Of a stretch of DNA of 64,000 bases, positions 1 to 64,000 are shown one piece after another. The notes beneath the pieces are model-generated. The model did no database searches and was not told where the DNA came from. It saw only the letters and a list, made by a program, of their open reading frames with translations. Numbering within the stretch: position 1 is the first letter of the stretch; each line of letters opens with the position of its first letter. Source of the stretch: a bacterium (lineage in GTDB: Bacteria; Patescibacteriota; Minisyncoccia; UBA6257; UBA9933). The stretch lies in contig JAUYBE010000016.1 of the NCBI GenBank assembly GCA_030693235.1, forward strand, positions 35,917 through 99,916, given 5' to 3'. The translations under genes were made by a program, and so were the position numbers.

Positions 1-146
1 GCAATATCTTGGCTGATTTTTTTAACCTTATCCCACCACAACTGATCAGCCGGCAAAATATCATGCATGCCCTTAAGAGACTGGAATAACATCTTCGCTT
101 TCTTTTCTATTTTTATACTCTTTGCGCGCTTGGAGAATTTTGGCAT
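1..146 (-). CDS. hisS: histidyl-tRNA synthetase, N-terminal part (gene continues beyond window start)
   Basis: The minus-strand translation from ATG at 146 reads MPKFSKRAKSIKIEKKAKMLFQSLKGMHDILPADQLWWDKV. The KGMxDxLP motif is the conserved HisRS N-terminal motif. The ORF runs off the window at position 1. Confidence 0.55.
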   Translation of the reverse strand, partial: MPKFSKRAKSIKIEKKAKMLFQSLKGMHDILPADQLWWDKVKKISQDI

Positions 147-220
147 AATCTAAAAATTATCCTAATTAACCTAATTATTCTAATTGACCTAAATAAATCT
201 CAAACCCCAATAACCAAAAT

Positions 221-796
221 TTATTGATTAGAATAATTAGAATAATTTTGGTAACTTGGTTTCTCAAATGCCATAACTTTGTTAAAAGGCCAAAGCCGCA
301 ATCTAACCATACCGACGATTTCGTTTTTAGAGAGACTTCCCCAGCTCCGAGAATCATAACTGTAATTACGATTGTCGCCCAACATAAAATATTCGTTGTC
401 TTTCAAAACAATTTCCTCATTTCCCGAAGTTTTTGTCGTAGAGGGTAAATAATTTTCTCCGATTGCAAAACCTTCCGGATATTCTTTATTAAAAACAACT
501 ATTCCGCCGTTTTTAATCGCCAATTTTTCGCCCGGCAACCCGATAATTCTTTTGATGTAATAAACTCTTTCATCGCCGGGATAGTGGAAAACCGCCACCT
601 CGCCCCTTTGGGGCTCCCGAAAACGATAGCTGATTTCGTCAATTAAAAGATAATCGCCGGAAGAAAAATTCGGCTCCATCGAGGCGCCGCTCACCAAAAA
701 AGGCTGGATTAAAAAATTACGAATAATAAGAACGGCGATTACCGCCACTAAAACAACTTCAAAAATTTCCCAAAGAGAGTAAAGAAAAGATTTCAT
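221..796 (-). CDS. lepB: signal peptidase I
   Basis: N-terminal TM helix, SGASMEP catalytic Ser box, GDNRNYSYDSR box. 191 aa. Confidence 0.9.
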   Translation of the reverse strand: MKSFLYSLWEIFEVVLVAVIAVLIIRNFLIQPFLVSGASMEPNFSSGDYLLIDEISYRFREPQRGEVAVFHYPGDERVYYIKRIIGLPGEKLAIKNGGIVVFNKEYPEGFAIGENYLPSTTKTSGNEEIVLKDNEYFMLGDNRNYSYDSRSWGSLSKNEIVGMVRLRLWPFNKVMAFEKPSYQNYSNYSNQ

Positions 797-837
797 AGAA
801 TTTACGAATATACAAATTTATATTATAATCAAATTTT

Positions 838-1497
838 ATGGAAGTCAAACCCCGCTTTATTATCGGCTTGGGCAACCCCGGCAAAGAATACGAAAAGACA
901 TACCATAGTGTCGGATTTTTGGCTGTTGATTTTTTAATTGCTCTGTCATTGCGAGAAGCAGGTAAAAATGGTCATTGCGAGGAGCGGAGCGACGAAGCAA
1001 TCTTTACGAGATTGCCTCGCCTTCGGCTCGCAATGACTGGGATTGCTTCGCCCCTTTTGGGGGCTCGCAATGACAAAACGTTCGCAACGACGCCCTTACT
1101 AAAAAGCGACACCTATATGAATCAATCCGGAAATTTTGTAAAAGCAACGCTTAAGAAATATAAGGCCAAGCCCGAAGAAATTTTAATCGCCCATGACGAT
1201 TCGGACATTGAACTGGGAAAATATAAAATTTCTTTCGGTCGAGGTTCAGCCGGCCATCGGGGCGTGGAATCCATTATAAAATCACTTGGCACTAAAAATT
1301 TTTGGCGACTCAGAATCGGGATTGGACGGACTACAAACTACAAACAACAAACAACGCAAAAAAAAATAAAAGCTAAAGATTTCGTTTTGAAAAAAATCAG
1401 CAAAAATGATTTAAAAGTTTTTAAGAAAGTTTTTCAAGGTGTCATTGCAAGTGATTTGTCATTGCGAGCCCCTGGAAGAGGCGAAGCAATCTTATAG
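838..1497 (+). CDS. pth: peptidyl-tRNA hydrolase carrying an in-frame palindromic-element insertion
   Basis: GLGNPGKEYEKTYHSVGF N-terminus and the MNQSGNFV motif identify Pth. 219 aa, about 40 aa longer than typical Pth. The extra segment (aa ~36-80) is encoded by repeat 945-1075, and the C-terminal 19 aa are encoded by a second copy of the same repeat. Confidence 0.85.
   Translation: MEVKPRFIIGLGNPGKEYEKTYHSVGFLAVDFLIALSLREAGKNGHCEERSDEAIFTRLPRLRLAMTGIASPLLGARNDKTFATTPLLKSDTYMNQSGNFVKATLKKYKAKPEEILIAHDDSDIELGKYKISFGRGSAGHRGVESIIKSLGTKNFWRLRIGIGRTTNYKQQTTQKKIKAKDFVLKKISKNDLKVFKKVFQGVIASDLSLRAPGRGEAIL
945..1075. repeat. palindromic dispersed element, family 1 (GTCATTGCGAG...GAAGCAATC / GATTGCTTCG...CTCGCAATGAC), copy A, in-frame inside pth
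   Basis: Arms gtcattgcgag (945, 971), gaagcaatc (994), gattgcttcg (1041) and ctcgcaatgac (1027, 1065) are mutual reverse complements. Confidence 0.7.
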
Positions 1498-1575
1498 AGA
1501 TTGCCACGAACGCCTGCGGCGTTCTCGCAACGACACTTCGTGTCGGATTGCTTCGGGCTACGCCCTCGCAATGAC
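1441..1575. repeat. palindromic dispersed element, family 1, copy B (pth 3' end and pth-wbaP spacer)
   Basis: gtcattgcaag/gtcattgcgag (1441, 1458), cgaagcaatc (1482), gattgcttcg (1546), ctcgcaatgac (1565). Confidence 0.65.
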
Positions 1576-2848
1576 AATAATTAATATGACAAAATTTAAA
1601 ACAGCGATAATTATTCTGGGAGACATAACAATACTCTATCTTTCTTTAATTTTGACCCTGATTATCCGTTATGGTCAGGATTCTTTCAAAGAGCCTCTCG
1701 CCGCTCACTTAAAACCATTTTCATTGATTTTCCTCGTCTGGATACTGATTTTTTACCTTTTTGACCTTTATAAAGATAGACAATTCAGGATTAGCTTTGA
1801 AACAATTCGGATACTAATTTTGGCGATTTCCACAAGCGTCATCGCTTCGGTTATTTTCTTCTATCTTTTCCCATCGCTTTTCAAACTCACGCCTAAAACC
1901 AATCTGGCGATTTTCGCCTTAATTTTCGGCATTTCAGACATTCTTTGGCGATTTATCCTGATTAAAATCTATGTTTCCGGCGGCTTTAAAAACCGACTGC
2001 AAATTATCGGCGATTCGCCGATAATCAATGAAATTGTCGATTATTTGAAAAACAATCCCCAACTCGGCTATGACCTCAAAAATAATCAAGCGGACACCAT
2101 TGTTATTCAATCGCATCTCAAAAAAAATCCGGAATTCATCAAAACGATCTATCAATTGCTTCCGAAAAAAATCGCTGTGATTGACTTAATAACGTTTTAC
2201 GAAACTATTTTTCAAAAAGTGCCACTGGAAGAGCTTGAAGAGGGTTGGTTTATTGAAAAAATAACCACTTATCGAAATTTTTACGACGCCGCCAAAAGAA
2301 CAATCGATTTCTGTTTGGCGCTGTTTTTAAATATTATTTTTCTGCCGCTAATCCTTATTATCGCTCTTCTGATAAAATCAACTTCCAAGGGGCCTATAAT
2401 TTTCAAACAAGAAAGAACCGGCGTCGATAACAAACCTTTTATCCTTTTTAAATTCAGAACTATGAAAATCAACGAGCCCGGCCCTCTTTGGACCGATAAA
2501 AACGACAAACGCCTGACTCGAATAGGCAAAATCCTCCGCTACACTCATCTGGATGAACTCCCTCAAGTGTATAACATTTTTAAAGGAGAAATGTCTTTTA
2601 TCGGACCACGGGCGGAAAGAAAAGAACTGACCGAGCTTTACAGTCAAATCCCCTATTATGAAATCCGCCACATCATAAAACCGGGTCTTACCGGCTGGGC
2701 GCAAGTCAATTACAAGCCCAGCGCCTCGGTTAAAGAAGCGGCTGAAAAACTGCAGTATGACATTTATTACATCAAAAACCGCTCGCTGATTCTTGATTTT
2801 CTAATTCTTCTTAAAACTATTAAATATCTATTCGTATCGTTAAAATGA
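1571..2848 (+). CDS. undecaprenyl-phosphate sugar phosphotransferase (WbaP/WcaJ-like initiating transferase, bacterial sugar transferase domain)
   Basis: C-terminal domain KGPIIFKQERTGVDNKPFILFKFRTM...DELPQVYNIFKGEMSFIGPRAERKE...PGLTGWAQV with N-terminal TM helices. The tracked ORF starts at 1439 inside repeat B. The likely true start is ATG 1571 (MTIINMTKFK). Confidence 0.8.
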   Translation: MTIINMTKFKTAIIILGDITILYLSLILTLIIRYGQDSFKEPLAAHLKPFSLIFLVWILIFYLFDLYKDRQFRISFETIRILILAISTSVIASVIFFYLFPSLFKLTPKTNLAIFALIFGISDILWRFILIKIYVSGGFKNRLQIIGDSPIINEIVDYLKNNPQLGYDLKNNQADTIVIQSHLKKNPEFIKTIYQLLPKKIAVIDLITFYETIFQKVPLEELEEGWFIEKITTYRNFYDAAKRTIDFCLALFLNIIFLPLILIIALLIKSTSKGPIIFKQERTGVDNKPFILFKFRTMKINEPGPLWTDKNDKRLTRIGKILRYTHLDELPQVYNIFKGEMSFIGPRAERKELTELYSQIPYYEIRHIIKPGLTGWAQVNYKPSASVKEAAEKLQYDIYYIKNRSLILDFLILLKTIKYLFVSLK

Positions 2849-4314
2849 TCACCCGCTTAAAAGAACTGCTTTTCCAAAACCGCGGCGCTAAACAAACAAT
2901 CGTAAAAAATGTTTTTTGGCTAAGCGTCGGACAAATTGGGAGCCGCCTGATAAGAGCGGCTATTATAATTTACGCGGCGCGGATTTTAGGCGCGGCTGAA
3001 TACGGAATTTTTTCCTATATTATAGGATTAGCGGGGTTTTTCACGATTTTCGCGGACCTGGGCATAAGCCCGCTAATGACGCGCGAAATCGCCAGCCACC
3101 CGGAAAAACGTTCAATCTATTTTGCCAACGCTCTGCGGATCAAAGCCGTCTTAATTTCCATTACCGCCGCCTTGATTGTTTTTGTCGCCCCGAAATTTTC
3201 AAACATTGAAGAAGCGATTGCTTTACTGCCATTTGTCGCTCTGCTTGTTATTTTTGATAATTTACGGGATTTTATTTTCGCTTATTTCCGAGGAATTGAA
3301 AAGATGGAACGAGAAGCTTTTCTGACGGTGATTATGAACGCGACAATCGCTTTAACCGGTTTTATAATTTTGTATTTCTATAAAACCACCGGCGCTTTGC
3401 TGTTTTCATATATCGCCAGCGTGGCCATTTTAAGCATTGTCTCTTTTTATTTCATTAAAGATTTAATCAAGGGCATATTTAAAAATTTTGACAAAATGAT
3501 TTTTAAACAATTCATCCGCGATTGCTGGCCATTAGCTTTTACGGGATTATTCGGAATTTTTATGCTGAATATTGATATTGTAATGCTCGGCTGGTGGCGG
3601 ACGCCGGAAGAAATCGGCTATTATTCAGCCAGCCAGCGCATTGTCCAGATACTTTATACCTTACCGGCAATACTCGCCGGCGCGGCCTTTCCGGCGATGA
3701 CGCGTTTTATCAAACAAAACGAATTGATCCGAGCGCGTAATTTAAACGAAAAATCAATGACTTTTTTATATCTTATCGCCGTTCCTTTGGCGATTGGAGG
3801 AGTTATTTTAAGCAGTCCTCTTATAGAATTTATTTTCGGAAAAGCGTATTTACCGGCGGCCATATCGTTTCAAATATTAATTACTACCGTACTTATACAA
3901 TTCCCGGGCGCCATTTTCAGCAATTTAATAATGGCGCACAATCAACAAAAAAAATTCATTAAATATGTGGCTATCGGCTCATTTAGTAATGTGTTTTTCA
4001 ACACTTTGCTTATCCCTTTGTATGGCATTAGCGGCTCGGCAATCGCCACTCTTATTTCACAATTTGCTTATTTTGCGCCGGTTTGGGTTAAAATAAAACA
4101 AATTAGCGACTTTAAAACTATTCGCCACTTAAAAAAAATAATCGTTGCCGGAGTTGTTATGGGAATATTCGGATATTTCTTGAACCGCTTTTTCGGATTG
4201 AACGTCCTTATTAACATAATTCTCTCCGCCATAATTTATTTCGGAATTCTTTATTTACTCAAAGAAAATATTTTAGAAGAATTAAAATCGCTTTTATCAA
4301 GAGCCAAAAAATAA
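2845..4314 (+). CDS. polysaccharide biosynthesis protein, Wzx-type flippase (MOP superfamily)
   Basis: 489 aa polytopic membrane protein. N-terminus KNVFWLSVGQIGSRLIRAAIIIYAARILGAAEYG is typical of Wzx/RfbX. 4-nt overlap with the upstream transferase. Confidence 0.7.
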   Translation: MITRLKELLFQNRGAKQTIVKNVFWLSVGQIGSRLIRAAIIIYAARILGAAEYGIFSYIIGLAGFFTIFADLGISPLMTREIASHPEKRSIYFANALRIKAVLISITAALIVFVAPKFSNIEEAIALLPFVALLVIFDNLRDFIFAYFRGIEKMEREAFLTVIMNATIALTGFIILYFYKTTGALLFSYIASVAILSIVSFYFIKDLIKGIFKNFDKMIFKQFIRDCWPLAFTGLFGIFMLNIDIVMLGWWRTPEEIGYYSASQRIVQILYTLPAILAGAAFPAMTRFIKQNELIRARNLNEKSMTFLYLIAVPLAIGGVILSSPLIEFIFGKAYLPAAISFQILITTVLIQFPGAIFSNLIMAHNQQKKFIKYVAIGSFSNVFFNTLLIPLYGISGSAIATLISQFAYFAPVWVKIKQISDFKTIRHLKKIIVAGVVMGIFGYFLNRFFGLNVLINIILSAIIYFGILYLLKENILEELKSLLSRAKK

Positions 4315-5526
4315 CTTTTCTAATTTATTCAAAATCACGTCAACGGCTAAATTTTCAGAAGCATATTTAAAGCCGTTTTCTCCTATTTCTTTTAATCTAT
4401 CTTTCTCCGCGTAAATCTTGCGCGTTATTTTCTCGGCTTCTTCTAAATCATCTGACTTTACGGCATATCCGCATCCCACTTCATTTAATACGGCGAATCC
4501 ATCGCTTTCTTTATTTAAAAAAGCGATAATCGGCTTACCGGCCGCCATATACCCTAAAATTTTCCCCGGCACGAAAGATGTCTTGTTTTTGCTATTTAAA
4601 CAAACCATACCGACATCACTGTCTTTGACCAAATAAGGGTACTCCTCTTTTGAAACAAATGGCTTAATAACGATATTTTTAAGCGAATGTTTATTTATAA
4701 ATTCTTCAATTTTCGGCTTTTCGCTCCCGTCGCCGACCAATAAAAACACCAAATCCTTTAAATCCGCGACTTTTTGCGCAACTTCGCAAACAAATTCCAA
4801 ACCCTGAGCCGGCCCCATAATGCCGCCGAAAAGAATTATAAACTTGCTTTCTAATCCGTATTTTTTCCTAAAAGAAATATCTTTTGTTAAATTTTTGAAC
4901 GGTTCAATGTCAATCCAATTATGCAAAGTAACGATTTTTTCTTCGGGAACGCCTTTTTTCTCAATTAAAAATTTGCGGCCGCCTTCGGAATGAAAAGTGA
5001 TTTTGTCCGCTTCTTTGTAAACTTTTTTCTCTATCCGCTCGAAAAGCCAAACAGCCGGCTTATGTTTCCATCCCTTAAGCACCCCCAAATCAATGGCGTT
5101 CTGAGGAAAAATATCTTGAATGTTTAAAATGAATTTTGCGCCATAATAACGCTTAATCATTCCGCCGACCAAAGCCAATGGCAAGGGAGGACTATAGACA
5201 ATCACAACGTCCAGCTTTTCTCGAATATATTTTTTTATTTTAAAAAAAAACAAAAAAGGCAGAAAAAGCTGCGAAACGCCTCTGATGATAAAATTTACCT
5301 TTTTTAAAGGAAGCGTCTTAATTCTGATTATTTTAATGCCGGCCTCGTCGGAAAACAATTCAAATTTCTGGCCTTCCAACTCTTTCGGCAAATAATATTT
5401 TGGATAAGCAGTGGCGACCAAAATATTATGGCCGCGCTTTTTAAGGCCTTCGGCAAGCTCCTTCATTAAATTAGCGGCCGAAGAAACTTCCGGAGGATAA
5501 ACATCGGCGACAACAAGAATATTCAT
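4297..5526 (-). CDS. glycosyltransferase family 4 (GT-B, Glycos_transf_1)
   Basis: VFLLVGDGSEKPKIEEF...GKILGYMAAGKPIIAF, the typical GT4 C-terminal domain. Confidence 0.8.
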   Translation of the reverse strand: MNILVVADVYPPEVSSAANLMKELAEGLKKRGHNILVATAYPKYYLPKELEGQKFELFSDEAGIKIIRIKTLPLKKVNFIIRGVSQLFLPFLFFFKIKKYIREKLDVVIVYSPPLPLALVGGMIKRYYGAKFILNIQDIFPQNAIDLGVLKGWKHKPAVWLFERIEKKVYKEADKITFHSEGGRKFLIEKKGVPEEKIVTLHNWIDIEPFKNLTKDISFRKKYGLESKFIILFGGIMGPAQGLEFVCEVAQKVADLKDLVFLLVGDGSEKPKIEEFINKHSLKNIVIKPFVSKEEYPYLVKDSDVGMVCLNSKNKTSFVPGKILGYMAAGKPIIAFLNKESDGFAVLNEVGCGYAVKSDDLEEAEKITRKIYAEKDRLKEIGENGFKYASENLAVDVILNKLEKLFFGS

Positions 5527-6656
5527 TCGCGTCTTTTTTGAATAATTTTAGTTAAACCGACAATCAGCCGCAAAACCTTGCCGGAAACATTAGTATCGCG
5601 ATAATTTCTTGGCACATTGAATTTTTCGCCTGCTTTTAATTGTTTAGTTGTGATTTCAATTGCTTGTAAAATAATATTTTTATCCAAGCCCGACAAAATT
5701 AAAACTCCTTCATCAAACGCTTCGGGCCGTTCCGAACTTTCCCTTACCTGAACTGCCGGAAAACCTATAAGCGACGATTCTTCCTGAATCGTGCCGCTAT
5801 CGGACAAAACACAAAAAGCGTTTTTCTGCAAACTAACATAATCGAAATATCCGAATGGTTTATGAAAATTTATCAATTTATTCGCTTTAAACCCATATTC
5901 TTTTAATCTGCCGGCGGTTCTCGGATGAGTGCTTACCATAATCGGCATTTTATAAGTTTCCGCCACGGCATTTAATGAATTAATAAGTTTTTCCAAAGAT
6001 TCTTTTGCGTCCACGTTTTCTTCCCTGTGGATGCTAGCCACAAAATATTTTCCCTTGATTAATTTCAATTCATTCAAAATTTTTGATTTATCAATGTCTT
6101 TTTCATAGTAATCTAAAACTTCAGCCATTGGCGAACCGGTAACATAAATTGTTCCCGGATGAATACCTTCACGAATCAAATATATCCGGGCATTTTCGCT
6201 GTAGGGCAAATTTATATCGCTTATGTGGTCAACAATGCGGCGGTTTATTTCTTCCGGAACATTCTCGTCAAAACATCTGTTGCCGGCTTCCATATGGAAT
6301 ATCGGTATTTTCATTCTTTTAGCGATAATCGCCGAAAGAGCGCTGTTTGTATCTCCCAAAATCAAAATCGCGTCCGGCATTTCTTTTTGCAAAACTTCTT
6401 CGCTTTTTGAAATTATGTTGGCAATCTGGCCTCCCAAAGTTTCGGATTTCACTTCTAGAAAATAATCCGGCTTACGGATTTTTAGATTTTCAAAAAAAAC
6501 TTTATTTAATTCATAATCGTAGCTCTGCCCCGTATGGACCATAATATGATTTACATATTGGTCCAACTTCGCCAAAATCCGCGAAAGCCGAATAATTTCC
6601 GGCCGCGTGCCGAAAATCGTCATTATTTTCAATTTATTTATTTTATTGTTTTTCAT
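5523..6656 (-). CDS. UDP-N-acetylglucosamine 2-epimerase, non-hydrolysing (WecB/FnlC/CapG-like)
   Basis: FGTRPEIIRL, HTGQSYDYELNKVFFE, ILGDTNSALSAIIAKRMKIPIFHMEAGNRCFD, YVTGSPMAEVL. Confidence 0.85.
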   Translation of the reverse strand: MKNNKINKLKIMTIFGTRPEIIRLSRILAKLDQYVNHIMVHTGQSYDYELNKVFFENLKIRKPDYFLEVKSETLGGQIANIISKSEEVLQKEMPDAILILGDTNSALSAIIAKRMKIPIFHMEAGNRCFDENVPEEINRRIVDHISDINLPYSENARIYLIREGIHPGTIYVTGSPMAEVLDYYEKDIDKSKILNELKLIKGKYFVASIHREENVDAKESLEKLINSLNAVAETYKMPIMVSTHPRTAGRLKEYGFKANKLINFHKPFGYFDYVSLQKNAFCVLSDSGTIQEESSLIGFPAVQVRESSERPEAFDEGVLILSGLDKNIILQAIEITTKQLKAGEKFNVPRNYRDTNVSGKVLRLIVGLTKIIQKRRE

Positions 6657-6658
6657 AT

Positions 6659-7054
6659 TTAAACCTCTTCAAAAAATGTATCAGGATCGTTTAGATTATA
6701 AATTTCGCTAATCCAAATTAAAAGCTTCATTTCTATATCGCCGATGTTTTGAATATTATGCGTCCAATTTAATTTCATTTCAACCAATTCCGGCGCGTTG
6801 CCGGAAACGATTTTTTCTTCAATTTCATTCGTCTCGCGGTTTCTTTGGCGAATTTTCGCTTCGCCTTCAATCACGCAAAAAATCTCTTTCTTTCTTATAT
6901 GATAATGATTCCCTCTGACTACTCCGGGTTTTGTTGTTGAATAAGAAACCTGACCAAACCCAGGTATTTTAAACACTTCAATGAAACTTCCTCTTTCGTC
7001 GCTTTTTATTTCCAATTTTTTATTTTCCATTTTTATATGACAAATCCCACACAT
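6659..7054 (-). CDS. cupin-domain protein resembling the C-terminal domain of CapF/FnlB
   Basis: ERGSFIEVFKIPGFGQVSYSTTKPGVVRGNHYHIRKKEIFCVIEGEAKI is a cupin fold with His ligands. It lies 15 nt downstream of the SDR ORF in the same operon. Confidence 0.55.
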   Translation of the reverse strand: MCGICHIKMENKKLEIKSDERGSFIEVFKIPGFGQVSYSTTKPGVVRGNHYHIRKKEIFCVIEGEAKIRQRNRETNEIEEKIVSGNAPELVEMKLNWTHNIQNIGDIEMKLLIWISEIYNLNDPDTFFEEV

Positions 7055-7069
7055 AATTTGCGATATAAA

Positions 7070-7801
7070 TTATGTATGGGATAAATAAGTTTTGTACAAG
7101 TCTTTATGAAACTTTGATTTTAATTTCGGTTTATTTTTAAAACTTTGCATAAGTTTTGCTAAATTACCGACAGAAATTTCATTTTTTAAATTAACTCTTT
7201 TAAAATAAAAAGGATTTTTTCTATATTTCTTTATCTCTTCTATAATAATTTCTATGACATCGCCGACATAAATAAGATTAATTTTTTTATTTCTGCTTTC
7301 CGGATTTATTGTCAATTCTTTATTATTGGCGATTTGATGACAAAAAGTAGCGACAACGGAATTATAAAACGGTTTACAGCCCTCGCCAAAAACATTGGTT
7401 AATCTGAAAATCGCAACCGGTATTTTAGTCCGCCTAGAAAAATCCTCAAGCATTATTTCCGCCAGCCGTTTACTTTTGCCATAAAGCGTATCTGTTTCCG
7501 CCTGAATTGAAGACAAGAAAATCAGCTTTGCCCGACTCTTGTGTTTTTCCATCGCCGAAATCAAATTATAAGTCCCGACTACGCTTCCGGCGACAACTTC
7601 GATATCGGTTCCCCTGTTAATTGCCGCCGCATGAATTATTACGTTTTTATCTTTAACAAATTCCTTTAACGAATCCTCCTTTAAAATATCACAATCGGGC
7701 ATGTCGCAGCAAAACACCTTTATATTTTTTTTGTTTTTAAAAGTCTCTACTAAATGTTTTCCGATAAATCCGCGACCGCCTGTAATGCCAGTTTTAATCA
7801 T
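7070..7801 (-). CDS. NAD-dependent SDR reductase resembling the N-terminal domain of CapF/FnlB (UDP-2-acetamido-2,6-dideoxy-hexulose reductase)
   Basis: GITGGRGFIGKHL Rossmann motif, YGKSK active-site motif, 243 aa. Confidence 0.6.
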   Translation of the reverse strand: MIKTGITGGRGFIGKHLVETFKNKKNIKVFCCDMPDCDILKEDSLKEFVKDKNVIIHAAAINRGTDIEVVAGSVVGTYNLISAMEKHKSRAKLIFLSSIQAETDTLYGKSKRLAEIMLEDFSRRTKIPVAIFRLTNVFGEGCKPFYNSVVATFCHQIANNKELTINPESRNKKINLIYVGDVIEIIIEEIKKYRKNPFYFKRVNLKNEISVGNLAKLMQSFKNKPKLKSKFHKDLYKTYLSHT

Positions 7802-7802
7802 T

Positions 7803-8837
7803 TTATCGTTTAAAATTTTTCAATTCCTCTTTTATTTCGTCAAGCGAAAGAAGCAACTCTTTTGTTTCGTCATTGGATAATCTTTTGGTATTAGCCGAAG
7901 TATAACCTTCGTGCGGCAAATGATTATTTTTCTGCCCCTTAGAATAATAATTTTTATAGTCCATTTCCGGAACTTCCGGCATTATTTTATAATAATCGCC
8001 GCAATCTTCTGCTCGAAAAGTTTCCTCGCTGGAAATCAAAGTTTCATGCATTTTTTCGCCCGGTCGGATGCCGATTTCTTGAATTCCTTTATTATAATTA
8101 AAAATTTCCACTAAAACTTCGGCCAAATCGCCGACAGTGGCGGCAGGCGCCTTTCTGACATAAATTTCTCCGTCTTTACCGTTGAGCATCACGTATAAAA
8201 CCAAATCCACGGAATGAGCTAATGGCATCATAAAGCGAGTCATATTTTTGTCAGTAATCGTCAATGGCTTGCCGGCTTTCATTAAATCAATAAAATAAGG
8301 AATAACTGAGCCGCGAGTATACATCACATTGCCGTAACGCGTGCCGCACAAAACCGTCTTCCCTCTTTTCTCCCGGGAAATAGCAATCATTATTCTTTCC
8401 ATCAACGCCTTTGTCATCCCCATAACGTTTATCGGATAAACCGCCTTGTCCGTGCTTAAAACCACAACTCGCTCTACGCCGCGCTGAATCGCCGCGTCAA
8501 TGACATTATGAGCGCCCAAGCTATTGGTTTTAATCGCTTCCAAAGGAAAAAATTCGCAATTCGGCACCTGTTTAAGAGCGGCCGCGTGAAAAACATAATC
8601 AACGCCGTACATAGCGTGAAAAATAGCATCTCTATCCCGAACATCGCCAATAACAAATCTTAGCCTGTCATCATTGTATTTATTCCCCATATCAAACTGT
8701 TTTTTCTCGTCACGGCTGAAAATAATGATTTTTTTGGGATTATACTGCAACAATTTATCAACCACCGCATTGCCAAAAGAACCCGTGCCACCAGTTATTA
8801 AAATCGTTTTATTTTCTATGGCGTTTTTATAACCCAT
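7803..8837 (-). CDS. UDP-N-acetylglucosamine 4,6-dehydratase/5-epimerase (FnlA/CapE/WbjB family)
   Basis: KTILITGGTGSFGNAVVDKLL...IIIFSRDEKKQ...HAAALKQVP...MGMTKALMERIM, the classic polysaccharide biosynthesis CapD/FnlA pattern. Confidence 0.85.
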   Translation of the reverse strand: MGYKNAIENKTILITGGTGSFGNAVVDKLLQYNPKKIIIFSRDEKKQFDMGNKYNDDRLRFVIGDVRDRDAIFHAMYGVDYVFHAAALKQVPNCEFFPLEAIKTNSLGAHNVIDAAIQRGVERVVVLSTDKAVYPINVMGMTKALMERIMIAISREKRGKTVLCGTRYGNVMYTRGSVIPYFIDLMKAGKPLTITDKNMTRFMMPLAHSVDLVLYVMLNGKDGEIYVRKAPAATVGDLAEVLVEIFNYNKGIQEIGIRPGEKMHETLISSEETFRAEDCGDYYKIMPEVPEMDYKNYYSKGQKNNHLPHEGYTSANTKRLSNDETKELLLSLDEIKEELKNFKR

Positions 8838-8867
8838 ATCTTTATTATATCCGATTATAATTTTATA

Positions 8868-8960
8868 TCAATTTCCGCGAGATTTGGTTTTCGTTTCATA
8901 AATTTTCGCGTCCACCAAAAACCTATACCAAAAACCTTGCAAAAAGTTGTTTTTTTTTAT
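8868..8960 (-). pseudogene. remnant of a GT2 glycosyltransferase C-terminus (paralog of the 12817-13707 C-terminus)
   Basis: The minus-strand frame reads FLQGFWYRFLVDAKIYETKTKSRGN-stop, against the intact GT2 C-terminus HFLQGCWYRFLVDAKLYEAKNKSKQ. There is no start codon. An upstream T9/A9 homopolymer lies at 8950-8958. Confidence 0.4.
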
Positions 8961-9084
8961 CAATGAATTTCATAAAATTTGACTTTGAATGGTTGGCTGT
9001 TTCTCAATTTTATGCAACGCTTACAGATTTGCAGAAATAATTCCATCAGAGCCCAAATTCAGGATAATCAATCAATTTTAATAC

Positions 9085-9672
9085 TTATCTCAAGAATTTA
9101 AACGAGGCGAGGATTTGGTTGAAAGCGCTCTCATGTCCATAAAATTTTGATGAGCCGCCTATTCCTAATATCACTTTATATTGACCGAGTAGTAAAACAA
9201 CTGCCACCTCAGACAAACTTTCAAATTCATATTCATATTTAATACCGAGCACTCCATCGACAACTATTGTAGACGTAGTTGCCCCTATACTGAGAAATGT
9301 GCGATCAGCGAATTCGGGTAAGACGACGTTGACATCAAAAACTGAGAGGTATTTACCCTCCTTATTCCAATATTCAACTTGGAGATTAAATTTACTATAA
9401 TAACTTCCGAAAGTATTCTCTTGAACAATTAAATCATCAGGGTACTGAAATTCAAATCCATAGTCAGCGTTAGTGTACGTTTTCGTGTTATTCGCACTAC
9501 TTGCTTCAATAGGAAGAGTCAATGATGGTATTACTTGCGGTGCTGAAACTGGAAGCTGATTTTGTGGCAATGGCTTCGGTAATTGTCTGACAAAAATATA
9601 CCCCAAAACTGCAAACACCCCTACAAAAAGGATTGCTGAAATCAACAAATACTTTTTTTTAACAGAGGGCAT
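9085..9672 (-). CDS. hypothetical membrane-anchored/secreted protein
   Basis: N-terminal signal-anchor (LLISAILFVGVFAVLGYIF). No recognisable domain. Confidence 0.45.
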   Translation of the reverse strand: MPSVKKKYLLISAILFVGVFAVLGYIFVRQLPKPLPQNQLPVSAPQVIPSLTLPIEASSANNTKTYTNADYGFEFQYPDDLIVQENTFGSYYSKFNLQVEYWNKEGKYLSVFDVNVVLPEFADRTFLSIGATTSTIVVDGVLGIKYEYEFESLSEVAVVLLLGQYKVILGIGGSSKFYGHESAFNQILASFKFLR

Positions 9673-9682
9673 TATTTCGAGT

Positions 9683-10987
9683 CTATTGCGGTACGATTCT
9701 TACGGAAGCCGAACCTTTAATTATGGTTCCGTTTGTTATTCGACCTACTAAATTTGTTTTGGTACTAGTTGCGGTTAATTGTAGCGCTTGCGTGGATACA
9801 TGGACTGTAAGGTCAATAAATCCATCTCCATTGATGTCACTATAACTTGTCATAGGCTGGCCGTTGTTTTTTAACTTTACTGGTGCATTTGCAACATTGA
9901 TTGTAGTTGCGTCGATTTGCCTGACATCGAATGTCGCGGAACCGAGGATCGCGACAGGTACAACTCCATTAGATTTCAAATTAATACTGTTCGGATAGTT
10001 GCCGGGCTTGATATCTATTGCCACTGGAATAAAAGAACTGATGGTGCCGGTAGCTACTATGGTGATGCCGTAACCCCGACTTGGTATCTGGCTTACTGAA
10101 ATGTTCTGCGCCAAAAGCATGGTCGTGCTCCCTGTTTGGAACGTAAGGCTATAGGTTGCGGTCGGAGAAGCCCCAACTTCAGGAATGGCCGTAAAGATAT
10201 AATCGCCTGTTTTCTGAACTGGCCAATACACTACATCCTCCGGTTTACCATCGGACCCAAGCTCGCTTTCCGAGTAGTACAATTCTCCAGTCACTTCTCG
10301 GAGAAATTCTTCGTCGGTTTGAATTGCGGTCGTTGCAGTAATGGTAAAGCCATCAGGATCTGTAACGACAAGATCAATCGGGGAGCCGGCTTGCAAAGAG
10401 CCGCCGATGGCGGGGCTAAGGGCTACGCGCCGTAGATCTTGGCTTGCGACAAATCCAATTCTTGCCTCAAACTCTACTTTGGTGGTACTACGAATACCCT
10501 GTTGAGGTGAAAACGCCTCTACAATATCAAACGTTACATTATCACCAACATACATCGCAACATGATCTTTTATGCCATTGCTATTTTTATCAAGAAATAA
10601 CAAATCGCCCGGCTGTAAATCATTTTCAGTTATTGCTTCTGAATTATTTTTATATTGCCCATCCGCTCCATCATAACGAATCACATTGCGCAAAAGATTC
10701 CTTTTGGGGTCAAAAGAACGGTTAAATGCCCATTGTACTAATCCAGAACAATCAAGACCCGCTCCAAAATCTATTGTTCTAATCTTATTGTTCCAGAAAT
10801 TATAGCCGTTGAAAATCAAATTTACGGCTACGTATTCTCTCCGTAAAAGATCCCAACCTTTCCCGCCATAAGTATCGCCATCTCCAATATAAGGAGCATT
10901 AATAACAAGTTTCGCTAAATTTGCGGCTTTAGTAGATAAGGGCAACTGTATTTCAAAATCAATATTTCCCGCTGTGCCGAATTCCTG
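9683..10987 (-). CDS. NlpC/P60-family cell-wall peptidase domain plus C-terminal beta-rich domain; no start codon or signal peptide of its own
   Basis: GLDCSGLVQWAF...PGDLLFLD...IKDHVAMYVGDN supplies the Cys and His of the NlpC/P60 catalytic pair. The ORF caller used TTG at 10945. The reading frame is open up to the TAG at 10988-10990 and is the same frame as the upstream LamG ORF. Confidence 0.6.
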   Translation of the reverse strand, partial: QEFGTAGNIDFEIQLPLSTKAANLAKLVINAPYIGDGDTYGGKGWDLLRREYVAVNLIFNGYNFWNNKIRTIDFGAGLDCSGLVQWAFNRSFDPKRNLLRNVIRYDGADGQYKNNSEAITENDLQPGDLLFLDKNSNGIKDHVAMYVGDNVTFDIVEAFSPQQGIRSTTKVEFEARIGFVASQDLRRVALSPAIGGSLQAGSPIDLVVTDPDGFTITATTAIQTDEEFLREVTGELYYSESELGSDGKPEDVVYWPVQKTGDYIFTAIPEVGASPTATYSLTFQTGSTTMLLAQNISVSQIPSRGYGITIVATGTISSFIPVAIDIKPGNYPNSINLKSNGVVPVAILGSATFDVRQIDATTINVANAPVKLKNNGQPMTSYSDINGDGFIDLTVHVSTQALQLTATSTKTNLVGRITNGTIIKGSASVRIVPQ

Positions 10988-12085
10988 CTATTGTGAAGTA
11001 TTACCCTGCGAATCAACCGCTCTTGCTCGCCATTTATAATCTCCATCTGTTAAATTAGATTTTGTAATAACCGCTTCGCTGCCGGAGTTTACAAAATTGC
11101 TTTCTATTAAATTTTGCTCGTTAAATGGTTGATTAAATTCTTTGAGTTCTATTTGAAGTTTAGCTTGGTCATTATTTGGATCATTAAGAACGGTTTTAAA
11201 AATTACGGTTGAATCAGTAGTGATTGTATTTTCAATGATTTGAGTTTGGCCGTCGGATTTAAATTGTCCAAGATTGGAAATAGCCGGCGGCTGATTCAAC
11301 GGAGAAACTGCTAAATTGTAATAATAAGCAATTTCTTCGGCTGAACGAGCAACTTTGGAAATTCTGATTTCGTCAATTATGCCCTGCATTCTCCCTTGAG
11401 AACTTTGATAACCTCCGCCCCAAGTATGACTATTAATGTATAAAGGATCAGGAGTAGTAACTATTAAATTTGGAGAATAAGTACTTACTGCTTCTAATAT
11501 ACCATTAACATAAACCCTAGAATAACTCCCATCATAAGTAGAAACTACATAATACCACTGATTAGGTTCAAACCAACGAGTACTAATAGACGCGCCACCA
11601 AAATTACCGTTAAAATTCAATTGATTAAAACTAGTTGCACTTGCGCACCAACCTTCTTGATTTCGCATAATCTTTAAACTATAAGCATTGCTTTCGTCTC
11701 CCTTGCCCTTCTGGACGAAAGATTCATTATTTGCCCAGCATCCTAAATCAAACCCCGTAGGATAAACCCATGCCTCAATAGTAATTTGAGACAAATCTCT
11801 TAAAGAAGGATTGTCAGGAACAGTAATATAATCACCAATACCATTAAAATATCTGGCTTTGCCGAATTTACCATCTGTAATTGTCGTACCAATGGCAGTT
11901 CCATTATTTACTCCGGTTTCATCGGTTACTGTGGTGCCGAAAATATCATTAAATCTCCACAAGGCAACCGTATCTGCGTCAACGTTGAATAAATTTTGAG
12001 GGCTTACAACTTGAGCATTAACAAAATCAAAATAAATAATACTTAACGATAAAATAATAAAGATAAATATAAATTTTTTAAACAT
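10988..12085 (-). CDS. secreted LamG-like (concanavalin A-like lectin/glucanase fold) protein, probably the N-terminal part of a larger hydrolase interrupted by an amber codon
   Basis: Signal peptide MFKKFIFIFIILSLSIIYFDFVNA, then the LamG-type jelly-roll pattern (GKARYFNGIGDYITVPD...ITIEAWVYP...YVNG). Ends in TAG at 10988-10990, in frame with the downstream ORF. Confidence 0.55.
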   Translation of the reverse strand: MFKKFIFIFIILSLSIIYFDFVNAQVVSPQNLFNVDADTVALWRFNDIFGTTVTDETGVNNGTAIGTTITDGKFGKARYFNGIGDYITVPDNPSLRDLSQITIEAWVYPTGFDLGCWANNESFVQKGKGDESNAYSLKIMRNQEGWCASATSFNQLNFNGNFGGASISTRWFEPNQWYYVVSTYDGSYSRVYVNGILEAVSTYSPNLIVTTPDPLYINSHTWGGGYQSSQGRMQGIIDEIRISKVARSAEEIAYYYNLAVSPLNQPPAISNLGQFKSDGQTQIIENTITTDSTVIFKTVLNDPNNDQAKLQIELKEFNQPFNEQNLIESNFVNSGSEAVITKSNLTDGDYKWRARAVDSQGNTSQ

Positions 12086-12114
12086 AATTTTATTATAATC
12101 CGACTTTTTATAAT

Positions 12115-12729
12115 TTAATTTTTTTCCGCTAAAACAAAAATTGAATGAGAAATTGGATAAATTCGACCGTAATAACCAATTTTAACGGGCGTTAAATTGT
12201 TTTTATTTAATAAATCCAATAATGTCTTTTTAGAAAAGAACCTAATATGTGCGCCAGTCGGATTAAAATGTTTATTAAAAGCAAAAAATGTAATTAATAA
12301 ATTCTTAATAAATCCATGATAGGGAGTCGTAAATAATACTTTCCCGTCGGGCCGCAAAACGCGCGCAATTTCTTTAAAAGCGTTTTCGGTATCATAAATA
12401 TGTTCAATAACCTCCGAAGAAAAAATAAAATCAACGGAATTATCTTTTACTGGAAATTTTTCACCGTCGTTAACTTTATAAAATTCAACGTCTGACAAAT
12501 CTTTTTCCGCCTGTTCTATTGCTGTTTCAGAAACATCTAATCCGATTAATTTTGCCTTTTGATTTATTTTCTTAATTTCTCCCAAGATTTTCCCGTTGCC
12601 GCAACCAAAATCAACAATCATACTGCCTCCCAATGGAATAAATTTTTTTAATTTAGGCCATTTAAGCGAAAAGTCGCTTAAATAATCATTTTGCCCTTCC
12701 CAATAATTTTCATAAAATTGCTTAGTCAT
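12115..12729 (-). CDS. class I SAM-dependent methyltransferase
   Basis: MIVDFGCGNGKILGEI (motif I) ... VDFIFSSEVIEHI ... LRPDGKVLF. Confidence 0.75.
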   Translation of the reverse strand: MTKQFYENYWEGQNDYLSDFSLKWPKLKKFIPLGGSMIVDFGCGNGKILGEIKKINQKAKLIGLDVSETAIEQAEKDLSDVEFYKVNDGEKFPVKDNSVDFIFSSEVIEHIYDTENAFKEIARVLRPDGKVLFTTPYHGFIKNLLITFFAFNKHFNPTGAHIRFFSKKTLLDLLNKNNLTPVKIGYYGRIYPISHSIFVLAEKN

Positions 12730-12816
12730 ATTGTCATTAAAATCACTTCAAAATTTTCAAAAACTTGTTGTTTTTTATCCATTAATGAATTATAGTTCTT
12801 TAAATTTAAAAAACAG

Positions 12817-13707
12817 TTATTGCTTTGATTTATTTTTTGCTTCATAAAGCTTCGCGTCAACCAAAAACCTGTACCAACATCCCTGTAAAAAATGAAATAT
12901 CAAGCCTTCTTTGCCGTCTAAAAACCCCAAACGGAAAAAATAGCGATAAATAAAATATAGAAAAACTCGTAAAAATTTAGGGAATTTATAATAAAAATTT
13001 CTTTTTTTACCGGCGCCGTAATCTTTTCTTAATACGTCTTCCGCTTCGCGGCTGGAATAATTATTATGCTTGGCAATCCAATCCGCTAACGGCTTTTTAT
13101 TATCGTCAATAAAATCATTTTTCAATTTTTCCGCTTTTCCTTCCGATAGAATAATGTGTTCATCCATCGCGCGTTGTTCCGAGCGCGCTTTGCCCTTCTT
13201 AAAAAGCCGCAAAATCCAAGTCGGATAATATCCGCCGTGTTTTATCCAGCGTCCCATAAAATATACGCGGCGTTTCATATAATAGCCGTTAATTTTTTGG
13301 ACATCCGATGTCCTAACATTAACGTCAATATTTGGGACATCTGATGTCCCCATATTGAACAATGTTTCGCCAATTTCTTGTTTAAGTTCTTCTGTCAAAT
13401 ATTCATCCGCGTCCAAGCGTAAAATCCACTCATTTTTAATTTTCAAATTATCCAGCGCCCAATTGAATTGCTGGGCCTGATTCTCAAATTTATGCTGAAC
13501 TACCTTCACAGACCCACGCTGACTGTCCGCGTTGGTCCGCGTTAAGTCCGCGTTAGTCAGCGCTTTGGCGATTTCCAAAGTTTTATCAGTGGAATAAGAA
13601 TCAACAACAAAAATCTCATCCGCCCAATCAGCGATATTTTTCATTAACCGCTCAATATGAATTTCTTCGTTGTAAGTTAAAATTATTATTGAAAGAGGAA
13701 TTTTCAT
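12817..13707 (-). CDS. glycosyltransferase family 2 carrying two in-frame repeat insertions
   Basis: IIILTYNEEIHIERLMKNIADWADEIFVVDSYSTDKT...RLDADEYL (DxD). Repeat family 2 at 13299-13350 encodes TSDVPNIDVNVRTSDVQ. Repeat family 3 at 13521-13563 encodes LTRTNADSQRGSV. Confidence 0.8.
   Translation of the reverse strand: MKIPLSIIILTYNEEIHIERLMKNIADWADEIFVVDSYSTDKTLEIAKALTNADLTRTNADSQRGSVKVVQHKFENQAQQFNWALDNLKIKNEWILRLDADEYLTEELKQEIGETLFNMGTSDVPNIDVNVRTSDVQKINGYYMKRRVYFMGRWIKHGGYYPTWILRLFKKGKARSEQRAMDEHIILSEGKAEKLKNDFIDDNKKPLADWIAKHNNYSSREAEDVLRKDYGAGKKRNFYYKFPKFLRVFLYFIYRYFFRLGFLDGKEGLIFHFLQGCWYRFLVDAKLYEAKNKSKQ
13299..13350. repeat. twin-palindrome element, family 2 (GGACATCCGATGTCC ... GGGACATCTGATGTCCC), in-frame in GT2
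   Basis: Two near-identical 15-17 nt perfect palindromes separated by taacattaacgtcaatattt. A second copy lies at 30949-30999. Confidence 0.7.
13521..13563. repeat. GTCCGCG/GCGGACT-type oligomer repeat, family 3, in-frame in GT2
   Basis: gactgtccgcgttggtccgcgttaagtccgcgttagtcagcgc. Related runs lie at 32521-32622, 33015-33060, 34072-34155, 39381-39462 and 47111-47152. Confidence 0.6.
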
Positions 13708-13718
13708 AAATTTTTCGT

Positions 13719-14771
13719 TTACTTAAAATAATTTTCAGCCGCGAATTTATATTGCTGAATAAATAATTCTTTAAATGCCCTGATATTATTTTGTTCATAA
13801 AAAAGTATTGTTGTTTTTTTGTAATCCGCTTCATCAACGCTTCTGTAAGAAAGCGGACAAATATTATGCGCTAAAAGAATGGCATTCCCGACAAGTCGCG
13901 CCGTTCTTTTATTGCCGTCTTCGAAGGGTTGAATATAAGACATCAAAAGCACCGCAATAAGCGCTTTTACGAAAGGATTTGACATTTTATTTATCAATGC
14001 TGTCGCGTTTTCCATTGCTTCACGCAATTGATATTCATTATCCAACGGCTTATATTTCGCGCCGACAACGCCAACGGCACGTTTTCTTATGTTATAAGAA
14101 ACATTTAATCCGGCAACCAATAAACGATGAATATCGCTTATTTTTCTAATTGTTATTTTTTTAAAATCGCTTTTATTGGCGAAAATATAATCAAGCGCTT
14201 TTTTGTGATTTAGAATCATTATCGCCTCTTCTTTTTTGTGCCCCCTGGCTTCTTTGCGCTCTTTAATAAGAATCTCCGTGTCTATCAAAGAATAAGTATT
14301 GCCTTCTATTTGAGAAGATTTCCAACTCAATTCAATCGTCAATCGCTCAAATTCTTTTTTTAAAATCGCCGGAGATAATTTTTTGATTCTTTTAATATAA
14401 TCATCTTTTATTTTTTGCAAATCAGCTAATTCATCTTCGCTTAAAATATTATTCAAGTCTTTAAAAACGCCGAAATTAAATCTTTCAAAAGCCACCCGCC
14501 TTTCATCCGGTCCTTTTTTAAAATATTCATCAATATCAATATAACCAAGCAATTTGCTTTCAACGGCTTCCTGATAATAGACCCCTCGGCCTTTGCCGAT
14601 TTTTTTAATCAATCCGTTATTCGCAAGAATATTGATATCTCTGACAACAGTAATTCTGGAAAGTTCTCCGAATATTTTTTCCGCATAATTTTTAATTTCT
14701 TTATTGCCGGCTTTCCCGCTTTTTCTAATAAATTCAAGAATTTTAAATTGACGAGCAGTTAATTTTTCCAT
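13719..14771 (-). CDS. Fic/DOC (Fido) family protein with N-terminal winged-helix; degenerate Fic motif
   Basis: The core motif reads QPFEDGNKRTAR in place of HPFx(D/E)GNGRxxR, so the catalytic His is replaced by Gln and the second Gly by Lys. The N-terminal KILEFIRKSGKAGNKEIKNYAEKIFGELSRITVVRDINILANNGLI resembles a wHTH. Confidence 0.7.
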   Translation of the reverse strand: MEKLTARQFKILEFIRKSGKAGNKEIKNYAEKIFGELSRITVVRDINILANNGLIKKIGKGRGVYYQEAVESKLLGYIDIDEYFKKGPDERRVAFERFNFGVFKDLNNILSEDELADLQKIKDDYIKRIKKLSPAILKKEFERLTIELSWKSSQIEGNTYSLIDTEILIKERKEARGHKKEEAIMILNHKKALDYIFANKSDFKKITIRKISDIHRLLVAGLNVSYNIRKRAVGVVGAKYKPLDNEYQLREAMENATALINKMSNPFVKALIAVLLMSYIQPFEDGNKRTARLVGNAILLAHNICPLSYRSVDEADYKKTTILFYEQNNIRAFKELFIQQYKFAAENYFK

Positions 14772-14808
14772 CTTTTTATAATTGTATCATTATTTATCAA
14801 TAATTGTA

Positions 14809-14907
14809 TCATTTTGATACAATAAATACAACGATGTTTTTCAATAACCGCTCAATATGAATTTCTTCATTGTAGGTTAAAATTATGACGCTGACGGGGA
14901 GTTTCAT
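14809..14907 (-). pseudogene. truncated duplicate of the GT2 (12817-13707) 5' end
   Basis: Translates MKLPVSVIILTYNEEIHIERLLKNIVVFIVSK-stop, 32 aa. Nucleotides 14833-14888 match 13633-13688 at high identity. Confidence 0.6.
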
Positions 14908-14909
14908 AT

Positions 14910-15614
14910 TTAATATTTTTTATTTCTATTTTTAATTGTTTTTGTCACCCAATCATCCAATAAATCGCAGTTTGGAATAATGCAATGACCGCCGATTTTA
15001 CCGGACATTGCTCTTAAAATCGGCCGAATAACATTTAATTTGCCTAATTTTCTGTACCCCTCATTATAATCTTGATTGGCGATTGTATAAGCTTCATCAA
15101 AATCCAATTTTAATTTATCACTTATTCTTTTTACTTCTTTGGCAAAAATTATATTCCAACCATAATAAGTCGTGTCTAAAATTTTTAGCAGCTCTGTGGT
15201 TTCCGACTTTTTAAAACGCTTTGTTTTTATGCCTATTTTTGAAAAATATCGCGCCGCTTCTTTGGCTTTTTCTCCGCCGAAATATTTTACAAAAGTTTTA
15301 ATCCCTTTTTCCAAGCGGGGATGCACGCCGCGAACAGGGCTATGCACGGCAAAAGAAGATATTTTTTGCGTTGTCCCGACAGGAATTGTTGAATGAATTA
15401 TAACTAACTTAGGATTATATTCCTTAATATAATTTTTAGTAATATTTATAAAATTTTTAACGGGGGGATAACAAATGTGCAGAATATCAAAATCCCCTTT
15501 TAAATCGCTGTCTTTATCTCTAATAGAAATATCATAATGCTTTTTTAAAACATTAAAGAGAGCGCTCCCTATTTCTCCCCTGCCTATAATTAAATGTTTT
15601 TTATTTTTTTTCAT
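14910..15614 (-). CDS. hypothetical NAD(P)-binding protein with UDP-glucose/GDP-mannose dehydrogenase-like motifs (short form)
   Basis: IIGRGEIGSAL Rossmann motif, DILHICYPP, and a C-terminal GGHCIIPNCD resembling the GGxCxPKD catalytic-Cys motif. At 234 aa it is much shorter than canonical UGDH. Confidence 0.3.
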   Translation of the reverse strand: MKKNKKHLIIGRGEIGSALFNVLKKHYDISIRDKDSDLKGDFDILHICYPPVKNFINITKNYIKEYNPKLVIIHSTIPVGTTQKISSFAVHSPVRGVHPRLEKGIKTFVKYFGGEKAKEAARYFSKIGIKTKRFKKSETTELLKILDTTYYGWNIIFAKEVKRISDKLKLDFDEAYTIANQDYNEGYRKLGKLNVIRPILRAMSGKIGGHCIIPNCDLLDDWVTKTIKNRNKKY

Positions 15615-16779
15615 TAATAATAGATTGATATTCTTCTAAGAATTTTTTGGAAATTTTATCTTCTGAAAATTCTCCTTCAACAAGAATTTTACCATTTTCC
15701 CCCATTTTTTTACCCATACCGGCGTTTTCTAACAACGAAATAATCGCCTCACTCAATTCAGCCTCATTTTTCTCAACAACAATGCCGGCTTTAGCGCTCA
15801 CAATATAAGAAGAAATTCCAACCCCTTTTGTAACTACCACGGGCTTGCCCACGGACATCGCTTCAACTACAGACATTCCAAAGCTTTCCGAATACGAAGG
15901 CATAACAAAAATATTACTGTCTTGAAGGGCCGCAATTTTTTCTCCTCCCGCAAGCATACCGGCAAATAACACGCTTTTATCTAATTGGTATCTTCCGATA
16001 AGCTCATTAATTGTTTTTTTAAATCCATCATCTCCTCCCGCGATAACAAGAATCGCTTCGGGATGTTTTTTGACAACTGTCTTAAACGCCGGGACAAGAG
16101 TGTCAAATCCTTTTATCCAGCTCAATCTTCCTAAATATATTACGATTTTTTTATCGTCAGATATATTAAATTTCTTTCTAAAATAACCGCTAGGAAAATT
16201 TTCCGCTATTTTTTCTAATTTAACAATATTTGGAAGAACAATAGATTTTTTCATTGGAAATTTCCCTTTAATATATTCTTCCTCCTCTGTTGGAACAGTA
16301 AAATGAATCGCGGCCGCGCCTCGTAAATTTCTTTTTTCAATCAGCCAATTATATATGGATTTTTTGAAATTTTTCTTTCCCAACGGACTTAGCATAAGAT
16401 TGCCTCTGGGTGAAATGATATACGGTTTTTTAAATTTCTTCGCGTAATACGCGCCAAGCGTTGAAGCGGAAAGAAAAACAGAAGTGATATGAATTAAATC
16501 AAATTGTCCAGAATTTTTCGCAAGAGCTTTATGTAAATCGCGCGAATAAAACCAAGCGCGGGGAAAAGAACTTTTAAAATAAAAAACTTTCACTCCGTCT
16601 ACCATAACCGGTACTCCGGTAGGCGCATTTAAATCATTCGGACCGTCAATATTGGTCGTATAAACAGTCACTTCAGCGCCGGCTTTTGCCAATCCGACAT
16701 TCAAGCTATGGACGCTTTCAATCGGCCCGCCATAACGATGAGCCGGAATATAACTAGGAACTATGTGTAAAATTTTCAT
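15601..16779 (-). CDS. glycosyltransferase family 4
   Basis: N-terminal Glyco_trans_4-like region plus C-terminal ESFGMSVVEAMSVGKPVVVTKGVG. Confidence 0.8.
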   Translation of the reverse strand: MKILHIVPSYIPAHRYGGPIESVHSLNVGLAKAGAEVTVYTTNIDGPNDLNAPTGVPVMVDGVKVFYFKSSFPRAWFYSRDLHKALAKNSGQFDLIHITSVFLSASTLGAYYAKKFKKPYIISPRGNLMLSPLGKKNFKKSIYNWLIEKRNLRGAAAIHFTVPTEEEEYIKGKFPMKKSIVLPNIVKLEKIAENFPSGYFRKKFNISDDKKIVIYLGRLSWIKGFDTLVPAFKTVVKKHPEAILVIAGGDDGFKKTINELIGRYQLDKSVLFAGMLAGGEKIAALQDSNIFVMPSYSESFGMSVVEAMSVGKPVVVTKGVGISSYIVSAKAGIVVEKNEAELSEAIISLLENAGMGKKMGENGKILVEGEFSEDKISKKFLEEYQSIINEKK

Positions 16780-18067
16780 TTTTTCGCTTTATTAAAAAAT
16801 AATGTATTATCAGCAATAATATAAAAATTTTGACCAATCCCGCGTAAACCGGCGCAATCCAATCTTCCATTCCCTTGATAATATTAAGCCATAAAATACT
16901 ATAAATCATTACTCCCGAGAACGAGATGCCGGTTCTTTTGATAAGATATTCATAAATCAAACGAAACAGCATTCCCATAAAAAACATTCCGAAAATAATG
17001 CCTAAAACGCCAAAATTCATATACCAGTCGCCAACAATAGTCACCCCAACGGTTGATTTTACGCTCGGCGCTAAAAGACCCGAACGGTGTCCAAAGTCGC
17101 CGCCTCCGCTGATAATGGGCTTATTCGTCCAAATAAATCGAGGGGGTCCCAAGCTGATAAAAAAATTCAATAATGGTTTGCCGTACAATAAAGGCTCATC
17201 CATTTCAACAATTCTTGAGAAAACAGTAAATTGGTCTATTCTGGAAAAAATACTGTCAAAAGTAAGGTTGCCCGCGTTTTTAGCATAAGTCAAAGAATTT
17301 TCTATGTTTTCAATTGGTCTTTCCGCCAATGAATAATGGCGTAAAATTTCCGGACTTCGGCAAGCATTGCCAAGTGGAAATACTACAATTATTGCTCCTA
17401 AAATTATAATAACAATCTGTTGCCAAGTAACGCGTGAAAAATAAGATTTCAATATAAGATAAAGAATAATCGGCATTATTACGGAAGTTCGATTGCATGA
17501 CGGCAAAGTGTAAACCATTTCCAATATAAATGTTCCCCAGGCTATTTTTTGCCACAAACGATAACGCGCGTCGTTGTTTTTTTTGAAATAAAAATAACTT
17601 GTAAACGCAATAATCAGGGCGACATAAGACAACCAATCAAAAATTCCAAGCAAGCTGTAAAAAGGACTATTTTGAAACCATGGATTTTGTTGCCAATAAG
17701 AATAAACTCCGCCGAAAATTCTTAAAATTTTTATACCCAAGCCCAAAACAAAGACAACCCCAAAAACCCAAAACGCTTTTTTAAAATCCCACTCTGAATC
17801 TAATTTTAAAAATTTAGGTAGCCGTCCGGCAATAGAAGATGTTTGGCGATTATAATACCCGATCGCAAAAAAAATAAGGCCAAGAGTTAGATAAAAAAGC
17901 GCCTTATAATAAACAACTGAATTTTCCCATAAAAATCCGCGAACGCCGAAAAAAAACAAAATTGACGTAAAATAAAAAATAAAAAAATAATACAATATGA
18001 CGGAATTGCCAAGTTCAAAAAAATCAAAAGATTTTACCTTATTTTTGAGCCAAACCGCTATTTTCAT
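16754..18067 (-). CDS. polytopic membrane protein, putative O-antigen polymerase (Wzy-like)
   Basis: 437 aa, at least 10 predicted TM helices. Its position in a glycan locus next to Wzx and GTs supports the call. No strong motif. Confidence 0.45.
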   Translation of the reverse strand: MKIAVWLKNKVKSFDFFELGNSVILYYFFIFYFTSILFFFGVRGFLWENSVVYYKALFYLTLGLIFFAIGYYNRQTSSIAGRLPKFLKLDSEWDFKKAFWVFGVVFVLGLGIKILRIFGGVYSYWQQNPWFQNSPFYSLLGIFDWLSYVALIIAFTSYFYFKKNNDARYRLWQKIAWGTFILEMVYTLPSCNRTSVIMPIILYLILKSYFSRVTWQQIVIIILGAIIVVFPLGNACRSPEILRHYSLAERPIENIENSLTYAKNAGNLTFDSIFSRIDQFTVFSRIVEMDEPLLYGKPLLNFFISLGPPRFIWTNKPIISGGGDFGHRSGLLAPSVKSTVGVTIVGDWYMNFGVLGIIFGMFFMGMLFRLIYEYLIKRTGISFSGVMIYSILWLNIIKGMEDWIAPVYAGLVKIFILLLIIHYFLIKRKNENFTHSS

Positions 18068-18959
18068 ATGTAAAATCTGGTATTTTGCCCCTCACTAATG
18101 GATAAAAACGCTTACAGCTGGTACATTTATATGCATCGCCAGATTTCACCAAGGGTTTGCCGCAATTAACACAAATCAAATACTTGATTAGATCTATCTT
18201 TTTATTACGAGAATTTTGAGAAAAAAAGCGGCGAAATAAAAATAAAATTGCCTTATTGAATCGGGTTTTTAAACTCAATTTCCCCGCCTCGGAAGAGCCG
18301 GGCATAGCTGACGGCGGTTCCCAATCAAATTTATATTCCGGATTTAAGATTTGATATTTTATTCCGCCGAACTCTTTGCTCCAATAATATCTGACATGGA
18401 AATTAAACGGGTATTTAGAAAATAAATATGGAGCTATTCCGCGCGCCTTGTTTTTAAAAAGTTTCCACAATTCCTCGTCTTGAATGTGTCCCTTTTTTTT
18501 GCGAATGATAAGCGCACCATCAACGTCGGTTATCTCAAGCATATGAAACCTATAATTAGTTAACCGTTCCATAAATGCATCGGGAACTTCAATATATCCA
18601 GCCCTCCCCACTCTTTGTATTTCCTCTAAAAATTTTTTAGGATCCGCCGAATGCTCCAAAACATGCGAAGCTATTACAAAATCAAACACGCCGTCTTTAA
18701 AGGGCAACCGTTCCGCCCTTGCGAGAATGATCGGCCTATCGGCAATGAGCGCTTCAAAAAACCTTTCTTCGGTTTCTAGATACGCATCGCAAAGCACATT
18801 CGCCCGATAATATGGGTTCCCGCCACTGCCAACATCCAAAACCAAATCGTCTTTTTTGACCGGGCAATAAAGCCGACGCAATGACCACGCAATTGAATCT
18901 TGCCCAATGAATCTAAAAAACCTCATCAAACTGCTCTCTTTTTTAATAATTGTTGACAT
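18039..18959 (-). CDS. class I SAM-dependent methyltransferase with C-terminal zinc-ribbon
   Basis: LDVGSGGNPYYRANV ... FDFVIASHVLEHSADP. C-terminal CVNCGKPL...CTSCKRFYPL is a CxxC...CxxC ribbon. Confidence 0.7.
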   Translation of the reverse strand: MSTIIKKESSLMRFFRFIGQDSIAWSLRRLYCPVKKDDLVLDVGSGGNPYYRANVLCDAYLETEERFFEALIADRPIILARAERLPFKDGVFDFVIASHVLEHSADPKKFLEEIQRVGRAGYIEVPDAFMERLTNYRFHMLEITDVDGALIIRKKKGHIQDEELWKLFKNKARGIAPYLFSKYPFNFHVRYYWSKEFGGIKYQILNPEYKFDWEPPSAMPGSSEAGKLSLKTRFNKAILFLFRRFFSQNSRNKKIDLIKYLICVNCGKPLVKSGDAYKCTSCKRFYPLVRGKIPDFTYENSGLAQK

Positions 18960-18969
18960 AAAAAAGTTC

Positions 18970-19992
18970 CTATAAGCGCGGCGTCCTCCCTAAAATATTT
19001 TTTATTATTCTTATTCCCAAATCACAAAATTTTTTACCAAATATTATCAAAAATAGCACGTACATATAATAATAGGGGGTGATATTAAAACCCAATTTAT
19101 TAAGCCCGCGCGCATATTCCAAAAAAACCGCAAGCCCCTCTTCTCTATGAATAGATAAGCTGGGATAAGAATATTTTGATAAATCAAGCATTATTTTTCT
19201 CGTAGAATGAAATCCATGCTTCTGGTCCATAAACTTGGCAATTTTTATATAGCCGCTTAAAAAATTTAAGGAGCGCTTTAAATCTGCCCGCCTTGCGACC
19301 AACTTCCCGGTCTCCTCGTCATACATTAATTCTTTTGCCCTATAACTTTTATTTTCTACGTGACGCGTAATCGGCTCATCAAAATAAGCTGCTCTACTAT
19401 TCAAAACAAGTTCCGCAACCCAATATATTTGGATAAGCGCGGCGCCGTCAAAATAATCCACCAAATATGGCAGAATCGGCTCGCGTTTTATAGTGAAACC
19501 GGAAATAAAAACGCTTTTCCTAAAAAGCTCTTCGTATGTTTTTTCTCCCGGTTCAAAAAATTTATTTCCACTATAATACCGGAACTTTTCTGTCTTACCG
19601 TCATCATGCACCACCTCATAAGACCGAAGCACATAGGTAACTTCATCGTGCTCTTTTAGAAAAGTAATTAATTTATTGAGTTTTTCGGGAATAAACTCAT
19701 CGTCATCACCCATAAAAACGAGCCATTTCCCGCTCGCCGCCTTCACCGTCTCCTTAAGATTACCGTCATACCCAAGATTTTTTTCATTCTCGTGATAAAC
19801 TACGGAATACTTAGATTCTTTTCTAAATTGTTCTACGGTTTTTTTAATCTCTTCGCGCCGAGGACTAAAATCATCACTCACCACTACTTCTATTTCGTTT
19901 AGATTATCAGCGTCTATAGTTTTAAGCAACTGATATAATTTATCGGGACGATTATAGGCGGGAATACAAATTGATATAAATGGATTTTTCAT
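18970..19992 (-). CDS. glycosyltransferase family 2
   Basis: ISICIPAYNRPDKLYQLLKTIDADNLNEIEVVVSDDFS. Confidence 0.75.
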   Translation of the reverse strand: MKNPFISICIPAYNRPDKLYQLLKTIDADNLNEIEVVVSDDFSPRREEIKKTVEQFRKESKYSVVYHENEKNLGYDGNLKETVKAASGKWLVFMGDDDEFIPEKLNKLITFLKEHDEVTYVLRSYEVVHDDGKTEKFRYYSGNKFFEPGEKTYEELFRKSVFISGFTIKREPILPYLVDYFDGAALIQIYWVAELVLNSRAAYFDEPITRHVENKSYRAKELMYDEETGKLVARRADLKRSLNFLSGYIKIAKFMDQKHGFHSTRKIMLDLSKYSYPSLSIHREEGLAVFLEYARGLNKLGFNITPYYYMYVLFLIIFGKKFCDLGIRIIKNILGRTPRL

Positions 19993-19999
19993 TAATAAT

Positions 20000-20914
20000 T
20001 TATTTGTTTACGCGCTTAGCAAAAAGCATTCCCACATACATATCTTTATATTCCCCTTGTCTCTCCGGAACATAGACGTGGGTTGGTTTTGTATAGCTGA
20101 CTGCAAACCCTGCCGCATTTAATCGCCTTTCCAAATTTTCAAACCCGTAATGATATTCTGCGATGAAAAATTCAAACCGTCGAAGAAATTCATCTTTGGT
20201 ATTCTCCAAGATGTCGTATTCCCAACCTTCACAATCTATTTTCAGTACGCCGTCACTAATATTATATTTTTCAACTATTGACTCAATAGTTATCACAGGA
20301 ACATCATGAGTAAAATCAAACTCACTCTTAATTGATGAATATGCTCCAATCACGACCTTAAAAAATGGGTCAAAAGAAATGTCCGCAAGTATAGTGCGAC
20401 CGACGCCAGCATGGATAATATCACAAACAGAATCCAGTTGATTTAATGAAATATTTTCTCGTGCTAACCCAACGCAACTCAGTACAGGTTCGATACCAAC
20501 AACCTTCTTGGCGCCAAGTGTCGCGAAATACACGGGCGTGTCGCCAAACGAGGCGCCGATATCAACTACGACTCTGTTTGATAAATCTATTCCTTTCAAA
20601 AAAACTTCGTAGCTTCCCCATCCAAAAACCTCACAAAGAGAAATTGGTTCAAAATTGCCGCAATTAAATACTAATGTTTTGCCTTTATAATTTATAGTCG
20701 CCCTCGTTCCTTCGATTTTTCCATCCGGAAAATATCTAAAAAAATCTAAATTATGAACGAACATCCCGAAGGTTTGGGTATTTACTTTAATTGAAAATCC
20801 ACTGCGAAAGCGCGCAGTCGCGCCTCTTTTCAAAATGATTGAACCCAAAATTACAGACGGCCAATTCTTCACATAAAGAATAATCTTGATGGCAACTTTC
20901 AATTTTCCAAACAT
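20000..20914 (-). CDS. FkbM-family methyltransferase
   Basis: VVDIGASFGDTPVYFATLGAKKVVGIEP, a Methyltransf_21-type motif. Confidence 0.65.
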   Translation of the reverse strand: MFGKLKVAIKIILYVKNWPSVILGSIILKRGATARFRSGFSIKVNTQTFGMFVHNLDFFRYFPDGKIEGTRATINYKGKTLVFNCGNFEPISLCEVFGWGSYEVFLKGIDLSNRVVVDIGASFGDTPVYFATLGAKKVVGIEPVLSCVGLARENISLNQLDSVCDIIHAGVGRTILADISFDPFFKVVIGAYSSIKSEFDFTHDVPVITIESIVEKYNISDGVLKIDCEGWEYDILENTKDEFLRRFEFFIAEYHYGFENLERRLNAAGFAVSYTKPTHVYVPERQGEYKDMYVGMLFAKRVNK

Positions 20915-21135
20915 AGTAATAATTGTATATAGTTTAACGATTTATTTAAAAATGCTTTTGTTTATATTTTTAATATCTGACACCATCATTATCTGAACCA
21001 ATTCTTCGAATTTTATTTCAATTTTCTCCGGCGAACACACGAATGCCGGGCCAATCACAACATATTTGTGCCAATCCAAACCCATTATAAAATTACAAAG
21101 TTTCTCTTTTGTCTCTTTTCCCTTATAAAACTAAG

Positions 21136-22137
21136 TTATTTCTCTTCTTCAATAATTCTGATATCTTCTCGCACCATCATTTTTATTAATTCCTCAATTT
21201 TCGTTTTAGGCTGCCAATTCAATTTATTTTTTATTTTTGAAATATCGGCAACCATCGGAATATCACCTTCTTTTCTAAAAAATTCGTCGCTGACAACGAC
21301 ATATTTTCCCCAATCAAGACCGACTTCTTTAAACGCTATATCTAAAATATCTTTTACGGAATGAATTTCACCTGTGCCAATAACATAATCGTCCGGCTTA
21401 TCGGCCTGAAGCATTAACCACATAGCTTCAACATAGTCGCCGGCGAATCCCCAGTCGCGCATTGCGTCCAAATCTCCAAGCTTTAATTCTTGCTGCAATC
21501 CTTTTTTAATTCTTGCCGCGGCTTGAATAATTTTCCGCGGAAGAAATTTGGAATCTCTGCGCGGAGATTCATGATTAAATAAAATTCCAAAACACGCGAA
21601 AATTCCGTATGCCTCCCGATACATTTCAACAAGATTACAACCGGCTGTTTTCGCAATACCATAAGGAGTTATTGGATTCTTCGGAGTATTTTCGTCCTGG
21701 GGAGAAACAGCAGGATTACCAAATACAAGACTTGAAGAAGCAAAATAAAATTTTGCTTTGGGAGTATATTCTTTTATGGCGCCAAGAATATTATGAACGC
21801 CGCTCATATTATTATGCAAAATATTAAATTCCGTATCAAAAGAAACAAGAGTGTCCACAATTGCCGCCAAGTCATATATTTCATCCGGTTTTACTTCTGC
21901 AATTACTTCGCGAATTCTTTTTGTATCCGTAATATCCCCTTGGTGCAAGATTATCTGCGGGAAAATGTGATTAATTCTAAAAAAATCTTGCAAATTATTC
22001 TCATTTGGCAATTCGAGCACAAGACCATGTACCTCATATCCTTTTTCAAGTAAAAATTCTGCCAAATAAGAACCATCTTGACCTGCTATTCCGGTTATAA
22101 GCGCTTTTTTCATTATAGTATTAACGAACAACTTCAC
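21136..22137 (-). CDS. GDP-mannose 4,6-dehydratase-like SDR paralog lacking the catalytic Glu (candidate GDP-4-keto-6-deoxyhexose reductase, Rmd-like)
   Basis: [28 protein letters not shown]-terminus identical in pattern to Gmd. The active-site segment reads FASSSLVFG, against [11 protein letters not shown] in the adjacent canonical Gmd. YGIAK (YxxxK) is retained. Confidence 0.6.
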
Positions 22138-23155
22138 CTTTTAATTCGTTTTCAACCATAATTTTGACCAGCTCTTTAAACTTCACCTTCGGCTCCCAAC
22201 CCAATTTCTCTTTCGCCTTTGAATAATCGCCTATTAAAATATCTACTTCAGCCGGTCTGAAATAGCGGGGATCAATTTCAATAATTGTTTCCCCTGTTTT
22301 GCGGTCAATTCCTTTTTCGTCTAAACCGCTGCCTTCCCAAATCAAATCAAAATCCAATAATTTGCACGCTTCTTCGACAAATTCCCTGACAGTATGATTT
22401 TCATTAGTTGCCAAAATATAATCATCTGGTTTATCTTGTTGGAGCATCAGCCACATTCCCTCAACATAATCTTTTGCGTATCCCCAATCTCTTTTGGCGT
22501 TAAGATTGCCTAAATATAATTTTTCCATTTCTCCGCGCTTGATTTTAACCAAATTACTGGTAATTTTTCTTGTCACAAAATTCTCTCCTCGACGCGGCGA
22601 TTCGTGATTAAATAAAATTCCATTAGAAGCATGCATGCCATAGCTTTCGCGATAATTTACCGCCATCCAATAAGCATAAACTTTTGCCGCGCCATAAGGA
22701 CTGCGAGGATGAAACGGCGTAGTTTCTTTTTGAGGGACTTCTTGAACCAATCCAAACATTTCAGAACTTGATGCTTGGTAAAAGCGCGTATTGGGGCTGT
22801 CATGACGAATAGCTTCTAATAGTCTAGTCGTCCCAAGAGCAGTTGTATTACCGGTAAATTCCGGAATATCAAAACTGATGCGAACATGGCTCTGCGCTCC
22901 CAAATGATATAATTCGTCCGGCCGGACATCTTTTATAATCCGATGAAGAGAACTTGAATCGGTTAAATCGCCATAATGAAGAAAAATTTTATGTTTTGCG
23001 CGATGAATATCCGGGGTTAAATGCTCAATCCTTTGCCTGTTAAAAGTGCTCGCGCGCCTGACAATGCCGTGAACATTATAGCCCTTTTCTAAAAGCAATT
23101 CTGCCAAATATGATCCGTCTTGACCGGTAATTCCGGTAATTAAAGCTTTTTTCAT
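22121..23155 (-). CDS. gmd: GDP-mannose 4,6-dehydratase
   Basis: [44 protein letters not shown] ... [11 protein letters not shown] ... [10 protein letters not shown] ... [20 protein letters not shown]. Confidence 0.85.
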
Positions 23156-23163
23156 GTTAAAAA

Positions 23164-24432
23164 TTAATCAACTATTTGAAATTCCGGCAAAGGAACGATA
23201 AATTTGCCTCCATTTTTTAAATATTCAGATTCTCTTTCTTTAAATTCTTTAAGAAAATGCCATGGCAAAATCAAAAAATAATCCGGTTTTTCAGCGCGCG
23301 CCTGTTCTTCTGAAATAATGGGGATGTTCGTCCCCACGGTTTTTTTGCCCCACTTGGCCGGATTTCTCTCCGCAGCAGCAGTGATAATGGTATAGTCAAG
23401 ATTAAAATATTGCAAAAGTGTATTACCCTTAGTTGAAGCGCCGTAAACATATATTTTTTTACCTTTTTCCGCTTCTCCTTTTATGAAATTGGACACTTTT
23501 CTTTTTATTTCCTCAACCCGCGCTACAAAATCATCATAAATTTTCCGGTCATTTAGTCCTAAATCAGTTTCATATTTCCTTAAGTCCTCCACTCTATTTT
23601 GGGCGCCTTCTGAAATTTTAATTGTTTTCCCACGACCAGCATGCCGAATATAAATACGGAAACTTCCTCCATTAATATCATTTAATTCAACATCAAAAAC
23701 TTCCAAACTATGTCTTTTTAAAAGATTTTCAAGCGATAAAAGCGAATAATATTCCAGATGCTCGTGACATATATTATCAAACATATTTTTAACAAGCATA
23801 GATGGCAAATACGCCATCTGGATTATAAACACTCCGTCATCATGAAGGCATTTTACCACATCGGAAACAAATTTATTGGGATCATCCAAATCATAAAACA
23901 TCGCAATCGCAGTGGTTGCCTTTGCCTTGGTGTCTCCAAATTCTTTCTGCCACGCCTCATAACCAAAAAAGTCGTTGATTATTTTCTTTGTGCCTACACT
24001 ATTATATTTTTCCAAATTTTTCGCGGGTTCAAATCCAGTCCGATTTAATCCGGGAAATTTATAACCGCGCAATAAAGTGCCATCATTTGCTCCAATATCT
24101 ATGACAAAATCTTCCGGCTCAAAAGGAATTAACGACTCAACTTTTGCCGCGATTCCATTCAATTCATCCGTCATAGTTTTATTCGTGCCTGAAATGTACC
24201 AATAACGCCTGTACATCACTTCCTCTGAAACCGTGTGCTTCAACTGCAAAAGCCCGCAACCTCCATCACGTTCATTGCAAAGGACTAATTCCAATGGAAC
24301 TTTTTCCGCCTCGCTTTTCTCGCTTTCTTCCAAAAAGTCAGAAATATATAAATCACCCAAAGAAATAATTGGAGTTAGTTTTTTAAAACCGCAAGCACGG
24401 CAATTGTTTATAATTCTTGAAATAGCGCTCAT
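23164..24432 (-). CDS. NDP-sugar C-methyltransferase-like protein (TylC3/NovU family: N-terminal zinc-binding domain + class I MTase + C-terminal C-methyltransferase domain)
   Basis: N-terminal CRACGFKKL...GDLYISDF...C...GGCGLLQL matches the putative Zn-binding domain of sugar C-methyltransferases. [13 protein letters not shown] is SAM motif I. 422 aa. Confidence 0.55.
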
Positions 24433-24467
24433 AGTTTAAAGATAATATCAAATTTTAAAAATAATGT

Positions 24468-25529
24468 CTATTTAAAAAGCGGCTTTGAATTTTCGCCAAA
24501 AATCCATTTCCTGTGGCTGAAAAACACTTTATAAATTTTAAATAAAATTTTATTAACCCAAAGCGGCATTAAAAATAACGGCATTGCAATCCAAAATTCA
24601 GGAAAATTCCAATAATATTTAAACATTCTCCACCGTTTACCTTTTGGCGTATCCCAACCGCCAACCCAAGCTACCAGCATTCCGCGCCAAAGAGAAGCAA
24701 AATTTACAGATAAAATTTTCCGGATAGCTCCTTGGCTAAATTTGTCTTTGAATTCCATCATAATATCATAAAAATCTATGCCATAAGAACTGAATGCTAT
24801 ATTTTCTATGATATCCATTTTGACAAAACTCTTTTTAAATTCTTCTGGAGTTGTTGGGTGACATAATATATATGGACCGCGAAGAAAATAAAAATCTCCT
24901 GGCTGAGAAATTATATATAAAATAGGAACGAGCCCGGCAAAAGAAAATCCGACTATATGTTTTTTTGCAAGAGCCAAAGATGGCAACGCCCTCTCGCGTT
25001 TAACAATTTGAGTTGACGTAAGCCCGATATTGAGCCCGAGGGTATCTAGGATTTCATTCCCGTCTTTAAAAAAACCGTCAGCTCTCACAACTGCCGGATT
25101 GCCCAATTTTTGAAAATCAAAATTAGCCCACATAAATGAAATCTGGGGATATTTTTTTATTAATTCCAAAACTCGAGCAATGGCACCTGGACGCATCTCA
25201 TCGTCATCGCAAAACCACCACACATATTTACCGCGCGCGCGCTCTAATAAAAGTAAATTGGCCGCATCAACTCCAATTTTTTCACCTTTTAAATAATTGA
25301 AATTCCATTTTCTTCTCGCCTTGACCTTTTCAAAAATCTCTTGTGTGGCATAATCCGTACTATCATCTCTGATCACTAACTCTACTTCTCCTGTAATTTG
25401 TGGCGCCAACCCAAACAACAATCGCTCAAATTCTCGCGGCCTATTATATGTTGGAATACAAATACTCAACAAATAATTATTCGCGGAGGCCTTATTTAAT
25501 TTATTTTCTTTCTTATTATTCATTAACAT
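24468..25529 (-). CDS. glycosyltransferase family 2
   Basis: LSICIPTYNRPREFERLLFGLAPQ...VELVIRDDSTD...WWFCDDDE (DxD). Confidence 0.7.
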   Translation of the reverse strand: MLMNNKKENKLNKASANNYLLSICIPTYNRPREFERLLFGLAPQITGEVELVIRDDSTDYATQEIFEKVKARRKWNFNYLKGEKIGVDAANLLLLERARGKYVWWFCDDDEMRPGAIARVLELIKKYPQISFMWANFDFQKLGNPAVVRADGFFKDGNEILDTLGLNIGLTSTQIVKRERALPSLALAKKHIVGFSFAGLVPILYIISQPGDFYFLRGPYILCHPTTPEEFKKSFVKMDIIENIAFSSYGIDFYDIMMEFKDKFSQGAIRKILSVNFASLWRGMLVAWVGGWDTPKGKRWRMFKYYWNFPEFWIAMPLFLMPLWVNKILFKIYKVFFSHRKWIFGENSKPLFK

Positions 25530-25533
25530 CCTT

Positions 25534-26466
25534 CTAATTAGTTTCCTGTTTTTTTATTCTTCCGATTAAAATCGCGTTCGCAAATGGAAATGGAAAATTA
25601 AACTTTACATTTTTTACTTCATCCCAAGAGGCTTCACACCAGCGATTAAATGACTTACGAAGTAGAAACCGACAGGAATAAGTGTTCAGCTTGTTTGTTT
25701 CTATATACAAATTAAGTTGAGGGTTATAACCAATGGGTACGGTAAAAAATATTTCACCTCTATCGACTAAACAATTTTTTATCAAGTTATCAATACCGAG
25801 TAAAAGTTTTCCTTGTCCGTTTGAGGATTTTCCGCCGTATTCATTTTCATCCCAACCGACATGTTCAAAAGTAGAAACGCTTATGATTATGTCATATTTT
25901 TTCTTTGGAATATAACTTACGATATCCTCATTTATAATGCCTTTTTGAACCTCGTATTTATCTAAAACATCGTAGCCGGAGCCCCCGTAACGCCACAAAA
26001 CATTTCCTACTTCCAATATATTCAGTCCTTTTATTTGTGCTTCTTTGACTACAGCTAAGGCGATTGGAACTTCCACCCTCCTTTCATTTCTCCATATATC
26101 CGGATGGCACGAATATTCAAAATAAATATCATTGAGCTTAAATCTACCGGGCCAAAAAAAACAACGAATAGACCTAAAAAAACGAGTACACACGGCCCAA
26201 ACATTTCGCCGAACTGCATTTATTGTATAAATAAGCCCGTGTTTTCTATAAACCCTTTTTGCATCACTAATAATTTTATTAGGAGCGAAGTGGATAATTA
26301 TTTTTTCTTCGCGACCATTTCTAAACCTTGTTTTAAATTCGGTGTTCCCACTTGGATGACCCAACGTAACAGAAAACCAATTTTGGGTTGATTTTATAAT
26401 GTGGGAAAAAAGTTTTACCTTGTTGAACATAAAATCTATTCTATCCTGCAAGTTACACCTCGTCAA
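25534..26466 (-). CDS. hypothetical protein, possibly a methyltransferase-like enzyme
   Basis: Weak MTase-like segments (ILEVGNVL...YDIIISVSTFEHVGWDE). Low confidence. Confidence 0.3.
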   Translation of the reverse strand: MTRCNLQDRIDFMFNKVKLFSHIIKSTQNWFSVTLGHPSGNTEFKTRFRNGREEKIIIHFAPNKIISDAKRVYRKHGLIYTINAVRRNVWAVCTRFFRSIRCFFWPGRFKLNDIYFEYSCHPDIWRNERRVEVPIALAVVKEAQIKGLNILEVGNVLWRYGGSGYDVLDKYEVQKGIINEDIVSYIPKKKYDIIISVSTFEHVGWDENEYGGKSSNGQGKLLLGIDNLIKNCLVDRGEIFFTVPIGYNPQLNLYIETNKLNTYSCRFLLRKSFNRWCEASWDEVKNVKFNFPFPFANAILIGRIKKQETN

Positions 26467-26491
26467 AACTATCGTCTTTGACGATAATCTC

Positions 26492-27541
26492 TTACAAAGT
26501 TTTTTCTAACATTTTTGAAAGCTGCGACTTCATGCTATACCCACTCTTCAAACAACGCTCTCTTCCGGCGGACGCGATTCTCTTTCTCTCTTCTTCGCGC
26601 TCCAAATAGTATTTCACTTTTTTAAACATTTCCTCATTTGAGCTAAAAAATTCGGCCTCTTTCCCCTCTTCAAAAAATTCCAAATGACGCTTCGTGCGCT
26701 CTCCCAGCATAAACCCGCCGCAGGCCGGTATCTCAACGCTTCTCGAGGTAACCTCATCGCGATTTATCTTTCGCAAAAAATTAAGATTGATTTTGGTAGC
26801 GGAAATTGCTTTTGCATAATCAGAGCCAAAAAGAAATTTATTTTTCACATCAAGGTTTTTGTGGCGATTAATCCACGCGTCCCAACCGCTGCCCCACACT
26901 GCGACTTTCACGCCATGCTCGGCAAGATACAAAAGCGATTCAGCTCTTTCTTTCTCAAATGCTCCGATCGCGCTCACATCGCAGGAAAACCGCGCCTTTT
27001 CTTCGTCAGTTAGTTGTATTGGCTTATGCGCGTTCTCACTATACGAATCCAAGAAAAGTTCCGTTCTCTTGGCACCGAGAGATTTCAACTCCTCGAGATT
27101 ATAAGTTTTGGTCGTAAAGACAACCTCGTAGTATTTAAGTCCCCACATGTAATGAAAAGACCTGTTGTGTTTAGCGTACATATCATCCTCCGAAACAGAA
27201 ATTAATTTTGCCTCCGACAAATGCTTTTTTATAAATTTTAGAGTCGCCGGCAGAATCGTGTTCCCTTTTTCTATCCAAACTACATCAAATTTATCTTTGA
27301 GAACTTCTTGCTTTATTTTTTTATTTACACCAACCATGTCCACCGGAATTTTTAATCGCCAAGAAATAACCTCAATTAAACTTCGATTCTTCCGTGGACT
27401 CCATGGAACCTCGGTATGAGAAATTCCAAAAACCTCGCGACCTAACCCAATTAAGGTTTCATATCTTTGAAAACCGCGCCCATACTCGTTTAGATCTCCA
27501 ACATATAGAATCTTAAGGTTTTTACTATTTTTCCGTTTCAT
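26492..27541 (-). CDS. CgeB-family glycosyltransferase-like protein (DUF3880/Glyco_trans_1_2-type)
   Basis: The C-terminal region EIPACGGFMLGERTKRHLEFFEEGKEAEFFSSNEEMFKKVKYYLEREEERKRIASAGRERC is typical of the CgeB family. Confidence 0.45.
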   Translation of the reverse strand: MKRKNSKNLKILYVGDLNEYGRGFQRYETLIGLGREVFGISHTEVPWSPRKNRSLIEVISWRLKIPVDMVGVNKKIKQEVLKDKFDVVWIEKGNTILPATLKFIKKHLSEAKLISVSEDDMYAKHNRSFHYMWGLKYYEVVFTTKTYNLEELKSLGAKRTELFLDSYSENAHKPIQLTDEEKARFSCDVSAIGAFEKERAESLLYLAEHGVKVAVWGSGWDAWINRHKNLDVKNKFLFGSDYAKAISATKINLNFLRKINRDEVTSRSVEIPACGGFMLGERTKRHLEFFEEGKEAEFFSSNEEMFKKVKYYLEREEERKRIASAGRERCLKSGYSMKSQLSKMLEKTL

Positions 27542-28254
27542 CTCTTCGCTAAAACTAATAAATTTTGAGTTAAAATCCCTCTAAAAGATCCTGTCTCTGC
27601 CACCAAATAAAACCTCAAGAACAGCTCAAAAAACATCCATATCACATAACGAAAAAATGATTTTATTCCACGTATAATAGGCCGCTGCGGAAAAACTAGC
27701 ACATTCTTAAATCCCGCAATCATGAGTAATTGTCGAATTGAACTTTCGGTAAATGCTTGTTCGTGAGTAAAATCGCCATGACGAATTTTTCCCCACAACA
27801 GACTTTCTGCATTTGTAGTTTGAATAATAAACGACCCATCCTCTACCAAGCTAAGGGCAGCCTGCTTGCAAAAATTAATCGCGTCATTTTTTCCAAAATG
27901 TTCCAAAACATCGCGCGCAAAAATTGTATCATAACTATTGATATTTTTTGGAAGTTCTTTAAAAATATCGCCCTCATATATATCCGAAAATCCAGCACGC
28001 TTGCCAGCTAAAATTTGTTCGGCACTTATGTCAACTCCTCTTATTTTGTTAAATCCAACATATTTAAGCCAAAATAGAAAATCTCCGGTTCCGCAACCCG
28101 CATCTAAAATCTTTGCATTTTTATCGTTTGGCAATAATTTACCAAAATAGCTATTCCATGTGGCAAAATGCATTCTCGCATCATTCAGGGCGGTTTTACT
28201 ATACAGATTTGCCATGTGAGTAGAAACGTATTCTTTATAGAGCTCTTTATTCAT
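27538..28254 (-). CDS. class I SAM-dependent methyltransferase
   Basis: ILDAGCGTGDFLFWL (motif I) ... YDTIFARDVLEHF ... LVEDGSFII. Confidence 0.7.
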   Translation of the reverse strand: MNKELYKEYVSTHMANLYSKTALNDARMHFATWNSYFGKLLPNDKNAKILDAGCGTGDFLFWLKYVGFNKIRGVDISAEQILAGKRAGFSDIYEGDIFKELPKNINSYDTIFARDVLEHFGKNDAINFCKQAALSLVEDGSFIIQTTNAESLLWGKIRHGDFTHEQAFTESSIRQLLMIAGFKNVLVFPQRPIIRGIKSFFRYVIWMFFELFLRFYLVAETGSFRGILTQNLLVLAKR

Positions 28255-28296
28255 TTAATGTTATTTATTTTTAATAAATGGATATTTCCCTAATTA

Positions 28297-29361
28297 TTAT
28301 TTTTCCCCCTTCAATAAACTAAGTAGTAGCTGTGTTCTCCTACTAAAGCTTTGCAATCCAAATACTTCTATGATTTTATGGCGTAATAATACCCTATCGT
28401 ATAACCGCTTATCAAGCATGCCGCCAAGCAATGCAATTATTGTCGCCGAAATATCTTCTATGCTATCTGGATCAACTAACATTCCAAGTTCTCCATTTAG
28501 AAGAGCTTCCTTCGCGCCCTTTTGTTTCCCTCCCACTACAGAAACCCCGCATGAGAGCGCTTCAAGTAAAACTATCGGCGGGAATCCTTCGTTTTTTGAA
28601 GGGAGAACAAAAACATTAGCGAGATTATAATAATCTACGATTTCTTCGTTGGTTGGCGCTTCTGCTAAAACTACATTTTTCTCAAGTTTTAATTCGGTAA
28701 TCAATTGTTTTACCGCGGAAATGTCGTCTCCGCTGCCAACCAAAAGATATTTTACGTTTGGTATAGCTTCCAAAACTTTGGGCATGGCTTTAATCACCCT
28801 TTGATAACCCTTATTGTCGCCATCCAACTTAGACATTCGCCCGATTGTCAAAATTATTTTTGAGCCCTTCAAACCAAAACGCGAAAGCAATTTTTCAGAT
28901 TTTTCTTTTATCTCAAATTTTTGACCATCAACGGAATTCGGCAGATTGAACAATTTCTTTTCTATCTCAGGAATCTGTCTTATTACGTTCTCTGCTGTAG
29001 CGTTAAATAAGTAAATAATTGTATCTGCCTCTCTCAGCGCGCGTTTAAAAATTTGTTTTTTTATATTGATTACCTCTATTCCATAAACAGAAACGCTATA
29101 AGAAAAATTGAGAAACCTTTTAAGATATAAGCAAATCGGGGAAAAGTGAAGGTGCGCGCATATGACAAAATCAGGACGATGCGTCGCCGCAGAGAATATC
29201 ACGCGAATAAAAAATGATGTTTTTGCTAATAATCCTCCGTGCTGTCGTTCTACCACAATCACGTCTTGTTCAAGTTCTCGGAGCGTCGCGATCAAATTGC
29301 GATTATATTTTTCAATTCCGCCAATTTGATTCACATCTGCGGCAATGTAAAGAATTTTCAT
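28297..29361 (-). CDS. glycosyltransferase family 4
   Basis: ILTIGRMSKLDG...KYLLVGSGDD...LPSKNEGFPPIVLLEALSCGVSVVG. Confidence 0.75.
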   Translation of the reverse strand: MKILYIAADVNQIGGIEKYNRNLIATLRELEQDVIVVERQHGGLLAKTSFFIRVIFSAATHRPDFVICAHLHFSPICLYLKRFLNFSYSVSVYGIEVINIKKQIFKRALREADTIIYLFNATAENVIRQIPEIEKKLFNLPNSVDGQKFEIKEKSEKLLSRFGLKGSKIILTIGRMSKLDGDNKGYQRVIKAMPKVLEAIPNVKYLLVGSGDDISAVKQLITELKLEKNVVLAEAPTNEEIVDYYNLANVFVLPSKNEGFPPIVLLEALSCGVSVVGGKQKGAKEALLNGELGMLVDPDSIEDISATIIALLGGMLDKRLYDRVLLRHKIIEVFGLQSFSRRTQLLLSLLKGEK

Positions 29362-29365
29362 ATTT

Positions 29366-31228
29366 TTAAAATTTATTTAAAACCGCTTTCGCCCAAGAAC
29401 GGGACCAATGGGATTTAGTATTTTGTATTTGGTATTTTGTATCTTGTATCTCGCGAAGCCAGTTTTGAAACGGAAAAGTAAAACCCATTTTTGGACGGGT
29501 GAAAATTTCTTGAGGCAATAAATCGCGAACCGCGGCGACGAGAAGGGGCTTATTTATGTTTTTTAGTTCTTTAGTTTTTAAGTTTTTAAGTTTTAAGTTT
29601 GCGGGCAAACTGCTTAAATATTCAACCAGCGGGTGGTCCAAAAACGGCACCCGGACTTCAACCGAATGACGCATTGACATAAAATCGGTGTCTTTAAGCA
29701 ATTGGTTTTGAAGATAGAATTTAAGTTCAAGATAGGAAAGAAGGCCAATTGGATGTAATTGTTCTAAGTGTTGTAATTGATGCGATAATTTATCTATAAA
29801 ATTATTTACTTCTTGAACATTAGTATCTAAAATCTTCGCGGTTTCTTGAGGAGTGAATAAGCCCCTAATCCCTAAATAAAAACTTAAAATATCGTCATTG
29901 GTAAAATAACTTAATTTAGAATACTTGTCGCCAAATAAACTGCCCAATTTTAGCGGAGATTTTAAAAATTTCGGCAAATTCTGGATTTTTCTTAGTAATT
30001 CCGCCCGGCGAAAATGCGGATAACCCAAAAATATTTCATCCGCTCCTAGTCCGGAAAGAACGGTTTTTAACCCGGCCTGCTTGGCCGCCTTGGCGATAAA
30101 AAAAGTGTTGACGCCGTCTATTGTCGGCTGATCCATCGCTTCAAAAATTTCTTCAAACGAATCGTAAAAATCCTGTTTTGTTATCTTTATTTTGCGATGG
30201 TCGCTGCCTATCTTTTTTGCGACCAAGTCCGAATAATATTCTTCGGAAAATTCTGGTTCGTCGAAAATAATTGATAAAGTTTTAAGACGCTGATTTTTTA
30301 TAGTTTGAGCCGCCAGCGCCGCAATCACCGACGAATCCAATCCGCCGCTTAAAAATACGCCCAAAGGCGCGTCGCTGATAAGATGAAGATTGACGGATTC
30401 TTCTAAAAGACTTCGAATACTATCACGTGTGATAGTATTATCCTGAAAGTTCTGTGTTTTGTTTTTGAAAAATTCTAAAGGCTCATAATATTGAATTAAT
30501 TTTTGACTGCCGTCAGCTTCTCGGACTAAATAATGTCCGGCCGGCACAGCATAAACATTTTTTATCGTAGTTGTCGGTAACGGCACCGAGCCGAAAAGTA
30601 AAAAACCGATATAAGCGTCGGGGTTTTTTTGAACCAGTATTATTCCGCTGTTTTCCAGCGCCTTAACCGTTGAAGCGAAAATTAATTTTTCATTATCCGA
30701 ATAATAATAAAGGGGTTTAATGCCGTATCTGTCTTTAACTAAAAATAATTTTTGATTTTTGCCATCCCAAAGTCCAAAAGCGAACATCCCGCGAAGCATT
30801 TCAAAAGATTTTTCGCCGCATTCGGCGTATAAAGCTAAAATCACCTCGGTATCGGTTTTTGTTTTGAATTTATATCCCTTTTTCTCTAAATCTTTTTTTA
30901 ATTCCAAAAAATTATAGATTTCTCCGCTGTAGGTTATTACTAATGTCTGGACATCCGACGTCCTAAAATTACCGCCAATATTTGGGACGTCGGATGTCCT
31001 TAAAATTGACCCATTTTGCCAAATCATCGGTTGGTGGCCAGACTTTGAAAGGTCGATAATAGAAAGCCGGGAGTGCCCCAGCGCAACACCGTTTTTTACA
31101 TCAACAAAAACGCCTTCGTCGTCTGGACCGCGATTTTTCTGGGAGGTGTTCATTTTCCCCGCTGCCGCTTCCAAATCTTTTTTATTATAAATTTTTTTAT
31201 TTTGATAAATTCCGGCAATGCCGCACAT
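29366..31228 (-). CDS. asnB: asparagine synthase (glutamine-hydrolysing), glycan-locus amidotransferase type, carrying in-frame repeat insertions
   Basis: MCGIAGIY N-terminal nucleophile, SGGLDSS PP-loop, 620 aa. Insertions: family-2 palindrome 30949-30999 (RTSDVPNIGGNFRTSDVQ), and tandem oligomers at 29560-29600 (LKLKNLKTKELKN) and 29425-29455 (IQDTKYQIQNTK). Confidence 0.85.
   Translation of the reverse strand: MCGIAGIYQNKKIYNKKDLEAAAGKMNTSQKNRGPDDEGVFVDVKNGVALGHSRLSIIDLSKSGHQPMIWQNGSILRTSDVPNIGGNFRTSDVQTLVITYSGEIYNFLELKKDLEKKGYKFKTKTDTEVILALYAECGEKSFEMLRGMFAFGLWDGKNQKLFLVKDRYGIKPLYYYSDNEKLIFASTVKALENSGIILVQKNPDAYIGFLLFGSVPLPTTTIKNVYAVPAGHYLVREADGSQKLIQYYEPLEFFKNKTQNFQDNTITRDSIRSLLEESVNLHLISDAPLGVFLSGGLDSSVIAALAAQTIKNQRLKTLSIIFDEPEFSEEYYSDLVAKKIGSDHRKIKITKQDFYDSFEEIFEAMDQPTIDGVNTFFIAKAAKQAGLKTVLSGLGADEIFLGYPHFRRAELLRKIQNLPKFLKSPLKLGSLFGDKYSKLSYFTNDDILSFYLGIRGLFTPQETAKILDTNVQEVNNFIDKLSHQLQHLEQLHPIGLLSYLELKFYLQNQLLKDTDFMSMRHSVEVRVPFLDHPLVEYLSSLPANLKLKNLKTKELKNINKPLLVAAVRDLLPQEIFTRPKMGFTFPFQNWLREIQDTKYQIQNTKSHWSRSWAKAVLNKF
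30949..30999. repeat. twin-palindrome element, family 2, in-frame in asnB
   Basis: ggacatccgacgtcc taaaattaccgccaatattt gggacgtcggatgtcc. Same architecture as 13299-13350. Confidence 0.7.
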
Positions 31229-31246
31229 AGTTTTTTTATTCTTTAA

Positions 31247-31507
31247 TTACTTATACAAATTACTATGCGTATCAATGGCAATGAATATGATTATATCAAA
31301 AGATATTCGCTTATAGATTGACCTAAGATCGCCGGCGATATTGACGCTCCGATAGCCCAAGTATTTTCCCCTAAGCGGGTGATTATTTAAAACCGGATTG
31401 AATTCGTCCTGAATAAATAGAGCTAATCGCTCTTTTACTTTCTCTTTCTCGTTAGTTTTAAGTTTTTTATACTGCTTTTCAAAATTTCTATGAAATCTTA
31501 TTTTCAT
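31247..31507 (-). CDS. type II toxin, RelE/ParE superfamily (YoeB-like pattern)
   Basis: 86 aa. FHRNFEKQYKKL...HPLRGKYLGYRSVNIAGDLRSIYKRISFDIIIFIAIDTHSNLY. Overlaps the upstream small ORF by 4 nt. Confidence 0.6.
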   Translation of the reverse strand: MKIRFHRNFEKQYKKLKTNEKEKVKERLALFIQDEFNPVLNNHPLRGKYLGYRSVNIAGDLRSIYKRISFDIIIFIAIDTHSNLYK

Positions 31508-31782
31508 AACGAGCCAAGATATTCTCTCATTTCTTCCGCCGACTTAAAAACGGGTGATAAATTTTTCTTATTTTTTATGTCCTTTTCCGCAATGCCTAAA
31601 AATTTTTCAAATTCAGGGATTATTTGCGGAATATCGGAAAAACGCACCTCGCGGGTTCTGATAAAATTTCTTAAAGAGGCGTTTATCACATCACTCAAAG
31701 AAATACCAATCTCCTCGGCAATCTTTTGAACATTCTCTTTTACTTCCTTATTGGTTTTTACGCTTATTACTACTTTAGCCAT
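31504..31782 (-). CDS. RelB/DinJ-family antitoxin (RHH)
   Basis: MAKVVISVKTNKEVKENVQKIAEEIGISLSDVINASLRNFI is a RelB/DinJ-type N-terminal ribbon-helix-helix. The tracked ORF extends to 31818, but MAKVV at 31782 is the likelier start. Confidence 0.5.
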   Translation of the reverse strand: MAKVVISVKTNKEVKENVQKIAEEIGISLSDVINASLRNFIRTREVRFSDIPQIIPEFEKFLGIAEKDIKNKKNLSPVFKSAEEMREYLGSL

Positions 31783-31827
31783 ATATCTAAAGTATATACA
31801 ACAGTAATCTGTTGTCAACTATTTTTT

Positions 31828-32394
31828 TTACTGATTTAATATCGCTTTCACCCTCTCATCTTCCGGCCAGTATTTAAGAATTTTTTCGCCGATTTTCCGC
31901 GTGTTTTCCTCGTCGCCTCTTAAACGGTATAGATCAAATAAATTATAAAGAACCGGCGGGAGTTTCGGACCATAAATCAAGGCCTCGCGATAATATTCTT
32001 CTGATTTTAGAAAATCGTTTTCATTACCTGATTTCTCCCATAAAAAGAAATATATCTGAGCCAAAATAAGGAGATGCCTTGTTTCATCTTTTCTCATTTT
32101 TGGCTCTAAATATTCAACTAAATAACGCGAGGCAATTTCTGGATTTTTAGGATTAGCCACCGCATTGACTAAATTATTTCCCAAAAACCTTGCCGCCTCG
32201 TAATCGCCAATCGGCGAATAAAAACCGAAAAGCTTGTCAAAAACTTTCTTAAAGTCTTCCGGGGTTTTCAGAGACGGCATTTGGTAAGCTGATTTTATAT
32301 AAAGTTGAGCCTTTTTAAAAGGCAAAATAGAACCAAAATAGATTGCGAATAAAACAATGACAATGACTATGACAATGATAATTTTTTTAATCAT
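31828..32394 (-). CDS. hypothetical membrane-anchored helical-repeat protein
   Basis: N-terminal TM (IIIVIVIVIVLFAIYFG), then helical TPR-like repeats. Confidence 0.35.
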   Translation of the reverse strand: MIKKIIIVIVIVIVLFAIYFGSILPFKKAQLYIKSAYQMPSLKTPEDFKKVFDKLFGFYSPIGDYEAARFLGNNLVNAVANPKNPEIASRYLVEYLEPKMRKDETRHLLILAQIYFFLWEKSGNENDFLKSEEYYREALIYGPKLPPVLYNLFDLYRLRGDEENTRKIGEKILKYWPEDERVKAILNQ

Positions 32395-34322
32395 ATACGA
32401 ATATCTGCTCTTAATTTATAGGTCGCAAATGCCAAAAACAGAAACAAATTAATATAAAGCGGCAAAATTTCAAATAAAACAATGCCTTGAATAAGATAAG
32501 CAACGGGCAAAGCGAATATTAACGCGGACTCAAGCGGACTTAAAAAAACGGACTTGGCGGACTTGGGCGTTAACGCGGACTGATGCTGACCTAAAACGGA
32601 CTTAGCGGACGAGGCGGACTGAGATAATAGACCCGGGGCATAAATTATTCTTTCTATTTGAACGTCATTTTTTTGACCAAAATTAACTAATAAAGCCAAT
32701 TGATAAGGCAATCCCCTTAAATAGTGCCAAATCTGTTTCTTTTCGTTTCTCCCTAAAAAGGGAAGTGATTTTAATTCTAAAATAATTTTATTCTCAATAA
32801 TAAAATCAGGTTTATAAACACCAACCTTTTTGTTGTTATACATAACATCAAGAGGTTTTTCTCTTTCAAAAATAATACCTCTTTTATTAAATTCTTCTTC
32901 CAAAGCATTCTGATAAATAAACTCTTTATGTCCTAGACCGAGTTGTTTCTTAACATCAAAGATCGCCCCTCTTATTTTATAAGTTATATCCTCGTATAAT
33001 AATTTGGAATTATTGTCCGCCATAGTCCGTGTTTTATCAAAGTCCGCTAAAGTCCGCGTCTTGAAAAGAAGTTGCCAATAAAACACTCCGAAAATGCTCA
33101 AAAAACTTAATAATCCAAGAATGCCGGTTTCGGCCAAATAGTCAAAATAAACGCTGTGCGCTCGGTCAAACCAGGCGCCAAAACCAGATGAAGGAACAAA
33201 ATATTCCGTGTTAAAATGCCGGTCAAAAACTTGTAAGAAATTCTCCGGGCCCCAGCCCAAAAGCGGTCGTTCTTTCCAGCCGTCAATGGCAATTTCCCAC
33301 ATAATTGTCCGGTGCTGAAAAGTTTCTGCCGAAAAAGAAATGTCAAAAAGTCGCGAACCGGGAATAGATTTCACAAAAGGAGTGTCTTTAAAATAAACCA
33401 TTGCGCCAACTCCTAAAATTAAAATAATTGTTAAAGCCAAAAGATGTTTCCGCCATTTCTTTTGTTGATAAACAAAATAAAAGACACCGCCAATAATCGC
33501 GGCAATTAAACCAAGAAAAGCGCCGCGGGTTGCCGCCAACCAGAAGAAGATAAAGAAAAAAATTATCAGGCCGATAAGTAACATAAATTTCTTATCCGTA
33601 TTAATCCGCGTCAATAAAAGATAACCAGCATAAAACAAAGCAAAAATTAAATAGGTGGCAGTATAAGCCGGGTTGCCTAAGGAGCCGGCAAAACGGAAAT
33701 GAGGGTCTTTAAGGGATCCGCCGATAAAACCCTTAAAGGTTTGAAAATAGGGTCCTCCTCGGCCGGTTATTTCTCTAATCTCAAAACCACTTTCTGTCCG
33801 GACGCTCATTTCCGCGTCAATATATTTTAAATGGGCGCCGATTCCGTAAAAAATTACCAAAACCGCGGCTAAAATTGAAATCCAAAATAGTTTTTTCCAA
33901 TCTTTTTCTTCCCGAAACAAAATTACCAGAAGCAAAAAGAAAATCCCAAGATAAAGTATCTGTAAACCGCCTTCCCCTCTTTCAAAATTGGACCAAAAGG
34001 ACATTGCCGGGTCAACGCCGAAAAAACAAGCAAGAAGAAATATCATGACAAAAGCGAAGACCGCCCAAACCAGCGCAGACTTACGCAGACTTAACGCAGG
34101 CTCACACAGAAAATTCCGCGTAGTTCCGCGTGTTTGTCCGCGTAGTTCCGCGTTTTGGAAAAGCAGTCCCAACAGAAAAAATATTAATGCCAAACTCACA
34201 CTTGTTCTAAAAAAAACATATTTACCGACGATAAAAGGAAAAAGCGTAGAAGTAGAAACAATAACAACGCTAAATGGAACAAGATAAAGAAAAAATTTGG
34301 AAAGTTTGAAGTAATTTATCAT
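32391..34322 (-). CDS. O-antigen ligase-like polytopic membrane protein with an internal GxxExxY module and in-frame family-3 repeat insertions
   Basis: About 12 TM helices and a Wzy_C/O-antigen-ligase-like core (aa ~60-420). Aa ~445-545 FDVKKQLGLGHKEFIYQNALEEEFNKRGIIFEREKPLDVMYNNKKVGVYKPDFIIENKIILELKS is the GxxExxY protein-family signature. Repeat-encoded peptides lie at aa ~56-83, ~421-436 and ~567-600. A C-terminal TM helix follows. Confidence 0.55.
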   Translation of the reverse strand: MINYFKLSKFFLYLVPFSVVIVSTSTLFPFIVGKYVFFRTSVSLALIFFLLGLLFQNAELRGQTRGTTRNFLCEPALSLRKSALVWAVFAFVMIFLLACFFGVDPAMSFWSNFERGEGGLQILYLGIFFLLLVILFREEKDWKKLFWISILAAVLVIFYGIGAHLKYIDAEMSVRTESGFEIREITGRGGPYFQTFKGFIGGSLKDPHFRFAGSLGNPAYTATYLIFALFYAGYLLLTRINTDKKFMLLIGLIIFFFIFFWLAATRGAFLGLIAAIIGGVFYFVYQQKKWRKHLLALTIILILGVGAMVYFKDTPFVKSIPGSRLFDISFSAETFQHRTIMWEIAIDGWKERPLLGWGPENFLQVFDRHFNTEYFVPSSGFGAWFDRAHSVYFDYLAETGILGLLSFLSIFGVFYWQLLFKTRTLADFDKTRTMADNNSKLLYEDITYKIRGAIFDVKKQLGLGHKEFIYQNALEEEFNKRGIIFEREKPLDVMYNNKKVGVYKPDFIIENKIILELKSLPFLGRNEKKQIWHYLRGLPYQLALLVNFGQKNDVQIERIIYAPGLLSQSASSAKSVLGQHQSALTPKSAKSVFLSPLESALIFALPVAYLIQGIVLFEILPLYINLFLFLAFATYKLRADIRI

Positions 34323-34356
34323 AACGCTGATTTATAAAGTTTAATAGTTTAATAGT

Positions 34357-34827
34357 TTAATAGTTTAAAGACGGGTGGTCTTTTGGCAAAGCAGAGCGGA
34401 TTAATTCTTTTATTTCTTTTTGTTTTTCGTCTACCGGTTTTTTAAATTTTAAACCTTTATACTTTGAAACTTTTAAGCCGCCTATGAACTTGAAAATTAA
34501 AGCCGAGACGTATTTTGCCAATTCAACCCCGTCTTTTAATTCTTGAGCGCTGATATAGCCTTGATCAAACGCCACATAAAGTTGGGCGCGGACTTCGCCG
34601 CAGGACGCTTTGGCTATATAGAGAAAATAAAGAATTTCTTCCTTACCTCCTCGCTCAAAACCCTCGGCGATATTTGACATTACCGAGACAGCGGCGCGGC
34701 GGATTTGGTCGATTAAGCCGAAGTCGCGGCTGAATTCCAACTTTCGCGTATAACTATAAATCAATTTAACTAATTCGCGAGATTTTTGCCAGACGAACAA
34801 ATCTTCGAAAGATTTTGCGCTGCTCAT
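34357..34827 (-). CDS. four-helix-bundle protein (23S rRNA intervening-sequence protein family)
   Basis: DLFVWQKSRELV, SNIAEGFERG, KASCGEVRAQLYVA. Flanked on both sides by AAAGTTTAA-type tandem repeats. Confidence 0.75.
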   Translation of the reverse strand: MSSAKSFEDLFVWQKSRELVKLIYSYTRKLEFSRDFGLIDQIRRAAVSVMSNIAEGFERGGKEEILYFLYIAKASCGEVRAQLYVAFDQGYISAQELKDGVELAKYVSALIFKFIGGLKVSKYKGLKFKKPVDEKQKEIKELIRSALPKDHPSLNY

Positions 34828-34829
34828 AC

Positions 34830-34975
34830 GCTAAAAGTATAAAAGTTTAAAAGTTTAAAGGCAATACTTATACTTAAAGTTTAAAAGCAGAATCTAAAAG
34901 CTAAAAGTTTAAAGGTTTAAGGGCAAGTTTAAAAGTATAAAAACAATAGAAAATTTAAAAGTTTAAAAGCAAACC
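34830..34975. repeat. AT-rich tandem repeat (AAAGTTTAAA-like units)
   Basis: aaagtataaaagtttaaaagtttaaaggcaa...aaagtttaaaagc. A shorter array lies at 34330-34365 (agtttaat x3). Confidence 0.6.
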
Positions 34976-35005
34976 AAAAACCGCCCGTCGGCGGTTTTTG
35001 GTTTG
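34972..35005 (-). terminator. rho-independent terminator (bidirectional hairpin) downstream of the surface-protein gene
   Basis: aaaaaccgcc-cgtc-ggcggttttt with T-runs on both strands. Confidence 0.6.
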
Positions 35006-35112
35006 TCCGATTATTTGCTATCGGGAAACTTCGGTTCATTCTTATCTTAATCTTACTTGCGTTTCCTTGCAAAACATCAAGATTAATTAATAACCTTGAA
35101 TGGTAATGTTGC

Positions 35113-37005
35113 TTATTTAGCAATATAAGCTTGTACGCCTACAGCTGTTGGAAGAGCATATAAGTAGTCAACAACACCTGTTGTACCATTTGGATTTGCT
35201 GTCAACCGAATTCCACTTAATTTGGCATTGTTATAACCATCAGCTGCTGCTACTGTGATTTTGTAACTAACAGTAAATGTATTTGTTGATCCATTTATGA
35301 TCTTAAATACACCGTCTGTATTAACAGAATCAGTAGATGTTATGTCTAGCTGAGTAAATGAATAAACGGTAGATGTTGGTGTTCCATCTAATACTCCTTG
35401 AGCTAACAAAATACCCTGTGCTGCTCCTGCAGCAGCAGTAATGTATTCATTTCGTCCATTAGCTTTTACGCTAAACGAAAGAGTTCCTGTCATTTGCTGA
35501 GGAGTTGCACTACTAATTATGTTTGCAACTAGTGGAGTGCTTGCACTAACGAAAGCAACAGTCGGAGCATATTCGTAGAAGTACATCTTTTCACCTGTAA
35601 CTGGAGCTGGTGTAGCCACAGCTGTGAATGAAGGACCAGTTGTAGCAGTAATTGTAGAAATAGCTGCAGTAATTGCGTCACCATTAACTACAAAACTTTC
35701 AGCAAGATGATTCATCTTTGCATATACTGACAATGTTTTTGTTACATCTTTTGCTAAATCGATATTTAGAAGAGGGAAGGTAAATGTTCCAGCTCCTGTT
35801 ACAGAAGCTAGAATATTTGCACCATCACGAAGCTCAAATGAAGCAACAGCCCCTGAAACAGTAGTGCTAGCACCAACTCTTGCAGCAGTACCAGCTATAG
35901 CTGTAATATTAACTGCTCCAACTTTTGCTTTAAGATCAAAGTCCATCAACTTAACATCAGTCAAAGTTCCAGCAATAGTGTTAAGACCAGAAACTGCTTG
36001 TGTTTTTGGAGAAGATAAACTTAAAGAATTTTCTAATGTACCTGCTGCAGTAACAGCTGTACTTGAAAGATTTATAATACGAGCTGTCATCTTGTAGACA
36101 TCTGAGATACCTGCACCATCAGTTGCTCTTACTGTACTTGTATTAAGTACATTAGTTGAAACACTAGCAGAAGTAAGTTCTGGACGAGTAACATTCAATG
36201 TCAAAATCTTTGTTGTTCCAACTGGAACTACTACATTAAGACCATTGAATTGAAGTTGATACGCAGAACCTGCTGTAACCTCAGTAACGGTTGAAGCTGA
36301 AAGAGGAATAGTTGCAAGAACTGTTGAGCCATCTGACAAAGTAATATTACTTGCAGACAACCATATACGACTGTCGATATCTAACCACATACGAGTAACT
36401 TTCATATCAGAACCTGTAGCCTTGAGCTTTATAGCCATAACATCTTTACTCTCACCTTTTAGAACAGATAAGTTGTCTGAAGGAAGAGCGTCGTAAGTTA
36501 CGGCGAGTGAACCTTCAACTCCGGGAACTACTGGGGTTGCCGGGGTTGCTGGGGTTGCTGGGGTTGCTGGGGTTGCTGCCAAACTGGCAACATACGCCCG
36601 AGATTTTGGACCAAAATATCCGACTGCCGGAGAAACTCCGACTGCCGCTTGATATTTAGCCAAAGCCGCCTTGGTTAATGAACCGAAGGTGGTTGTTTCA
36701 TTGCCCGCGGAACCGGCTCCAGTAGCAGCCACAGCATAACCTTTTGAATTCAAGAATTGCTGTAACGCTTTAACATCGTCTCCTTTTGAACCAAGAGTGA
36801 GGTCTTTAGTAAAGGTATACGATGGAACGACTGGGGCTGTGGTTAATTGCGCTTGCAACAACTGAATCTGAGCCAATAAGGCGTTAATTTGCGCCTGAAT
36901 GTCAGTTTGAGCTGAAGCTGGCAAAACCATAGTGACGCCAGACAATGAAATCGCGACGGCCAATGAAAGACCAATCGTTGAAAACTTTTTAATTGTATTA
37001 CCCAT
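35113..37005 (-). CDS. secreted cell-surface protein with peptidoglycan-binding domain (PG_binding_1) and long Thr/Ala/Ser-rich beta-rich region
   Basis: Signal peptide, coiled-coil (IQAQINALLAQIQLLQAQL), DDVKALQQFLNSKGY...FGSLTKAALAKYQAAVGV, (PAT)4 linker, about 470 aa of low-complexity beta-rich sequence. Codon composition differs visibly from its neighbours. Confidence 0.55.
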   Translation of the reverse strand: MGNTIKKFSTIGLSLAVAISLSGVTMVLPASAQTDIQAQINALLAQIQLLQAQLTTAPVVPSYTFTKDLTLGSKGDDVKALQQFLNSKGYAVAATGAGSAGNETTTFGSLTKAALAKYQAAVGVSPAVGYFGPKSRAYVASLAATPATPATPATPATPVVPGVEGSLAVTYDALPSDNLSVLKGESKDVMAIKLKATGSDMKVTRMWLDIDSRIWLSASNITLSDGSTVLATIPLSASTVTEVTAGSAYQLQFNGLNVVVPVGTTKILTLNVTRPELTSASVSTNVLNTSTVRATDGAGISDVYKMTARIINLSSTAVTAAGTLENSLSLSSPKTQAVSGLNTIAGTLTDVKLMDFDLKAKVGAVNITAIAGTAARVGASTTVSGAVASFELRDGANILASVTGAGTFTFPLLNIDLAKDVTKTLSVYAKMNHLAESFVVNGDAITAAISTITATTGPSFTAVATPAPVTGEKMYFYEYAPTVAFVSASTPLVANIISSATPQQMTGTLSFSVKANGRNEYITAAAGAAQGILLAQGVLDGTPTSTVYSFTQLDITSTDSVNTDGVFKIINGSTNTFTVSYKITVAAADGYNNAKLSGIRLTANPNGTTGVVDYLYALPTAVGVQAYIAK

Positions 37006-37149
37006 AATTTAATTTATATTTTTATTTATTAATTATTTTTCCGGAAAGTTATGCCCCCGATTGATCGACCACCTACTTATCTCAGTGAGGTAAGATAGCA
37101 GCTCAATGAAAGAATAACTGTAGTGTTATAAATTAAAAAACTCACTTTT

Positions 37150-37215
37150 GGAGTGAGGCGGTGTAGATTAGGTGTTAGGTGATAGGTGTTAGAAAAAAAT
37201 TACCCTAAAAACTAA
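37150..37215. repeat. heptamer-array element, family 4 (GGTGTTA array + CTAAAAAC array)
   Basis: ttaggtgttaggtgataggtgttag-aaaaaaattac-cctaaaaactaaaaactaa. Full copies lie at 49892-49960 and 56683-56750. Confidence 0.55.
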
Positions 37216-37332
37216 AAACTAATAAAGATTCAGCCTCACTTCTGAACCTTTTACAAAATTTTAATCAAAAACACTGTCCTGTCAACTACTTATTAATAAT
37301 GATAACGAATGGATTTAACTTTGGTTTCTCGG

Positions 37333-38160
37333 TTACGGCGACCATTTTGACGCTCCGAAGATAATCATTGCCAGAATCAAAAACATCGTGATGTTTCTTA
37401 AAACTATCCGGCGGTTGATGGTGCCGCTTAAATGATGAACGATAAAATCCTCCAAAATCAGCGCGATGAGCAGCATCAAAGAAGCGGCGTTAAAAGAACG
37501 GAACGGCAAAAAACCAATAACCCAAAGGAATTGAAGAGACAAAAAAGCCGAACCGCTGGCCATTAGATTTACTTTTTGATTTCCGAGCGGAGCTGAGATT
37601 GCTTCGGCTCCGCCTCGCAATGACATAAATAAAAATTCTTTAAAAAGAAAGAAGGTCGCCGAAAATGCCGCCGAAGATTTAACCAGAAACCAAAACGGCT
37701 GCTCAAAATTATTAAAACTGAAAAAATAAACAAAAACCGTTAAAAGCAAAAGACTGTTTAAAAGATAATATAATGGTTCACGCCGGATAAAAATCAAATC
37801 CTTGATTCCCAGGAGAAGGAAGAAGAGGAAGGAGAAGAAAATAACAATGACTATTGACCATTGACTATTAACTATTGACAAATTAACGGCTAATAAAGAA
37901 GCGGCGAGAAGCGTTAAAAAAGAGACGAGAAATTGGCGGGTGTTGAAAAAAGAACGGAAATAGAAATAAAAGGAGACAGTCAAGAACACGATGACTATTG
38001 ACCATTGACTATTGACAAGATAAAGAAGAACGGAAAAAACCGTTGCCTTAAGCGCCAATATTAAGAGTAAGCCCTTGGGGGTCTCTAAAACCGATTTTAA
38101 TTTTTTTAACATTTTTAAACTCGCCTTTAATGATTTTATCTGCCAATTGGTCAAGAACAA
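37333..38160 (-). CDS. hypothetical polytopic membrane protein with internal duplication and family-1 half-element
   Basis: [10 protein letters not shown] occurs twice (DNA 37850-37880 and 37990-38030). [10 protein letters not shown] is encoded by half-palindrome 37596-37624. The annotated start overlaps the clpB 3' end, so the start is uncertain. Confidence 0.35.
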
Positions 38161-40762
38161 GTTTTTGAATCAGTCGTTTGACCGGTCGAGCGCCGTATTC
38201 CGGGTCAAAACCGGCCTCAGCCAAATGCTTTTTCAAAGAATTTTCAAAAACCTGCTTAATGTTTTTCTTAGCCAATCTTTCTTTCACCTGCTCCAATTGA
38301 ATCTCCACGATTTTTTCCATTTCTTTCGCCGTTAAAGAATTAAAAATTATAATCTCGTCCAAGCGATTTAAAAATTCCGGCCGGAAAGTTTCTTTAAGTT
38401 CTGACATTACTTTCTCATGAAAAATTTTAGCCTTGTCGCTCGCGCCTTCTTTTTCTTTATCTGTCGGCGATTCGAATCCAATCCGGGAAATTTCTTTAAA
38501 ATATTCACCGCCGACATTGGAAGTCAGAATAATAACGGCGTTTTTAAAATTAACCAGTTTCCCCTTGCCGTCTGTTAAGCGACCGTTATCCAAAATCTGA
38601 AGCAGGATATTAAAAACTTCCGGATGAGCTTTTTCAATTTCATCAAAAAGAATTAAGCTGTAGGGCCTGTGCCGGACAACTTCGGTTAATTGGCCGCCCT
38701 CTTCGTGACCGACATAGCCTGGCGGCGAACCGATTAGCCGGCTGGTTGAATGCCTTTCCATATACTCGCTCATATCAATGCGAACCAGAGCTTTTTCATC
38801 GTTGAACATAAATTCCGCCAAAGCCCGAGCCAGTTCGGTTTTTCCCACGCCGGTCGGCCCCAAAAACATAAAAGAACCGAGGGGTTTGTCTTCTTCGGAT
38901 AACCCGGCGCGGCCTCGGCGCAACGCGTTGGCAACGGCTTTAATCGCCTCTTCTTGCCCAACCACTCGTTCGCTGAGCACTTCTTCTATTTTAGAAAATT
39001 TTTCCATTTCCGATTCAAGCATTTTTGAAACCGGAATGCCGGTCCATCGGGAAATCACCTCGGCAATATCTTCTTCATAAACCGCTTCTTTGATGAACCG
39101 TTCATCTAACTTTTGACTTTTGACTTTTGACTTTTGACTTTCTCCTGTGTATTTTTTTTCAAACGCCTTAAGCTCTCTTTCGGCCTGCGGCAATTCGCCG
39201 TAAACAATTCTCGCCACCCGTTCCAAACTTCCTTCGCGTTCGGCCATCTCGGCTTGATGGCGCAAGTCCTCAATTTTTTTTCGCAGATTATGAAGATGCT
39301 CAAAAGAAATTTTTTCCGCGTGCCACTTGGCGGAAAGTTCGTCGTTCTCTTCTTTTAATTTCGCCAGTTCTTTTTCAATCGCGGACTTACGCTGACTAAA
39401 CGCAGACTCACGCGGACTTTTTCTGCGTAGTTCCGCATCTTGTTCCGCGTAGTTCTGCGTCTCCGAAAGCAGAGCCTGGCGTTCAATTTCCAAACGGGTG
39501 ATTTCCCGACGTAATTTATCAATTTCCATGGGCAGACTTTCTGTTTCCAATCGCCTGGCCGCCGCGGCTTCGTCAATTAAATCAACCGCTTTGTCCGGCA
39601 AAAAACGGTTGCTGATATAGCGGGCCGAAAGATTAACCGCCGCGATTATCGCTTCATCGCTGATTCTGATGCCGTGATGCATTTCATATTTTTCTTTCAA
39701 GCCGCGCAAAATCGCGATTGAATCTTCAATTGAAGGTTCGTCAACCATAATCGGCGCGAACCGGCGTTCCAAAGCCGCGTCTTTTTCAATATAGCGCTGA
39801 TATTCTCTAATAGTGGTGGCGCCGATTGCCCTAAGTTCGCCGCGCGCCAAAGCCGGCTTCAATAAATTGGAAGCGTCAACCGCGCCTTCGGCGGCGCCGG
39901 CGCCGACAATCATATGAATCTCGTCAATAAAAAGAATATATTTGCCGGCGGCCTGCTGAATTTCTTTTATAAAAGCTTTTAATCGGTCTTCAAATTCGCC
40001 GCGGAATTTGGTGCCGGCAATCAAAGAACCCAAGTCAAGCATAATGATTTCCCGATTTTTCAAAGGCTCGGGAACGTCGCCGGAAATAATTCTTTGCGCC
40101 AAACCTTCAACAACGGCTGTTTTGCCGACGCCGGACTCTCCGATTAAAACCGGATTATTTTTGGTTCGGCGGGACAACACCTGAATCAACCGGCGAAGTT
40201 CTTCATTGCGGCCGATTACCGGGTCAAGTTTTCCGGCTCTCGCCTGTTCGGTTAAATTAACGGCGTATTTTTCCAGAACTTGAAATTTTGATTCCGGCAT
40301 TTCATCGGTAATCCGCATTGAACCTCTAAGACCGGCTAAAATTCTTAAAGCTATTTCCCTGCGCAAGCCGAATTCTTCAAGCAAACGGCTTACTTGCGAA
40401 TCAGATTCCAAAATCGCCAAAAGCAAGTGCTCGCAAGAAATGAATTCGTCTTTTTGATTGGTCGCGATTTTCGCCGCCTTGTCCAGCGCCTTCATTAATT
40501 CCTGGGAAAGATAAAGTTGGGCAAGTCCGCCGCCGCCGACAATTTTCGGCCCCTTTTTTAAAATTTCTTCAACGCGCCGGTTTAACGCTTCCAAATTAAC
40601 GCCGGCCTTGAGAAGAAGCGGCCGCACCAAAGAGCTTTCGTCAATTATCAAAGCCGCCAAAAGATGAACAATTTTAAATTCGCCGTGATTTTCTTTGGCC
40701 GCGATTTCCTGGGCGTTTTGCAACGCCTCCTGAGCTTTAATTGTAAAACGATGAAAATTCAT
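38048..40762 (-). CDS. clpB: ClpB disaggregase (AAA+ chaperone, two NBDs) with repeat-encoded insertions in the M-domain region
   Basis: N-domain, GESGVGKT and GPTGVGKT Walker A motifs, 904 aa. Aa ~433-460 ([20 protein letters not shown]) is encoded by family-3 repeat 39381-39462. Aa ~541-551 ([11 protein letters not shown]) is encoded by the (ttttgac)4 array at 39108-39140. Confidence 0.9.
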
Positions 40763-40830
40763 AAATCAACGAATAAACGAATTCGCTTATTAATATTCAT
40801 TATATTATAATTATAATTAACAAAATTCAA

Positions 40831-42411
40831 ATGTCAAAACTATACCGTTTTTATGAAATAATTCCCGGCTCTTTGGCTTGGACAACGATTATTTTAATAT
40901 TTCTCCTTTCTTGGCTGGCGCCGGCGCTAACGGCGATTTTTATTATTCTTTTTGACATCTACTGGCTTCTTAAAACAATTTATCTTTCCTTCCATCTCCG
41001 CGCCACCTTTTCAAAAATGAGAGAAAATCTCAAAATTGATTGGTTGGAGAAACTCAAAAAATGTCATTGCGAGCGAAGCGAAGCAATCTCAATAACAAAA
41101 GGATTGCTTCGTCGCTCCGCTCCTCGCAATGACAGTATTGCTTCGGGTAATTCGGGTCGCAATTGGTCGAACGTTTACCACCTCATCATCCTCCCGATGT
41201 ATAAAGAACCGTACGAAGTTGTTAAAGAATCTTTTGAAAGCTTGATTAAAACAAATTATCCGAAAGATAAATTTATCGTGGTTTTGGCGACTGAAGAACA
41301 AGGAGGCGAGCCTGCTCAAGAAACCGCCAAAAAAATCCAGCAAGAATTCGGCAATAAATTTTTTAAATTTTTAATCGCGACTCATCCGGCAAATATAGCC
41401 AACGAGCTTCCGGGCAAAGGATCCAACCAAGCCTGGGCAACTAAAGAGGTGAAAAGATTAATTATTGACCCCTTAAAAATTCCCTATGAAAATATCCTGA
41501 CTTCGGTTTTTGATATTGACACCCAAGTCTTGCCGGATTATTTCAGCCGCCTGACTTATGTTTTTTTAACTTGCGAAAATCCCCAACGCTCCAGCTTCCA
41601 GCCGATTCCTTTTTTCACCAATAATATTTTCCAAGCGCCGGCTTTGGGAAGAGTCATCGCTTTCTCCTGCACTTTTTGGCAAATGATGCAGCAATCCCGT
41701 CCCGAACGCTTAACCACTTTTTCTTCCCATTCGATGCCTTTTAAAGCGCTTGTTGAAATCGGCTTTTGGAATACCGATATCGTTTCAGAAGACTCCCGGA
41801 TTTTTTGGCAATGCTATTTTCATTATAACGCCGACTGGCGGGTTGAACCGCTTTTTTATCCGGTTTCAATGGATGCCAATGTGACGCCGAAATTCTGGCA
41901 AACAATGCTCAATTTATACAAACAACAACGCCGCTGGGGCTGGGGCTGCGAAAATATTCCTTATATGCTGGACGGTTTTAGAAAAAATAAAAAGATCTCT
42001 TTTAGAAAAAAAATTCACTGGGCGTTTAACGCGATTGAAGGATTTCATTCGTGGGCGACCAATGCTTTGATAATTTTCGCTTTGGGCTGGCTGCCTTTAA
42101 TGCTGGGCGGAGCTGATTTTAATTTTACTCTTCTTTCTTATAGCTTGCCTCAAATCACTCACTGGATTATGACTTTGGCGATGTTTGGAATTATCACTTC
42201 GGCGATTTTAAGCGTTATTTTGCTTCCGCCAAAACCCGATTGGTTTAAAAAACGGCATTACTTTTTTTATTTCTTGCAATGGGCATTGATGCCGATTACC
42301 TTGATAATTTTCGGCGCTTTTCCGGGGCTGGAAGCCCAAACCCGCTTAATGCTCGGCGGCAAATTCCGCTTGGGTTTTTGGGTAACGCCGAAACAGAGAC
42401 TTAACTCATAG
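40831..42411 (+). CDS. membrane GT2-family processive glycosyltransferase (QxxRW motif) carrying a family-1 palindromic element in-frame
   Basis: Polytopic. LIILPMYKEPYEV...FIVVLATEE, QQRRWGWG (QxxRW). KCHCERSEAISITKGLLRRSAPRNDSIASG is encoded by element 41063-41147. Confidence 0.55.
   Translation: MSKLYRFYEIIPGSLAWTTIILIFLLSWLAPALTAIFIILFDIYWLLKTIYLSFHLRATFSKMRENLKIDWLEKLKKCHCERSEAISITKGLLRRSAPRNDSIASGNSGRNWSNVYHLIILPMYKEPYEVVKESFESLIKTNYPKDKFIVVLATEEQGGEPAQETAKKIQQEFGNKFFKFLIATHPANIANELPGKGSNQAWATKEVKRLIIDPLKIPYENILTSVFDIDTQVLPDYFSRLTYVFLTCENPQRSSFQPIPFFTNNIFQAPALGRVIAFSCTFWQMMQQSRPERLTTFSSHSMPFKALVEIGFWNTDIVSEDSRIFWQCYFHYNADWRVEPLFYPVSMDANVTPKFWQTMLNLYKQQRRWGWGCENIPYMLDGFRKNKKISFRKKIHWAFNAIEGFHSWATNALIIFALGWLPLMLGGADFNFTLLSYSLPQITHWIMTLAMFGIITSAILSVILLPPKPDWFKKRHYFFYFLQWALMPITLIIFGAFPGLEAQTRLMLGGKFRLGFWVTPKQRLNS
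41063..41147. repeat. palindromic dispersed element, family 1, copy C (simplest full hairpin copy)
   Basis: tgtcattgcgagcgaagcgaagcaatctc - aataacaaaa - ggattgcttcgtcgctccgctcctcgcaatgaca. Confidence 0.75.
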
Positions 42412-42473
42412 TTCATAAGGTTTATAAAGTTATAAAGTTTATAAAGTATAATTTCATAATGATTAAAATGTAT

Positions 42474-42875
42474 TCATTCATAAGATTTTATTTCTTTTTG
42501 CAAATCGTCTAATAGTTTTTGTGTTTTTTCAATCTCCCGCTGTGTTTCTTTTGATTGTTGAACTGAATAAACAACCTTTCCGTTAATAGTCATTTTTTCT
42601 AAATATGTTTTTCCATTTTGATATTTAAATACGACATTCCAACTGCTTCTAAGCATTGCGCTAAAACTATTTTGCGAATCAACACAAGAAACGACTTCGT
42701 ACCTATCATCATTTAGGCGATGAACAATAAAATCTAATGGGGAAAACTTTGCAGTTGATGGAGATTTTAAAGCTTGTTTTACATAATATTGTCCCTGTAT
42801 ATAAATATCAATATCGTCCAGTGTTTGTTGTGTCTGTGTTGAAGGATTGTTTTCATTATTTCCACCAAAAAGCAA
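42474..42875 (-). CDS. hypothetical protein; start unresolved (TTG start, or ATG leader joined via an A8 homopolymer)
   Basis: 133 aa with no recognisable domain. An ATG-initiated TM-like leader (MTTQNTEKPKKEYGVKHLIYGLIIFF) lies upstream in another frame across an A8 run at 42898-42905. Confidence 0.3.
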   Translation of the reverse strand: MLFGGNNENNPSTQTQQTLDDIDIYIQGQYYVKQALKSPSTAKFSPLDFIVHRLNDDRYEVVSCVDSQNSFSAMLRSSWNVVFKYQNGKTYLEKMTINGKVVYSVQQSKETQREIEKTQKLLDDLQKEIKSYE

Positions 42876-43024
42876 ACTACAGAATATTATAAAAGAGAAA
42901 AAAAATAATTAACCCATAAATAAGATGTTTTACTCCATATTCCTTTTTTGGTTTTTCCGTATTTTGTGTTGTCATCGCTTTATATCCAGCAATGGGAAAT
43001 AAAAGCCCGCTGTAAAATAAAAAT

Positions 43025-43369
43025 TTATAAAGTTTTTATAAGTCCGGAAATTAATCGCGAAATTTCTAAGGATAAATTATACATCTCATCAAATTCCTTC
43101 TTTGAAATATAACCTAACTCATCAGCTATATAAAGCATTGACCTGTATTCGCCGCAAGAGCCCTTAGCTATAAAAAGAAAATACCTAAATTCTTTATTTC
43201 CGCCACGTTCAAAACCCTCGGCAATATTATTCATAATCGAAATTACCGCCCTTTGAATTTGATCTCTAAATGAATAATCGCGATTTTTATTAAAATTTTT
43301 ATACGTCCTTAAAACAAGTTCTTTCGCTTTTTGCCAAGAATTTATATCTTCAAATTTCTCTATTTTCAT
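43025..43369 (-). CDS. four-helix-bundle protein (23S rRNA intervening-sequence protein family), second copy
   Basis: INSWQKAKELV, NNIAEGFERG, KGSCGEYRSMLYIA. Confidence 0.7.
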   Translation of the reverse strand: MKIEKFEDINSWQKAKELVLRTYKNFNKNRDYSFRDQIQRAVISIMNNIAEGFERGGNKEFRYFLFIAKGSCGEYRSMLYIADELGYISKKEFDEMYNLSLEISRLISGLIKTL

Positions 43370-43408
43370 AACTTTACAAACTTTATTAACTTTATGAACC
43401 TTTAACTA

Positions 43409-44944
43409 CTATTCCTTTTCCCTCACCCGATATTGAAAAGCTTCGGCTAAATGGTTGGCTTTGACTTTTTCCGATTCTTCTAAATCGGCGATGGTGCGGC
43501 TGATTTTTAGAATCCGGTAATACCCCCGCGCCGAGACAAAAGATTTTTCCAAGATATTTTTCAAAAAATTTTCCGCCGTGGCGTCCAAATCAACCAATTC
43601 ATCCGTTTGCTTTGAACTCATTTCAGAATTGAGGCGTATTTTTGATTTAATCAAACGCCCTTGCTGGATATCGCGGGCTTTCGCTACTTGATTTTTTATT
43701 TTTTCGCTTAATTTTTCGTCGCGATTTTTGTTTCTTAAGTCTTCTATTTTCACCCGCGGCACTTCAATTTGAATATCAATCCTGTCAAGCAAGGGTCCGG
43801 AAATTTTTTTCTGATATCTGAAAACTTCATTGGCGCTGCAACGGCATTCTTTCTCGCTATCGCCGAAATAACCGCAAGGACAAGGATTCATCGCCGCCAC
43901 CAAAGAAAATTTTGCCGGAAACGTCAAAGTGTTTTTAGAACGGGAAACACAAATCCGGCCGCTTTCCAACGGCTGGCGCAATGACTCCAATAAATCGCGC
44001 CGAAATTCCGGCATTTCATCAAGAAATAAAATTCCGTAATGAGCCAGACTGATTTCTCCCGGTTTTGGATTAGTTCCGCCGCCGACAATTGAAACCGGCG
44101 AAGCGCTGTGGTGAGGAGAACGAAAGGGCCGAAAATTCAAAAAATTATTTTCTTTAAGCAAGCCCGCCGCTGAATAAATTTGAGTAATTTCAATGGCTTC
44201 TTCCAGAGACGGCGGTGGAAGAATGGAAATCAGAGCTTGCGCCATCATGGTTTTGCCTGCTCCTGGCGGTCCGGTCATTAACAAATGATGGCCTCCGCTG
44301 GCCGCCACCGTCAAAGCTCTTTTGGCGCTTTCCTGGCCTTTGATTTCAGAGATGTCCGTGAAAGACTGATTTTGCCCCGGCTGAAATTCGGTAATCGGCT
44401 GGACTTTTATCAACTCTCTTTCTTCCAAATGATTGATTAATTCTTCAAGATTGGAAACCGGAATAATTTTCGCGCCTTTGATGACCGCCGCTTCAACGGC
44501 GTTTTGTTTCGGCAGAAATAAAAATTTAAAATTCAATTTCTTGGCCAAGCGGCTGATATTCAAAGCGCCGTTAATCGGTCGGATTATTCCTTCCAAAGAA
44601 AGCTCGCCGACAAAAACTTTATCCCCTGTTTCAAATTCCTTAATCTGTTTGGTCGCCAGCATATAACCGACGGCAATGGCCAAGTCATATTGCGAGCCGG
44701 TTTTTTTAATGTCCGCCGGCGCCAAATTAATGGTAATTTTTCGGTTTTCTTTGGTCGGCGGCTTTATGCCGCTATTTTTCAAAGCCGAACTGACCCGTTC
44801 TTTCGCCTCGTTCAGCGCTTTATCCGCCAAACCGACGATATTAAAAGAATGGAGACCGACATTAATATCGGTCTCCACCTCAATAAGTTTAGCTTCAATG
44901 CCTTCAAGTTCGGCGGAATAAACTTTGGAAAAATTTTTCGCCAT
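43409..44944 (-). CDS. comM: YifB/ComM-family Mg-chelatase-like AAA+ ATPase
   Basis: N-terminal Lon-protease-like ChlI domain, LMTGPPGAGKTM Walker A, C-terminal Mg_chelatase_C. 511 aa. Confidence 0.85.
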   Translation of the reverse strand: MAKNFSKVYSAELEGIEAKLIEVETDINVGLHSFNIVGLADKALNEAKERVSSALKNSGIKPPTKENRKITINLAPADIKKTGSQYDLAIAVGYMLATKQIKEFETGDKVFVGELSLEGIIRPINGALNISRLAKKLNFKFLFLPKQNAVEAAVIKGAKIIPVSNLEELINHLEERELIKVQPITEFQPGQNQSFTDISEIKGQESAKRALTVAASGGHHLLMTGPPGAGKTMMAQALISILPPPSLEEAIEITQIYSAAGLLKENNFLNFRPFRSPHHSASPVSIVGGGTNPKPGEISLAHYGILFLDEMPEFRRDLLESLRQPLESGRICVSRSKNTLTFPAKFSLVAAMNPCPCGYFGDSEKECRCSANEVFRYQKKISGPLLDRIDIQIEVPRVKIEDLRNKNRDEKLSEKIKNQVAKARDIQQGRLIKSKIRLNSEMSSKQTDELVDLDATAENFLKNILEKSFVSARGYYRILKISRTIADLEESEKVKANHLAEAFQYRVREKE

Positions 44945-45213
44945 TACCCGGTTAATTCAACTTCAAAAGGCAAAAATTGCTTAGATACCTCTGAAGATTT
45001 TTATTATTATTGAACATTTTCGACCAATTTATTGATTTCATAGAAATATTTTTGCCTACCCAGTGATTCAATTAATTGAATTTACTGGGCCTAATTTATG
45101 TTCTTCTAATTTTTTTCTTGGATTACTTATGTAGCCGATATAATGTTTATTATCCTTAAAACCTAATAATATATAAACGCAGAAGAACATTATTGAAGTT
45201 GAATTACCGGGCA

Positions 45214-45543
45214 TTATTTTTTCTTTTTACAATTTTTGCACAACTTTGATTCCGGCACCACTTTTAAAACATCCGAAGAAATTTCAGCTCCGCATTTCTC
45301 GCAAACACCGTATTTCCCTTTCTCAATTTTATTTAAAGCTGAATCAACTTTTATCAAACGCTCTTTATAGGTTTGAGCGATTGACAATTGCTTGTCGAAT
45401 TCCGCTGTTTCGCTGGTTTCTTCATCAGAATCAACTTCATCGCCAAAATCCGGCGTCTTATAAAGACTCTTTACTTTCTTTTCAATTTCTTTCTTTATTC
45501 CCGCTAATTGATTTTTAAATTTTGTTAAAATTTTGAATTCCAT
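45214..45543 (-). CDS. DksA/TraR-family C4 zinc-finger protein
   Basis: Coiled-coil N-terminus plus CEKCGAEIS...CKNCKK. Confidence 0.55.
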   Translation of the reverse strand: MEFKILTKFKNQLAGIKKEIEKKVKSLYKTPDFGDEVDSDEETSETAEFDKQLSIAQTYKERLIKVDSALNKIEKGKYGVCEKCGAEISSDVLKVVPESKLCKNCKKKK

Positions 45544-45676
45544 GCCAATGTTGTTAAAATTTACGAGCTCAATGCGAAGTAAATTTTACCACAACATTGA
45601 GCACCCAGCACATAACACTTTATGTGCTGGGCAAAGGTTTGATTATGAAAAATTCTACACCTACTGCTTGAATTTT

Positions 45677-46051
45677 TCAATCAAGCCCTTTAAAAAGCCA
45701 TTGCGAAATGACGAAATATCCCAAAAATCCGAAAGCGGCAATGAACGCCGAAATCCCGATAATTATTCCGGTTATTTTCAATTTATTCGTCTTTTTCCCC
45801 GGCTGTTGTTCCTGTTCCGCGGAAATGACGGCAGGCGAAGAAAAAATCGCTTTTTCCGGACCGGTATAACCGGGGATGTTGATATTCGCTTCGATTTTTG
45901 TTTTTTCAAAACTAACCGGCTGACGAGCGACTATCTCGCCGCCGCCCCGCTCAATATCTTCAATATCCGATTCCAAAGTGCGAATCGTTATTCCGGGTTC
46001 CGGAGGCGCCGATATTATTGACGATTTTTGTTTGTTTAAATTTTCTTCCAT
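45677..46051 (-). CDS. hypothetical tail-anchored membrane protein
   Basis: Single C-terminal TM helix (ITGIIIGISAFIAAFGFLGYFVI). No recognisable domain. Confidence 0.3.
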   Translation of the reverse strand: MEENLNKQKSSIISAPPEPGITIRTLESDIEDIERGGGEIVARQPVSFEKTKIEANINIPGYTGPEKAIFSSPAVISAEQEQQPGKKTNKLKITGIIIGISAFIAAFGFLGYFVISQWLFKGLD

Positions 46052-46389
46052 TATAAAATCTTATTTAAATTTTCTAATAATTCATTGGGACTTAAATTAT
46101 CCAAGTTCTCCATCAAAATCCTAGCCCTCATAGAGGCGCCTTCTAAAACGCTTTTGTTTAAAAATTCCGCAGCTTCTTCGCTATTTATCAGGATTTCAAT
46201 ATTATTCAACCTTTCTTTAAAATTTTTAAGCCAGTCTTCCGCGCTTTCGCTATAATAATTCTTGATTTCCGCCACTTCTGTCCCTATTAATCCTTCTAAT
46301 TCTTCTGCTGAGGAAATTTTTTCCTGTTCATTTTGTTCGGCTTGTTCATCTTGTTCGCTTGGAGAACCAAGCATTTCAATGTTTCCCAT
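46051..46389 (-). CDS. hypothetical acidic helical protein
   Basis: 112 aa, Glu/Gln-rich. No recognisable domain. Confidence 0.3.
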   Translation of the reverse strand: MGNIEMLGSPSEQDEQAEQNEQEKISSAEELEGLIGTEVAEIKNYYSESAEDWLKNFKERLNNIEILINSEEAAEFLNKSVLEGASMRARILMENLDNLSPNELLENLNKIL

Positions 46390-46436
46390 ATATTTTTATT
46401 TTATTATTTTAAAACAAATAAGGCAAGGAATAATAG

Positions 46437-46520
46437 TGCGCGGGAGAGGACTCGAACCTCCACGTCCTTGCGGACACCAGCACCTCAAGCTGGCCTGGCT
46501 ACCGATTACAGCACCCGCGC
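46437..46520 (-). tRNA. tRNA-Leu (anticodon GAG)
   Basis: Reverse complement gcgcggg...ccagc-ttGAGgt-gctgg with a long variable arm (gtccgcaaggac). Acceptor gcgcggg/cccgcgc, discriminator A. Confidence 0.8.
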
Positions 46521-46523
46521 AAT

Positions 46524-46826
46524 TTACGCCGCCACCCCGATTTTCTTGCGAGATTTTTTCTTGGATAATTTTCTCAAAAAATAAATTTTCGCCCGACGAA
46601 CTCTTTTAGGAGAACTCAAAATCTTCACCTTGACGATATTCGGCGAATTAATGGGATAAATTTTTTCGCAGCCGATTTCGTCAATAATCGCGCGAACGGT
46701 AAAAGTCGCGCCAATTTCATTGCCGTGTTTTCGAGCGAGCACTACGCCCTTAAAAGCGCCTAGTTTATCCTGAACTGAAACCACGGCGCCAGATCTTATT
46801 TGTTTTAAAATTTCTTCTGGAATCAT
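46524..46826 (-). CDS. rplS: 50S ribosomal protein L19
   Basis: FKGVVLARKHGNEIGATFTVRAI...IYPINSPNIVKVKIL...RVRRAKIYFLRKL. Confidence 0.8.
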   Translation of the reverse strand: MIPEEILKQIRSGAVVSVQDKLGAFKGVVLARKHGNEIGATFTVRAIIDEIGCEKIYPINSPNIVKVKILSSPKRVRRAKIYFLRKLSKKKSRKKIGVAA

Positions 46827-46859
46827 AAAATCAACGAATAACGAATTAGTACGAATATA

Positions 46860-47645
46860 CTAATCTTTATTTTTGAAGCCGTCAAGAATTCTTTTTAATT
46901 CTTCGGGCAGTTCGGCCGCTATTTTTATTCGTCTACCCGGGGAAATATTAAATTCCAAAGATTCGGCGTGAAGAAACTGGCGCTTTAAGCCGAATGAATT
47001 TTCTTTCGGTCCGTAAAGCGAATCACCGACAATCGGATAACCGATTGAAGCTAAATGAACTCTAATTTGATGGGTCCGACCGGTTTTTGGCATTACTTTC
47101 AGCAAGCTGAAAGTCGCTGACTGACGCGGACTTAACGCCGACAAACGCGGAATTTCAATATATTTAATGACTCTATATTCTGTAATCGCCTCTTTTTCCA
47201 GCCTGCCCTTCCAAACGGTTCTTTTGATAGCGCCTGATTTAATACTGATTGGTTTTTTAATAACGCCGGTTTTCGGTTCAAGTTTTCCCCAAACCAAAGC
47301 CAGATAAGTTTTTTTTATTTGACTGCCTTGTCTCCCTTCGGGAGATCTCCCGTAGGGAGAAAAAAGATTTTTTAAATATTCAAAATATTTCTGATTGCGC
47401 GCGACCAACAATACGCCGGAGGTATCTTTATCTAAACGATGAACAATGCCCGGCCGAGTTTGAGGTTCATCGCCGACATTTTTAACTTCGGGATATTTTT
47501 CCGATAGCCAATCAACTAAGGTAAAATCAGGTTTTAGGTTTTGGGTTTTAGGTTTTAGATTAATTGAGTGGACCAAGATGCCGGCCGGCTTATAAACCGC
47601 CAAGAAATTTTTGTCTTTGTAAATGACGCGGATTTGATTTTGCAT
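46860..47645 (-). CDS. RluA-family 23S rRNA/tRNA pseudouridine synthase with repeat-encoded insertions
   Basis: HRLDKDTSGVLLVARN catalytic-Asp motif. NLKPKTQNLKP is encoded by heptamer array 47520-47560. LSALSPRQSATFS is encoded by family-3 repeat 47111-47152. Confidence 0.8.
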   Translation of the reverse strand: MQNQIRVIYKDKNFLAVYKPAGILVHSINLKPKTQNLKPDFTLVDWLSEKYPEVKNVGDEPQTRPGIVHRLDKDTSGVLLVARNQKYFEYLKNLFSPYGRSPEGRQGSQIKKTYLALVWGKLEPKTGVIKKPISIKSGAIKRTVWKGRLEKEAITEYRVIKYIEIPRLSALSPRQSATFSLLKVMPKTGRTHQIRVHLASIGYPIVGDSLYGPKENSFGLKRQFLHAESLEFNISPGRRIKIAAELPEELKRILDGFKNKD

Positions 47646-47744
47646 TAATAAAATCTTAACAAATTGAAAAATAAAAAGAAGTTGCAGGGTAAACCATGCA
47701 ACTTCTGTTTAGTTTTTGCCTGTGCATCTTTGGCGACAAATTCT

Positions 47745-47792
47745 TTTTTAGGAAAAGAAAAGTCCCAAACTGATTAGCTTCCGCAAGGGACT
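47745..47792 (-). terminator. rho-independent terminator downstream of the 47812-48273 gene; a second hairpin plus T-run lies at 47660-47706
   Basis: gtcccttgcggaagctaatcagtttgggac followed by a T-rich run on the minus strand. Second hairpin gaagttgca...tgcaacttc followed by tttttattttt. Confidence 0.55.
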
Positions 47793-47811
47793 AATAAACG
47801 ATTCCCCCACA

Positions 47812-48273
47812 TTAAAATCCTATTACTTGAATTTTCTTGTAGGGCGCGAAAAAAGATTTTTTCTTTTCAACTCTGTCTTTTGTCGTAACGACATACAAGA
47901 CATCAAAGCCGTGATAAACAGCAAGAATGAATTGGTCGCCGTTGACATGACAAAGGACAGTGCCAATTTCAATCACGGGAATCACCACACTGGCATGGAC
48001 GCCCAAATCAGCTAAACGATCCTGAATTTCTGCCTGGTTTTTCTCCAATGTGTCCCTTGCCAATTGTTTCTCTTTCAAGTTTGCAGTTTCGCGACCCAGC
48101 GGGCCGAATTCTCTAACAGACAAACCAGCTGTCGCGAATGCTTCATTGATTTGAGTGCCACCTCCCACGCACACAACTACGAAATATTCTTGGCTCAATT
48201 CTTTAATCCAGCGCAATACATCATCGCTAAGCATATCGCCTGACATTTTAATAAAGCAGTTTTTCCGAGACAT
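47812..48273 (-). CDS. hypothetical protein
   Basis: 153 aa. IKMSGDML...VVVCVGGGTQIN faintly resembles an amino-acid-kinase fold N-terminus. Not a confident assignment. Confidence 0.3.
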   Translation of the reverse strand: MSRKNCFIKMSGDMLSDDVLRWIKELSQEYFVVVCVGGGTQINEAFATAGLSVREFGPLGRETANLKEKQLARDTLEKNQAEIQDRLADLGVHASVVIPVIEIGTVLCHVNGDQFILAVYHGFDVLYVVTTKDRVEKKKSFFAPYKKIQVIGF

Positions 48274-48495
48274 TGGTTTCCTCCTTTCTTCTTGATATGA
48301 ATAGATTTTAACGAGTAGGTAAACTTAAACTCTATTGGAATAATTTACAGCAAAACAAAGAAAAAAGCAAGGTTAAAACAAAAAACAGAAATTCCCAAGA
48401 ATTTCTGCAACAAGCAATATGAAAAATTTTTCTTTTCTTCTTTCTCCTAAAACATGGTTCGAGCCGATATTTTTCTTCGGGTTCTTTTGCAGTTT

Positions 48496-48738
48496 TTATT
48501 TATTCGCCAAAACCGGTTCTTTAATTGATATTTTATTTTCTTTAACAAGATTTTTTACTCTAGCCAAAAATTTACTGGCTTCCAAGATTTCAATCAGCAC
48601 AGGGATGTTATTTTTGGTAAAATGAACAACAACATCGCCGATTTCTTTGGCGTAATCAATCGGCTTATTAGTAATTTCCCACATTAAAACATCAGCTTCC
48701 GGTTCGTATGAAATTTTTACTTTATTTTTATTTTTCAT
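48496..48738 (-). CDS. DUF2283-like small protein (putative antitoxin partner)
   Basis: KISYEPEADVLMWEI fits the YDxExDxLYI-type motif. ...IEILEASKFL. 11-nt overlap with the upstream small ORF. Confidence 0.45.
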   Translation of the reverse strand: MKNKNKVKISYEPEADVLMWEITNKPIDYAKEIGDVVVHFTKNNIPVLIEILEASKFLARVKNLVKENKISIKEPVLANK

Positions 48739-48979
48739 ATTGTTTTTTTCTTGCAGGATAAAACGTAATAATTTTTATAATACCGAATTCTTGCTTATAG
48801 ACTACTCTCAAAACATGGCTTTTGTCAATTTTTAATTGAGCGATTAAAAGCGGCAATCTTGATCCATCAATTAAATCTGGTCTTTCTATGGTTTTTAAAA
48901 CCTGTTTTTCTGTAATCAAAAATTTATGCCTTTTTAAAATTTCAAATTTATTTCTGGCGTGTTTAGTAAAAATTATCAT
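48728..48979 (-). CDS. DUF4258-like small protein (putative toxin partner)
   Basis: IIFTKHARNKF...LRVVYKQEFGIIKIITFY pattern, 83 aa. Confidence 0.45.
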   Translation of the reverse strand: MIIFTKHARNKFEILKRHKFLITEKQVLKTIERPDLIDGSRLPLLIAQLKIDKSHVLRVVYKQEFGIIKIITFYPARKKQYEK

Positions 48980-48997
48980 AAATTAAAATAGTCGTTG

Positions 48998-49081
48998 TGC
49001 CGAGGGAGGGACTCGAACCCTCAAGGGCTTGCGCCCGTAACATTTTGAGTGTTATGCGGTTGCCAATTTCGCCACCTCGGC
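48998..49081 (-). tRNA. tRNA-Leu (anticodon CAA)
   Basis: Reverse complement gccgagg...taaca-ctCAAaa-tgtta, long variable arm cgggcgcaagcccttg. Acceptor gccgagg/cctcggc, discriminator A. Confidence 0.8.
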
Positions 49082-49128
49082 TAAATTTTCATTGATAATA
49101 GCACAATTTTCTCTTATAGTAAAGAATT

Positions 49129-49890
49129 ATGACTCGCGTTATCGCAATCTGTAATCAAAAAGGCGGCGTTGGAAAAACAACTGCCGCTATAAATTTATCA
49201 ACTTATTTGGCGGTTTTGGGTAAAAAAGTTTTACTGATTGATTTTGACCCACAAGCCAACGCCACCTCGGGACTGGGAATAAATCCCAAAGAATTAAACG
49301 ACACTGTTTATCACGGCATCTTGGGATACGCCTCAATTGAAAATTTAATCAAGAATACGAAAATTTTTAATCACCATTTAATTCCGGCGAATCAGCATTT
49401 AGCCGGCGCTTTGGTGGAATTGGTCAATCTGGACGAGCGGGAATTTTTTCTTAAAAAATTCATAAACCGGCTCCGGCCTGAATACGATTATATTTTTATT
49501 GATTTGCCCCCTTCTTTGAGTTTGTTAACCGTCAATGGTTTAGCCGCCAGCGACGAAGTTTTAATTCCCATTCAATGCGAATATTACGGGCTTGAAGGCT
49601 TAGGCCAACTTTTGGAAACCGTTGACATGATTAACAATAATTTAAACCAAAATATTAAAATTGCCGGAGCGTTATTAACGATGTATGATAAAAGAGAAAA
49701 ATTGTCGCGGGAAGTGGCTTTTGAGGTCAGAAAACATTTTCCGCATTATGTTTTTGAAAATGAAATCCCCCGCTGCGTGTCATTGGCCGAAGCGCCGAGT
49801 TTTGGAAAACCGATTATTTTATATAATCCCGGTTCCAGCGGCGCCATGGCCTATGAAAGACTGGCGAGGGAAATAATTGGACGAGAATAA
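49129..49890 (+). CDS. parA: ParA/Soj chromosome-partitioning ATPase
   Basis: IAICNQKGGVGKTTAAINL deviant Walker A. 253 aa. Confidence 0.85.
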   Translation: MTRVIAICNQKGGVGKTTAAINLSTYLAVLGKKVLLIDFDPQANATSGLGINPKELNDTVYHGILGYASIENLIKNTKIFNHHLIPANQHLAGALVELVNLDEREFFLKKFINRLRPEYDYIFIDLPPSLSLLTVNGLAASDEVLIPIQCEYYGLEGLGQLLETVDMINNNLNQNIKIAGALLTMYDKREKLSREVAFEVRKHFPHYVFENEIPRCVSLAEAPSFGKPIILYNPGSSGAMAYERLAREIIGRE

Positions 49891-49891
49891 A

Positions 49892-49960
49892 GTTTTTAGG
49901 TTTTAGTTTTTAGGTTTTAGTAAATTTCTAACACCTAACACCTAACACCTAACACCTAAA
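49892..49960. repeat. heptamer-array element, family 4, filling the entire parA-parB spacer
   Basis: (tttttagg/ttttag)x4 - taaatttc - (taacacc)x4. The two halves can pair as an imperfect hairpin, with GUUUUAG against CUAACAC. Confidence 0.6.
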
Positions 49961-49963
49961 TAA

Positions 49964-50947
49964 ATGTTAGGCAAAGGACTGGAATCTTTAATTCCAAAAA
50001 AACAAAACATTCAGTCTCCTCAACAAGGCCAACAAATCGACTCCAACGAAAAGCCGGCGGAGGGCGCTGATGCTTTTCGCGCAGCAACTCCTGTAAATAA
50101 GCCGGCGGCCAAAGACGCCATCTTTTATATTGAAACGGAAAAAATCAAACCCAATCCCCATCAACCACGCCGAGATTTCAACGAGGAATCTTTAAAAGAA
50201 TTGGCAAACTCCATTCGAGAACATGGTATTCTTCAACCCCTGATCGTTTCCAAAATTGAAAAAGAAACCGAATTCGGAACTAAAGTAGAATATCAATTAA
50301 TCGCTGGCGAAAGACGATTAAGAGCTTCTCAAATAGCGGGATTGGAAAGTGTGCCGGTAATTATTAAAAATATCGTTAAAGATGCCGAGCATCTGGAAAT
50401 GGCGATTGTTGAAAATCTGCAACGCGCTGATTTAAATCCGGTTGAAACCGCCCGGGCTTACGCCAAACTGCAAGATGTTTTCGGCTTGACCCAAAGAGAG
50501 GTCGCTCAACGCTTGGGCAAAAGCCGGGAAACCATTGCCAATACTTTAAGGCTTTTAAATCTGCCGACGGAAATTCAAGAAGCGGTTGCTAAAAATCAAA
50601 TCAATGAAAGCCAGGCGCGGTTGCTTTTGACGATTGGCGACCAAATTCAACAACAAAATCTTTTCAATGAAATTATTTCCAATAATTTAAGCGTCCGGGA
50701 ATTGCGACAGCGAATTCGGAAAACTTCACCCGTCATTGCGAGCGCAAGCGAAGCAATCTCGCCTATTGTTAATCCTGAAATCCTTAATTTTCAAGAACAG
50801 CTCACCGAACTTTTAGGAGCTAAAGTGAAAATTAAACCCTTCGGCAATGCTCAGGGCAAAGGCGGAGAAATTATTATTGATTTTTATTCGGCGGAAGAAA
50901 TTGAAGGAATAATAAAAAAACTTTCTCCGGAAAATAATTTGGAATAG
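49964..50947 (+). CDS. parB: ParB/Spo0J partition protein carrying a family-1 half-element in-frame
   Basis: LQPLIV...LIAGERRLRASQIAG, HTH. SPVIASASEAISPI is encoded by half-element 50732-50760. Confidence 0.85.
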   Translation: MLGKGLESLIPKKQNIQSPQQGQQIDSNEKPAEGADAFRAATPVNKPAAKDAIFYIETEKIKPNPHQPRRDFNEESLKELANSIREHGILQPLIVSKIEKETEFGTKVEYQLIAGERRLRASQIAGLESVPVIIKNIVKDAEHLEMAIVENLQRADLNPVETARAYAKLQDVFGLTQREVAQRLGKSRETIANTLRLLNLPTEIQEAVAKNQINESQARLLLTIGDQIQQQNLFNEIISNNLSVRELRQRIRKTSPVIASASEAISPIVNPEILNFQEQLTELLGAKVKIKPFGNAQGKGGEIIIDFYSAEEIEGIIKKLSPENNLE

Positions 50948-50961
50948 AGAATTTTTGTGTG

Positions 50962-51032
50962 TGGAGGTGCGGAGAATCGAACTCCGGTTTGATCAATGCG
51001 AATGACCCGTTATACCACTTAACTACACCCCC
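50962..51032 (-). tRNA. tRNA-Ala (anticodon CGC)
   Basis: Reverse complement gggggtg...ggtca-ttCGCat-tgatc. Acceptor GGGGGTG/CACCTCC gives the G3:U70 Ala identity pair. Discriminator A. Confidence 0.7.
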
Positions 51033-51165
51033 CCCTATTCTGCTATAATATAACGAGGTAATTAAAAAATCAAAAGGGGTGAATAAAAATACCAACTCGC
51101 TTTTCCGTCGCCGCCAAATTTTCCGCCAGAGACAGACAGGCGTGTCAGCGAATCTGACGCGCCGC

Positions 51166-51894
51166 TTATTCTTTTGCTCTCGCCTTAATTTTTAATTTCT
51201 CTGGCAACTTCTCAATAGCATACCTCAAAGCTGTGCGAGGCATTAACTTTCTATTTTTGATTACAAAATCAAAAACCTCTTTCTGATGTAAATTACTTGC
51301 TTCCTTTAACATCCAACCATAACCTTTCTGCGCTAAATCTTCCTTATCTTGTAAAAGAATTTTTGCCGCACTAAAAGCTTCTTTTAAATATTTTCCTTTG
51401 CGCAGAGAATAGATTAAGACTACAGCGGAAGCACGGCGAAACCATTTATTGGATGATTTGGCCCATTGTTTTGTTTGTGGCAAAAATTCCGGAAATTGGC
51501 ATATAAATTCTCCAAAAGCGTGCGTACATAAATCATCACAACTGCCCCAAGTATCTACGTAGTTTTTGAGCCAGCTTTCAAAAATTTTATAATCCTCTTT
51601 CTGATATTGCTTTCTGATTCTGAAAGCCCAATCAAATGCGATGTCCCGATAACCGCTTCCATTAATTTTTAATAGTTTTTCGCATAAAGAAAAAATTTGC
51701 TTCTTTTCAAGATTTTTTACTTCTTTAAAATTTTTGAAAGCTACTTTTCTTACCAACGGAGTGGCAATGCCGATATGTATTTTGCCATCCTTGTGAAATT
51801 TTGAATAATCCTTAATGTTCTTAGGATTTTTACACAACTTTTTTAACTCAAAACTAATTTTTTCTAAAACATTTACAGTCCCCATACTTTCCAA
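51166..51894 (-). CDS. DNA alkylation repair enzyme (AlkD-like HEAT-repeat glycosylase family)
   Basis: 242 aa all-helical. Pattern ...RKVAFKNF...WAFRIRKQY...WGSCDDLCTHAF... is typical of the DNA_alkylation family. Confidence 0.6.
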   Translation of the reverse strand: MESMGTVNVLEKISFELKKLCKNPKNIKDYSKFHKDGKIHIGIATPLVRKVAFKNFKEVKNLEKKQIFSLCEKLLKINGSGYRDIAFDWAFRIRKQYQKEDYKIFESWLKNYVDTWGSCDDLCTHAFGEFICQFPEFLPQTKQWAKSSNKWFRRASAVVLIYSLRKGKYLKEAFSAAKILLQDKEDLAQKGYGWMLKEASNLHQKEVFDFVIKNRKLMPRTALRYAIEKLPEKLKIKARAKE

Positions 51895-51964
51895 TTTTTA
51901 GGAAAAGTTAATCCCAAAGTTCTGGAATAAACAATCAATTCGCCTTGGTGCAAGATTTCATAAT

Positions 51965-52122
51965 CTACTTTATTAAATCATCAACCAAAACCTCTAATGC
52001 TTTGGCGATTTTAGTTAAGGTTTTAATTGTAGGATTTTGATTAACGCCGTTTTCTATTTTTACAATGGTATTTAGCGATAAATCAACAAAATTTCTTTAA
52101 TAGCAATTTATCCTAAAGACAT
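51965..52122 (-). pseudogene. degraded XRE-family HTH regulator
   Basis: Minus strand reads ATG-MSLG-TAA, then in a shifted frame IAIKEILLIYR-stop, then ...LNTIVKIENGVNQNPTIKTLTKIAKALEVLVDDLIK-stop. Together this is the MSLGxxIKELR...IENGxxNPxxxTLxKIAKALxV..DDL pattern of Cro/C1-type HTH proteins, broken by stops. Confidence 0.45.
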
Positions 52123-52189
52123 CTATCCCTTGAAAAACGCTAATGAAAAATTGAAAGAAAAATTTAAAAATTTTCTAAATGGCTAATTG

Positions 52190-52260
52190 TCGGGCCGCCC
52201 GGATTTGAACCGGAGCTAAATCCTCCCGAAGGACTCGTGCTACCGCTACACTACGGCCCG
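52190..52260 (-). tRNA. tRNA-Pro (anticodon CGG)
   Basis: Reverse complement cgggccg...agtcc-ttCGGga-ggatt. Acceptor C1:G72 (cgggccg/cggcccg), discriminator A. These are bacterial Pro identity features. Confidence 0.7.
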
Positions 52261-53084
52261 ATATTAATTATGGTTATTGCGATTTGTTCTCCATAAAATA
52301 TTTGAGATAAATTTTTGACCCTTTCCGAATCCTCTGTTGTCAGAAAAATTCTCTTGCCGGTTTTTGATAATTTATTTTCTATTTCCGGATGCCGCGCCAA
52401 ATAATTCCTTAATTTCTCCGCGATAATCGGTCCCTGAGAAATCACCTTAATGCCTAGCGACAAATATTTTTTAATTTTATCTTCAATAATCGCGTAATGG
52501 GTACAGCCCAAAATAATCGTATCAATTTTTCGACTTTTTGAGAATAGCTGATTTAAATATTTTTCAATCGCCAAATCCAAATTTTTCTGTTCAATCTCGC
52601 CGGCTTCAATAATCGGAACTAAAAGCGGGCAAGCCTGCTGATAAACTTTAATTTCAGGAAAAAATTTATTAATTTCTTTTTGGTAAGTCAGGGAATTAAC
52701 CGTCGCCTCTGTAGCCAATACTCCAATTTCTCGCGTGTTCGTAAATCTGCCAATTTCTTCGGCAGTCGGAATAATGATGCCAAGAACTCGCTTCTCAGAA
52801 TAGTGCTTCTGTAGAAATTCCCGCTGAATTTTTCTTAAAGCCGCGCTTGAAGAAGTATTGCAAGCCAAAACCACCAATTCCGCGTCGCGCCTAAATAATT
52901 CCTCAACGCCTTCAACGGTAAATTTATAGATTATTTCCTGACTTCTTGAACCATAAGGAGTCCGGGCGTTGTCGCCTAAATAAATATAAGAATATTCCGG
53001 CAAAATTTTAACAACCTCTTTTAGAATTGTTAAGCCGCCGAGTCCGGAATCAAAAAAACCAATCATAAAATTAGTATAAATCAA
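52251..53084 (-). CDS. murI: glutamate racemase
   Basis: IGFFDSGLGGLTILKEV...LVLACNTSS...ILGCTHYA. Confidence 0.85.
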   Translation of the reverse strand: MIYTNFMIGFFDSGLGGLTILKEVVKILPEYSYIYLGDNARTPYGSRSQEIIYKFTVEGVEELFRRDAELVVLACNTSSSAALRKIQREFLQKHYSEKRVLGIIIPTAEEIGRFTNTREIGVLATEATVNSLTYQKEINKFFPEIKVYQQACPLLVPIIEAGEIEQKNLDLAIEKYLNQLFSKSRKIDTIILGCTHYAIIEDKIKKYLSLGIKVISQGPIIAEKLRNYLARHPEIENKLSKTGKRIFLTTEDSERVKNLSQIFYGEQIAITIINIGP

Positions 53085-53159
53085 TTCATTCTATCTCGCC
53101 AACCAAATTAGCATGCTCTAACCCAATAGAGCGCTCTATCGCGATAGAGCGGTAGAAAA

Positions 53160-53196
53160 ATAAAAAAGAGGATAAAAAACTTTATCCTTTTTTAGT
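53160..53196 (-). terminator. bidirectional rho-independent terminator downstream of cca
   Basis: gaggataaa-aaac-tttatcctc hairpin with T-runs on both strands. An adjacent perfect palindrome atagagcgctctat/ctatcgcgatag lies at 53126-53152. Confidence 0.6.
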
Positions 53197-53264
53197 AAAT
53201 ATAAAAATACTTATTAATTATTTACTATCCTATCCTGACGATCGTTTAGATAAGATAGTGATTC

Positions 53265-54788
53265 TTATTTCACGTAAAATTTCTTTTTCATTTCTTCTTC
53301 TATTCCTGATTCAAATTCTTCTTTCTTTCCCCTGCTAATTTTGGCTAATTTTTCAAGCTCAATATCCGACAACTTCCCTAAATCCTGAATCCTGAATTCT
53401 AAATTCTCCTTCGTATTCTTTTCGGGATTTTCAATAACTTCGTCCAACAAAACGGACAAAATCCGACCCACTCGCGGGCCCGGCTCTATGCCCAAAATTT
53501 TCATCACATCCTCTCCGTTGACTTTCAGCATTTTCGGCGAAATCGGGTCTTGCTTCACTTTTTCAATCATAAAAAGCAAGTGCCGCAGTTTATATGGCAC
53601 GGCTTTGGGCACACCCGAACCGATTCTATCCGCTTCCCTGATTTTTATAAAATCATCGACATTTTCCGGACCGACGCGCGCCAAAAATCTGCGCACTCCG
53701 GCTTCGGAGACTTCGCCGACATTGTAATAAAAAAGGTGATAACGAACCAAATGAATAATTTTTTCCGCCAAATCTTTCGGGAAACGAAGCCTATCTAAAA
53801 TTTCGGCGGCTAATTTTGCGCTGACTATTTCGTGATTGTAAAAAGTGCAATCAAGCCCTTCGCCGACTTTGGTCGCCGGTTTGCCGATATCGTGCAAAAG
53901 CGCCGCCAATCGAATTTCCAAAGAATAATTTTTCTTGGCGGCGTAATCCAGCGCTTTTAAATTATGTTCCCAGACCGTGTAAATATGATGCTTATTCTGG
54001 CCGACGCCGATGCCGTCGCGGAGTTCCGGCGCGATAAACCGCAACAAACCCAAATCTTCCAATAATTGAATTCCTGAAACCGCCTTTTCAGCCATTAAAA
54101 TTTTAATAAACTCATCGCGGATTCTTTCTTTGGCAATCATTTCCAACAAACCGGCTTGTTTTTTGACCGCCACGGCGGTCTTTCCTTGTATTGAAAAATC
54201 CAGTTCCGTCGCAAATCGAACGGCTCGCATCAACCTTAAAGCGTCTTCATTAAAACGATCTTCGGGATTGCCGACGGCTCGAATTATTTTATTTTTAATA
54301 TCATCTTGGCCGTTAAAGGGGTCTACTAATTCAGGTTTTAGGTTTTGGGTGTTAGGTTTTAGAGCGATAGCGTTGATAGTAAAATCCCGTCTGCCTAAAT
54401 CTTCTTCAATTGTTTCGGCGAATTTAATTTCATCGGGGTGGCGCTTGTCAGTATATTTTCCTTCTATTCTGAATGTTGTAATTTCTATGATTTTTAACGA
54501 TTCATTATCAGAGCCGGTCTTAACACCAACGGTGCCGAATTTATTTTCATAAACGGTGGCAGGCTTGTCCGCCGTAGCTCCGGCGAAGGTGGAAAAAATC
54601 TTTTGAATTTCTTCGGGTTTTGCGTCGGTGGCAACATCCCAATCTTTCGGTTCCCGCCCCATTAATAAATCGCGAACGCAGCCGCCAACCAAATAAGCAT
54701 TATAGCCGCTAGCCACTAGTTTATTAGCCACTAAAATAATTTCTTCGGGAATACTTGCCCTGAATTTTACTGAAGGGTTGAAATTCAT
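53265..54788 (-). CDS. cca: CCA tRNA nucleotidyltransferase (Pol beta head + HD domain) with heptamer-array-encoded insertion
   Basis: GGCVRDLLMGREPKDWDVATDAKPEEI, RRDFTINA, HD motif LHDIGKP. ALKPNTQNLKPELV is encoded by array 54332-54366. Confidence 0.8.
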   Translation of the reverse strand: MNFNPSVKFRASIPEEIILVANKLVASGYNAYLVGGCVRDLLMGREPKDWDVATDAKPEEIQKIFSTFAGATADKPATVYENKFGTVGVKTGSDNESLKIIEITTFRIEGKYTDKRHPDEIKFAETIEEDLGRRDFTINAIALKPNTQNLKPELVDPFNGQDDIKNKIIRAVGNPEDRFNEDALRLMRAVRFATELDFSIQGKTAVAVKKQAGLLEMIAKERIRDEFIKILMAEKAVSGIQLLEDLGLLRFIAPELRDGIGVGQNKHHIYTVWEHNLKALDYAAKKNYSLEIRLAALLHDIGKPATKVGEGLDCTFYNHEIVSAKLAAEILDRLRFPKDLAEKIIHLVRYHLFYYNVGEVSEAGVRRFLARVGPENVDDFIKIREADRIGSGVPKAVPYKLRHLLFMIEKVKQDPISPKMLKVNGEDVMKILGIEPGPRVGRILSVLLDEVIENPEKNTKENLEFRIQDLGKLSDIELEKLAKISRGKKEEFESGIEEEMKKKFYVK

Positions 54789-54833
54789 TGTTTTTAATTA
54801 TAAACTAAAAATTACGAACTATAAACTAATTTT

Positions 54834-54905
54834 GCCCTCGTAGTCTAATGGATAAAACGCGAGCCTTCGAAGCTCGATTTGGGGGTTCGAGTCCCTCCGA
54901 GGGCA
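54834..54905 (+). tRNA. tRNA-Arg (anticodon TCG)
   Basis: gccctcg...cgagc-ctTCGaa-gctcg...ttcgagt...cgagggc, discriminator A. Confidence 0.75.
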
Positions 54906-54911
54906 CATAAA

Positions 54912-54984
54912 GCGCCCATAGCTCAGTTGGCAGAGCAATTGCCTCTTAAGCAAAAGGTCCCAGGTTCGAGCCCTGGTGGGCGCA
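54912..54984 (+). tRNA. tRNA-Lys (anticodon CTT)
   Basis: gcgccca-ta-gctcagttggcagagc...ctCTTaa...ggttcgagccc...tgggcgc, discriminator A. Confidence 0.8.
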
Positions 54985-54990
54985 CAAAAA

Positions 54991-55200
54991 ATGATTAAAA
55001 AAACATTAATTTTTATAATTATTTTATTTGCTTTACTTGGCCTGTATTTTATTTATAATTATTTTATTCAGCCGAGTAGTGAAGCGCCGATTGAAATAAA
55101 TAATGGTCAAATTCAAGAAATTCCAATAAGCGACGGCTTTCGAGGACCAAGCGGTTCGCCTTCAATAAAAGGCCCGAGCGGTCCACCGCCGGAAAATTAG
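54991..55200 (+). CDS. small hypothetical secreted/membrane protein with Gly-Pro-rich tail
   Basis: MIKKTLIFIIILFALLGLYFIY signal-anchor, GFRGPSGSPSIKGPSGPPPEN tail. May not be expressed. Confidence 0.3.
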   Translation: MIKKTLIFIIILFALLGLYFIYNYFIQPSSEAPIEINNGQIQEIPISDGFRGPSGSPSIKGPSGPPPEN

Positions 55201-55229
55201 GTGTTAGGTTTTAGTTTTTAGTTTAAATT

Positions 55230-55303
55230 GCGGGTGTAATATAGTGGTAATATACGTGCTTGCCAAGTACGATACGAGGGTTCGATTCCCTTCACCCGCT
55301 CCA
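55230..55303 (+). tRNA. tRNA-Gly (anticodon GCC), CCA encoded
   Basis: gcgggtg...cgtgc-ttGCCaa-gtacg...ggttcgattccc...cacccgc-t-cca. Confidence 0.8.
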
Positions 55304-55332
55304 GAAACTAATTAATCTCTCATTCGTTTTAT

Positions 55333-55878
55333 ATGTTAGATGGCGAAAAACAACTAATTGAACGAGCCATTAGAGGTGAGGCCTCGGCTTTTGGCCTGCT
55401 TTACGATAGATATCAAACGCAGATTTACAGATTTATTTATCTTAAGGTCAGCCATCGTGAGGAGGCCGAGGATCTCACTCACCAGGTATTTTTGAAAAGC
55501 TGGCAGACTATCAGCGGATATAAATTTCAAGGACTTCCTTTTTCCAGTTGGCTTTACAGAATTGCCAGAAACCAGGTTATTGATTATTACCGCACCAAAA
55601 AAAATAATTTAAATATTGAAGAAATAAGCGAATCAAAAATTGATGATTCGTCCATTGAGGTAATTGAAATCCTTGACGATAATTCAAACGTTAAAAAAAT
55701 CAAGGAGGCCATTAAACAGCTTAATCCCGGACATCAAGACGTTATAATTTTAAGATTTATTGAAGAGTTGTCGCTTAAAGAAACCGCCTCGGCTTTGAAA
55801 AAAAGCGAAATGGCGGTTAAATTGCTCCAACATCGAGCTATAAAAAATTTAAAGAAAATTTTAGGAAACAATGAATAA
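55333..55878 (+). CDS. RNA polymerase sigma-70 factor, ECF subfamily
   Basis: Region 2 (LYDRYQTQIYRFIYLKVSHREEAEDLTHQVFLKSW...FSSWLYRIARNQVIDYYR) and region 4 (LSLKETASALKKSEMAVKLLQHRAIKNL). Confidence 0.8.
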   Translation: MLDGEKQLIERAIRGEASAFGLLYDRYQTQIYRFIYLKVSHREEAEDLTHQVFLKSWQTISGYKFQGLPFSSWLYRIARNQVIDYYRTKKNNLNIEEISESKIDDSSIEVIEILDDNSNVKKIKEAIKQLNPGHQDVIILRFIEELSLKETASALKKSEMAVKLLQHRAIKNLKKILGNNE

Positions 55879-56356
55879 AAATTTATTGGAAAATTTAAAA
55901 GAGCTTCGTCAAATTCAACCCGATTCCAACTATACAACGCGGTCTCGATTTTTAATACTCGCGGAACCGACCGCAACCGAAAATTTACCGGGATTTAAAA
56001 TAACGCAAATTTACAAACCGGCGTTCGCGATAGGATTAATCAGTATCTTTGTTTTAATGGCGCTTGGAGGCATTTATCAAATAATCAAACCGGGCCAAAA
56101 CGATTTAGTGGTCAGAGCCAACGAGATCAACAGCTCTATTCAAGTGAAATTAGATGAAATTAAATATCTTATTGAGAATAATAATCATCTCAACGCGGAA
56201 AACATTCTCAATATTCAAGCTTTGTTGGAAAAAACGACCAATGAGCTCAAAGAAGCTTCAATTTTAAGCCAAGAGAATAAAGATTTGGGAAAATCCTTGG
56301 AAAAAATAAAGTCCGCTCAAGAAATTCTTCTCCAAATCGACGCGATGCTTCAATAA
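55871..56356 (+). CDS. putative membrane-anchored anti-sigma factor
   Basis: 8-nt overlap with the ECF sigma gene. Single TM helix (AFAIGLISIFVLMALGGIY) and an extracytoplasmic coiled region. Assignment is by gene context only. Confidence 0.4.
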   Translation: MNKNLLENLKELRQIQPDSNYTTRSRFLILAEPTATENLPGFKITQIYKPAFAIGLISIFVLMALGGIYQIIKPGQNDLVVRANEINSSIQVKLDEIKYLIENNNHLNAENILNIQALLEKTTNELKEASILSQENKDLGKSLEKIKSAQEILLQIDAMLQ

Positions 56357-56392
56357 AAAATCCCGCCTGAAAAACAAGGCGGGATTTTTTAT
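56357..56392. terminator. bidirectional rho-independent terminator between the anti-sigma gene (+) and HU gene (-)
   Basis: aaaaaatcccgcc-tgaaaaacaa-ggcgggatttttt. Confidence 0.75.
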
Positions 56393-56398
56393 TGAAAT

Positions 56399-56674
56399 TT
56401 ACTTCACCGCGTCTTTAAGCGCTTTGCCTGCTTTAAATTTCGGCTTTATTGAAGCCGCGATTTGAATTTTTTCTCCGGTCTTGGGGTTAATTCCCATCCG
56501 AGCCGCTCTTTTCATCACTTTGAAAGCGCCGAAACCGGTGATCGCCACTTCTTCGCCGCGAGCCAATGTTTTGGTAATTGTATCAAAAAACGCTTCAACG
56601 GTTTCGGCGGCTTGTTTTTTCACTTCTATGCCGGTGGCTTTCATTATTGCCTCGATAAATTCTGCTTTGTTCAT
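56399..56674 (-). CDS. hup: HU-family DNA-binding protein
   Basis: MNKAEFIEAIMKATG...AITGFGAFKVMKRAARMGINPKTGEKIQIAASIKPKFKAGKALKDAV. Confidence 0.85.
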   Translation of the reverse strand: MNKAEFIEAIMKATGIEVKKQAAETVEAFFDTITKTLARGEEVAITGFGAFKVMKRAARMGINPKTGEKIQIAASIKPKFKAGKALKDAVK

Positions 56675-56682
56675 TTAATAAT

Positions 56683-56750
56683 TAGGTGTTAGGTGTTGGG
56701 TGTTGGGTGTTAGAATTTACTAAAACCTAAAAACTATAACCTAAAACCTT
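56683..56750. repeat. heptamer-array element, family 4 (inverse orientation of the parA-parB copy)
   Basis: (aggtgtt/gggtgtt)x4 - agaatttac - taaaacctaaaaactataacctaaaacc. Followed at 56805-56835 by a gtcaa(n) array. Confidence 0.6.
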
Positions 56751-56846
56751 ACTATCCTCGACCTTTGGTTTAAGTATGTCAAATTATATAGGAAAAGTCT
56801 ACCTTTTTATTGTCAATCGTCAACAGTCAAAAGTCAATAGTTTTCA

Positions 56847-58373
56847 CTACCTGGCGTATTCCACCGCCCTGACCTCCCTTATCACATTAACTTTAATCTC
56901 TCCCGGATATTTTAACTCTGATTCTATCTTTGCCGCAATATCCTTGGCTAACTGCAAAGCCCTGAAATCGTCTATTTTTTCCGGTGTAACAAAAATCCTT
57001 AATTCCCGGCCCGCGGAAATCGCGTAAGCGCTCTTAACGCCTTCAAAATTTGTCGCGATTTTTTCCAATTCTCCCAGCCGCTTGAGATAATTTTCAACAG
57101 TATCGCGCCGGGCGCCGGGCCGAGCTCCGGATAAAGCATCTGCCGCCGCCACCACATAAGCTTCTGGCAGAGCAAAAGGATACTCCTCATGATGCGCTTC
57201 CATCGCTTTTATTATCTCTTCCGAAACGCCGTATTTTTTAAGAATTTTTCTGCCTAATTCAACGTGGCTTCCTTGAACTTCGTGGTCTATGGACTTACCG
57301 ATGTCGTGAAGCAAAGCCGCTTTTTTGGCCGTTTCAACATTGAGCCCGAGTTCGGCGGCAATCATTGAAGACAAATAAGCCGTTTCAATTGAATGGATTA
57401 AAACATTCTGGCCATAGCTGAATCTGAAATGAAGACGGCCCAAAAGCTGGACGATTTCTTTCGGCAAATCATAAATGCCTACTTCGTAAGCAGCCGCCTC
57501 GCCAAACTCCATTATTTTTTTACCCAATTCCTGTCTGGCCTCTTCAACCTTTTCTTCGATTTTCGCCGGCTGAATCCGGCCATCTTTAATCAATTTTTGC
57601 AAAGCCATTCTGGCAATCTCCCGTCTTGTCGGATCAAACGAAGAAATAACAATGCTGTCCGGCGCTTCGTCAATTATAAATTCAACGCCGGTGGCCCGCT
57701 CCAAAGCCCTGATATTTCTGCCCTCCCGGCCGATAATTTTTCCTTTCAAATCTTCGTCGCCGAGACTGAAAACGCTGGTTGTTATTTCGGCAATATGGGA
57801 CCGGGCGTAACGCTGAATCGCCGTAGTGATAATTTCAACGGATTGGCGTTCAATTTCTTCTCTCCTTGATTTTTCCAGTTTCTGAAGAGTCGTTGATAGT
57901 TCCTCCTGAAATTTATCCTGAATATTTTTCAAAAGCAAACTTTTGGCTTCGTCCGTTGAAAATCCCGCGACCCGTTCCAATTCACCGATAATTTTTTGTT
58001 TTAATCCTTCAACCTCCGACTTGCCGGTTTTTAATCTTTCAAATTCATCTGTTAATTGAGCGTCTTTTCGTTTCAAATCGGAAGCGGTCGTTTCAATCTG
58101 CTCTTCTTTTTTTAAAAGCCTTTCCTCCAAGCGGGTAAGTTGGGTTTTGCTCTCCCGCTCTTCTTTTTTAACTTCTTCCAAAAGAGCCGTGGATTTTCCC
58201 TGGGCATCAAGAATTATTTCTTTGGATTTTAAATTCGCCTCTTCAATCTGTCTCTTGATTTTTTGCTCGATTGAATTGGCCGCTTTAGCGGCGACAAATT
58301 GCCGGATAAAATAACCGGCGACCAGACCAAGAAACGCTAAAACTCCCCAAAAAATCGGACTTTGATAAAACAT
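56847..58373 (-). CDS. rny: ribonuclease Y
   Basis: N-terminal TM, long coiled coil, KH domain, HD domain (LLHDIGK). 508 aa. Confidence 0.85.
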   Translation of the reverse strand: MFYQSPIFWGVLAFLGLVAGYFIRQFVAAKAANSIEQKIKRQIEEANLKSKEIILDAQGKSTALLEEVKKEERESKTQLTRLEERLLKKEEQIETTASDLKRKDAQLTDEFERLKTGKSEVEGLKQKIIGELERVAGFSTDEAKSLLLKNIQDKFQEELSTTLQKLEKSRREEIERQSVEIITTAIQRYARSHIAEITTSVFSLGDEDLKGKIIGREGRNIRALERATGVEFIIDEAPDSIVISSFDPTRREIARMALQKLIKDGRIQPAKIEEKVEEARQELGKKIMEFGEAAAYEVGIYDLPKEIVQLLGRLHFRFSYGQNVLIHSIETAYLSSMIAAELGLNVETAKKAALLHDIGKSIDHEVQGSHVELGRKILKKYGVSEEIIKAMEAHHEEYPFALPEAYVVAAADALSGARPGARRDTVENYLKRLGELEKIATNFEGVKSAYAISAGRELRIFVTPEKIDDFRALQLAKDIAAKIESELKYPGEIKVNVIREVRAVEYAR

Positions 58374-58467
58374 AAATTAAATTGTCCGCTAACTTCTTCA
58401 TAATATTGAATTCGTTAGGAACCGTTAATTCTTTACGATAAATCAATTATAATGCTAAAATAAAACA

Positions 58468-60021
58468 ATGTCAAAAAGAACCGTTGTGTTAATTGTCTTG
58501 GACGGCTGGGGAATGGGACGGCCCGACGAATCCAATCCCATCCACGTCGTCAACCCTCAAAACATCAATTATTTAAAAGCCAATTTTCCGTCAGGCACGC
58601 TTCAGGCCTCGGGAATCAGCGTTGGCCTGCCTTGGGGCGAAGAAGGAAACAGCGAAGTCGGGCATCTTAATCTGGGCGCCGGCAAAATTATTTATCAAAA
58701 CTATCCCCGCATCAGTTTAGCTATCCATGATAAAAGTTTTTTTGAAAATCCGGCTTTGAAAACCGCTTTTGAGCATAGTAAAAAAAATAATTCGGCCGTT
58801 AATCTCGTCGGTTTGTTAAGCGAAGGCAATGTCCATTCTTCATTTGAACATTTACTGGCTTTGATTGATTTCGCCAAAAAAGAAGGAGTGAAAATAAATC
58901 TGCATCTTTTCACCGACGGCCGGGACAGCCGACCAGATTCCGCCTTGGAATTATTGGCCAAACTTCCGAAAGAAGATTTTGTCCGTCTTTCCAGTTTAAG
59001 CGGCCGGTTTTACGCCATGGACCGCGAAAAACATTGGGACAGAACCCAAAAAACTTACTCTGTTTTAACCGGCGACGGACCAACAACCGATAATATTGAA
59101 ACCCATATTAAAAAAACTTACGAACGAAAATTTAACGACGAATTCGTGGAACCCGTAAGTTTGATAAGTCCGATAAGTCCAATAGGACCAATTAAAGATA
59201 ACGATTCAATTATTTTTTTCAATTTTCGGGAAGACCGGATGAAACAAATCGCTTCGGCTTTTATTGATAAAAATTTCCGAAATTTTCCGGTGAAAAATTT
59301 CAATAATCTTTATGTCGCCGCGATGGTTCAATACGACGACGATTTTAACGTTCCGATAGCTTTTCCGCCGAAAAAAATTGAAACTTGTTTGGGAAAAATT
59401 TTAGCCGAACGCGAAAAAAATCAGCTCCGAATCGCCGAAACCCAGAAATACCCGCACATCACTTATTTCTTCAACGGAATGAGAGAAGAGCCGTTTAAAA
59501 ACGAATACCGCATTCTTATTCCCTCAAAAACCATTATCCGCCAAGACGAACATCCGGAAATGATGGCTAATGAAATCACCACTCGTATTATTGAATCAAT
59601 CGGCGAAAGCGCTTTTGATTTTATTCTGGCGAATTACGCCAATCCCGATATGATCGCCCATACCGGCAATTACGAAGCTTGTATCAAAGCGGTTGAAATA
59701 ATTGACGAGCAAATCGGCAAAATCACCAAAGCGATCCTGGAATCAAACGCCGTTTTGATTATCACTTCCGACCACGGCAATATGGAAAGAGTTTTTAATC
59801 CTTTGACCGGCGAACCGGAAACCCAACACGACCCGAATCCGGTGCCGATTTATTTGGTGGCGAAAGAATACATGCGGCCAAGAACCGGAATAGAAATCCG
59901 GCAATCCGAAAGAGAAAGCGTAGGCGTTTTGGCCGATATAACGCCGACTGTTTTGGAACTGCTCGGAATTCCCAAACCCAAAGAAATGACCGGAAGAAGT
60001 TTGTTGTCTTTTTTAAATTAA
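58468..60021 (+). CDS. gpmI: 2,3-bisphosphoglycerate-independent phosphoglycerate mutase with a short in-frame low-complexity insertion
   Basis: VLIVLDGWGMG, catalytic Ser region, 517 aa. LISPISPIGPIK is encoded by gataagtccgataagtccaataggaccaatt at 59160-59192. Confidence 0.85.
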   Translation: MSKRTVVLIVLDGWGMGRPDESNPIHVVNPQNINYLKANFPSGTLQASGISVGLPWGEEGNSEVGHLNLGAGKIIYQNYPRISLAIHDKSFFENPALKTAFEHSKKNNSAVNLVGLLSEGNVHSSFEHLLALIDFAKKEGVKINLHLFTDGRDSRPDSALELLAKLPKEDFVRLSSLSGRFYAMDREKHWDRTQKTYSVLTGDGPTTDNIETHIKKTYERKFNDEFVEPVSLISPISPIGPIKDNDSIIFFNFREDRMKQIASAFIDKNFRNFPVKNFNNLYVAAMVQYDDDFNVPIAFPPKKIETCLGKILAEREKNQLRIAETQKYPHITYFFNGMREEPFKNEYRILIPSKTIIRQDEHPEMMANEITTRIIESIGESAFDFILANYANPDMIAHTGNYEACIKAVEIIDEQIGKITKAILESNAVLIITSDHGNMERVFNPLTGEPETQHDPNPVPIYLVAKEYMRPRTGIEIRQSERESVGVLADITPTVLELLGIPKPKEMTGRSLLSFLN

Positions 60022-61047
60022 ACCAATCTTTTTTTTAACCTCTTCCATAGTGACTTGAGCGACAATCCGGGCTTTGGCGGCGCCGGTTTCCAGAATTTTC
60101 ATAATTTTTTGAGGCTGGGCTTTTAATCGCTTTTTTGTTTTTTGAAAAGGAGAGAGGTAGGCGACTATGACTTCCGTTAAATCTTTTTTAAAATCTCCAT
60201 AGCTCTTGTCTTTATATTTCTTTTCAATGCTTTTAATTGACTGCCCTGCCATCGCCTGATAAATTTTCATCAGATTGGAAATTGCCGGCTTGTTTTTGGA
60301 ATCATATTTGATTTCACGGCCGGAATCGGTGACGGCTTTTTTGATTTTCCCGCGAATTATTTCCGGCGAATCGTCCAAAAACAAACAACCGGCAGGCAAG
60401 GATTTAGACATTTTTTTATTCGGATTATCCAGACTCATCAATCGCGGAACTTCTGTTAAAAGCGGCTTAGGTTCAATAAAAGTCTCGCCAAATTTGCCGT
60501 TGAATTTTCTAACTAGCATGCGGGCAAATTCCAAATGTTGAAGCTGGTCCTCGCCAACAGGGACAAATTCGGTTTTGTAAATCAGAATGTCGGCGGCCAT
60601 AAGAACGGGATATTCCGCCAAACCAAAGTTGGATTTTCCAATAATTTCGTCCAATTTCTCTTTCGTAATTTTTTTTCTATCAGATAATTTAAGCGGCTGA
60701 AGCACTTTTTCTTTGAAAGCCGTCATGCGCATAAGCTCGCTTACGGGCGTAAGAGTGCTTAGAATCCATTTCAGTTCTTGAAGGGATTGAATTTTTGATT
60801 GTTGGAAAATAATTGATTTTTTCGGATCAAGTCCGGCCGCCAAAAAATCCATCGCCAGATTTATAATATTAACGCTTAAATCTTTTGCCTCCGGATTTTC
60901 CGTCAGGGCGTGCAAGTCAGCAATGAAAAAATAACATTGGTATCTGCCGGTGTTCTGCAAATCGACAAAATTTTTCAAAGCGCCCAAATAATTCCCGATA
61001 TGAAGTTTTCCGCTCGGCTGAATGCCGGAGATGAGAATGGGTTTCAT
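60013..61047 (-). CDS. trpS: tryptophanyl-tRNA synthetase
   Basis: SGIQPSGKLHIGNYLGAL (HIGH) and KMSKS (KKMSKSLP). 344 aa. Confidence 0.85.
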   Translation of the reverse strand: MKPILISGIQPSGKLHIGNYLGALKNFVDLQNTGRYQCYFFIADLHALTENPEAKDLSVNIINLAMDFLAAGLDPKKSIIFQQSKIQSLQELKWILSTLTPVSELMRMTAFKEKVLQPLKLSDRKKITKEKLDEIIGKSNFGLAEYPVLMAADILIYKTEFVPVGEDQLQHLEFARMLVRKFNGKFGETFIEPKPLLTEVPRLMSLDNPNKKMSKSLPAGCLFLDDSPEIIRGKIKKAVTDSGREIKYDSKNKPAISNLMKIYQAMAGQSIKSIEKKYKDKSYGDFKKDLTEVIVAYLSPFQKTKKRLKAQPQKIMKILETGAAKARIVAQVTMEEVKKKIGLI

Positions 61048-62759
61048 ACCTCTATAATAACCGGCAAAACCATCGGTCTTCTTTTGGTTTTATTGTACAA
61101 AAACAAGCCGACTTGGTCGCGCATTATGGCTTTAATATAATCGGAATCAAGTTGTTGTTGTCTGGGAATTCTGGCAACAAGGCTTTTAACGCGTTTTCTT
61201 AAATCCTCAACGAATTCTTTGTGCTCGCGAAGATAAATAAAACCGCGGGAAATAATATCGGGGTTTTTAAGAAATCGGCCGGTATGGCGATCCAAAGTGG
61301 CGATAATCACCACCATTCCTTCCTGGGCCAAAGTCCGGCGATCGCGCATCACCACCTCGCCGACGTCGCCGACTCCCAAACCGTCAACCATAATATAATA
61401 TGAAGGAACTGTTTCTTCGGTTATTCTGGCGGAATCTTTAGTAAGTAAAACCACCTGGCCGTTATCGGCTAAAATCGTTTCCTCGGGTTTTAATTTTAAA
61501 ACCTCTTGAGCATGCTGGGCGTTCCTCCACCGCATAAAATAATAACCGTGCATTGGAATAAAAAATCTTGGCTTAATAAACTTCATTACAATTTTAAGCT
61601 CTTCCTGGGGGGCATGACCGCTGGAATGAATGTCCATCATTTTATAGTGATAAACCAAAGCGCCTTGGCGAGAAATATTGTCTTTTAATATCTGGACGCT
61701 TCTCTCGTTTCCCGGAACGATTGATGAAGATAGAATCACCGTGTCTCCTTTTTTTATTTGGACATGACGATGTTCTCCATTGGCAATTTTCATTAAGCTG
61801 GCATTGGGTTCTCCTTGCGCTCCGGTGCAAAGAATTAGCAGTTTATCGTCATGGTATTTGGAAATTGACTCTAATGGAATAATGGCGCCTTTTTGAGCCT
61901 TTATAAAGCCGAGGTTTTGGGCAATCTGAATATTGGTTTTCATTGACAAACCGCTGATGGCGATTTTTCTGTCAAGCCGTTCGGCGATTTTAATAATCTC
62001 GGCTAAACGGTCAAGCAAAGAAGCGAAGGTTCCGACAATAATTCTTCCTTCGGCTTTCTTAAAGAGTTTTTCCAACTCCTGTTCCACCACTCTTTCGGAA
62101 ACTGAATAACCCGGCTCCTCGGCTCCGGTCGATTCAAGCAATAGGGTATGAATTTTTTGCTCGCCGATTTTTTTCCAAATATCCAAGCCACGCGGTTTTC
62201 CATCAATGTCATAATCAAATTTAAATTCTCCTCCGTGGACAATCTTGCCGATTGGCGTATCTAAAATTACGCCGAAACCTTCCGGGATATTATGGGTAAC
62301 GCCAAAAAACTCGGCTTTGAAATGTTCTGAGAGTTGGCGAGTCTCGCCCGCTTTAATAATCTCAAATTCGAGTTTTGGCGCGTTGGGAAAATCTTTTTGG
62401 CGCCTTTGAATTATCTCCTTGGCGAGCGCTGTGGTAAAAATAATCGGATTTCCCAGTTTTTGAACGATATGGGGAATGGCTCCGATATGGTCGTAATGAG
62501 CGTGAGTGATAATCAACGCTTTTATTTTTTCTTTTTTCGATTCAAGGTATTCAATGTTGGGTATAATGTAATCAATTCCGGGCGTATCTTCTTCCGGAAA
62601 TTGCAAACCGGCGTCAATAATAATTATCTCGTCCTGATATTCAAAAACCATCATATTGCGGCCGATTTCTTCCAAACCGCCCAAAGCGACAAAACGAACC
62701 GCGTCTTTATGAGTCGCGTCTTCTTTTGTTTTCGGTTTTATTGTTTTTAATTTATTCAT
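61044..62759 (-). CDS. rnj: ribonuclease J (metallo-beta-lactamase/beta-CASP)
   Basis: HAHYDHIGAIPH motif, beta-CASP region and C-terminal domain. 571 aa. Confidence 0.85.
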   Translation of the reverse strand: MNKLKTIKPKTKEDATHKDAVRFVALGGLEEIGRNMMVFEYQDEIIIIDAGLQFPEEDTPGIDYIIPNIEYLESKKEKIKALIITHAHYDHIGAIPHIVQKLGNPIIFTTALAKEIIQRRQKDFPNAPKLEFEIIKAGETRQLSEHFKAEFFGVTHNIPEGFGVILDTPIGKIVHGGEFKFDYDIDGKPRGLDIWKKIGEQKIHTLLLESTGAEEPGYSVSERVVEQELEKLFKKAEGRIIVGTFASLLDRLAEIIKIAERLDRKIAISGLSMKTNIQIAQNLGFIKAQKGAIIPLESISKYHDDKLLILCTGAQGEPNASLMKIANGEHRHVQIKKGDTVILSSSIVPGNERSVQILKDNISRQGALVYHYKMMDIHSSGHAPQEELKIVMKFIKPRFFIPMHGYYFMRWRNAQHAQEVLKLKPEETILADNGQVVLLTKDSARITEETVPSYYIMVDGLGVGDVGEVVMRDRRTLAQEGMVVIIATLDRHTGRFLKNPDIISRGFIYLREHKEFVEDLRKRVKSLVARIPRQQQLDSDYIKAIMRDQVGLFLYNKTKRRPMVLPVIIEV

Positions 62760-62769
62760 ATTATTCTGG

Positions 62770-62853
62770 TGCCGAAGGAGGGACTTGAACCCTCAAGCCC
62801 TTGCGGGCACAGCGTTCTGAACACTGCGTGTTTGCCAATTTCACCACTTCGGC
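62770..62853 (-). tRNA. tRNA-Leu (anticodon CAG)
   Basis: Reverse complement gccgaag...cagtg-ttCAGaa-cgctg (one G-U pair), long variable arm cccgcaagggc. Acceptor gccgaag/cttcggc, discriminator A. Confidence 0.75.
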
Positions 62854-62892
62854 AAATATGCGAGAATTTATTTAGAAATTAGGATTTAGAAA

Positions 62893-63237
62893 TTAGAAAT
62901 TTTGTTTCCCTCTGCCTTCGTATTTTTCGAAAATTGCCCAAAAACTTAAAATTTTATCTCCCTGATTATACACTTTGTGAAAATTGCCCTTAGGAACAAG
63001 CATTAAATCGCCGCTTTTCACTTTAAAAGTTTTCAGCCCAATTTCCATAGTTCCATTACCGTCAATAAACACATAAACTTCGTCGGTATTATCATGTGAA
63101 TGTCCGCCGGTTGATTTATTTTGATAAAGCTCGGTTAGAGAAACATTAAAATTTTCCAAAGCAAGCAAGTCGTAAACCTTGTAGGTATTATTGTCTCGTA
63201 TAAGATTGGCAATTTGTTTATATTCTCTAATATCCAT
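62893..63237 (-). CDS. cupin-domain protein
   Basis: GGHSHDNTDEVYVFIDGNGTMEIGLKTFKVKSGDLMLVPKGNFHKV. Confidence 0.55.
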   Translation of the reverse strand: MDIREYKQIANLIRDNNTYKVYDLLALENFNVSLTELYQNKSTGGHSHDNTDEVYVFIDGNGTMEIGLKTFKVKSGDLMLVPKGNFHKVYNQGDKILSFWAIFEKYEGRGKQNF

Positions 63238-63370
63238 AGATAAATGTCAATAAAAATTATTCTAATCGAATCCCAATAATTAAATAACTAATTATTTTAA
63301 TTTTTATTTGGGGCTTTATTCATTGGGATTTATTTAGGTCAATTAGGTTAATTAGAATAATTAGGTTAAT

Positions 63371-64000
63371 TTACTTAAATATTCTCGCTGTTTTAATATA
63401 CCATTTTTCAATATTTTTGAATCGGTCGCTTGAAAGCGAAATAATCCTTCGACTCTGCTCAGGATCATCAAATCCTTTCAGCGATGTTTTGGCGATATAA
63501 AAATAATCAGGTGAATAAAGAAAGATCGCCGGCATATCCCGAATAATCAACGATTGCAAAGCCGCCAAATCGCGCTCGCGATTCCGTTCGTTCAAATTTT
63601 TCCTGATTGATTCAATCAAGGAATCCGCCGTTTTATTTTCGTAAAGAGCCAGATTGAAGCCGGGGTAAAACCGCTCGGACGAATGCCAAAACGAAGACAG
63701 ATCAGGAACATTGTTGTTCCTGAAAATATTGCCGAAGATGAGCATTTCATAATCCCTGTTTTTGGCAACTTCGTTGCCGATCTCGGCCGTTGAACGGATA
63801 ATCAAATTCAATTTTACGCCGATTTTGGACCAATCTTCTTTTATCAAATTGGCGGTTTCAACTAAAAAAGATATTTGCGGAACGACTAAATTAAATTCTA
63901 ACCGTTCCAGTTCTTTTTTGATTTTTTTCTCCCGAACTCCCCCGTCGTTTAACTGCCAACCGAGATTATCCAAAATTTGATTCGCCTTTTCCAAAGAAAA
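63371..64000 (-). CDS. ABC transporter substrate-binding protein (family 5, peptide/nickel type), C-terminal part; gene continues beyond window end
   Basis: C-terminal SBP_bac_5-like region (…DYEMLIFGN…YPGFNLALYENKTADSL…YSPDYFYIAKTSLKGFD). Open to the window edge. Confidence 0.45.
   Translation of the reverse strand, partial: FSLEKANQILDNLGWQLNDGGVREKKIKKELERLEFNLVVPQISFLVETANLIKEDWSKIGVKLNLIIRSTAEIGNEVAKNRDYEMLIFGNIFRNNNVPDLSSFWHSSERFYPGFNLALYENKTADSLIESIRKNLNERNRERDLAALQSLIIRDMPAIFLYSPDYFYIAKTSLKGFDDPEQSRRIISLSSDRFKNIEKWYIKTARIFK

Follow-up and report, generated by a model that had tools for sequence, protein, structure and literature searches.

The ORF-bearing IVS of 23S and 16S rRNA genes in Coxiella, Leptospira and CPR bacteria carry a PF05635 'S23p' ORF that encodes a four-helix bundle (PMC4990558; PMC11270868). 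In rRNA IVS the small ORF lies within terminal inverted repeats for which a long stem is possible, and the elements, which are sporadic and horizontally acquired, were deemed selfish (PMC4990558; PMC11270868). PDDEXK_3 was not listed in the published table of ORF families found in rRNA insertions of CPR (PMC11270868). A further described element is the 'ShiLan domain' of an actinophage DNA methylase, a homing insertion that is in frame, does not splice and conceals an HNH endonuclease, and that was proposed to occupy a tolerated surface loop and to home via the endonuclease it encodes (PMC11855218). Among translated non-splicing nuclease insertions, this phage methylase is essentially the one precedent reported before.

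Short inverted-repeat insertions in ORFs that are translated as an extra peptide are known from Rickettsia as palindromic elements, and RAYTs are relatives of HUH/Y1 transposases that act on extragenic hairpins. According to those parts of the published accounts that were available, Coxiella MITEs, elements with short inverted repeats, have entered ORFs and add translated segments to the proteins (PMC5896051), and in REP/REPIN-RAYT systems a single enzyme gene is flanked by inverted copies of its short repeats (PMC3733652). For the GxxExxY family, for which we counted 8,297 cluster representatives at E<=1e-3, the literature, as far as it was accessible, was nearly silent; passing mentions of the name were found, but for no member a cleavage activity, a target site or an intermediate of transposition.

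The window (the entire 64,000-nucleotide stretch of bacterial DNA that was analyzed) contains a GxxExxY module nested inside the gene of a membrane protein. We consider it probable that this is a selfish, IVS-like mobile nuclease cassette, tolerated as a translated, in-frame loop insertion in a Wzy_C-like protein. The features concerned are:

32391..34322, minus strand: host ORF of 643 aa, a Wzy_C/O-antigen-ligase-like polytopic membrane protein with the nested cassette (Pfam, NCBIfam, orthologues)
33060..34322, minus strand: N-terminal part of the host, aa 1-421, including Wzy_C at aa 253-408 (Pfam, alignment, hydrophobic segments)
34072..34155, minus strand: separate inverted array without an ORF, four ACGCGGAAC-type units followed by three GTCTGCG units (repeats, RNA fold)
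33015..33059, minus strand: left (5') inverted-repeat arm ACGCGGACTTTAGCGGACTTTGATAAAACACGGACTATGGCGGAC, translated TRTLADFDKTRTMAD (repeat analysis)
32646..32990, minus strand: GxxExxY/PDDEXK_3 nuclease module, aa 445-559 (HMMs, AF2, fold, catalytic residues)
32570..32622, minus strand: second, internal copy of the right arm (tandem unit of ~51 nt), translated within SQSASSAKSVLGQHQSAL (repeat families D5/D6/D13)
32522..32562, minus strand: right (3') inverted-repeat arm ...GTCCGCCAAGTCCGTTTTTTTAAGTCCGCTTGAGTCCGCGT (repeat analysis, end comparison)
32391..32525, minus strand: C-terminal part of the host, A600-I643 and the stop codon, with the conserved hydrophobic segment ALxFALPxAYLxQGxVLF (orthologue alignment)

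The 643-aa ORF with an O-antigen-ligase/Wzy_C core that a first-pass annotation had described was present as stated, the core matching Wzy_C (PF04932) in Pfam at E 8e-19 and 68.3 bits against a gathering score of 31.7. About 10-12 hydrophobic segments were seen in the protein, and the GxxExxY module lies in frame between the last two of them, the final one (aa ~597-635) being the TM helix that had been predicted to follow the module. In alignments with orthologues, which are 440-530 aa long and come from Patescibacteria/CPR, the FYWQLL segment immediately before the cassette was conserved, and the C-terminal segment was found in all aligned orthologues, with L601, P606, Y609, Q612 and G613 invariant. 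Longer Wzy orthologues (546-685 aa) were considered as carriers of other nested modules and rejected, as those of 667-685 aa (P0084, P0089, P0105) are fusions with a downstream 188-aa gene, and those of 546 aa (P0052, P0069) are extended at the N-terminus. The label given by NCBI to the entire 643-aa protein is 'GxxExxY protein'.

When the region around aa 440-550 was compared with the GxxExxY and PD-(D/E)xK families, both family HMMs were matched over their full length, PF13366 PDDEXK_3 at 1e-31 (110 bits vs 22, profile positions 2-117 of 117, Pfam) and TIGR04256 'GxxExxY' with 109 bits (cut-off 35, positions 1-116 of 116, NCBIfam), which bore out the claim that a complete GxxExxY domain resides in this ORF. 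The AF2 model of the module (pLDDT 92.8) has a restriction-endonuclease-like PD-(D/E)XK fold. A PDB sequence match to T7 endonuclease I was only marginal (E 0.28), and it was not used as evidence of homology. The catalytic residues are the E of GHKEFIY, the D of KPDF and the E-x-K of LELK, and conservation of E, D, E and K was demonstrated in 31-33 of 33 nested modules and in 59-65 of 65 free-standing ones. Between the modules of the window and of carrier L002 there are 14 synonymous and 7 non-synonymous codon differences. The nuclease domain has stayed intact, in frame and under purifying selection. The usual architecture of the family, a free-standing protein of ~120-150 aa, is found in more distant relatives and is not kept here, inside a protein of 643 aa.

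The anatomy of the cassette was demonstrated. It is a 534-bp segment (33059-32526) in which the GxxExxY ORF, without a stop codon of its own, lies between inverted arrays, and reading through it would give the 643-aa product junction peptides such as LLFKTRTLADFDK and SVFLSPLESALIFALPVAYLIQ... The heptamer GCGGACT was observed 15 times in the window where 3.85 copies were expected (none of 100 shuffles reached 15), and 7 of the 15 fall in the two cassette flanks. Read on the coding strand, the upstream flank (33059-33015) has two exact GCGGACT copies together with ACGGACT and GCGGACA variants, and the downstream flank (32620-32522), which contains two tandem arm copies (families D5/D6), has five exact AGTCCGC copies and the GTCCG core eight times. 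The flanks are inverted in orientation and form an imperfect terminal inverted repeat, with 38 matches among the 45 positions aligned between the arms at 33059-33015 and 32522-32562. The repeat runs annotated earlier on either side of the module were real, and both repeat-derived peptides had been correctly read; what had not been spelled out was their orientation, which makes them inverted, TIR-like arrays. The internal second right-arm copy is missing from the L002 element.

The terminal 18-mer AGTCCGCTTGAGTCCGCG (SPLESA) of the right arm is common to the window, L002 and two LepA-nested copies, L006 and L070, and the end of the left arm is also found in L002 and in carrier L001, with a variant form in L006 and L070. 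Terminal inverted repeats of the TIR transposon/MITE type are present, their ends being kept between copies in different host genes. The ends are part of the element: its termini are the same in Wzy as in LepA hosts, and the repeat unit follows the relatedness of the modules (of CGCrGAC type for the main group, of CCGAAT type for a second one, with both present on contig L001). No recognized transposase (DDE, HUH, serine or tyrosine) was detected in the cassette with Pfam, the PD-(D/E)XK module being its only ORF, and no target-site duplication was visible in a comparison of filled (L001) and empty (L004) sites. Exact matching of the conserved 3'-end pattern AGTCCGYTNGAGTCCGCG to metagenome contigs (120 loci) was of little use, nearly all hits being chance matches in GC-rich contigs or the TTTGAGTCCG repeat; the only informative loci were L070 (LepA-nested), L062 (no ORF) and L073 (on the contig of L002). 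The TTTGAGTCCG tandem repeat itself, located downstream of an apparent tRNA 3' end, is unrelated.

Presence and absence of the module were established among the 120 best orthologues, only 3 of which carry PF13366, the other 117 having PF04932 without the module. In a host-only tree the three carriers (window, L001 and L002) fall in three different clades, and the nearest relative of each is insert-free (72%, 92% and 77% identity). On a syntenic contig, L004 encodes a host protein 92% identical to that of L001, with a 27-aa AT-rich linker where the cassette would be. The modules of the window and L002 share 93% protein identity (87-100% at the DNA level) and their hosts 66%, a homing-type pattern in which an element that is sporadic at one conserved site among orthologues is more alike than its hosts. 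Because carriers make up 3 of 120, each with an insert-free nearest orthologue, and because the module is at 93% where the host is at 66%, the cassette is one that spreads horizontally and no ancient fusion. Over ~100 nt upstream of the element DNA identity is raised, at 90-92% against 72-75% in the comparison of the window with L001, but this stretch coincides in part with the region where the gene is best conserved. The first-pass annotation had proposed a mobile, nuclease-like cassette inserted in frame in a membrane protein gene, and all the checks that it suggested bore this out; sporadic presence, horizontal spread and reading frame were upheld, the mechanism of mobility remains an inference, and no intact sequence was split, as comparison of filled and empty sites indicated that a whole hypervariable linker had been replaced. 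Given this replacement and the missing target-site duplication, a simple cut-and-paste or homing event was not demonstrated.

Recurrence in other host genes was demonstrated as well. A cassette of this type, its ends unchanged, lies in frame inside LepA, and related cassettes were found in RecG, RtcB, a class-I tRNA synthetase and glycosyltransferases, so that core proteins of many CPR bacteria are hosts. The 22 closest GTDB matches, which were picked by module similarity alone (55-76% identity), were all nested with frames open on both sides, in RecG, LepA, class-I aaRS and RtcB, and when 1.84 billion representatives were searched exhaustively, 29 of the 30 best matches were embedded in proteins of >200 aa. 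With GatB, transketolase and RecJ among the others, the hosts are functionally unrelated, and they span 43 Pfam families; the insertions adjoin conserved motifs, such as RecG motifs II/III and LepA G3. In 29 nested elements the host frame was found to have 0 stops in the flanks, whereas the other two frames have 33 and 38 on the 5' side and 59 and 52 on the 3' side, and translation through the insert is inferred from this conservation of frame. The phenomenon is widespread and no one-off. Support in the module trees was weak: a single clade of nested modules was obtained by NJ with a bootstrap of only 1-3/100 and is not claimed, modules did not group by host gene (0/100), those of aaRS and LepA paired (81/100), and the second nested group was distinct (75/100).

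As in an rRNA IVS, the cassette holds a small ORF within terminal inverted repeats that can pair as a stem, and its occurrence is sporadic and horizontal. It departs from the rRNA IVS in that its location is a protein-coding ORF, in which an insert must be translated and not cut out by RNase III, in that its cargo is a PD-(D/E)XK nuclease and not a four-helix bundle, and in that each arm repeats a 7-10 nt unit as an array in place of a simple stem. With the ShiLan domain it shares an intein-like presence and absence without intein or intron features; however, the nuclease of the ShiLan domain is HNH and lies in a different frame, whereas that of the cassette is PD-(D/E)XK, in the host frame and part of the host protein, the cassette ends are inverted repeat arrays, and its hosts are CPR chromosomal housekeeping genes of many families. 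Inteins with a homing endonuclease are likewise in-frame nuclease insertions by conserved motifs of housekeeping proteins, sporadic among orthologues and spread horizontally to the same site, but the cassette has no Hint domain and no conserved junction residues (N-terminal Cys/Ser/Thr, or C-terminal His-Asn with a nucleophile), its nuclease is neither LAGLIDADG nor HNH, and inverted repeats are present at the DNA level.

Palindromic and MITE insertions, which carry no ORF, have their counterpart in ORF-less arrays, such as those in ClpB, a GT2 and a pseudouridine synthase and the one at 34072-34155, whereas the cassette version encodes a complete nuclease domain. The array at 34072-34155 had been annotated as a third run of the repeat; the run is real, but it is an independent hairpin element with no ORF inside, which occupies the first loop of the 643-aa protein without breaking its frame (RNA fold -43.5 kcal/mol, z about -4.8), and it is a MITE-like relative of the cassette ends. 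Orthologues have other array-derived peptides in this loop. As in REP/REPIN-RAYT systems, ORF-less inverted repeat pairs are dispersed in the genome and the repeat type follows the relatedness of the enzyme, but the enzyme here is a PD-(D/E)XK nuclease, the repeats are short-unit arrays, and many copies are intragenic and translated.

In the reading that we favor, the cassette, which occupies a hypervariable linker, inferred to be cytoplasmic, between the last two hydrophobic segments, would persist by being in frame and stop-free. The ribosome would read through it, and the arrays would serve as hydrophilic linkers to a nuclease domain that folds on its own between them, with neither RNA nor protein splicing taking part. 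Horizontal spread into the same site of orthologous genes may proceed by homing-like gene conversion, with an occasional move to a permissive loop elsewhere. It is an inference, put forward only tentatively, that this mobility is due to the encoded nuclease itself, which would cleave the arrays or empty sites, or DNA close to them, so that repair copies the cassette.

A different possibility, which we regard as unlikely, is that the arrays are the primary mobile or recombinogenic entity, spreading and turning over in permissive loops and between genes through slippage, hairpin events or homologous recombination of dispersed arrays, and that the GxxExxY ORF is a passenger, swapped in when arrays of one unit recombine, whose nuclease has another role, for example in defense or addiction. 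In favor of it, ORF-less arrays of many unit types are abundant on these contigs, CGCGGA-type arrays without an ORF lie in frame in three genes of the window (ClpB, a GT2 and a pseudouridine synthase), and two insert-free orthologues have ORF-less inverted arrays at exactly the linker of the cassette (a CGGAT/ATCCG hairpin in L005 and ACGCGGA units in L003). The filled site, which looks like a linker replacement with no target duplication, fits this possibility too, as do PF05635 four-helix-bundle cassettes, which have a similar repeat-flanked architecture and no nuclease; a PF05635 gene with repeat-array flanks adjoins the 643-aa ORF. Because these cassettes are alike without any nuclease, the nuclease may be dispensable in cis. 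A passenger could freely decay, however, and the catalytic residues are kept in nested copies; the repeat unit tracks module relatedness even on one contig; and inverted arrays are specifically enriched at GxxExxY genes compared with other ORFs of the same loci. The enrichment was seen in free-standing GxxExxY genes across phyla, which lie between inverted repeat arrays, much as in rRNA IVS. When inverted 6-mers common to both flanks were counted, with shuffles and control ORFs of the same loci, the median was 18 for free-standing genes vs 5 for control ORFs, and 37 of 50 such genes beat all 200 shuffles. The free-standing relatives with like repeat ends that the first-pass annotation had suggested looking for do exist, with the same kind of inverted ends. 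A primary role of the arrays overlaps with the nuclease cassette that we propose and does not exclude it.

It could also be that the cassette is removed, either post-transcriptionally, by pairing of the arms, RNase III-like processing and ligation (e.g. by RtcB), or by an unrecognized protein splicing. The whole element does fold with its arms paired (-159.6 kcal/mol, z -5.1), its architecture equals that of RNase III-processed rRNA IVS (PMC4990558), and for three hairpins without an ORF the sense strand gives a better fold than the antisense strand. However, the host frame is open through both flanks in all 22 of the closest genome matches and in the other nested copies, with the other frames rich in stops, and since an insert that is spliced out would be under no such constraint, this conservation of frame argues against excision by RNase III. 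The LepA-nested variant L006 has a TAA stop at its 3' junction, which would suit removal, yet only one base separates this stop from the intact 745-aa ORF of L070. There was no excess of G.U over A.C in the long-range arms (75 vs 60; 17 vs 29), and because this sense-strand wobble is missing the reading of the arms as an RNA stem was dropped. Arm mismatches were mostly transversions, situated in the window's arms between conserved GCGGAC cores, and complementarity of the arms was weaker in nested than in free-standing copies; in sequence, and without any binding data, the arms look like arrays of binding sites and not like a paired stem. The Rfam search for an intron or structured RNA (31800-35200, E<=1) returned one chance-level miRNA match only, the Pfam scan of the ORF no Hint/intein family, and at the junctions of >25 nested copies no conserved Cys/Ser/Thr or His-Asn was seen, the residues being variable (...SVIV|PHFL, ...SAFM|PHLL, ...ESA|YILN), in agreement with the earlier remark that intein splicing motifs are lacking. 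Removal at the RNA or protein level is on these grounds very improbable.

We give no more credence to an exapted fusion in which the nuclease domain serves the activity or regulation of the Wzy-like protein. That the domain is in frame, intact and under purifying selection speaks for such a fusion, and in hosts that are DNA enzymes (RecG, RecJ) a nuclease is plausibly useful; on the other hand, 117 of 120 orthologues do without the module, one of them 92% identical, the cassette has its own repeat ends and moves between lineages, and hosts as unrelated in function as LepA, aaRS, RtcB, GatB, transketolase, glycosyltransferases and a membrane ligase-like protein have to be accounted for. Although every sequence compared is a metagenome assembly and the NCBI name covers the whole protein, an artefact of assembly or gene calling (a chimeric contig, or two neighboring genes read as one) can practically be ruled out by the same site and architecture in three independent assemblies from different samples, by the conserved host C-terminal segment that follows the insert in frame and aligns with all orthologues, and by dozens of independent nested cases in other genes.

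A translated, selfish nuclease cassette would mean that such elements can colonize essential protein-coding genes without intron or intein splicing machinery, surviving by being translatable and by landing in permissive loops. It would explain odd 'fusion' annotations, such as that of the 643-aa membrane protein, as well as the strange repeat-derived peptides (TRT/AD..., ...KSA/SPR...) that are frequent in CPR proteins, and it points to places in RecG, LepA, aaRS and RtcB that are naturally permissive to insertions. The finding also suggests a possible source of small sequence- or structure-specific nucleases. For GxxExxY (TIGR04256/PF13366), a very abundant family without a known function, it provides a testable role, and by association maybe one for the four-helix-bundle '23S rRNA IVS protein' family too. 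More generally, we offer as a hypothesis that could well prove wrong that GxxExxY proteins are the mobility nucleases of an unrecognized class of cassettes bounded by inverted arrays of cognate repeats, which in some CPR lineages live in genes as translated, non-splicing insertions. If this is true, the class would have its known cousins in the ORF-bearing elements of the rRNA IVS type, and the cassettes would occupy the niche of inteins without splicing chemistry, in hosts that include RecG, LepA, tRNA synthetases, RtcB, GatB and envelope enzymes.

The host open reading frame and the repeat runs around its nested module are laid out as follows:

32391-34322, minus strand: host ORF, Wzy_C/O-antigen-ligase-like protein of 643 aa
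33059-33015, coding strand: GCGGACT-type units, upstream flank of the module
32620-32522: AGTCCGC-type units, downstream flank of the module
32570-32622: second tandem copy of the arm, in the downstream flank

The first-pass annotation had described a Wzy_C-like protein with a complete GxxExxY module nested in frame, and this was borne out by both Pfam and NCBIfam. A Wzy_C domain was found at aa 253-408 (8e-19), followed at aa 445-559 by PDDEXK_3 (PF13366) in its complete form (profile positions 2-117 of 117, 1e-31), while TIGR04256 'GxxExxY protein' matched over positions 1-116 of 116 with 109 bits (cut-off 35). The module matched the GxxExxY and PD-(D/E)XK families at full length, and its predicted structure (pLDDT 92.8) has a PD-(D/E)XK fold. 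In an alignment of Wzy-like host orthologues the site of the insert is a hypervariable linker, bounded by conserved FYWQLL and ALxFALPxAYLxQGxVLF segments, the latter being the conserved C-terminal hydrophobic segment of these hosts.

AGTCCGC/GCGGACT repeats had also been noticed on both sides of the module, and these flanks proved to be mutually inverted arrays, 33059-33015 aligning with 32522-32562 as an inverted repeat at 38 of 45 positions. The 64-kb window has 15 copies of GCGGACT versus 3.85 expected, a count attained in 0 of 100 shuffles, and seven of the copies fall in the two flanks. The third run seen near the N-terminus (34072-34155) is real as well, as a separate array pair that folds into a hairpin (-43.5 kcal/mol, z -4.8) without an ORF between its arms. 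The 5' terminus ACGCGGACT(N2)AGCGGACTTT is common to the window and to L001 and L002, the two other contigs with Wzy-nested cassettes; the 3' terminus AGTCCGCTTGAGTCCGCG is shared by window and L002, L001 having a variant of it. A related module nested in LepA (contigs L006 and L070, ~61% identity to that of the window) carries the window's 3' 18-mer and a variant 5' array, and a less closely related GxxExxY module sits inside a GT4 glycosyltransferase on L001, between CCGAAT/ATTCGG arrays. Over 30 nested elements the repeat unit tracks module relatedness, with CGC[G/A/T]GAC-type units in the main group and (AT)CCGAA-type units in the second; the repeat ends are part of the element itself.

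Only 3 of the 120 best homologues (Patescibacteria/CPR proteins, 440-530 aa) contain PF13366, namely the window protein, whose NCBI name is 'GxxExxY protein', P0002 (667 aa, L001) and the fragment P0013 (L002). In a neighbor-joining tree restricted to the host columns, the three carriers fell into three different clades, and the nearest relative of every carrier was insert-free: P0003 for the window protein (72% host identity), P0017 for P0002 (92%) and P0054 for P0013 (77%). The modules of the window protein and P0013 are 93% identical versus 66% for their host parts; in DNA, window and L002 share 87-100% identity across the element, and the host drops to 40-65% farther off. Over ~100 nt immediately upstream, window-L002 identity is 90-92% versus 72-75% for window-L001, which could be a co-conversion tract, though this stretch is also conserved in general. 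Contig L004, syntenic with L001 and with a 92% identical host protein, has a 27-aa AT-rich repeat linker at the cassette position, which indicates that the cassette replaces the linker; no target-site duplication was visible between the filled (L001) and empty (L004) sites. The cassette has spread horizontally, reaching one and the same site in orthologues that have diverged. Its sparse carriage, the three host clades and the insert-free nearest relatives speak against an ancient fusion of module and host.

The gene immediately upstream of the Wzy ORF (34357-34827, minus strand) encodes a four-helix-bundle (4HB) '23S rRNA IVS protein' (PF05635/TIGR02436), IVS being the intervening sequence of rRNA genes. 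Its flanks (34338-34368 and 34832-34932) hold AT-rich short-unit arrays (AGTTTAAT x4; TAAAAG/CTTTTAAAC units). In L001, L002 and L004 a 4HB gene lies on the opposite side of the Wzy gene, again with short-unit arrays at its flanks (inverted in L001), and L003 and L005, two contigs with insert-free orthologues, have none. The gene and its arrays look like a second cassette type, without a nuclease. On the other side, a 188-aa gene without Pfam or NCBIfam match (31828-32394, minus strand) overlaps the Wzy stop by 4 nt. Several orthologues of 667-685 aa (P0084, P0089, P0105) combine it with the Wzy-like protein in one fused chain, suggesting that the two products act together. Between this gene and asparagine synthase lie two overlapping small ORFs (86 and 104 aa, 31247-31818, minus strand), which we presume to resemble a RelE/ParE-type toxin-antitoxin pair; no such pair was called between the 194-aa gene and asparagine synthase in the syntenic L001 and L004.

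Nesting is not confined to Wzy-like genes. A search with the module against one genome per GTDB species returned 80 loci, and the 22 closest matches (55-76% identity), picked by module similarity alone, all lay inside long ORFs open on both sides. RecG-nested modules sit between helicase motif II (DEQHRFGVxQR) and motif III (PHxLxMTATPIPRTL), LepA-nested modules immediately upstream of the DTPGH motif, and class-I tRNA synthetase and RtcB were further hosts; more distant matches include RecJ (C-terminal) and pilin-like fusions. When 1.84 billion cluster representatives were searched exhaustively with HMMER, 8,297 relatives emerged at E<=1e-3. Of the best 30 matches, 29 were embedded in proteins >200 aa, 92 of the 148 newly fetched from the best 150 were longer than 200 aa, and partner domains of the fetched relatives covered 43 Pfam families, including GTP_EFTU, Glycos_transf_1, RecG domains, Transketolase_C, GatB and RtcB. 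In neighbor-joining trees of short alignments, the modules did not group by host gene (RecG or LepA monophyly in 0 of 100 bootstraps), an aaRS-nested and a LepA-nested module were sisters in 81 of 100 replicates, and 75 of 100 replicates contained the second nested group; bootstrapping gave no support for one clade of all nested modules. The cassettes have moved among unrelated host genes, and the host reading frame is strictly kept: 29 nested elements had no stops in the host frame over 60 nt of 5' flank and 90 nt of 3' flank, versus 33 and 38 (5') and 59 and 52 (3') in the other two frames. L006 has a TAA at the LepA 3' junction where L070 has TCA and an intact 745-aa ORF; the two copies of the gene (L006 5001-7238; L070 reverse strand 5536-7779) differ at 1 of 2244 bases, and the TAA, by which LepA is split in L006, may reflect either polymorphism within a population or an error.

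Like ends were also found around free-standing GxxExxY genes. Inverted 6-mers were counted between 100 nt upstream and 120 nt downstream of each gene and compared with mononucleotide shuffles, direct-orientation counts and control ORFs serving as internal controls. The median was 18 for free-standing genes (direct, 4.5; 37 of 50 above all 200 shuffles), 10 for nested modules (14 of 32 above all 200) and 5 for control ORFs of 100-250 aa from the same loci (n=126). Examples from Flavobacteriaceae, Kiritimatiellota-like, Falkowbacteria and Magasanikbacteria sequences have inverted short-unit arrays, one pair being CACGGATTT/AAATCCGTG, and the free-standing relative P0135 (contig L207) has (A/C)GC(A/G)GA arrays. 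At L207 2990-3450 translation of the 5' array gives the upstream ORF its C-terminal tail, and the 3' array, read in a different frame, supplies the downstream ORF with a hydrophobic N-terminus (FCVVLLAICAHLLLPAS) that looks like a signal peptide made of repeat units.

The nuclease active site is strictly maintained, although there are no activity data. The catalytic E (GxxExxY), D (PDF) and E-x-K are kept in 31-33 of the 33 nested modules and likewise in free-standing ones, and over 121 codons the window and L002 modules show 14 synonymous and 7 non-synonymous differences. No ATG stands at the start of the module in two of the three Wzy-nested copies, so the domain is most simply produced as part of the host polypeptide; expression data are lacking. 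The insert would be translated, with the arrays TRTLADFDKTRTMADNN and SQSASSAKSV...SPLES serving as hydrophilic linkers beside an autonomous domain. In Wzy_C/WaaL-type proteins the large conserved loop preceding the penultimate helix is usually periplasmic. The cassette-bearing linker is inferred to be cytoplasmic from this general topology, crude hydropathy being undecided.

Splicing found no support, as the first-pass annotation had anticipated for inteins: Pfam detected no Hint/intein domain, junction residues were not conserved among nested copies, and no Rfam intron or other RNA family was found in 31800-35200. The whole element is able to fold with its arms paired. The long-range arms showed no excess of G.U over A.C mismatches (75 vs 60 free-standing, 17 vs 29 nested), and their mismatches are mostly transversions, lying in the window between conserved GCGGAC cores. 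The arms therefore look like binding-site arrays, DNA-level terminal inverted repeats (TIR), more than like a selected RNA stem.

Arrays without an ORF are abundant. The window, L001 and L004 contain many arrays of 6-11 nt units of many sequences, often as inverted pairs, both intergenic and in frame within protein loops (window 49894-49959, 37850-38016, 39109-39141; L001 2328-2497, 9877-9995, 10167-10232). In ClpB (38048-40762) an in-frame inverted array at ~39377-39460 (minus strand) has 4x ACGCrGAAC followed by 4x AGTCyGCG (z -4.1 for the sense fold), and ACGCGGAC / GTCCGCGT-type arrays lie in frame at ~13505-13562 (minus) in the GT2 ORF 12817-13707 and ~47105-47150 (minus) in the pseudouridine synthase ORF 46860-47645. 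Three ORF-less hairpins are stabler on the mRNA-sense than the antisense strand because of G.U pairs (34065-34165, -43.5/-31.9; 39370-39470, -38.6/-33.2; 13490-13570, -29.8/-24.6 kcal/mol), unlike the long-range arms of ORF-bearing cassettes, which have no such asymmetry; as all hairpin-bearing genes lie on one strand, effects of transcription and replication cannot be separated. Another repeat family is represented by a perfect 15-bp-stem palindrome at 30949-30999 (minus strand; GGACATCCGACGTCC ... GGACGTCGGATGTCC, translated in frame as RTSDVPNIGGNFRTSDV; RNA fold -32.2 kcal/mol, z -5.75), which lies within the glutamine amidotransferase domain of asparagine synthase (ORF 29366-31228).

Recombinational exchange, with scattered ORF-less arrays as its landing pads, has to be taken seriously as an alternative: the insert-free orthologues on L003 and L005 have such arrays at the identical linker, and the window's ClpB, GT2 and pseudouridine synthase genes carry them in frame. 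All sequences are metagenome-assembled. The element itself is a nuclease cassette with TIR-array ends, so that the mobile nuclease-like cassette originally proposed in the membrane protein gene is upheld by its ends, its horizontal spread and its new hosts, the mechanism of mobility remaining inferred. The nuclease might cut arrays or empty sites and thereby promote copying of the cassette, a cleavage step without activity data.

The PF13366 entry gives the function as 'Unknown', and the literature held only sparse mentions of GxxExxY, some merely passing; neither GxxExxY cassettes bordered by inverted arrays nor their insertion into RecG, LepA or Wzy-like genes was found described there. ORF-bearing rRNA IVS, which are regarded as selfish, have inverted-repeat borders and are excised by RNase III (PMC4990558), are alike in architecture (ORF plus inverted repeats) but differ in host and fate. 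Among the closest known things are 'ShiLan', a homing insertion that lies in frame in a phage methylase, does not splice and conceals an HNH endonuclease (PMC11855218), in-frame palindromic/MITE insertions and REP/RAYT, while inteins share the niche and differ in mechanism. We therefore rate the cassettes among the selfish in-frame insertion elements and IVS-like cassettes, in a form for which no earlier description was found, and there is a substantial chance that they constitute a distinct, widespread class.

Follow-up and report, generated by a model that had tools for sequence, protein, structure and literature searches.

The clpB gene of a Wolfebacteria-like Patescibacterium carries two repeat-encoded segments in the part that specifies its M-domain. 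One of them, site 1, is a bipartite hairpin element made of ~10-nt units, and the other, site 2, is a tandem array of the heptamer GTCAAAA. We consider it probable that these are two selfish or neutral repeat modules that are simply translated, site 1 being the ORF-less arm pair of a cassette family and site 2 a heptanucleotide module; both may be tolerated because each occupies an exposed loop of the coiled-coil M-domain. All positions refer to the window, the whole 64,000-nt stretch of DNA that was analysed.

The clpB gene and its two repeat segments

38048..40762, minus strand: clpB (ORF call, TIGR03346, alignment to 1QVR and 6DJU, 120 homologues)
39421..39462, minus strand: 5' arm of site 1 (gene sense), built of four ~10-nt units that share the core GC[AG]GA
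39380..39418, minus strand: 3' arm of site 1 (gene sense), built of four ~10-11-nt units that share the core TC[CTA]GC
39109..39141, minus strand: site 2, (GTCAAAA)4.7 in gene sense, in the L3-to-NBD1 linker, encoding 10 residues (TRF, 100% matches)

The gene is a single open 904-aa ORF that is intact across both repeat sites. Its product has the features of a ClpB/Hsp104 disaggregase, with two AAA+ modules, a Clp_N domain, and a coiled-coil M-domain inserted in NBD1, and scored 1182 bits over aa 6-894 against the TIGR03346 profile, narrowly missing the cutoff of 1232. The 120 homologues retrieved are named ClpB or Wolfebacteria, and the precomputed Pfam set of the ClpB homologues comprises Clp_N, AAA, AAA_lid_9, AAA_2, and ClpB_D2-small. 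A lookup in public assemblies found no record of the exact ClpB sequence of the window.

Among the ClpB structures aligned (1QVR and 6DJU), residues 384-581 of 1QVR (Thermus thermophilus ClpB) can be aligned with the M-domain. This alignment and the intact ORF bear out the first-pass annotation in that both peptides are repeat-encoded and lie inside the M-domain. The site 1 peptide (aa 434-461 plus flank) maps between 1QVR residues ~424 and ~428, which is the L1-L2 turn, and the site 2 peptide (aa 541-552) between residues ~513 and 514, after L3. In the AlphaFold model, helices span residues 412-441, 450-510, and 513-539, the arm-encoded residues lengthen helices L1 and L2, and pLDDT is lowest for the M-domain at 441-449 and 540-553 (below 50). 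Site 1 is in frame in the intact ORF at a position predicted to be on the surface, as is the case for the palindromic elements of Rickettsia (RPEs) discussed below.

Origin of the repeats and their copies in other genes

Site 1 (39380-39462) had been taken for a low-complexity run, but proved to be a structured bipartite hairpin of ~82 bp with arms like those around GxxExxY ORFs (see below), in which four ~10-nt GCNGA units are followed by four inverted TCNGC units. TRF resolves it into adjacent period-10 arrays at 39380-39418 (CGCGGACTWA x3.8) and 39421-39462 (TTCCGCGTAG-type, x3.8). The 5' arm consists of the units ACGCAGAACT, ACGCGGAACA, AGATGCGGAACT, and ACGCAGAAAA and encodes 14 residues, and the 3' arm consists of AGTCCGCGTG, AGTCTGCGTTT, AGTCAGCGTA, and AGTCCGCG and encodes 13. 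As in the terminal inverted repeats of MITEs, the arms are reverse complements, imperfect ones with ~8 of 10 bases per unit. No direct repeats, such as the target-site duplications of MITEs, were found at the site 1 junctions, and the ancestral CTGCTTT that precedes both full copies of the element (in clpB and in the Wzy gene below) is microhomology rather than duplication. The segment had also been described as an insertion; it is indeed lineage-specific, but not a clean insertion, as 87 nt stand in place of 33 nt encoding the ancestral NEGGKNKRLNE, a net gain of 18 aa. As a protein query, the 28-aa element peptide was too short, and a 56-aa peptide chimera yielded no candidate sharing three words in the protein database. 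TIGR-Tas arrays and CRISPR were dropped as identities for these repeats, which have neither spacers nor associated genes and form intragenic arrays. Two matches of ACGCGGAACTACGCGGA in viral contigs were likewise discarded, being single chance hits in high-GC phage genes and not arrays.

The decamer family is dispersed, with two full and two partial copies in the 64 kb, and the Wzy gene that contains the second full copy also harbours a GxxExxY ORF:

34074..34166, minus strand: second full bipartite decamer hairpin, in a Wzy_C gene (Pfam Wzy_C), aa 56-83, QNAELRGQTRGTTRNFLCEPALSLRKSA (blastn, MAFFT, folding)
13525..13565, minus strand: partial decamer array in a GT2 glycosyltransferase gene, four GCNGAC units and one inverted unit, translated as KALTNADLTRTNADSQR (E 1e-5)
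47114..47155, minus strand: partial decamer array of 3'-arm-type units in an rluA-like pseudouridine synthase gene, translated as EIPRLSALSPRQSA (E 3e-6)
32523..33060, minus strand: GxxExxY (PF13366/TIGR04256) ORF segment, an in-frame fusion within the Wzy gene (domain profile matches, arm arrays)

The similarity between site 1 and the O-antigen-ligase-like (Wzy) gene was correctly recognised in the first-pass annotation, but its span, given as 34120-34160, was too short. By blastn, the clpB element and 34074-34166 share 78.7% identity along 94 nt (E 5e-16), and the MAFFT alignment of the two copies has 83% column identity between unrelated flanks. The Wzy copy also folds as a hairpin (-43.4 kcal/mol, z -6.0).

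The flanks of GxxExxY ORFs were surveyed at seven loci representing six independent contexts. Both arms are present at six of the seven loci (window, L084, L224, L225, L226, and L231), or five of the six contexts, and L230 has the downstream arm alone. Where an upstream arm exists, it contains 2-5 GCNGA units and no TCNGC units; downstream, 2-6 TCNGC units stand at every one of the seven loci, and GCNGA units occur there only in L226 (n = 2), against a background of ~0.1-0.7 GCNGA/TCNGC units per 100 nt. In the Wzy gene of the window, the GxxExxY segment has a GCGGAC-unit arm (33060-33015) on one side and a GTCCGC-unit arm (32625-32523) on the other. The clpB site 1 has both arms in the order and orientation of the cassette, without the ORF. 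Because arrays of the same type and orientation surround GxxExxY ORFs in five of the six contexts, we read site 1 as ORF-less cassette arms, possibly derived from a full form that would hold a GxxExxY ORF of the PD-(D/E)XK fold between the same inverted arms. The units in the 3' half of the clpB element (GTTCCGCG, plus-strand reading) are slightly unlike the cassette arm units (AGTCCGCG).

The Wzy genes of the window and of L084 have arms and ORF at a site where the L085 orthologue has no ORF, only the upstream GCGGA-unit arm and, where the 3' arm would be expected, a (GTCAATR)4 heptamer array. This L085 site was rejected as a hairpin (z +1.2), because a heptamer array takes the place of its 3' arm. 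In L224, lepA is split by a GxxExxY cassette between RMIY and LNLIDTPGH, with an in-frame TAA after the 3' arm, and five GxxExxY matches in the database are fused to GTP_EFTU. A gene for a PF05635 IVS protein adjoins the Wzy/GxxExxY gene in L084. PF13366 is listed as a family of unknown function (PMC3424549).

At site 2, the perfect period of seven had been seen correctly, whereas the array begins and ends one base from the coordinates first given (39108-39140) and holds 4.7 copies instead of four. Folded as a candidate hairpin, it showed no secondary structure whatever. Compared to L085, the array amounts to 24 inserted nt, and it adds 8 aa with respect to the nearest relative. The surrounding linker is Lys-rich and hypervariable in all relatives, and that of the window, at 30 aa, does not exceed the linkers of L003 or L007 in length and is within the norm of the family. 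For this reason, to speak of colonisation is only partly apt for site 2. GTCAAAA arrays are also found in at least 120 metagenome contigs, which are rich in other heptamers, and are in frame in PheT, LeuRS, RecG, LigA, LepA, and LigD from metagenomes. The heptamer array additionally occurs in 15 viral contigs. The window contains only one other array of this family:

56812..56842, plus strand: GTCAATC GTCAACA GTCAAAA GTCAATA, intergenic, directly 3' to rny (87% identity along 31 nt, E 6e-6)

Heptamer arrays of other families are common in the window. TRF detected 13 period-7 arrays with a score of at least 40, whereas none of 30 first-order Markov simulations produced any, and 43 arrays of all periods against a simulated mean of 4.5. 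Besides clpB, the genes of the window that contain repeats of these heptamer or decamer kinds are cca, asnB, wzy, the rluA-like gene, the GT2 gene, and a GT2_3 gene. The view that housekeeping genes beyond clpB are invaded holds for cca and the rluA-like gene and, with short arrays, for pth and gpmI, but was not confirmed for parB, as the nearest array (49928-49959) sits upstream of the parB ORF (49964..50947). Heptamer arrays are enriched beside ORF ends; half of them are translated inside genes, and intergenic copies pair as heptamer-built hairpins.

The repeats could instead have arisen in situ at each locus, by slippage or local duplication in a permissive linker and without transfer between loci. 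The length variability of both ClpB sites in all relatives would fit this, as would the A-rich, Lys-coding ancestor of site 2, with a single TCAAAAG in L001, and the over-representation of period-7 SSRs in bacteria generally, which is scantly characterised (Rehm et al. 2015, PMC4692102). Still, we regard such an origin as unlikely, since the 82-94-nt copies in clpB and the Wzy gene are alike in unit order and bipartite layout at 79-83% identity between unrelated flanks, and since the same arm arrays surround GxxExxY ORFs in other genomes. A further heptamer module has copies in the rluA-like gene and cca with identical ends and one internal imperfection in common, a T-to-C change that removes a stop. 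Furthermore, identical 37-nt and 41-nt arrays exist in orthologues with 77% and 71% identity, among them the site 2 array, which recurs with perfect identity and the same copy number in the 77%-identical ClpB of L047, an unrelated assembly; neutral tolerance does not account for this identity. The length polymorphism by slippage that had been suggested, which with a switch of frame would also mark a phase-variable contingency locus, was not seen among the full-length members of the P0001 cluster, which all have 896 aa, nor between the window and L047. Shortened ClpBs of the P0001 cluster were rejected as evidence for slippage, as the L086 contig has many split genes, which is typical of sequencing error.

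Distribution among relatives, reading frames, and RNA structure

Apart from the window, the P0001 cluster (91% identical) and P0005 carry the site 1 element, and it is found in L002, L085, and L086, three independent assemblies that include a long-read-like contig, as well as in L083. It is missing in P0115 (89% identical), P0002 (83%), E. coli, and most of the 120 homologues, and the clpB of L001, 87% identical at the nucleotide level, is also without it. P0003 and P0004 have longer versions of the decamer element at site 1, and the same decamer family is found at ClpB site 2 in another lineage (L084/P0015). The versions in relatives contain variant units. An nhmmer search of 82 related ClpB loci (1.4 Mb) with a profile of the 82-bp element matched only the window and the copy in its closest relative, L002; thus, the exact unit sequence is lineage-specific. 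L085 and L086, which lay outside this set, carry the same element, and that in the L085 clpB also matches the Wzy copy of the window. The closest relatives are contained in the Hainich groundwater samples ERZ12926xx.

ClpB and Hsp104 are regulated through motif 1 and motif 2 contacts, and the two segments might represent selected, lineage-specific extensions of the M-domain that, for example, retune DnaK docking or repression contacts. This would agree with a site 1 segment that the window, L085, and L083 all keep in frame and at the same length, and with the prolongation of the modelled helices through the arm-encoded residues. However, relatives as close as 89% and 83% lack the segment, unrelated repeat peptides occupy the same two loops in other lineages, both segments are modelled with low confidence, and the window and L085 differ over the 87 nt of site 1 by three nonsynonymous and four synonymous changes. 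We therefore consider selected extensions unlikely as well.

A role of the site 1 hairpin in the clpB mRNA, as an RNase III site, translational pause, or thermosensor, or its removal from the transcript, appears very unlikely. The arms pair more stably on the sense strand (-38.6 kcal/mol, z -4.25) than on the antisense strand (-31.9 kcal/mol), the related lepA cassette of L224 has its in-frame stop, and a cassette with an ORF in a long stem is laid out like the intervening sequences of 23S rRNA (PMC4990558), all of which would suit an action at the RNA level. Nevertheless, all clpB copies are in frame and free of stops, which would be needless if the element were removed from the transcript. 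The RNA structure of site 1 does not appear to be under selection: L085 retains the hairpin (z -3.7) but L083 has lost it (z -1.0), and an Rfam scan of the window at gathering thresholds returned only tRNAs and no family for the element. Finally, repeats attract misassembly, but an assembly or binning artefact can practically be dismissed given the site 1 element in the three other independent assemblies, the site 2 array in L047, and the ORF that stays open across both sites.

We return to the probable reading of two translated selfish or neutral modules. The site 1 element is open in two of three sense frames and the site 2 array in all three, and neither is open in any antisense frame. Survival may be restricted to copies in a stop-free orientation and frame, which would account for the uniform orientation of all copies with respect to their host genes. 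Patch replacement, and not cut-and-paste, would have brought site 1 into the L1-L2 turn (tip of motif 1), and the element would afterwards have decayed neutrally while retaining its frame. Site 2 may be a heptanucleotide module of the STRR type, (GTCAAAA)4GT with 30 nt, that landed in or homogenised the A-rich, Lys-coding linker.

Likeness to known mobile and repeat elements

More broadly, and only tentatively, GxxExxY ORFs with inverted arrays of ~10-nt units may form an undescribed class of mobile cassettes in CPR bacteria, which would insert in frame into the surface-loop segments of housekeeping genes (wzy, lepA), spawn ORF-less hairpins (clpB), and spread by microhomology-guided patch copying instead of transposition. 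Heptamers may use the same landing sites and copying route, which would explain the identical arrays in diverged orthologues. Alternatively, GxxExxY may be a passenger aimed at hairpins that already exist and not the engine that moves them. If such modules do spread, reduced genomes would be remodelling essential proteins (ClpB, LepA, aminoacyl-tRNA synthetases) with short repeat modules, and the large, uncharacterised GxxExxY/PF13366 family would be the cargo or engine of a hairpin-armed cassette. The modules lengthen proteins, lower family scores, as for ClpB just below the TIGR03346 cutoff, and can split genes, as in the L224 lepA. The motif 1 tip and the L3 linker of ClpB repeatedly accept 8-30 extra residues.

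In-frame palindromic elements are documented in Rickettsia, according to the summary of Ogata et al. (2000, 2002) in PMC10969869. The elements described here appear similar to these RPEs in being short, dispersed palindromes that lie in frame in unrelated housekeeping genes and would be translated at positions compatible with the fold. The likeness is one of architecture and placement; the element is shorter, with ~82 bp compared to ~100-150 bp for RPEs. In contrast to RPEs, its arms are tandem arrays of ~10-nt units that also bracket the protein-coding GxxExxY cassette, the host is a Patescibacterium, and the clpB copy replaces host sequence. The coexistence of a non-coding pair of inverted arms with a longer, ORF-bearing form resembles MITEs and the REPIN/RAYT system (PMC10969869, PMC3116915, PMC3733652). 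Unlike in these systems, there is no target-site duplication, no transposase or other known mobility gene was identified, and the GxxExxY ORF of the longer armed form is no known transposase, with a PD-(D/E)XK fold instead of a DDE or Y1 (RAYT) transposase. GTAG, which like CGTC is a tag of the 20-40-bp REP palindromes, occurs inside site 1-type units (CGCGTAGTTCC), but REPs lie outside genes, and most of the copies described here lie within genes and are translated.

With the intervening sequences of 23S rRNA (Coxiella IVS, PMC4990558), which are held to be selfish, the cassettes share a small ORF in the loop of a long inverted-repeat stem; they differ in that the host is a protein-coding gene, the ORF belongs to a different family, and excision is not in evidence. 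Inteins and homing-endonuclease genes are comparable in that a nuclease-fold ORF lies in frame in conserved genes (lepA, wzy) and recurs at particular sites, although the cassettes have no Hint or splicing domain, are flanked by repeat arrays, and have an ORF-less copy in clpB. Cyanobacterial heptanucleotide repeats of the STRR type were reportedly described by Mazel in 1990. The heptamers of the window are similar to these, as tandem period-7 arrays of ~4 units near ORF ends, with many families per genome and a strong over-representation of period 7. They differ from STRR and from the heptamers of Xanthomonas in their CPR host and in their AT-rich units, which exclude G-quadruplexes, and, compared to STRR, half of the arrays are translated within genes while intergenic ones form hairpins that are themselves built of heptamers.

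Repeat segments within clpB and their structural position

The clpB gene of the window (G+C 38%) is one intact open reading frame (ORF) of 904 aa. Its product matches the NCBIfam ClpB model end to end with 1182 bits, slightly below the cutoff of 1232, and the database proteins most similar to it are ClpB from Candidatus Wolfebacteria and other Patescibacteria (identities of up to 91%). TRF identified two repeat segments in this gene:

38048..40762, minus strand: clpB
39380-39418 and 39421-39462: site 1, two abutting period-10 arrays
39109-39141: site 2, perfect (ACTTTTG)4.7 array

In the clpB frame, site 2 encodes a 10-aa and the period-10 arrays a 27-aa peptide. The first-pass annotation had proposed that repeats are translated within clpB, and the arrays and in-frame peptides in a single intact ORF bear this out as a real finding. 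The number of period-7 arrays in the window is also far above chance expectation (13 vs. none in 30 Markov simulations).

Aligned to Thermus thermophilus ClpB, site 1 occupies the L1-L2 turn (residues ~424-428), and site 2 directly follows L3 (~513/514). In an AlphaFold model of the window ClpB (65 sequences, mean pLDDT 72), helices L1 (412-441), L2 (450-510) and L3 (513-539) are separated by a loop (442-449) between L1 and L2 and followed by a disordered stretch (540-558). The arm-encoded residues of site 1 extend both motif 1 helices, and pLDDT drops below 50 in the loop and the heptamer peptide. This model fits both inserts being tolerated at exposed positions, and consequences for M-domain regulation are possible.

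The site 1 element, its copies and its distribution

In gene sense, site 1 consists of four ~10-nt units with a GC[AG]GA core followed by four with a TC[CTA]GC core, with imperfect reverse complementarity between the two halves. Folding of the sense strand gives a long hairpin with interruptions (-38.6 kcal/mol, z -4.25); two of the element's three sense frames are open and none of the three antisense frames. Related sequences are found in three further genes of the window:

34074-34166: second copy with the site 1 layout, in the Wzy_C gene (blastn 78.7% over 94 nt, E 5e-16)
13525-13565: single-arm fragment (one array of ~10-nt units), translated in a GT2 glycosyltransferase
47114-47155: single-arm fragment, translated in the rluA-like gene

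The Wzy_C copy shares 83% column identity with site 1 (MAFFT) in unrelated flanks and forms a hairpin of -43.4 kcal/mol (z -6.0). At the Wzy loop bearing this 82-bp decamer element (28 aa; 34050-34160), the orthologue in the related locus L084 has another repeat peptide of equal length (NNKYQPISTNINKYPSISISINQYLKNP).

An alignment of 120 ClpB homologues plus that of Escherichia coli, a check envisaged in the first-pass annotation, confirmed that the site 1 residues are missing from nearly all homologues. The 18 extra residues occur only in the window, the P0001 protein cluster (91% identical) and, in a diverged form, P0005; in P0003 and P0004 this point is taken up by repeat peptides that are longer and different, and the short ancestral turn NEGGKNKRLNE is found in P0115 (89%), P0002 (83%) and nearly all other homologues. 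At the DNA level, the site comprises 87 nt in the window vs. 33 nt in L001, with no duplication at the junctions. The clpB gene of L001 (3730-6386), which is 89% identical, is split between two called ORFs of 143 and 726 aa, with the break in the N-terminal region. Occurrence of the element in three further, independent assemblies (L002, L085 and L086) rules out an artefact. The suggested length polymorphism of the repeats was not detected in ClpB, as every full-length member of the P0001 cluster has 896 aa. L085 keeps the hairpin (z -3.7), but its decay in L083 (z -1.0) argues against a selected RNA structure.

Heptamer arrays and other short modules

Folding revealed no secondary structure in the site 2 array. 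It can be read through in each of the three sense frames, but in none of the three antisense frames. Compared with L085, the closest relative, the window has 24 additional nt at this site, made up of AGTCAAA units, and the sequence around them is diverged. In all Wolfebacteria ClpB proteins, the surrounding linker is rich in Lys and varies in length (20 to 52 aa), and its 30 aa in the window equal the length in L003 and L007. Site 2 is thus an array in a permissive linker, with no obvious lengthening. The same two ClpB loops are occupied by other modules in other lineages: in L084 clpB, site 1 harbours an array of AAGCGGC/AAGCGAA heptamers, and site 2 a decamer hairpin that belongs to the site 1 family and in which a second hairpin is nested.

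Around site 2, L047 clpB is only 77% identical to the window at the nucleotide level, yet a 37-nt stretch (AAGTCAAAA x4 GTTAGA; window 39105-39141, L047 11563-11599) is identical, and relatives closer than L047 are without it. Likewise, two LigA orthologues (L091 vs. L123) of 71% identity share a perfect 41-nt stretch around a GTCAAAA array. Such identities are improbable under neutral vertical descent (p roughly 1e-4 or lower). Alternative explanations are parallel gain at an A-rich landing site, patch transfer, and DNA-level constraint or homogenisation.

The motif (GTCAAAA)3G is present in at least 120 metagenome contigs. Among the matches listed, these contigs span 31 to 66% G+C with 3-9 copies, the array is in sense orientation wherever a long ORF spans it, and other heptamers abound (TRF rows: 280 of period 7 vs. 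16 of period 6 and 68 of period 8). Confirmed hosts include PheT, LeuRS, RecG, LigA, LepA, LigD, and a CheA-like kinase. In at least about nine unrelated metagenome contigs, CGCTNCGCGG-like motifs adjoin the GTCAAAA arrays.

A second heptamer family is found in coding and intergenic positions of the window:

47529-47558: 30-nt CTAAAAC module, coding, rluA-like gene
54333-54362: 30-nt CTAAAAC module, coding, cca
37168-37222, 49891-49959 and 56682-56749: intergenic (TTAGGTG)n then (CTAAAAC)n composites

The composites lie between co-directional genes, one exactly between parA and parB, and form heptamer-built hairpins (z about -3.1 and -3.7 in two of the three). The two coding modules are single arms of this composite; their identical ends and common T-to-C change, which abolishes an in-frame TAA, point to copying and not to independent slippage. 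Another array (56812-56842, minus strand: TTGACT TTTGACTG TTGACGA TTGACAA) places four -35-like TTGAC motifs right after the rny stop codon, upstream of ORF 56399..56674.

In a syntenic comparison with L085, whose nucleotide identity to the window ranges from 84-90% in the blocks conserved best to about 71-76% where divergence is greatest, short palindromic or tandem modules make up most indels of at least 9 nt. A 78-nt palindromic element (41063-41169) in the GT2_3 gene (40831..42411, plus strand), encoding CHCERSEAIS...LLRRSAPRNDS, is missing from the L085 orthologue (526 vs. 499 aa), and the ORF downstream of clpB contains a 21-nt piece of this kind (CATTGCGAGGCGGAGCCGAAG; 37602-37622). In the rluA-like gene, a 30-nt insert of two 15-nt mini-hairpins is found at different positions and with different sequences in the window (47331-47360, TCTCCCTACGGGAGA TCTCCCGAAGGGAGA) and L085 (3903-3932, TCCGCCAAAGGCGGA TCCGTCTCTGGCGGA). 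The proposal that housekeeping genes are widely invaded holds in part: cca, the rluA-like gene, asnB, wzy and glycosyltransferases support it, and pth and gpmI are present with short arrays, but it was not confirmed for parB, as the array nearest to this gene lies upstream of its ORF.

A 275-aa hydrophobic ORF (37333..38160, minus strand) overlaps the clpB 3' end by 113 nt and has two TGACTAT arrays, each encoding NSQWSIVI(V); its L085 counterpart has 235 aa. Two L085 insertions are missing in the window: 744 nt after rplS with a LAGLIDADG_3-like ORF (4975-5718, window ~46520), and 366 nt with a 115-aa ORF (13633-13998, window ~37128).

Proposed GxxExxY cassettes and known repeat systems

The Wzy gene with the second decamer hairpin also contains a GxxExxY domain:

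32523-33060, minus strand: GxxExxY domain, in frame in a loop of the Wzy_C O-antigen-ligase-like membrane protein (ORF 32391..34322)

The domain is complete (PF13366 at aa 445-559; also TIGR04256) and flanked by inverted decamer arrays, with GCGGAC units 5' and GTCCGC units 3'. The L084 orthologue shares this fusion and the arms; in the orthologue of L085, which is closer, the upstream arm is present, there is no ORF, and a (GTCAATR)4 heptamer array occupies the position of the 3' arm. Across seven GxxExxY loci (six independent contexts), the upstream flanks contain 2-5 GCNGA units in six of seven and no TCNGC units in any, and the downstream flanks contain 2-6 TCNGC units in all seven and no GCNGA units except in L226, against a background of ~0.1-0.7 units per 100 nt. 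L230, with no upstream GCNGA units, has the downstream arm alone.

In L224 (3001-5238, another CPR organism), the cassette lies within the lepA G domain, between RMIY and LNLIDTPGH, in the loop where LepA of L151 has its (GTCAAAA)n insertion. It consists of four GCGGAC units, the ORF and four GTCCGC units, and lepA is called as two genes because of an in-frame TAA behind the 3' arm; possible readings are a pseudogene, a split gene, or some form of recoding or processing. Five database matches are GxxExxY domains fused to a GTP_EFTU fragment.

Given this flank pattern, site 1 corresponds in order, orientation and unit type to the two arms of the cassette without its ORF. By analogy with a MITE and its parent element, we infer that the clpB element may be a derivative or relative of GxxExxY cassettes. 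GxxExxY may drive the copying, or merely lodge in existing hairpins. PF13366 is listed with unknown function and numerous transfers (PMC3424549), and our literature search found no paper on tandem-unit arms around GxxExxY genes. This link is the one lead that could take the finding beyond a known kind of element.

Among known systems, heptanucleotide SSRs are over-represented and poorly characterised (PMC4692102). Site 1 differs from a MITE as defined in that it lacks a target-site duplication. The nearest parallel is provided by the Rickettsia palindromic elements: these are in-frame, translated and surface-located (PMC10969869).

Follow-up and report, generated by a model that had tools for sequence, protein, structure and literature searches.

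What fills the gap between parA and parB in this patescibacterium, and does it have anything to do with chromosome partition? In the 64,000-nucleotide stretch of DNA analyzed here (the window), the complete parA-parB spacer, 73 nt from stop to start, is taken up by two opposed arrays of heptamers, as the original prediction had stated. That prediction had also placed similar arrays elsewhere in the window and had offered a structured RNA, a terminator, and a recombination or partition site as possible roles. We conclude that the dispersed dyad family is genuine and that its occurrence is far above chance, and we consider its possible nature below.

The window is 92 % coding and has a GC content of ~38 %. 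Pfam confirms the products of the genes concerned as ParA, ParB, an RluA-family protein, a CCA-adding enzyme (PolyA_pol/HD), HU, and RNase Y, and the nearest named relatives of the CCA enzyme and RluA belong to Candidatus Wolfebacteria / Patescibacteria. Shine-Dalgarno motifs are absent from the window genes. Exact-protein look-ups of the window ParB, HU, and CCA enzyme did not find the encoding contig.

Anatomy of the heptamer dyad

Direct reading of the sequence confirmed three full dyads and three single-arm arrays, or six TTAGGTN-type arrays in the 64 kb (~1 per 10 kb):

49891..49963, + strand: full dyad copy 1, the entire 73-nt parA-parB spacer (parA stop at 49890, parB ATG at 49964), with stops in all six frames
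49893-49920: T-arm of copy 1, (KTTTTAG)x4 = TTTTTAG GTTTTAG TTTTTAG GTTTTAG
49921-49927: loop of copy 1, TAAATTT
49928-49959: C-arm of copy 1, (CTAACAC)x4.6, then TAAATAA ahead of the parB ATG
56682..56749, - strand: full dyad copy 2, between rny (56847-58373, -) and the HU gene (56399-56674, -)
37168..37225, - strand: degenerate dyad copy 3, intergenic
47529..47558, - strand: single-arm array, in frame in an RluA-family gene (46860-47645, -)
54333..54362, - strand: single-arm array, in frame in the CCA-adding enzyme gene, cca (53265-54788, -)
55197..55224, + strand: single-arm array, TTAGGTG TTAGGTT TTAGTTT TTAGTTT, 5 nt upstream of tRNA-Gly (55230-55303, +)

With TTAGGTN as its general unit, the element has the form (TTAGGTN)n - loop - (NACCTAA)n and a length of ~70 bases. 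The predicted heptamer array was thus borne out, but its unit is better written in this way than as GTTTTAG/CTAACAC. The arms are inverted heptamer arrays; that is, terminal inverted repeats of the MITE type are present. Copy 2, correctly predicted to lie in inverse orientation in the HU-rny spacer, reads in the sense of its genes (- strand) as (KTTWTAG)x4, TAAATT, and CTAACAC CCAACAC CCAACAC CTAACAC. Its arm order is that of copy 1, and its right end lies 7 nt ahead of the HU ATG. A 23-nt core, TAGTTTTTAGGTTTTAGTAAATT, with the non-repeat loop included, is common to copies 1 and 2, in which the loops measure 6-7 nt and not the ~9 nt once estimated to separate the arrays. Copy 3 does lie upstream of the surface-protein gene, as had been claimed, but it starts at ~37168, not 37150. 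Its neighbors are a membrane-protein gene (37333-38160, -) and the gene for this peptidoglycan-binding surface protein (35113-37005, -), and on the + strand it consists of TTAGGTG TTAGGTG ATAGGTG TTAG, a 12-nt loop, and CTAAAAA CTAAAAA CTAATAA.

The partial arrays announced inside the rluA-like gene and cca are present and in frame. On the coding strand, the rluA array reads CTAAAAC CTAAAAC CCAAAAC CTAAAAC CT and encodes NLKPKTQNLKP; the cca array reads CTAAAAC CTAACAC CCAAAAC CTAAAAC CT and encodes LKPNTQNLKP (listed also as LKPNTQNLKPE). In both genes the third unit is CCAAAAC, not CTAAAAC, and an in-frame TAA is thereby removed. Since a heptamer is not a whole number of codons, each arm holds TAG or TAA in all three frames, and each of the three full window copies has at least two stops per frame in all six frames.

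With up to two mismatches allowed, CTAACACCTAACAC has 12 matches in the window versus 0.10 expected, a count that 0 of 100 shuffles attained. GTTTTAGGTTTTAG has 21 matches versus 1.49 expected. The window arrays are also reported by TRF. ParA-anchored loci of other bacteria, 772 kb in all, contain a single period-7 array with at least two exact TTAGG/CCTAA cores; heptamer arrays of any type in this set are concentrated in Patescibacteria-like loci. The window contains 41 tandem arrays of period 6-11, 17 of them inside its 7.7 % non-coding DNA. Some arrays flank genes for 23S-IVS proteins (two in the window and one in locus L057), giving a mosaic picture of repeat families. We considered whether dyads may be remnants of array-flanked 23S-IVS-protein cassettes, which seems improbable, as these flanking arrays belong to other families.

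Distribution and orthologous sites

An exact-pattern scan for the dyad in 185,579 species-representative genomes returned 50 loci beyond the window, all in metagenome-assembled genomes (MAGs), in line with the expectation of further copies elsewhere. Carriers within the Patescibacteria are Paceibacterota, Wolfe-, Yanofsky-, and Harrisonbacteria, and "Saccharibacteria." The others are Pyrinomonadaceae, Gemmatimonadetes, Nitrospinota, Omnitrophota, Muribaculaceae, Cytophagales, Gracilimonas, Desulfarculaceae, an alphaproteobacterium, a Pseudomonadales MAG, Geminocystis, Microcoleus, and Cloacimonadota. Multi-copy MAGs include those of Quinella (10 loci) and H51-bin166_1 (6 loci), and related genomes differ sharply in their density of copies. 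The GC content of the 50 loci ranges from 29 to 62 %, and thus the AT-rich heptamers also occur within GC-rich operons. The exact pattern had no match in 2.9 million viral contigs.

All 50 scan dyads are intergenic. They usually span the spacer to within a few nucleotides of either gene, and in several loci the upstream gene stops at a TAG within heptamer 1 or 2. The neighbors are mostly housekeeping genes (SecY, Adk, Map, ribosomal proteins, EF-Tu, and NusG): dyads lie upstream of secY in L008 and L014 and between secY and adk in L001. Those of L027 and L046 are in the pre-16S leader, downstream of the 5' strand of the processing stem and 5-8 nt ahead of the mature 16S 5' end. Copies in L012 and L039 have a GC-rich hairpin inside the loop, followed by TTT. 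In a Pfam survey limited to part of each genome, transposases, RAYTs, and integrases were absent from the top 25 families listed for 150 flanking and 52 window ORFs; a transposase-free housekeeping neighborhood is as expected of non-autonomous elements.

The 24 dyads found in scan loci all have the TTAGG arm 5' and the CCTAA arm 3' (on either strand). The paired-array architecture that had been claimed is supported. Among Patescibacteria copies between co-directional genes, the T-arm comes first on the sense strand in 11 cases versus 2, and in other phyla in 4 versus 8. It also comes first in 3/3 full window copies, the genes of which lie on opposite strands. Because the sense-strand order is constant on both gene strands and GC skew is monotonic across the three copies, orientation tracks transcription, not replication. 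Convergent-gene spacers hold only 2 of the 28 resolved copies and divergent spacers hold 1. In most of the co-directional Patescibacteria cases, the stop codon falls -14 to +13 nt from the left edge of the dyad, with the start codon at -2 to +9 nt relative to its right edge.

At the same site, relatives differ in whether a repeat is present, in its orientation, and in the family to which it belongs, which speaks for insertion. In the closest relative, L051 (ParA 81 % identical), the parA-parB spacer contains TCTCCC..GGGAGA hairpins, a family also found inside the window rluA gene. The two genes overlap in L052, so that the spacer is absent; one (CCTAANA)n arm stands ahead of the parB ATG in L053, and (ATAGTAA)n and a 23S-IVS-protein gene are found in L057. 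The same spacer of L036, a Yanofskybacteria MAG, does contain the dyad, inverted relative to transcription. At the rny-HU spacer of the syntenic locus L132, a different palindrome follows a conserved CAAAGGTCGAG motif, and there is no array in the tRNA region of this locus.

L008 and L014 are 69-73 % identical in coding DNA, and their dyads upstream of secY share 54/56 arm positions and differ in their loops; their secY-adk spacers hold unrelated elements, each different. The 16S-leader dyads of L027 and L046 occupy the same site in opposite orientation. Single CCTAA-type arrays adjoin start codons in L053 and L014. Six Wolfebacteria-like loci, ~60 kb in total, have no TTAGG-type array outside cca and rluA. 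The dyads are flanked by AT-rich stop/start contexts with no clear target-site duplication, and the available empty sites are divergent.

Comparable variation is seen inside proteins. Across 50 orthologues of the CCA enzyme, the loop that follows RRDFTINAIA is short in some and filled with one of many repeat-coded inserts in others, and the heptamer-coded KPNTQNLKPE is common to 5 of the 50. The RluA loop after KPAGxLVH likewise has many different repeat-coded inserts or none in 59 orthologues; that of L051 carries a different insert and that of L136 a further insertion nested within the array. The two loops are insertion hot spots, and the arrays display the in-frame insertion at permissive protein sites that is typical of Rickettsia palindromic elements (RPE). 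The cca array is near-identical in DNA across four lineages with 75-79 % protein identity, with codon identity of 9-10/10 compared to 56-60 % elsewhere. This synonymous conservation is in excess of the amino-acid-specific expectation (P ~1e-3 per pair). The rluA array has decayed in one lineage, to 7/10.

Pairing and primary sequence

The arms were predicted to pair as an imperfect hairpin, which holds for copies 1 and 2. As RNA, copy 1 folds at -17.5 kcal/mol (+ strand, z -3.1) and copy 2 at -19.5 kcal/mol (- strand, z -3.4); over either strand, the imperfect hairpins of these copies range from -17.5 to -24.7 kcal/mol, with z of -3.1 to -3.5. It does not hold for copy 3, in which the fold is no stronger than those of shuffles (z ~0). 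GTTTTAG and CTAACAC are inexact complements, with one U.C or G.A mismatch per unit. The modeled hairpin potential is genuine yet moderate.

Twelve copies with the 4+4 layout, drawn from nine or more Patescibacteria genomes, could be aligned. Their arms are almost invariant; their AT-rich loops and their flanks vary. All copies agree at 18 of the 30 stem positions, and a 14-nt super-period is visible in that unit 3 never starts with G. No covarying or compensatory pair was found; the substitutions present break pairs, and the mismatch is kept at four positions in 12/12 copies and at a fifth in 11/12. Because arms and mismatches are conserved without covariation, constraint, or recency of spread, concerns the primary sequence, not pairing. 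At the gathering score, the Rfam matches in the window are tRNAs only, and relaxing the threshold to E up to 5 gave only weak chance matches. The suggestion of a discrete structured RNA is therefore not supported, in view of the missing Rfam match, the zero compensatory changes, and the conserved mismatches of the 12 copies.

A probable insertion element or a host signal?

We consider, with middling confidence, that the dyad is a spacer-filling insertion element of the REP, RPE, or MITE kind that is recognized by its sequence. Copies arrive at, or persist only at, permissive places: intercistronic spacers, which they occupy from stop to start codon, leaders of RNA genes, and surface loops of proteins. 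Because TAG or TAA occurs in all three frames of each arm, a full copy can sit at the end of a gene, and it often supplies the upstream stop codon. Within genes, only a single arm survives, and only once the in-frame TAA of every third unit has changed to CAA. Propagation would be by a putative sequence-specific trans-acting activity, which we infer because the arms and their periodic mismatches are conserved across genomes and phyla and the loop and flanks are not. Once in place, the dyad would probably be co-transcribed with its neighbors and fold as an imperfect hairpin, which at most may modulate mRNA processing, stability, or translational coupling. It would also alternate or compete with other repeat families at permissive sites. 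The dyad probably neither terminates transcription nor relates to ParB.

Several observations count against an insertion element. No mobilizing enzyme, parent element, or target-site duplication was found in the DNA examined, and the zero matches in viral contigs leave no horizontal vector evident. Tandem heptamers can grow by slippage, and part of the variation may be local. The sense-strand bias in Patescibacteria (11 versus 2) suggests selection or function at the RNA level, and the cross-phylum conservation of the heptamers and the synonymous excess in cca also fit a host function.

A host-functional intercistronic RNA, for translational coupling independent of Shine-Dalgarno sites or for binding of S1/Csp/CsrA-type proteins, seems unlikely to us, and the stop-hairpin-start geometry, along with the bias in orientation, leads us to keep it as a serious rival. 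In the coupling scenario, the G/U-rich arm from the upstream stop would pair with the G-free A/C-rich arm near the next start; a ribosome that terminates there would open the foot of the hairpin, leaving a CA-rich leader free of structure and accessible. The tightness of this geometry in most co-directional Patescibacteria cases, the lack of Shine-Dalgarno motifs in window genes, the start-adjoining CCTAA-type arrays of L053 and L014, and the conservation of primary sequence across genomes all agree with such a role, which has earlier been proposed for start-codon heptamers (PMC4679880; bioRxiv 10.1101/2022.06.06.494920). However, orthologous spacers of close relatives lack the dyad or hold unrelated repeats, orientation is reversed in non-Patescibacteria (4 versus 8) and at orthologous sites, covariation is absent, and copies also precede 16S rRNA and a tRNA, neither of which is translated. 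Such geometry would, moreover, result from whatever is inserted into a very short spacer. It is quite improbable that the arrays are ordinary microsatellites, formed by in situ slippage in a repair-poor, repeat-rich genome, with pairs as by-products of slippage or template switching and neither mobility nor function. The abundance of period 6-11 arrays in the window, especially in its non-coding DNA, would suit this explanation, as would the unit numbers and variants that differ among copies. Heptamer simple sequence repeats (SSRs) are over-represented in bacteria, and slippage has been proposed as their origin (Mrazek 2007, to the extent that it is reported in PMC4692102 and PMC4679880). Yet the same heptamers, arm order, and mismatches recur in many phyla, at 29-62 % GC, which independent slippage cannot give; nor does it account for the non-repeat loop and the 14-nt super-period that copies have in common, both inside one Patescibacteria genome and from one to another; and the 4+4 unit architecture is regular, not random in length.

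We judge it very unlikely that the dyad is a DUS/USS-like uptake motif, in which the competence machinery of these DNA-scavenging bacteria would prefer DNA with TTAGG arrays and spread them by molecular drive, often as intergenic inverted pairs and now and then within genes. A motif of this kind would account for the conserved primary sequence with no covariation, the inverted pairs between genes, the synonymous excess of an intragenic copy, and the occurrence in related lineages, and dprA and PilO-type genes are present in related loci and a ComM/Mg-chelatase-type gene in the window. Against this stand the low density (~1 per 10 kb in the window and none in ~60 kb of close relatives), the tandem arrays, which are unlike known uptake sequences, the decay of the rluA copy in one lineage, and the range of unrelated phyla, including cyanobacteria and Firmicutes, which does not suit one competence system. 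An intrinsic terminator or attenuator hairpin, as originally suggested, is highly improbable. The dyad can form a hairpin of -17 to -25 kcal/mol downstream of genes, and a few copies in other genomes have the GC-rich loop hairpin, followed by TTT in L012 and L039. Its stem, however, is AT-rich and mismatched and no U-tract follows; a terminator scan does not call the dyad and calls a canonical bidirectional terminator at 56349-56396 instead. Only 2/28 resolved copies lie between convergent genes, and others lie between co-transcribed essential genes (secY in L008 and L014, secY-adk in L001) or 5-8 nt upstream of mature 16S rRNA. Termination would be lethal within ribosomal-protein/secY operons and 5' of 16S rRNA, and on all these grounds we reject a terminator.

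The least probable reading, to the point of being nearly negligible, is a site for ParB binding or partition or for site-specific recombination (attC/dif-like). The parA-parB spacer is filled exactly, and L036 has a dyad there too. The heptamer GTTAGGT fits the integron core GTTRRRY, and ACCTAAC fits RYYYAAC, which would favor recombination. On the other hand, no parS-like sequence is present in the window: the 16-bp palindrome TGTTNCACGTGAAACA has a best match there with 3 mismatches, elsewhere and at chance level, and the earlier remark that no canonical parS could be seen was correct. The other five window copies are unrelated to par genes, the closest relatives have no dyad in the parA-parB spacer, and the L036 copy is inverted. 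An integron attC was rejected, as the core-like heptamers are in the reverse order in all 24 dyads found in scan loci, the neighbors are housekeeping genes, and no integrase is nearby. The proposed partition site fails on the same grounds of absent parS and of a dyad that is not conserved in relatives' spacers.

The dyad family has analogues among known repeats. Cyanobacterial STRR heptamers, described by Mazel in 1990, reportedly form dispersed intergenic arrays. The TTAGGTT/TTAGGTG unit differs from TAACTGA, CCCCAGT, GGGAATC, and TTTTGAA. Its closest published analogue is the TAACTGA repeat of marine Beggiatoaceae, Cyanobacteria, and Bacteroidetes, which occurs in 2-6 or more tandem copies in intergenic DNA, typically a few nucleotides from a start codon, where Shine-Dalgarno sites are rare (PMC4679880). 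That repeat overlaps upstream stop codons, has stops in all frames in one orientation, and is occasionally in frame at permissive places in proteins; its patchy distribution across phyla was attributed to unexplained horizontal transfer, and S1, Csp, and CsrA were proposed as its binders (PMC4679880). TTAGGTN is similarly tandem, intergenic, near start codons, patchy across phyla, and occasionally in frame. It differs in its unit, its stops in both orientations, its mainly Patescibacteria hosts, and its opposed-array dyad, whereas an indirect repeat of TAACTGA was found only once (PMC4679880). The GGGAATC (Xanthomonas) and GGGGAYT (Nostoc) heptamers are dispersed, intergenic, and sometimes in inverted pairs, with arrays that vary in length and sequence between close relatives at the same site; over-representation of heptamer SSRs in bacteria is noted there without explanation (PMC4692102). 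Those heptamers are G-quadruplex-prone and genus-restricted (PMC4692102), in contrast to the AT-rich, cross-phylum TTAGGTN, which has GG only and forms regular 4+4 dyads that keep one type of loop. A Nostoc preprint describes TTTTGAA heptamers near start codons with regulatory effects.

The comparison extends to mobile elements. REP/BIME and REPIN sequences are short imperfect palindromes, extragenic and in high copy, mostly between co-directional genes of operons; they are mobilized by RAYT transposases, and their cross-phylum sequence tag reflects a conserved trans-acting enzyme (PMC3116915, PMC3733652). The TTAGGTN dyad is also an imperfect palindrome, extragenic, in many copies, homogeneous within a genome, and conserved in a short sequence across phyla. 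Unlike REP/REPIN, it has no GTAG or CGTC head (it starts with (K)TTTTAG/TTAGG), its arms are tandem heptamers, and the ORFs surveyed showed no RAYT gene. RPE were reportedly described by Ogata et al. in 2000 as elements of 100-150 bp that insert whole. Our family resembles them in its in-frame insertion in surface loops of essential proteins as well as intergenic DNA of a reduced genome, but the sequences are not known to be related, the hosts and the unit structure differ, and only a single 30-nt arm, with stop-codon repair, is found in genes. Like MITEs, the dyad would be non-autonomous, with inverted arms, variable presence at orthologous sites, and lineage-specific proliferation; its arms are internally repetitive, and neither a target-site duplication nor a parent IS was detectable in the AT-rich flanks and divergent empty sites available. 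A literature search by exact array strings returned vertebrate studies only and nothing bacterial, and we found no paper on palindromic repeat insertions in Patescibacteria. The TTAGGTN family is distinct among heptamer repeats in its dyad architecture, its broad distribution, and its stop-repaired copies inside essential enzymes.

On a more speculative note, and one that we think unlikely to prove correct, the dyad may serve in cis as the target of a sequence-specific factor that very distant bacteria have in common. This factor could be an undescribed mobilization system for heptamer-array hairpins or a conserved RNA/DNA-binding activity. In the former case, an enzyme for nicking or strand transfer at TTAG, for example, could explain the gain and loss of 7-nt units; in the latter, the dyad could be a signal for Shine-Dalgarno-independent intercistronic coupling or processing. 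If such a factor were real, the invariant arms and periodic mismatches would be a recognition code and not a structural accident.

The family offers an unusually clean handle on the unexplained heptamer families, given its fixed dyad, its hosts of 29-62 % GC, its alternation with other repeat families, and its visible stop repair. Insertions of such repeats affect gene calling, protein-family alignments, and MAG assembly. The ultra-small genomes of Patescibacteria, usually called streamlined, are riddled with repeats in spacers, RNA leaders, and protein loops, and if a trans-acting partner of the TTAGGTN dyad exists, it would represent a new mobilization or regulatory system.

Repeat families and tandem arrays of the window

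The window holds 41 tandem arrays with a period of 6 to 11. Besides the (TTAGGTN)n-loop-(NACCTAA)n dyad, a second dyad-array family has a 10-nt unit, with (CGCAGACTTA)n followed by (TTCCGCGTAG)n, and is found in frame in four genes. These are, in the order of the list, an ORF, a membrane-protein gene, the middle domain of ClpB (where it contributes a 19-residue stretch of peptide) and the RluA-family gene:

13525-13562, 10-nt-unit dyad array
34074-34157, 10-nt-unit dyad array
39380-39462, 10-nt-unit dyad array
47115-47151, 10-nt-unit dyad array

Further repeat families of the window also contain TTAG:

154-259, TTAG-type repeats
53377-53404, TTAG-type repeats
62869-62901, TTAG-type repeats
63330-63371, TTAG-type repeats

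At the left end of the window, 9-mers form the dyad (CCTAATTAN)n ... (TTAGAATAA)n, and the right end has a (TTAGGTYAA)n array; TTAGAAA/TTAGGAT heptamers are also among these repeats. The 3' part of cca, the CCA-adding enzyme gene, holds (CCTAAAT)4, whose in-frame unit shows a TAG-to-CAG change.

Non-triplet tandem repeats, with a period of 7 or 8, are likewise contained in ORFs of the window:

29413-29449, intra-ORF array
29553-29600, intra-ORF array
37848-37879, intra-ORF array
37992-38016, intra-ORF array
39109-39141, intra-ORF array

The peptide NSQWSIVIV is encoded twice in a membrane protein by (TGACTAT)n, and a ClpB peptide of 11 residues is encoded by (ACTTTTG)n. A glycosyltransferase-like ORF (40831-42411) contains the inverted repeat AAAAATGTCATTGCGAG ... 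CTCGCAATGACAGTATT at 41057-41139, from which the peptide CHCERSEAIS...LLRRSAPRND derives, a peptide signature of many environmental genomes.

Gene boundaries and 23S_rRNA_IVP genes

Among some 28 genes in the 32-64 kb part of the window, hardly any has a Shine-Dalgarno motif at its start, and AAGGAGG is found only before ORF 47812-48273; the regions upstream of these starts are A/T-rich and often made of tandem repeats. A canonical bidirectional intrinsic terminator, an example of the real terminators of this genome, separates the convergent anti-sigma-like gene and HU:

56349-56396, perfect 20-bp inverted repeat with A and T runs alongside

Tandem arrays of 8- and 9-nt units border both 23S_rRNA_IVP (four-helix-bundle) genes of the window:

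34357-34827, 23S_rRNA_IVP gene
43025-43369, 23S_rRNA_IVP gene

Two arrays, at 42410-42451 and 43369-43404, are inverted to each other and bracket a 0.9-kb two-gene segment. In comparison locus L057, a 23S_rRNA_IVP gene with an internal stop (2866-3240) lies between parA and parB, preceded in that interval by an (ATAGTAA)n array.

Dyads and protein-coding inserts in and beyond the window

Two comparison loci carry the dyad in the pre-16S rRNA leader, with a processing-stem strand (TTTTTTAGTTGTCCCAA) on one side and the mature 16S 5' end on the other; these orthologous dyads have opposite orientations:

L027 7284-7366, pre-16S dyad
L046 1111-1182, pre-16S dyad

An identical dyad with identical flanks occurs in L012 and L039, from MAGs labelled Gammaproteobacteria and Cloacimonadota, accompanied by a YhcG/DUF1016 PD-(D/E)XK nuclease gene that has heptamer arrays on both sides. 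This reflects either a single organism placed in two bins or a transfer of the segment. In a related Wolfebacteria MAG (L136 1-1591), the GyrA gene has an intein bearing a LAGLIDADG domain (precomputed Pfam hits).

Within the window's rluA, the TCTCCCTTCGGGAGA / TCTCCCGTAGGGAGA palindrome pair at 47328-47363 is in frame and encodes SPYGRSPEGRQ. In L051, the closest relative, the spacer between parA and parB is filled by repeats of this family (10504-10545). Across Wolfebacteria-like genomes, the CCA-adding enzyme loop after RRDFTINAIA (window gene 53265-54788) and likewise the RluA loop after KPAGxLVH (window gene 46860-47645) are insertion hot spots (alignments A1 and A5 of CCA-enzyme and RluA orthologues). 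Dozens of orthologues carry differing repeat-coded peptides in these loops, including LEIGNWKLEI, CDTNIRMHANDTN, RIKNAELRI, and a further peptide of 10 residues, and part of the inserts are nested.
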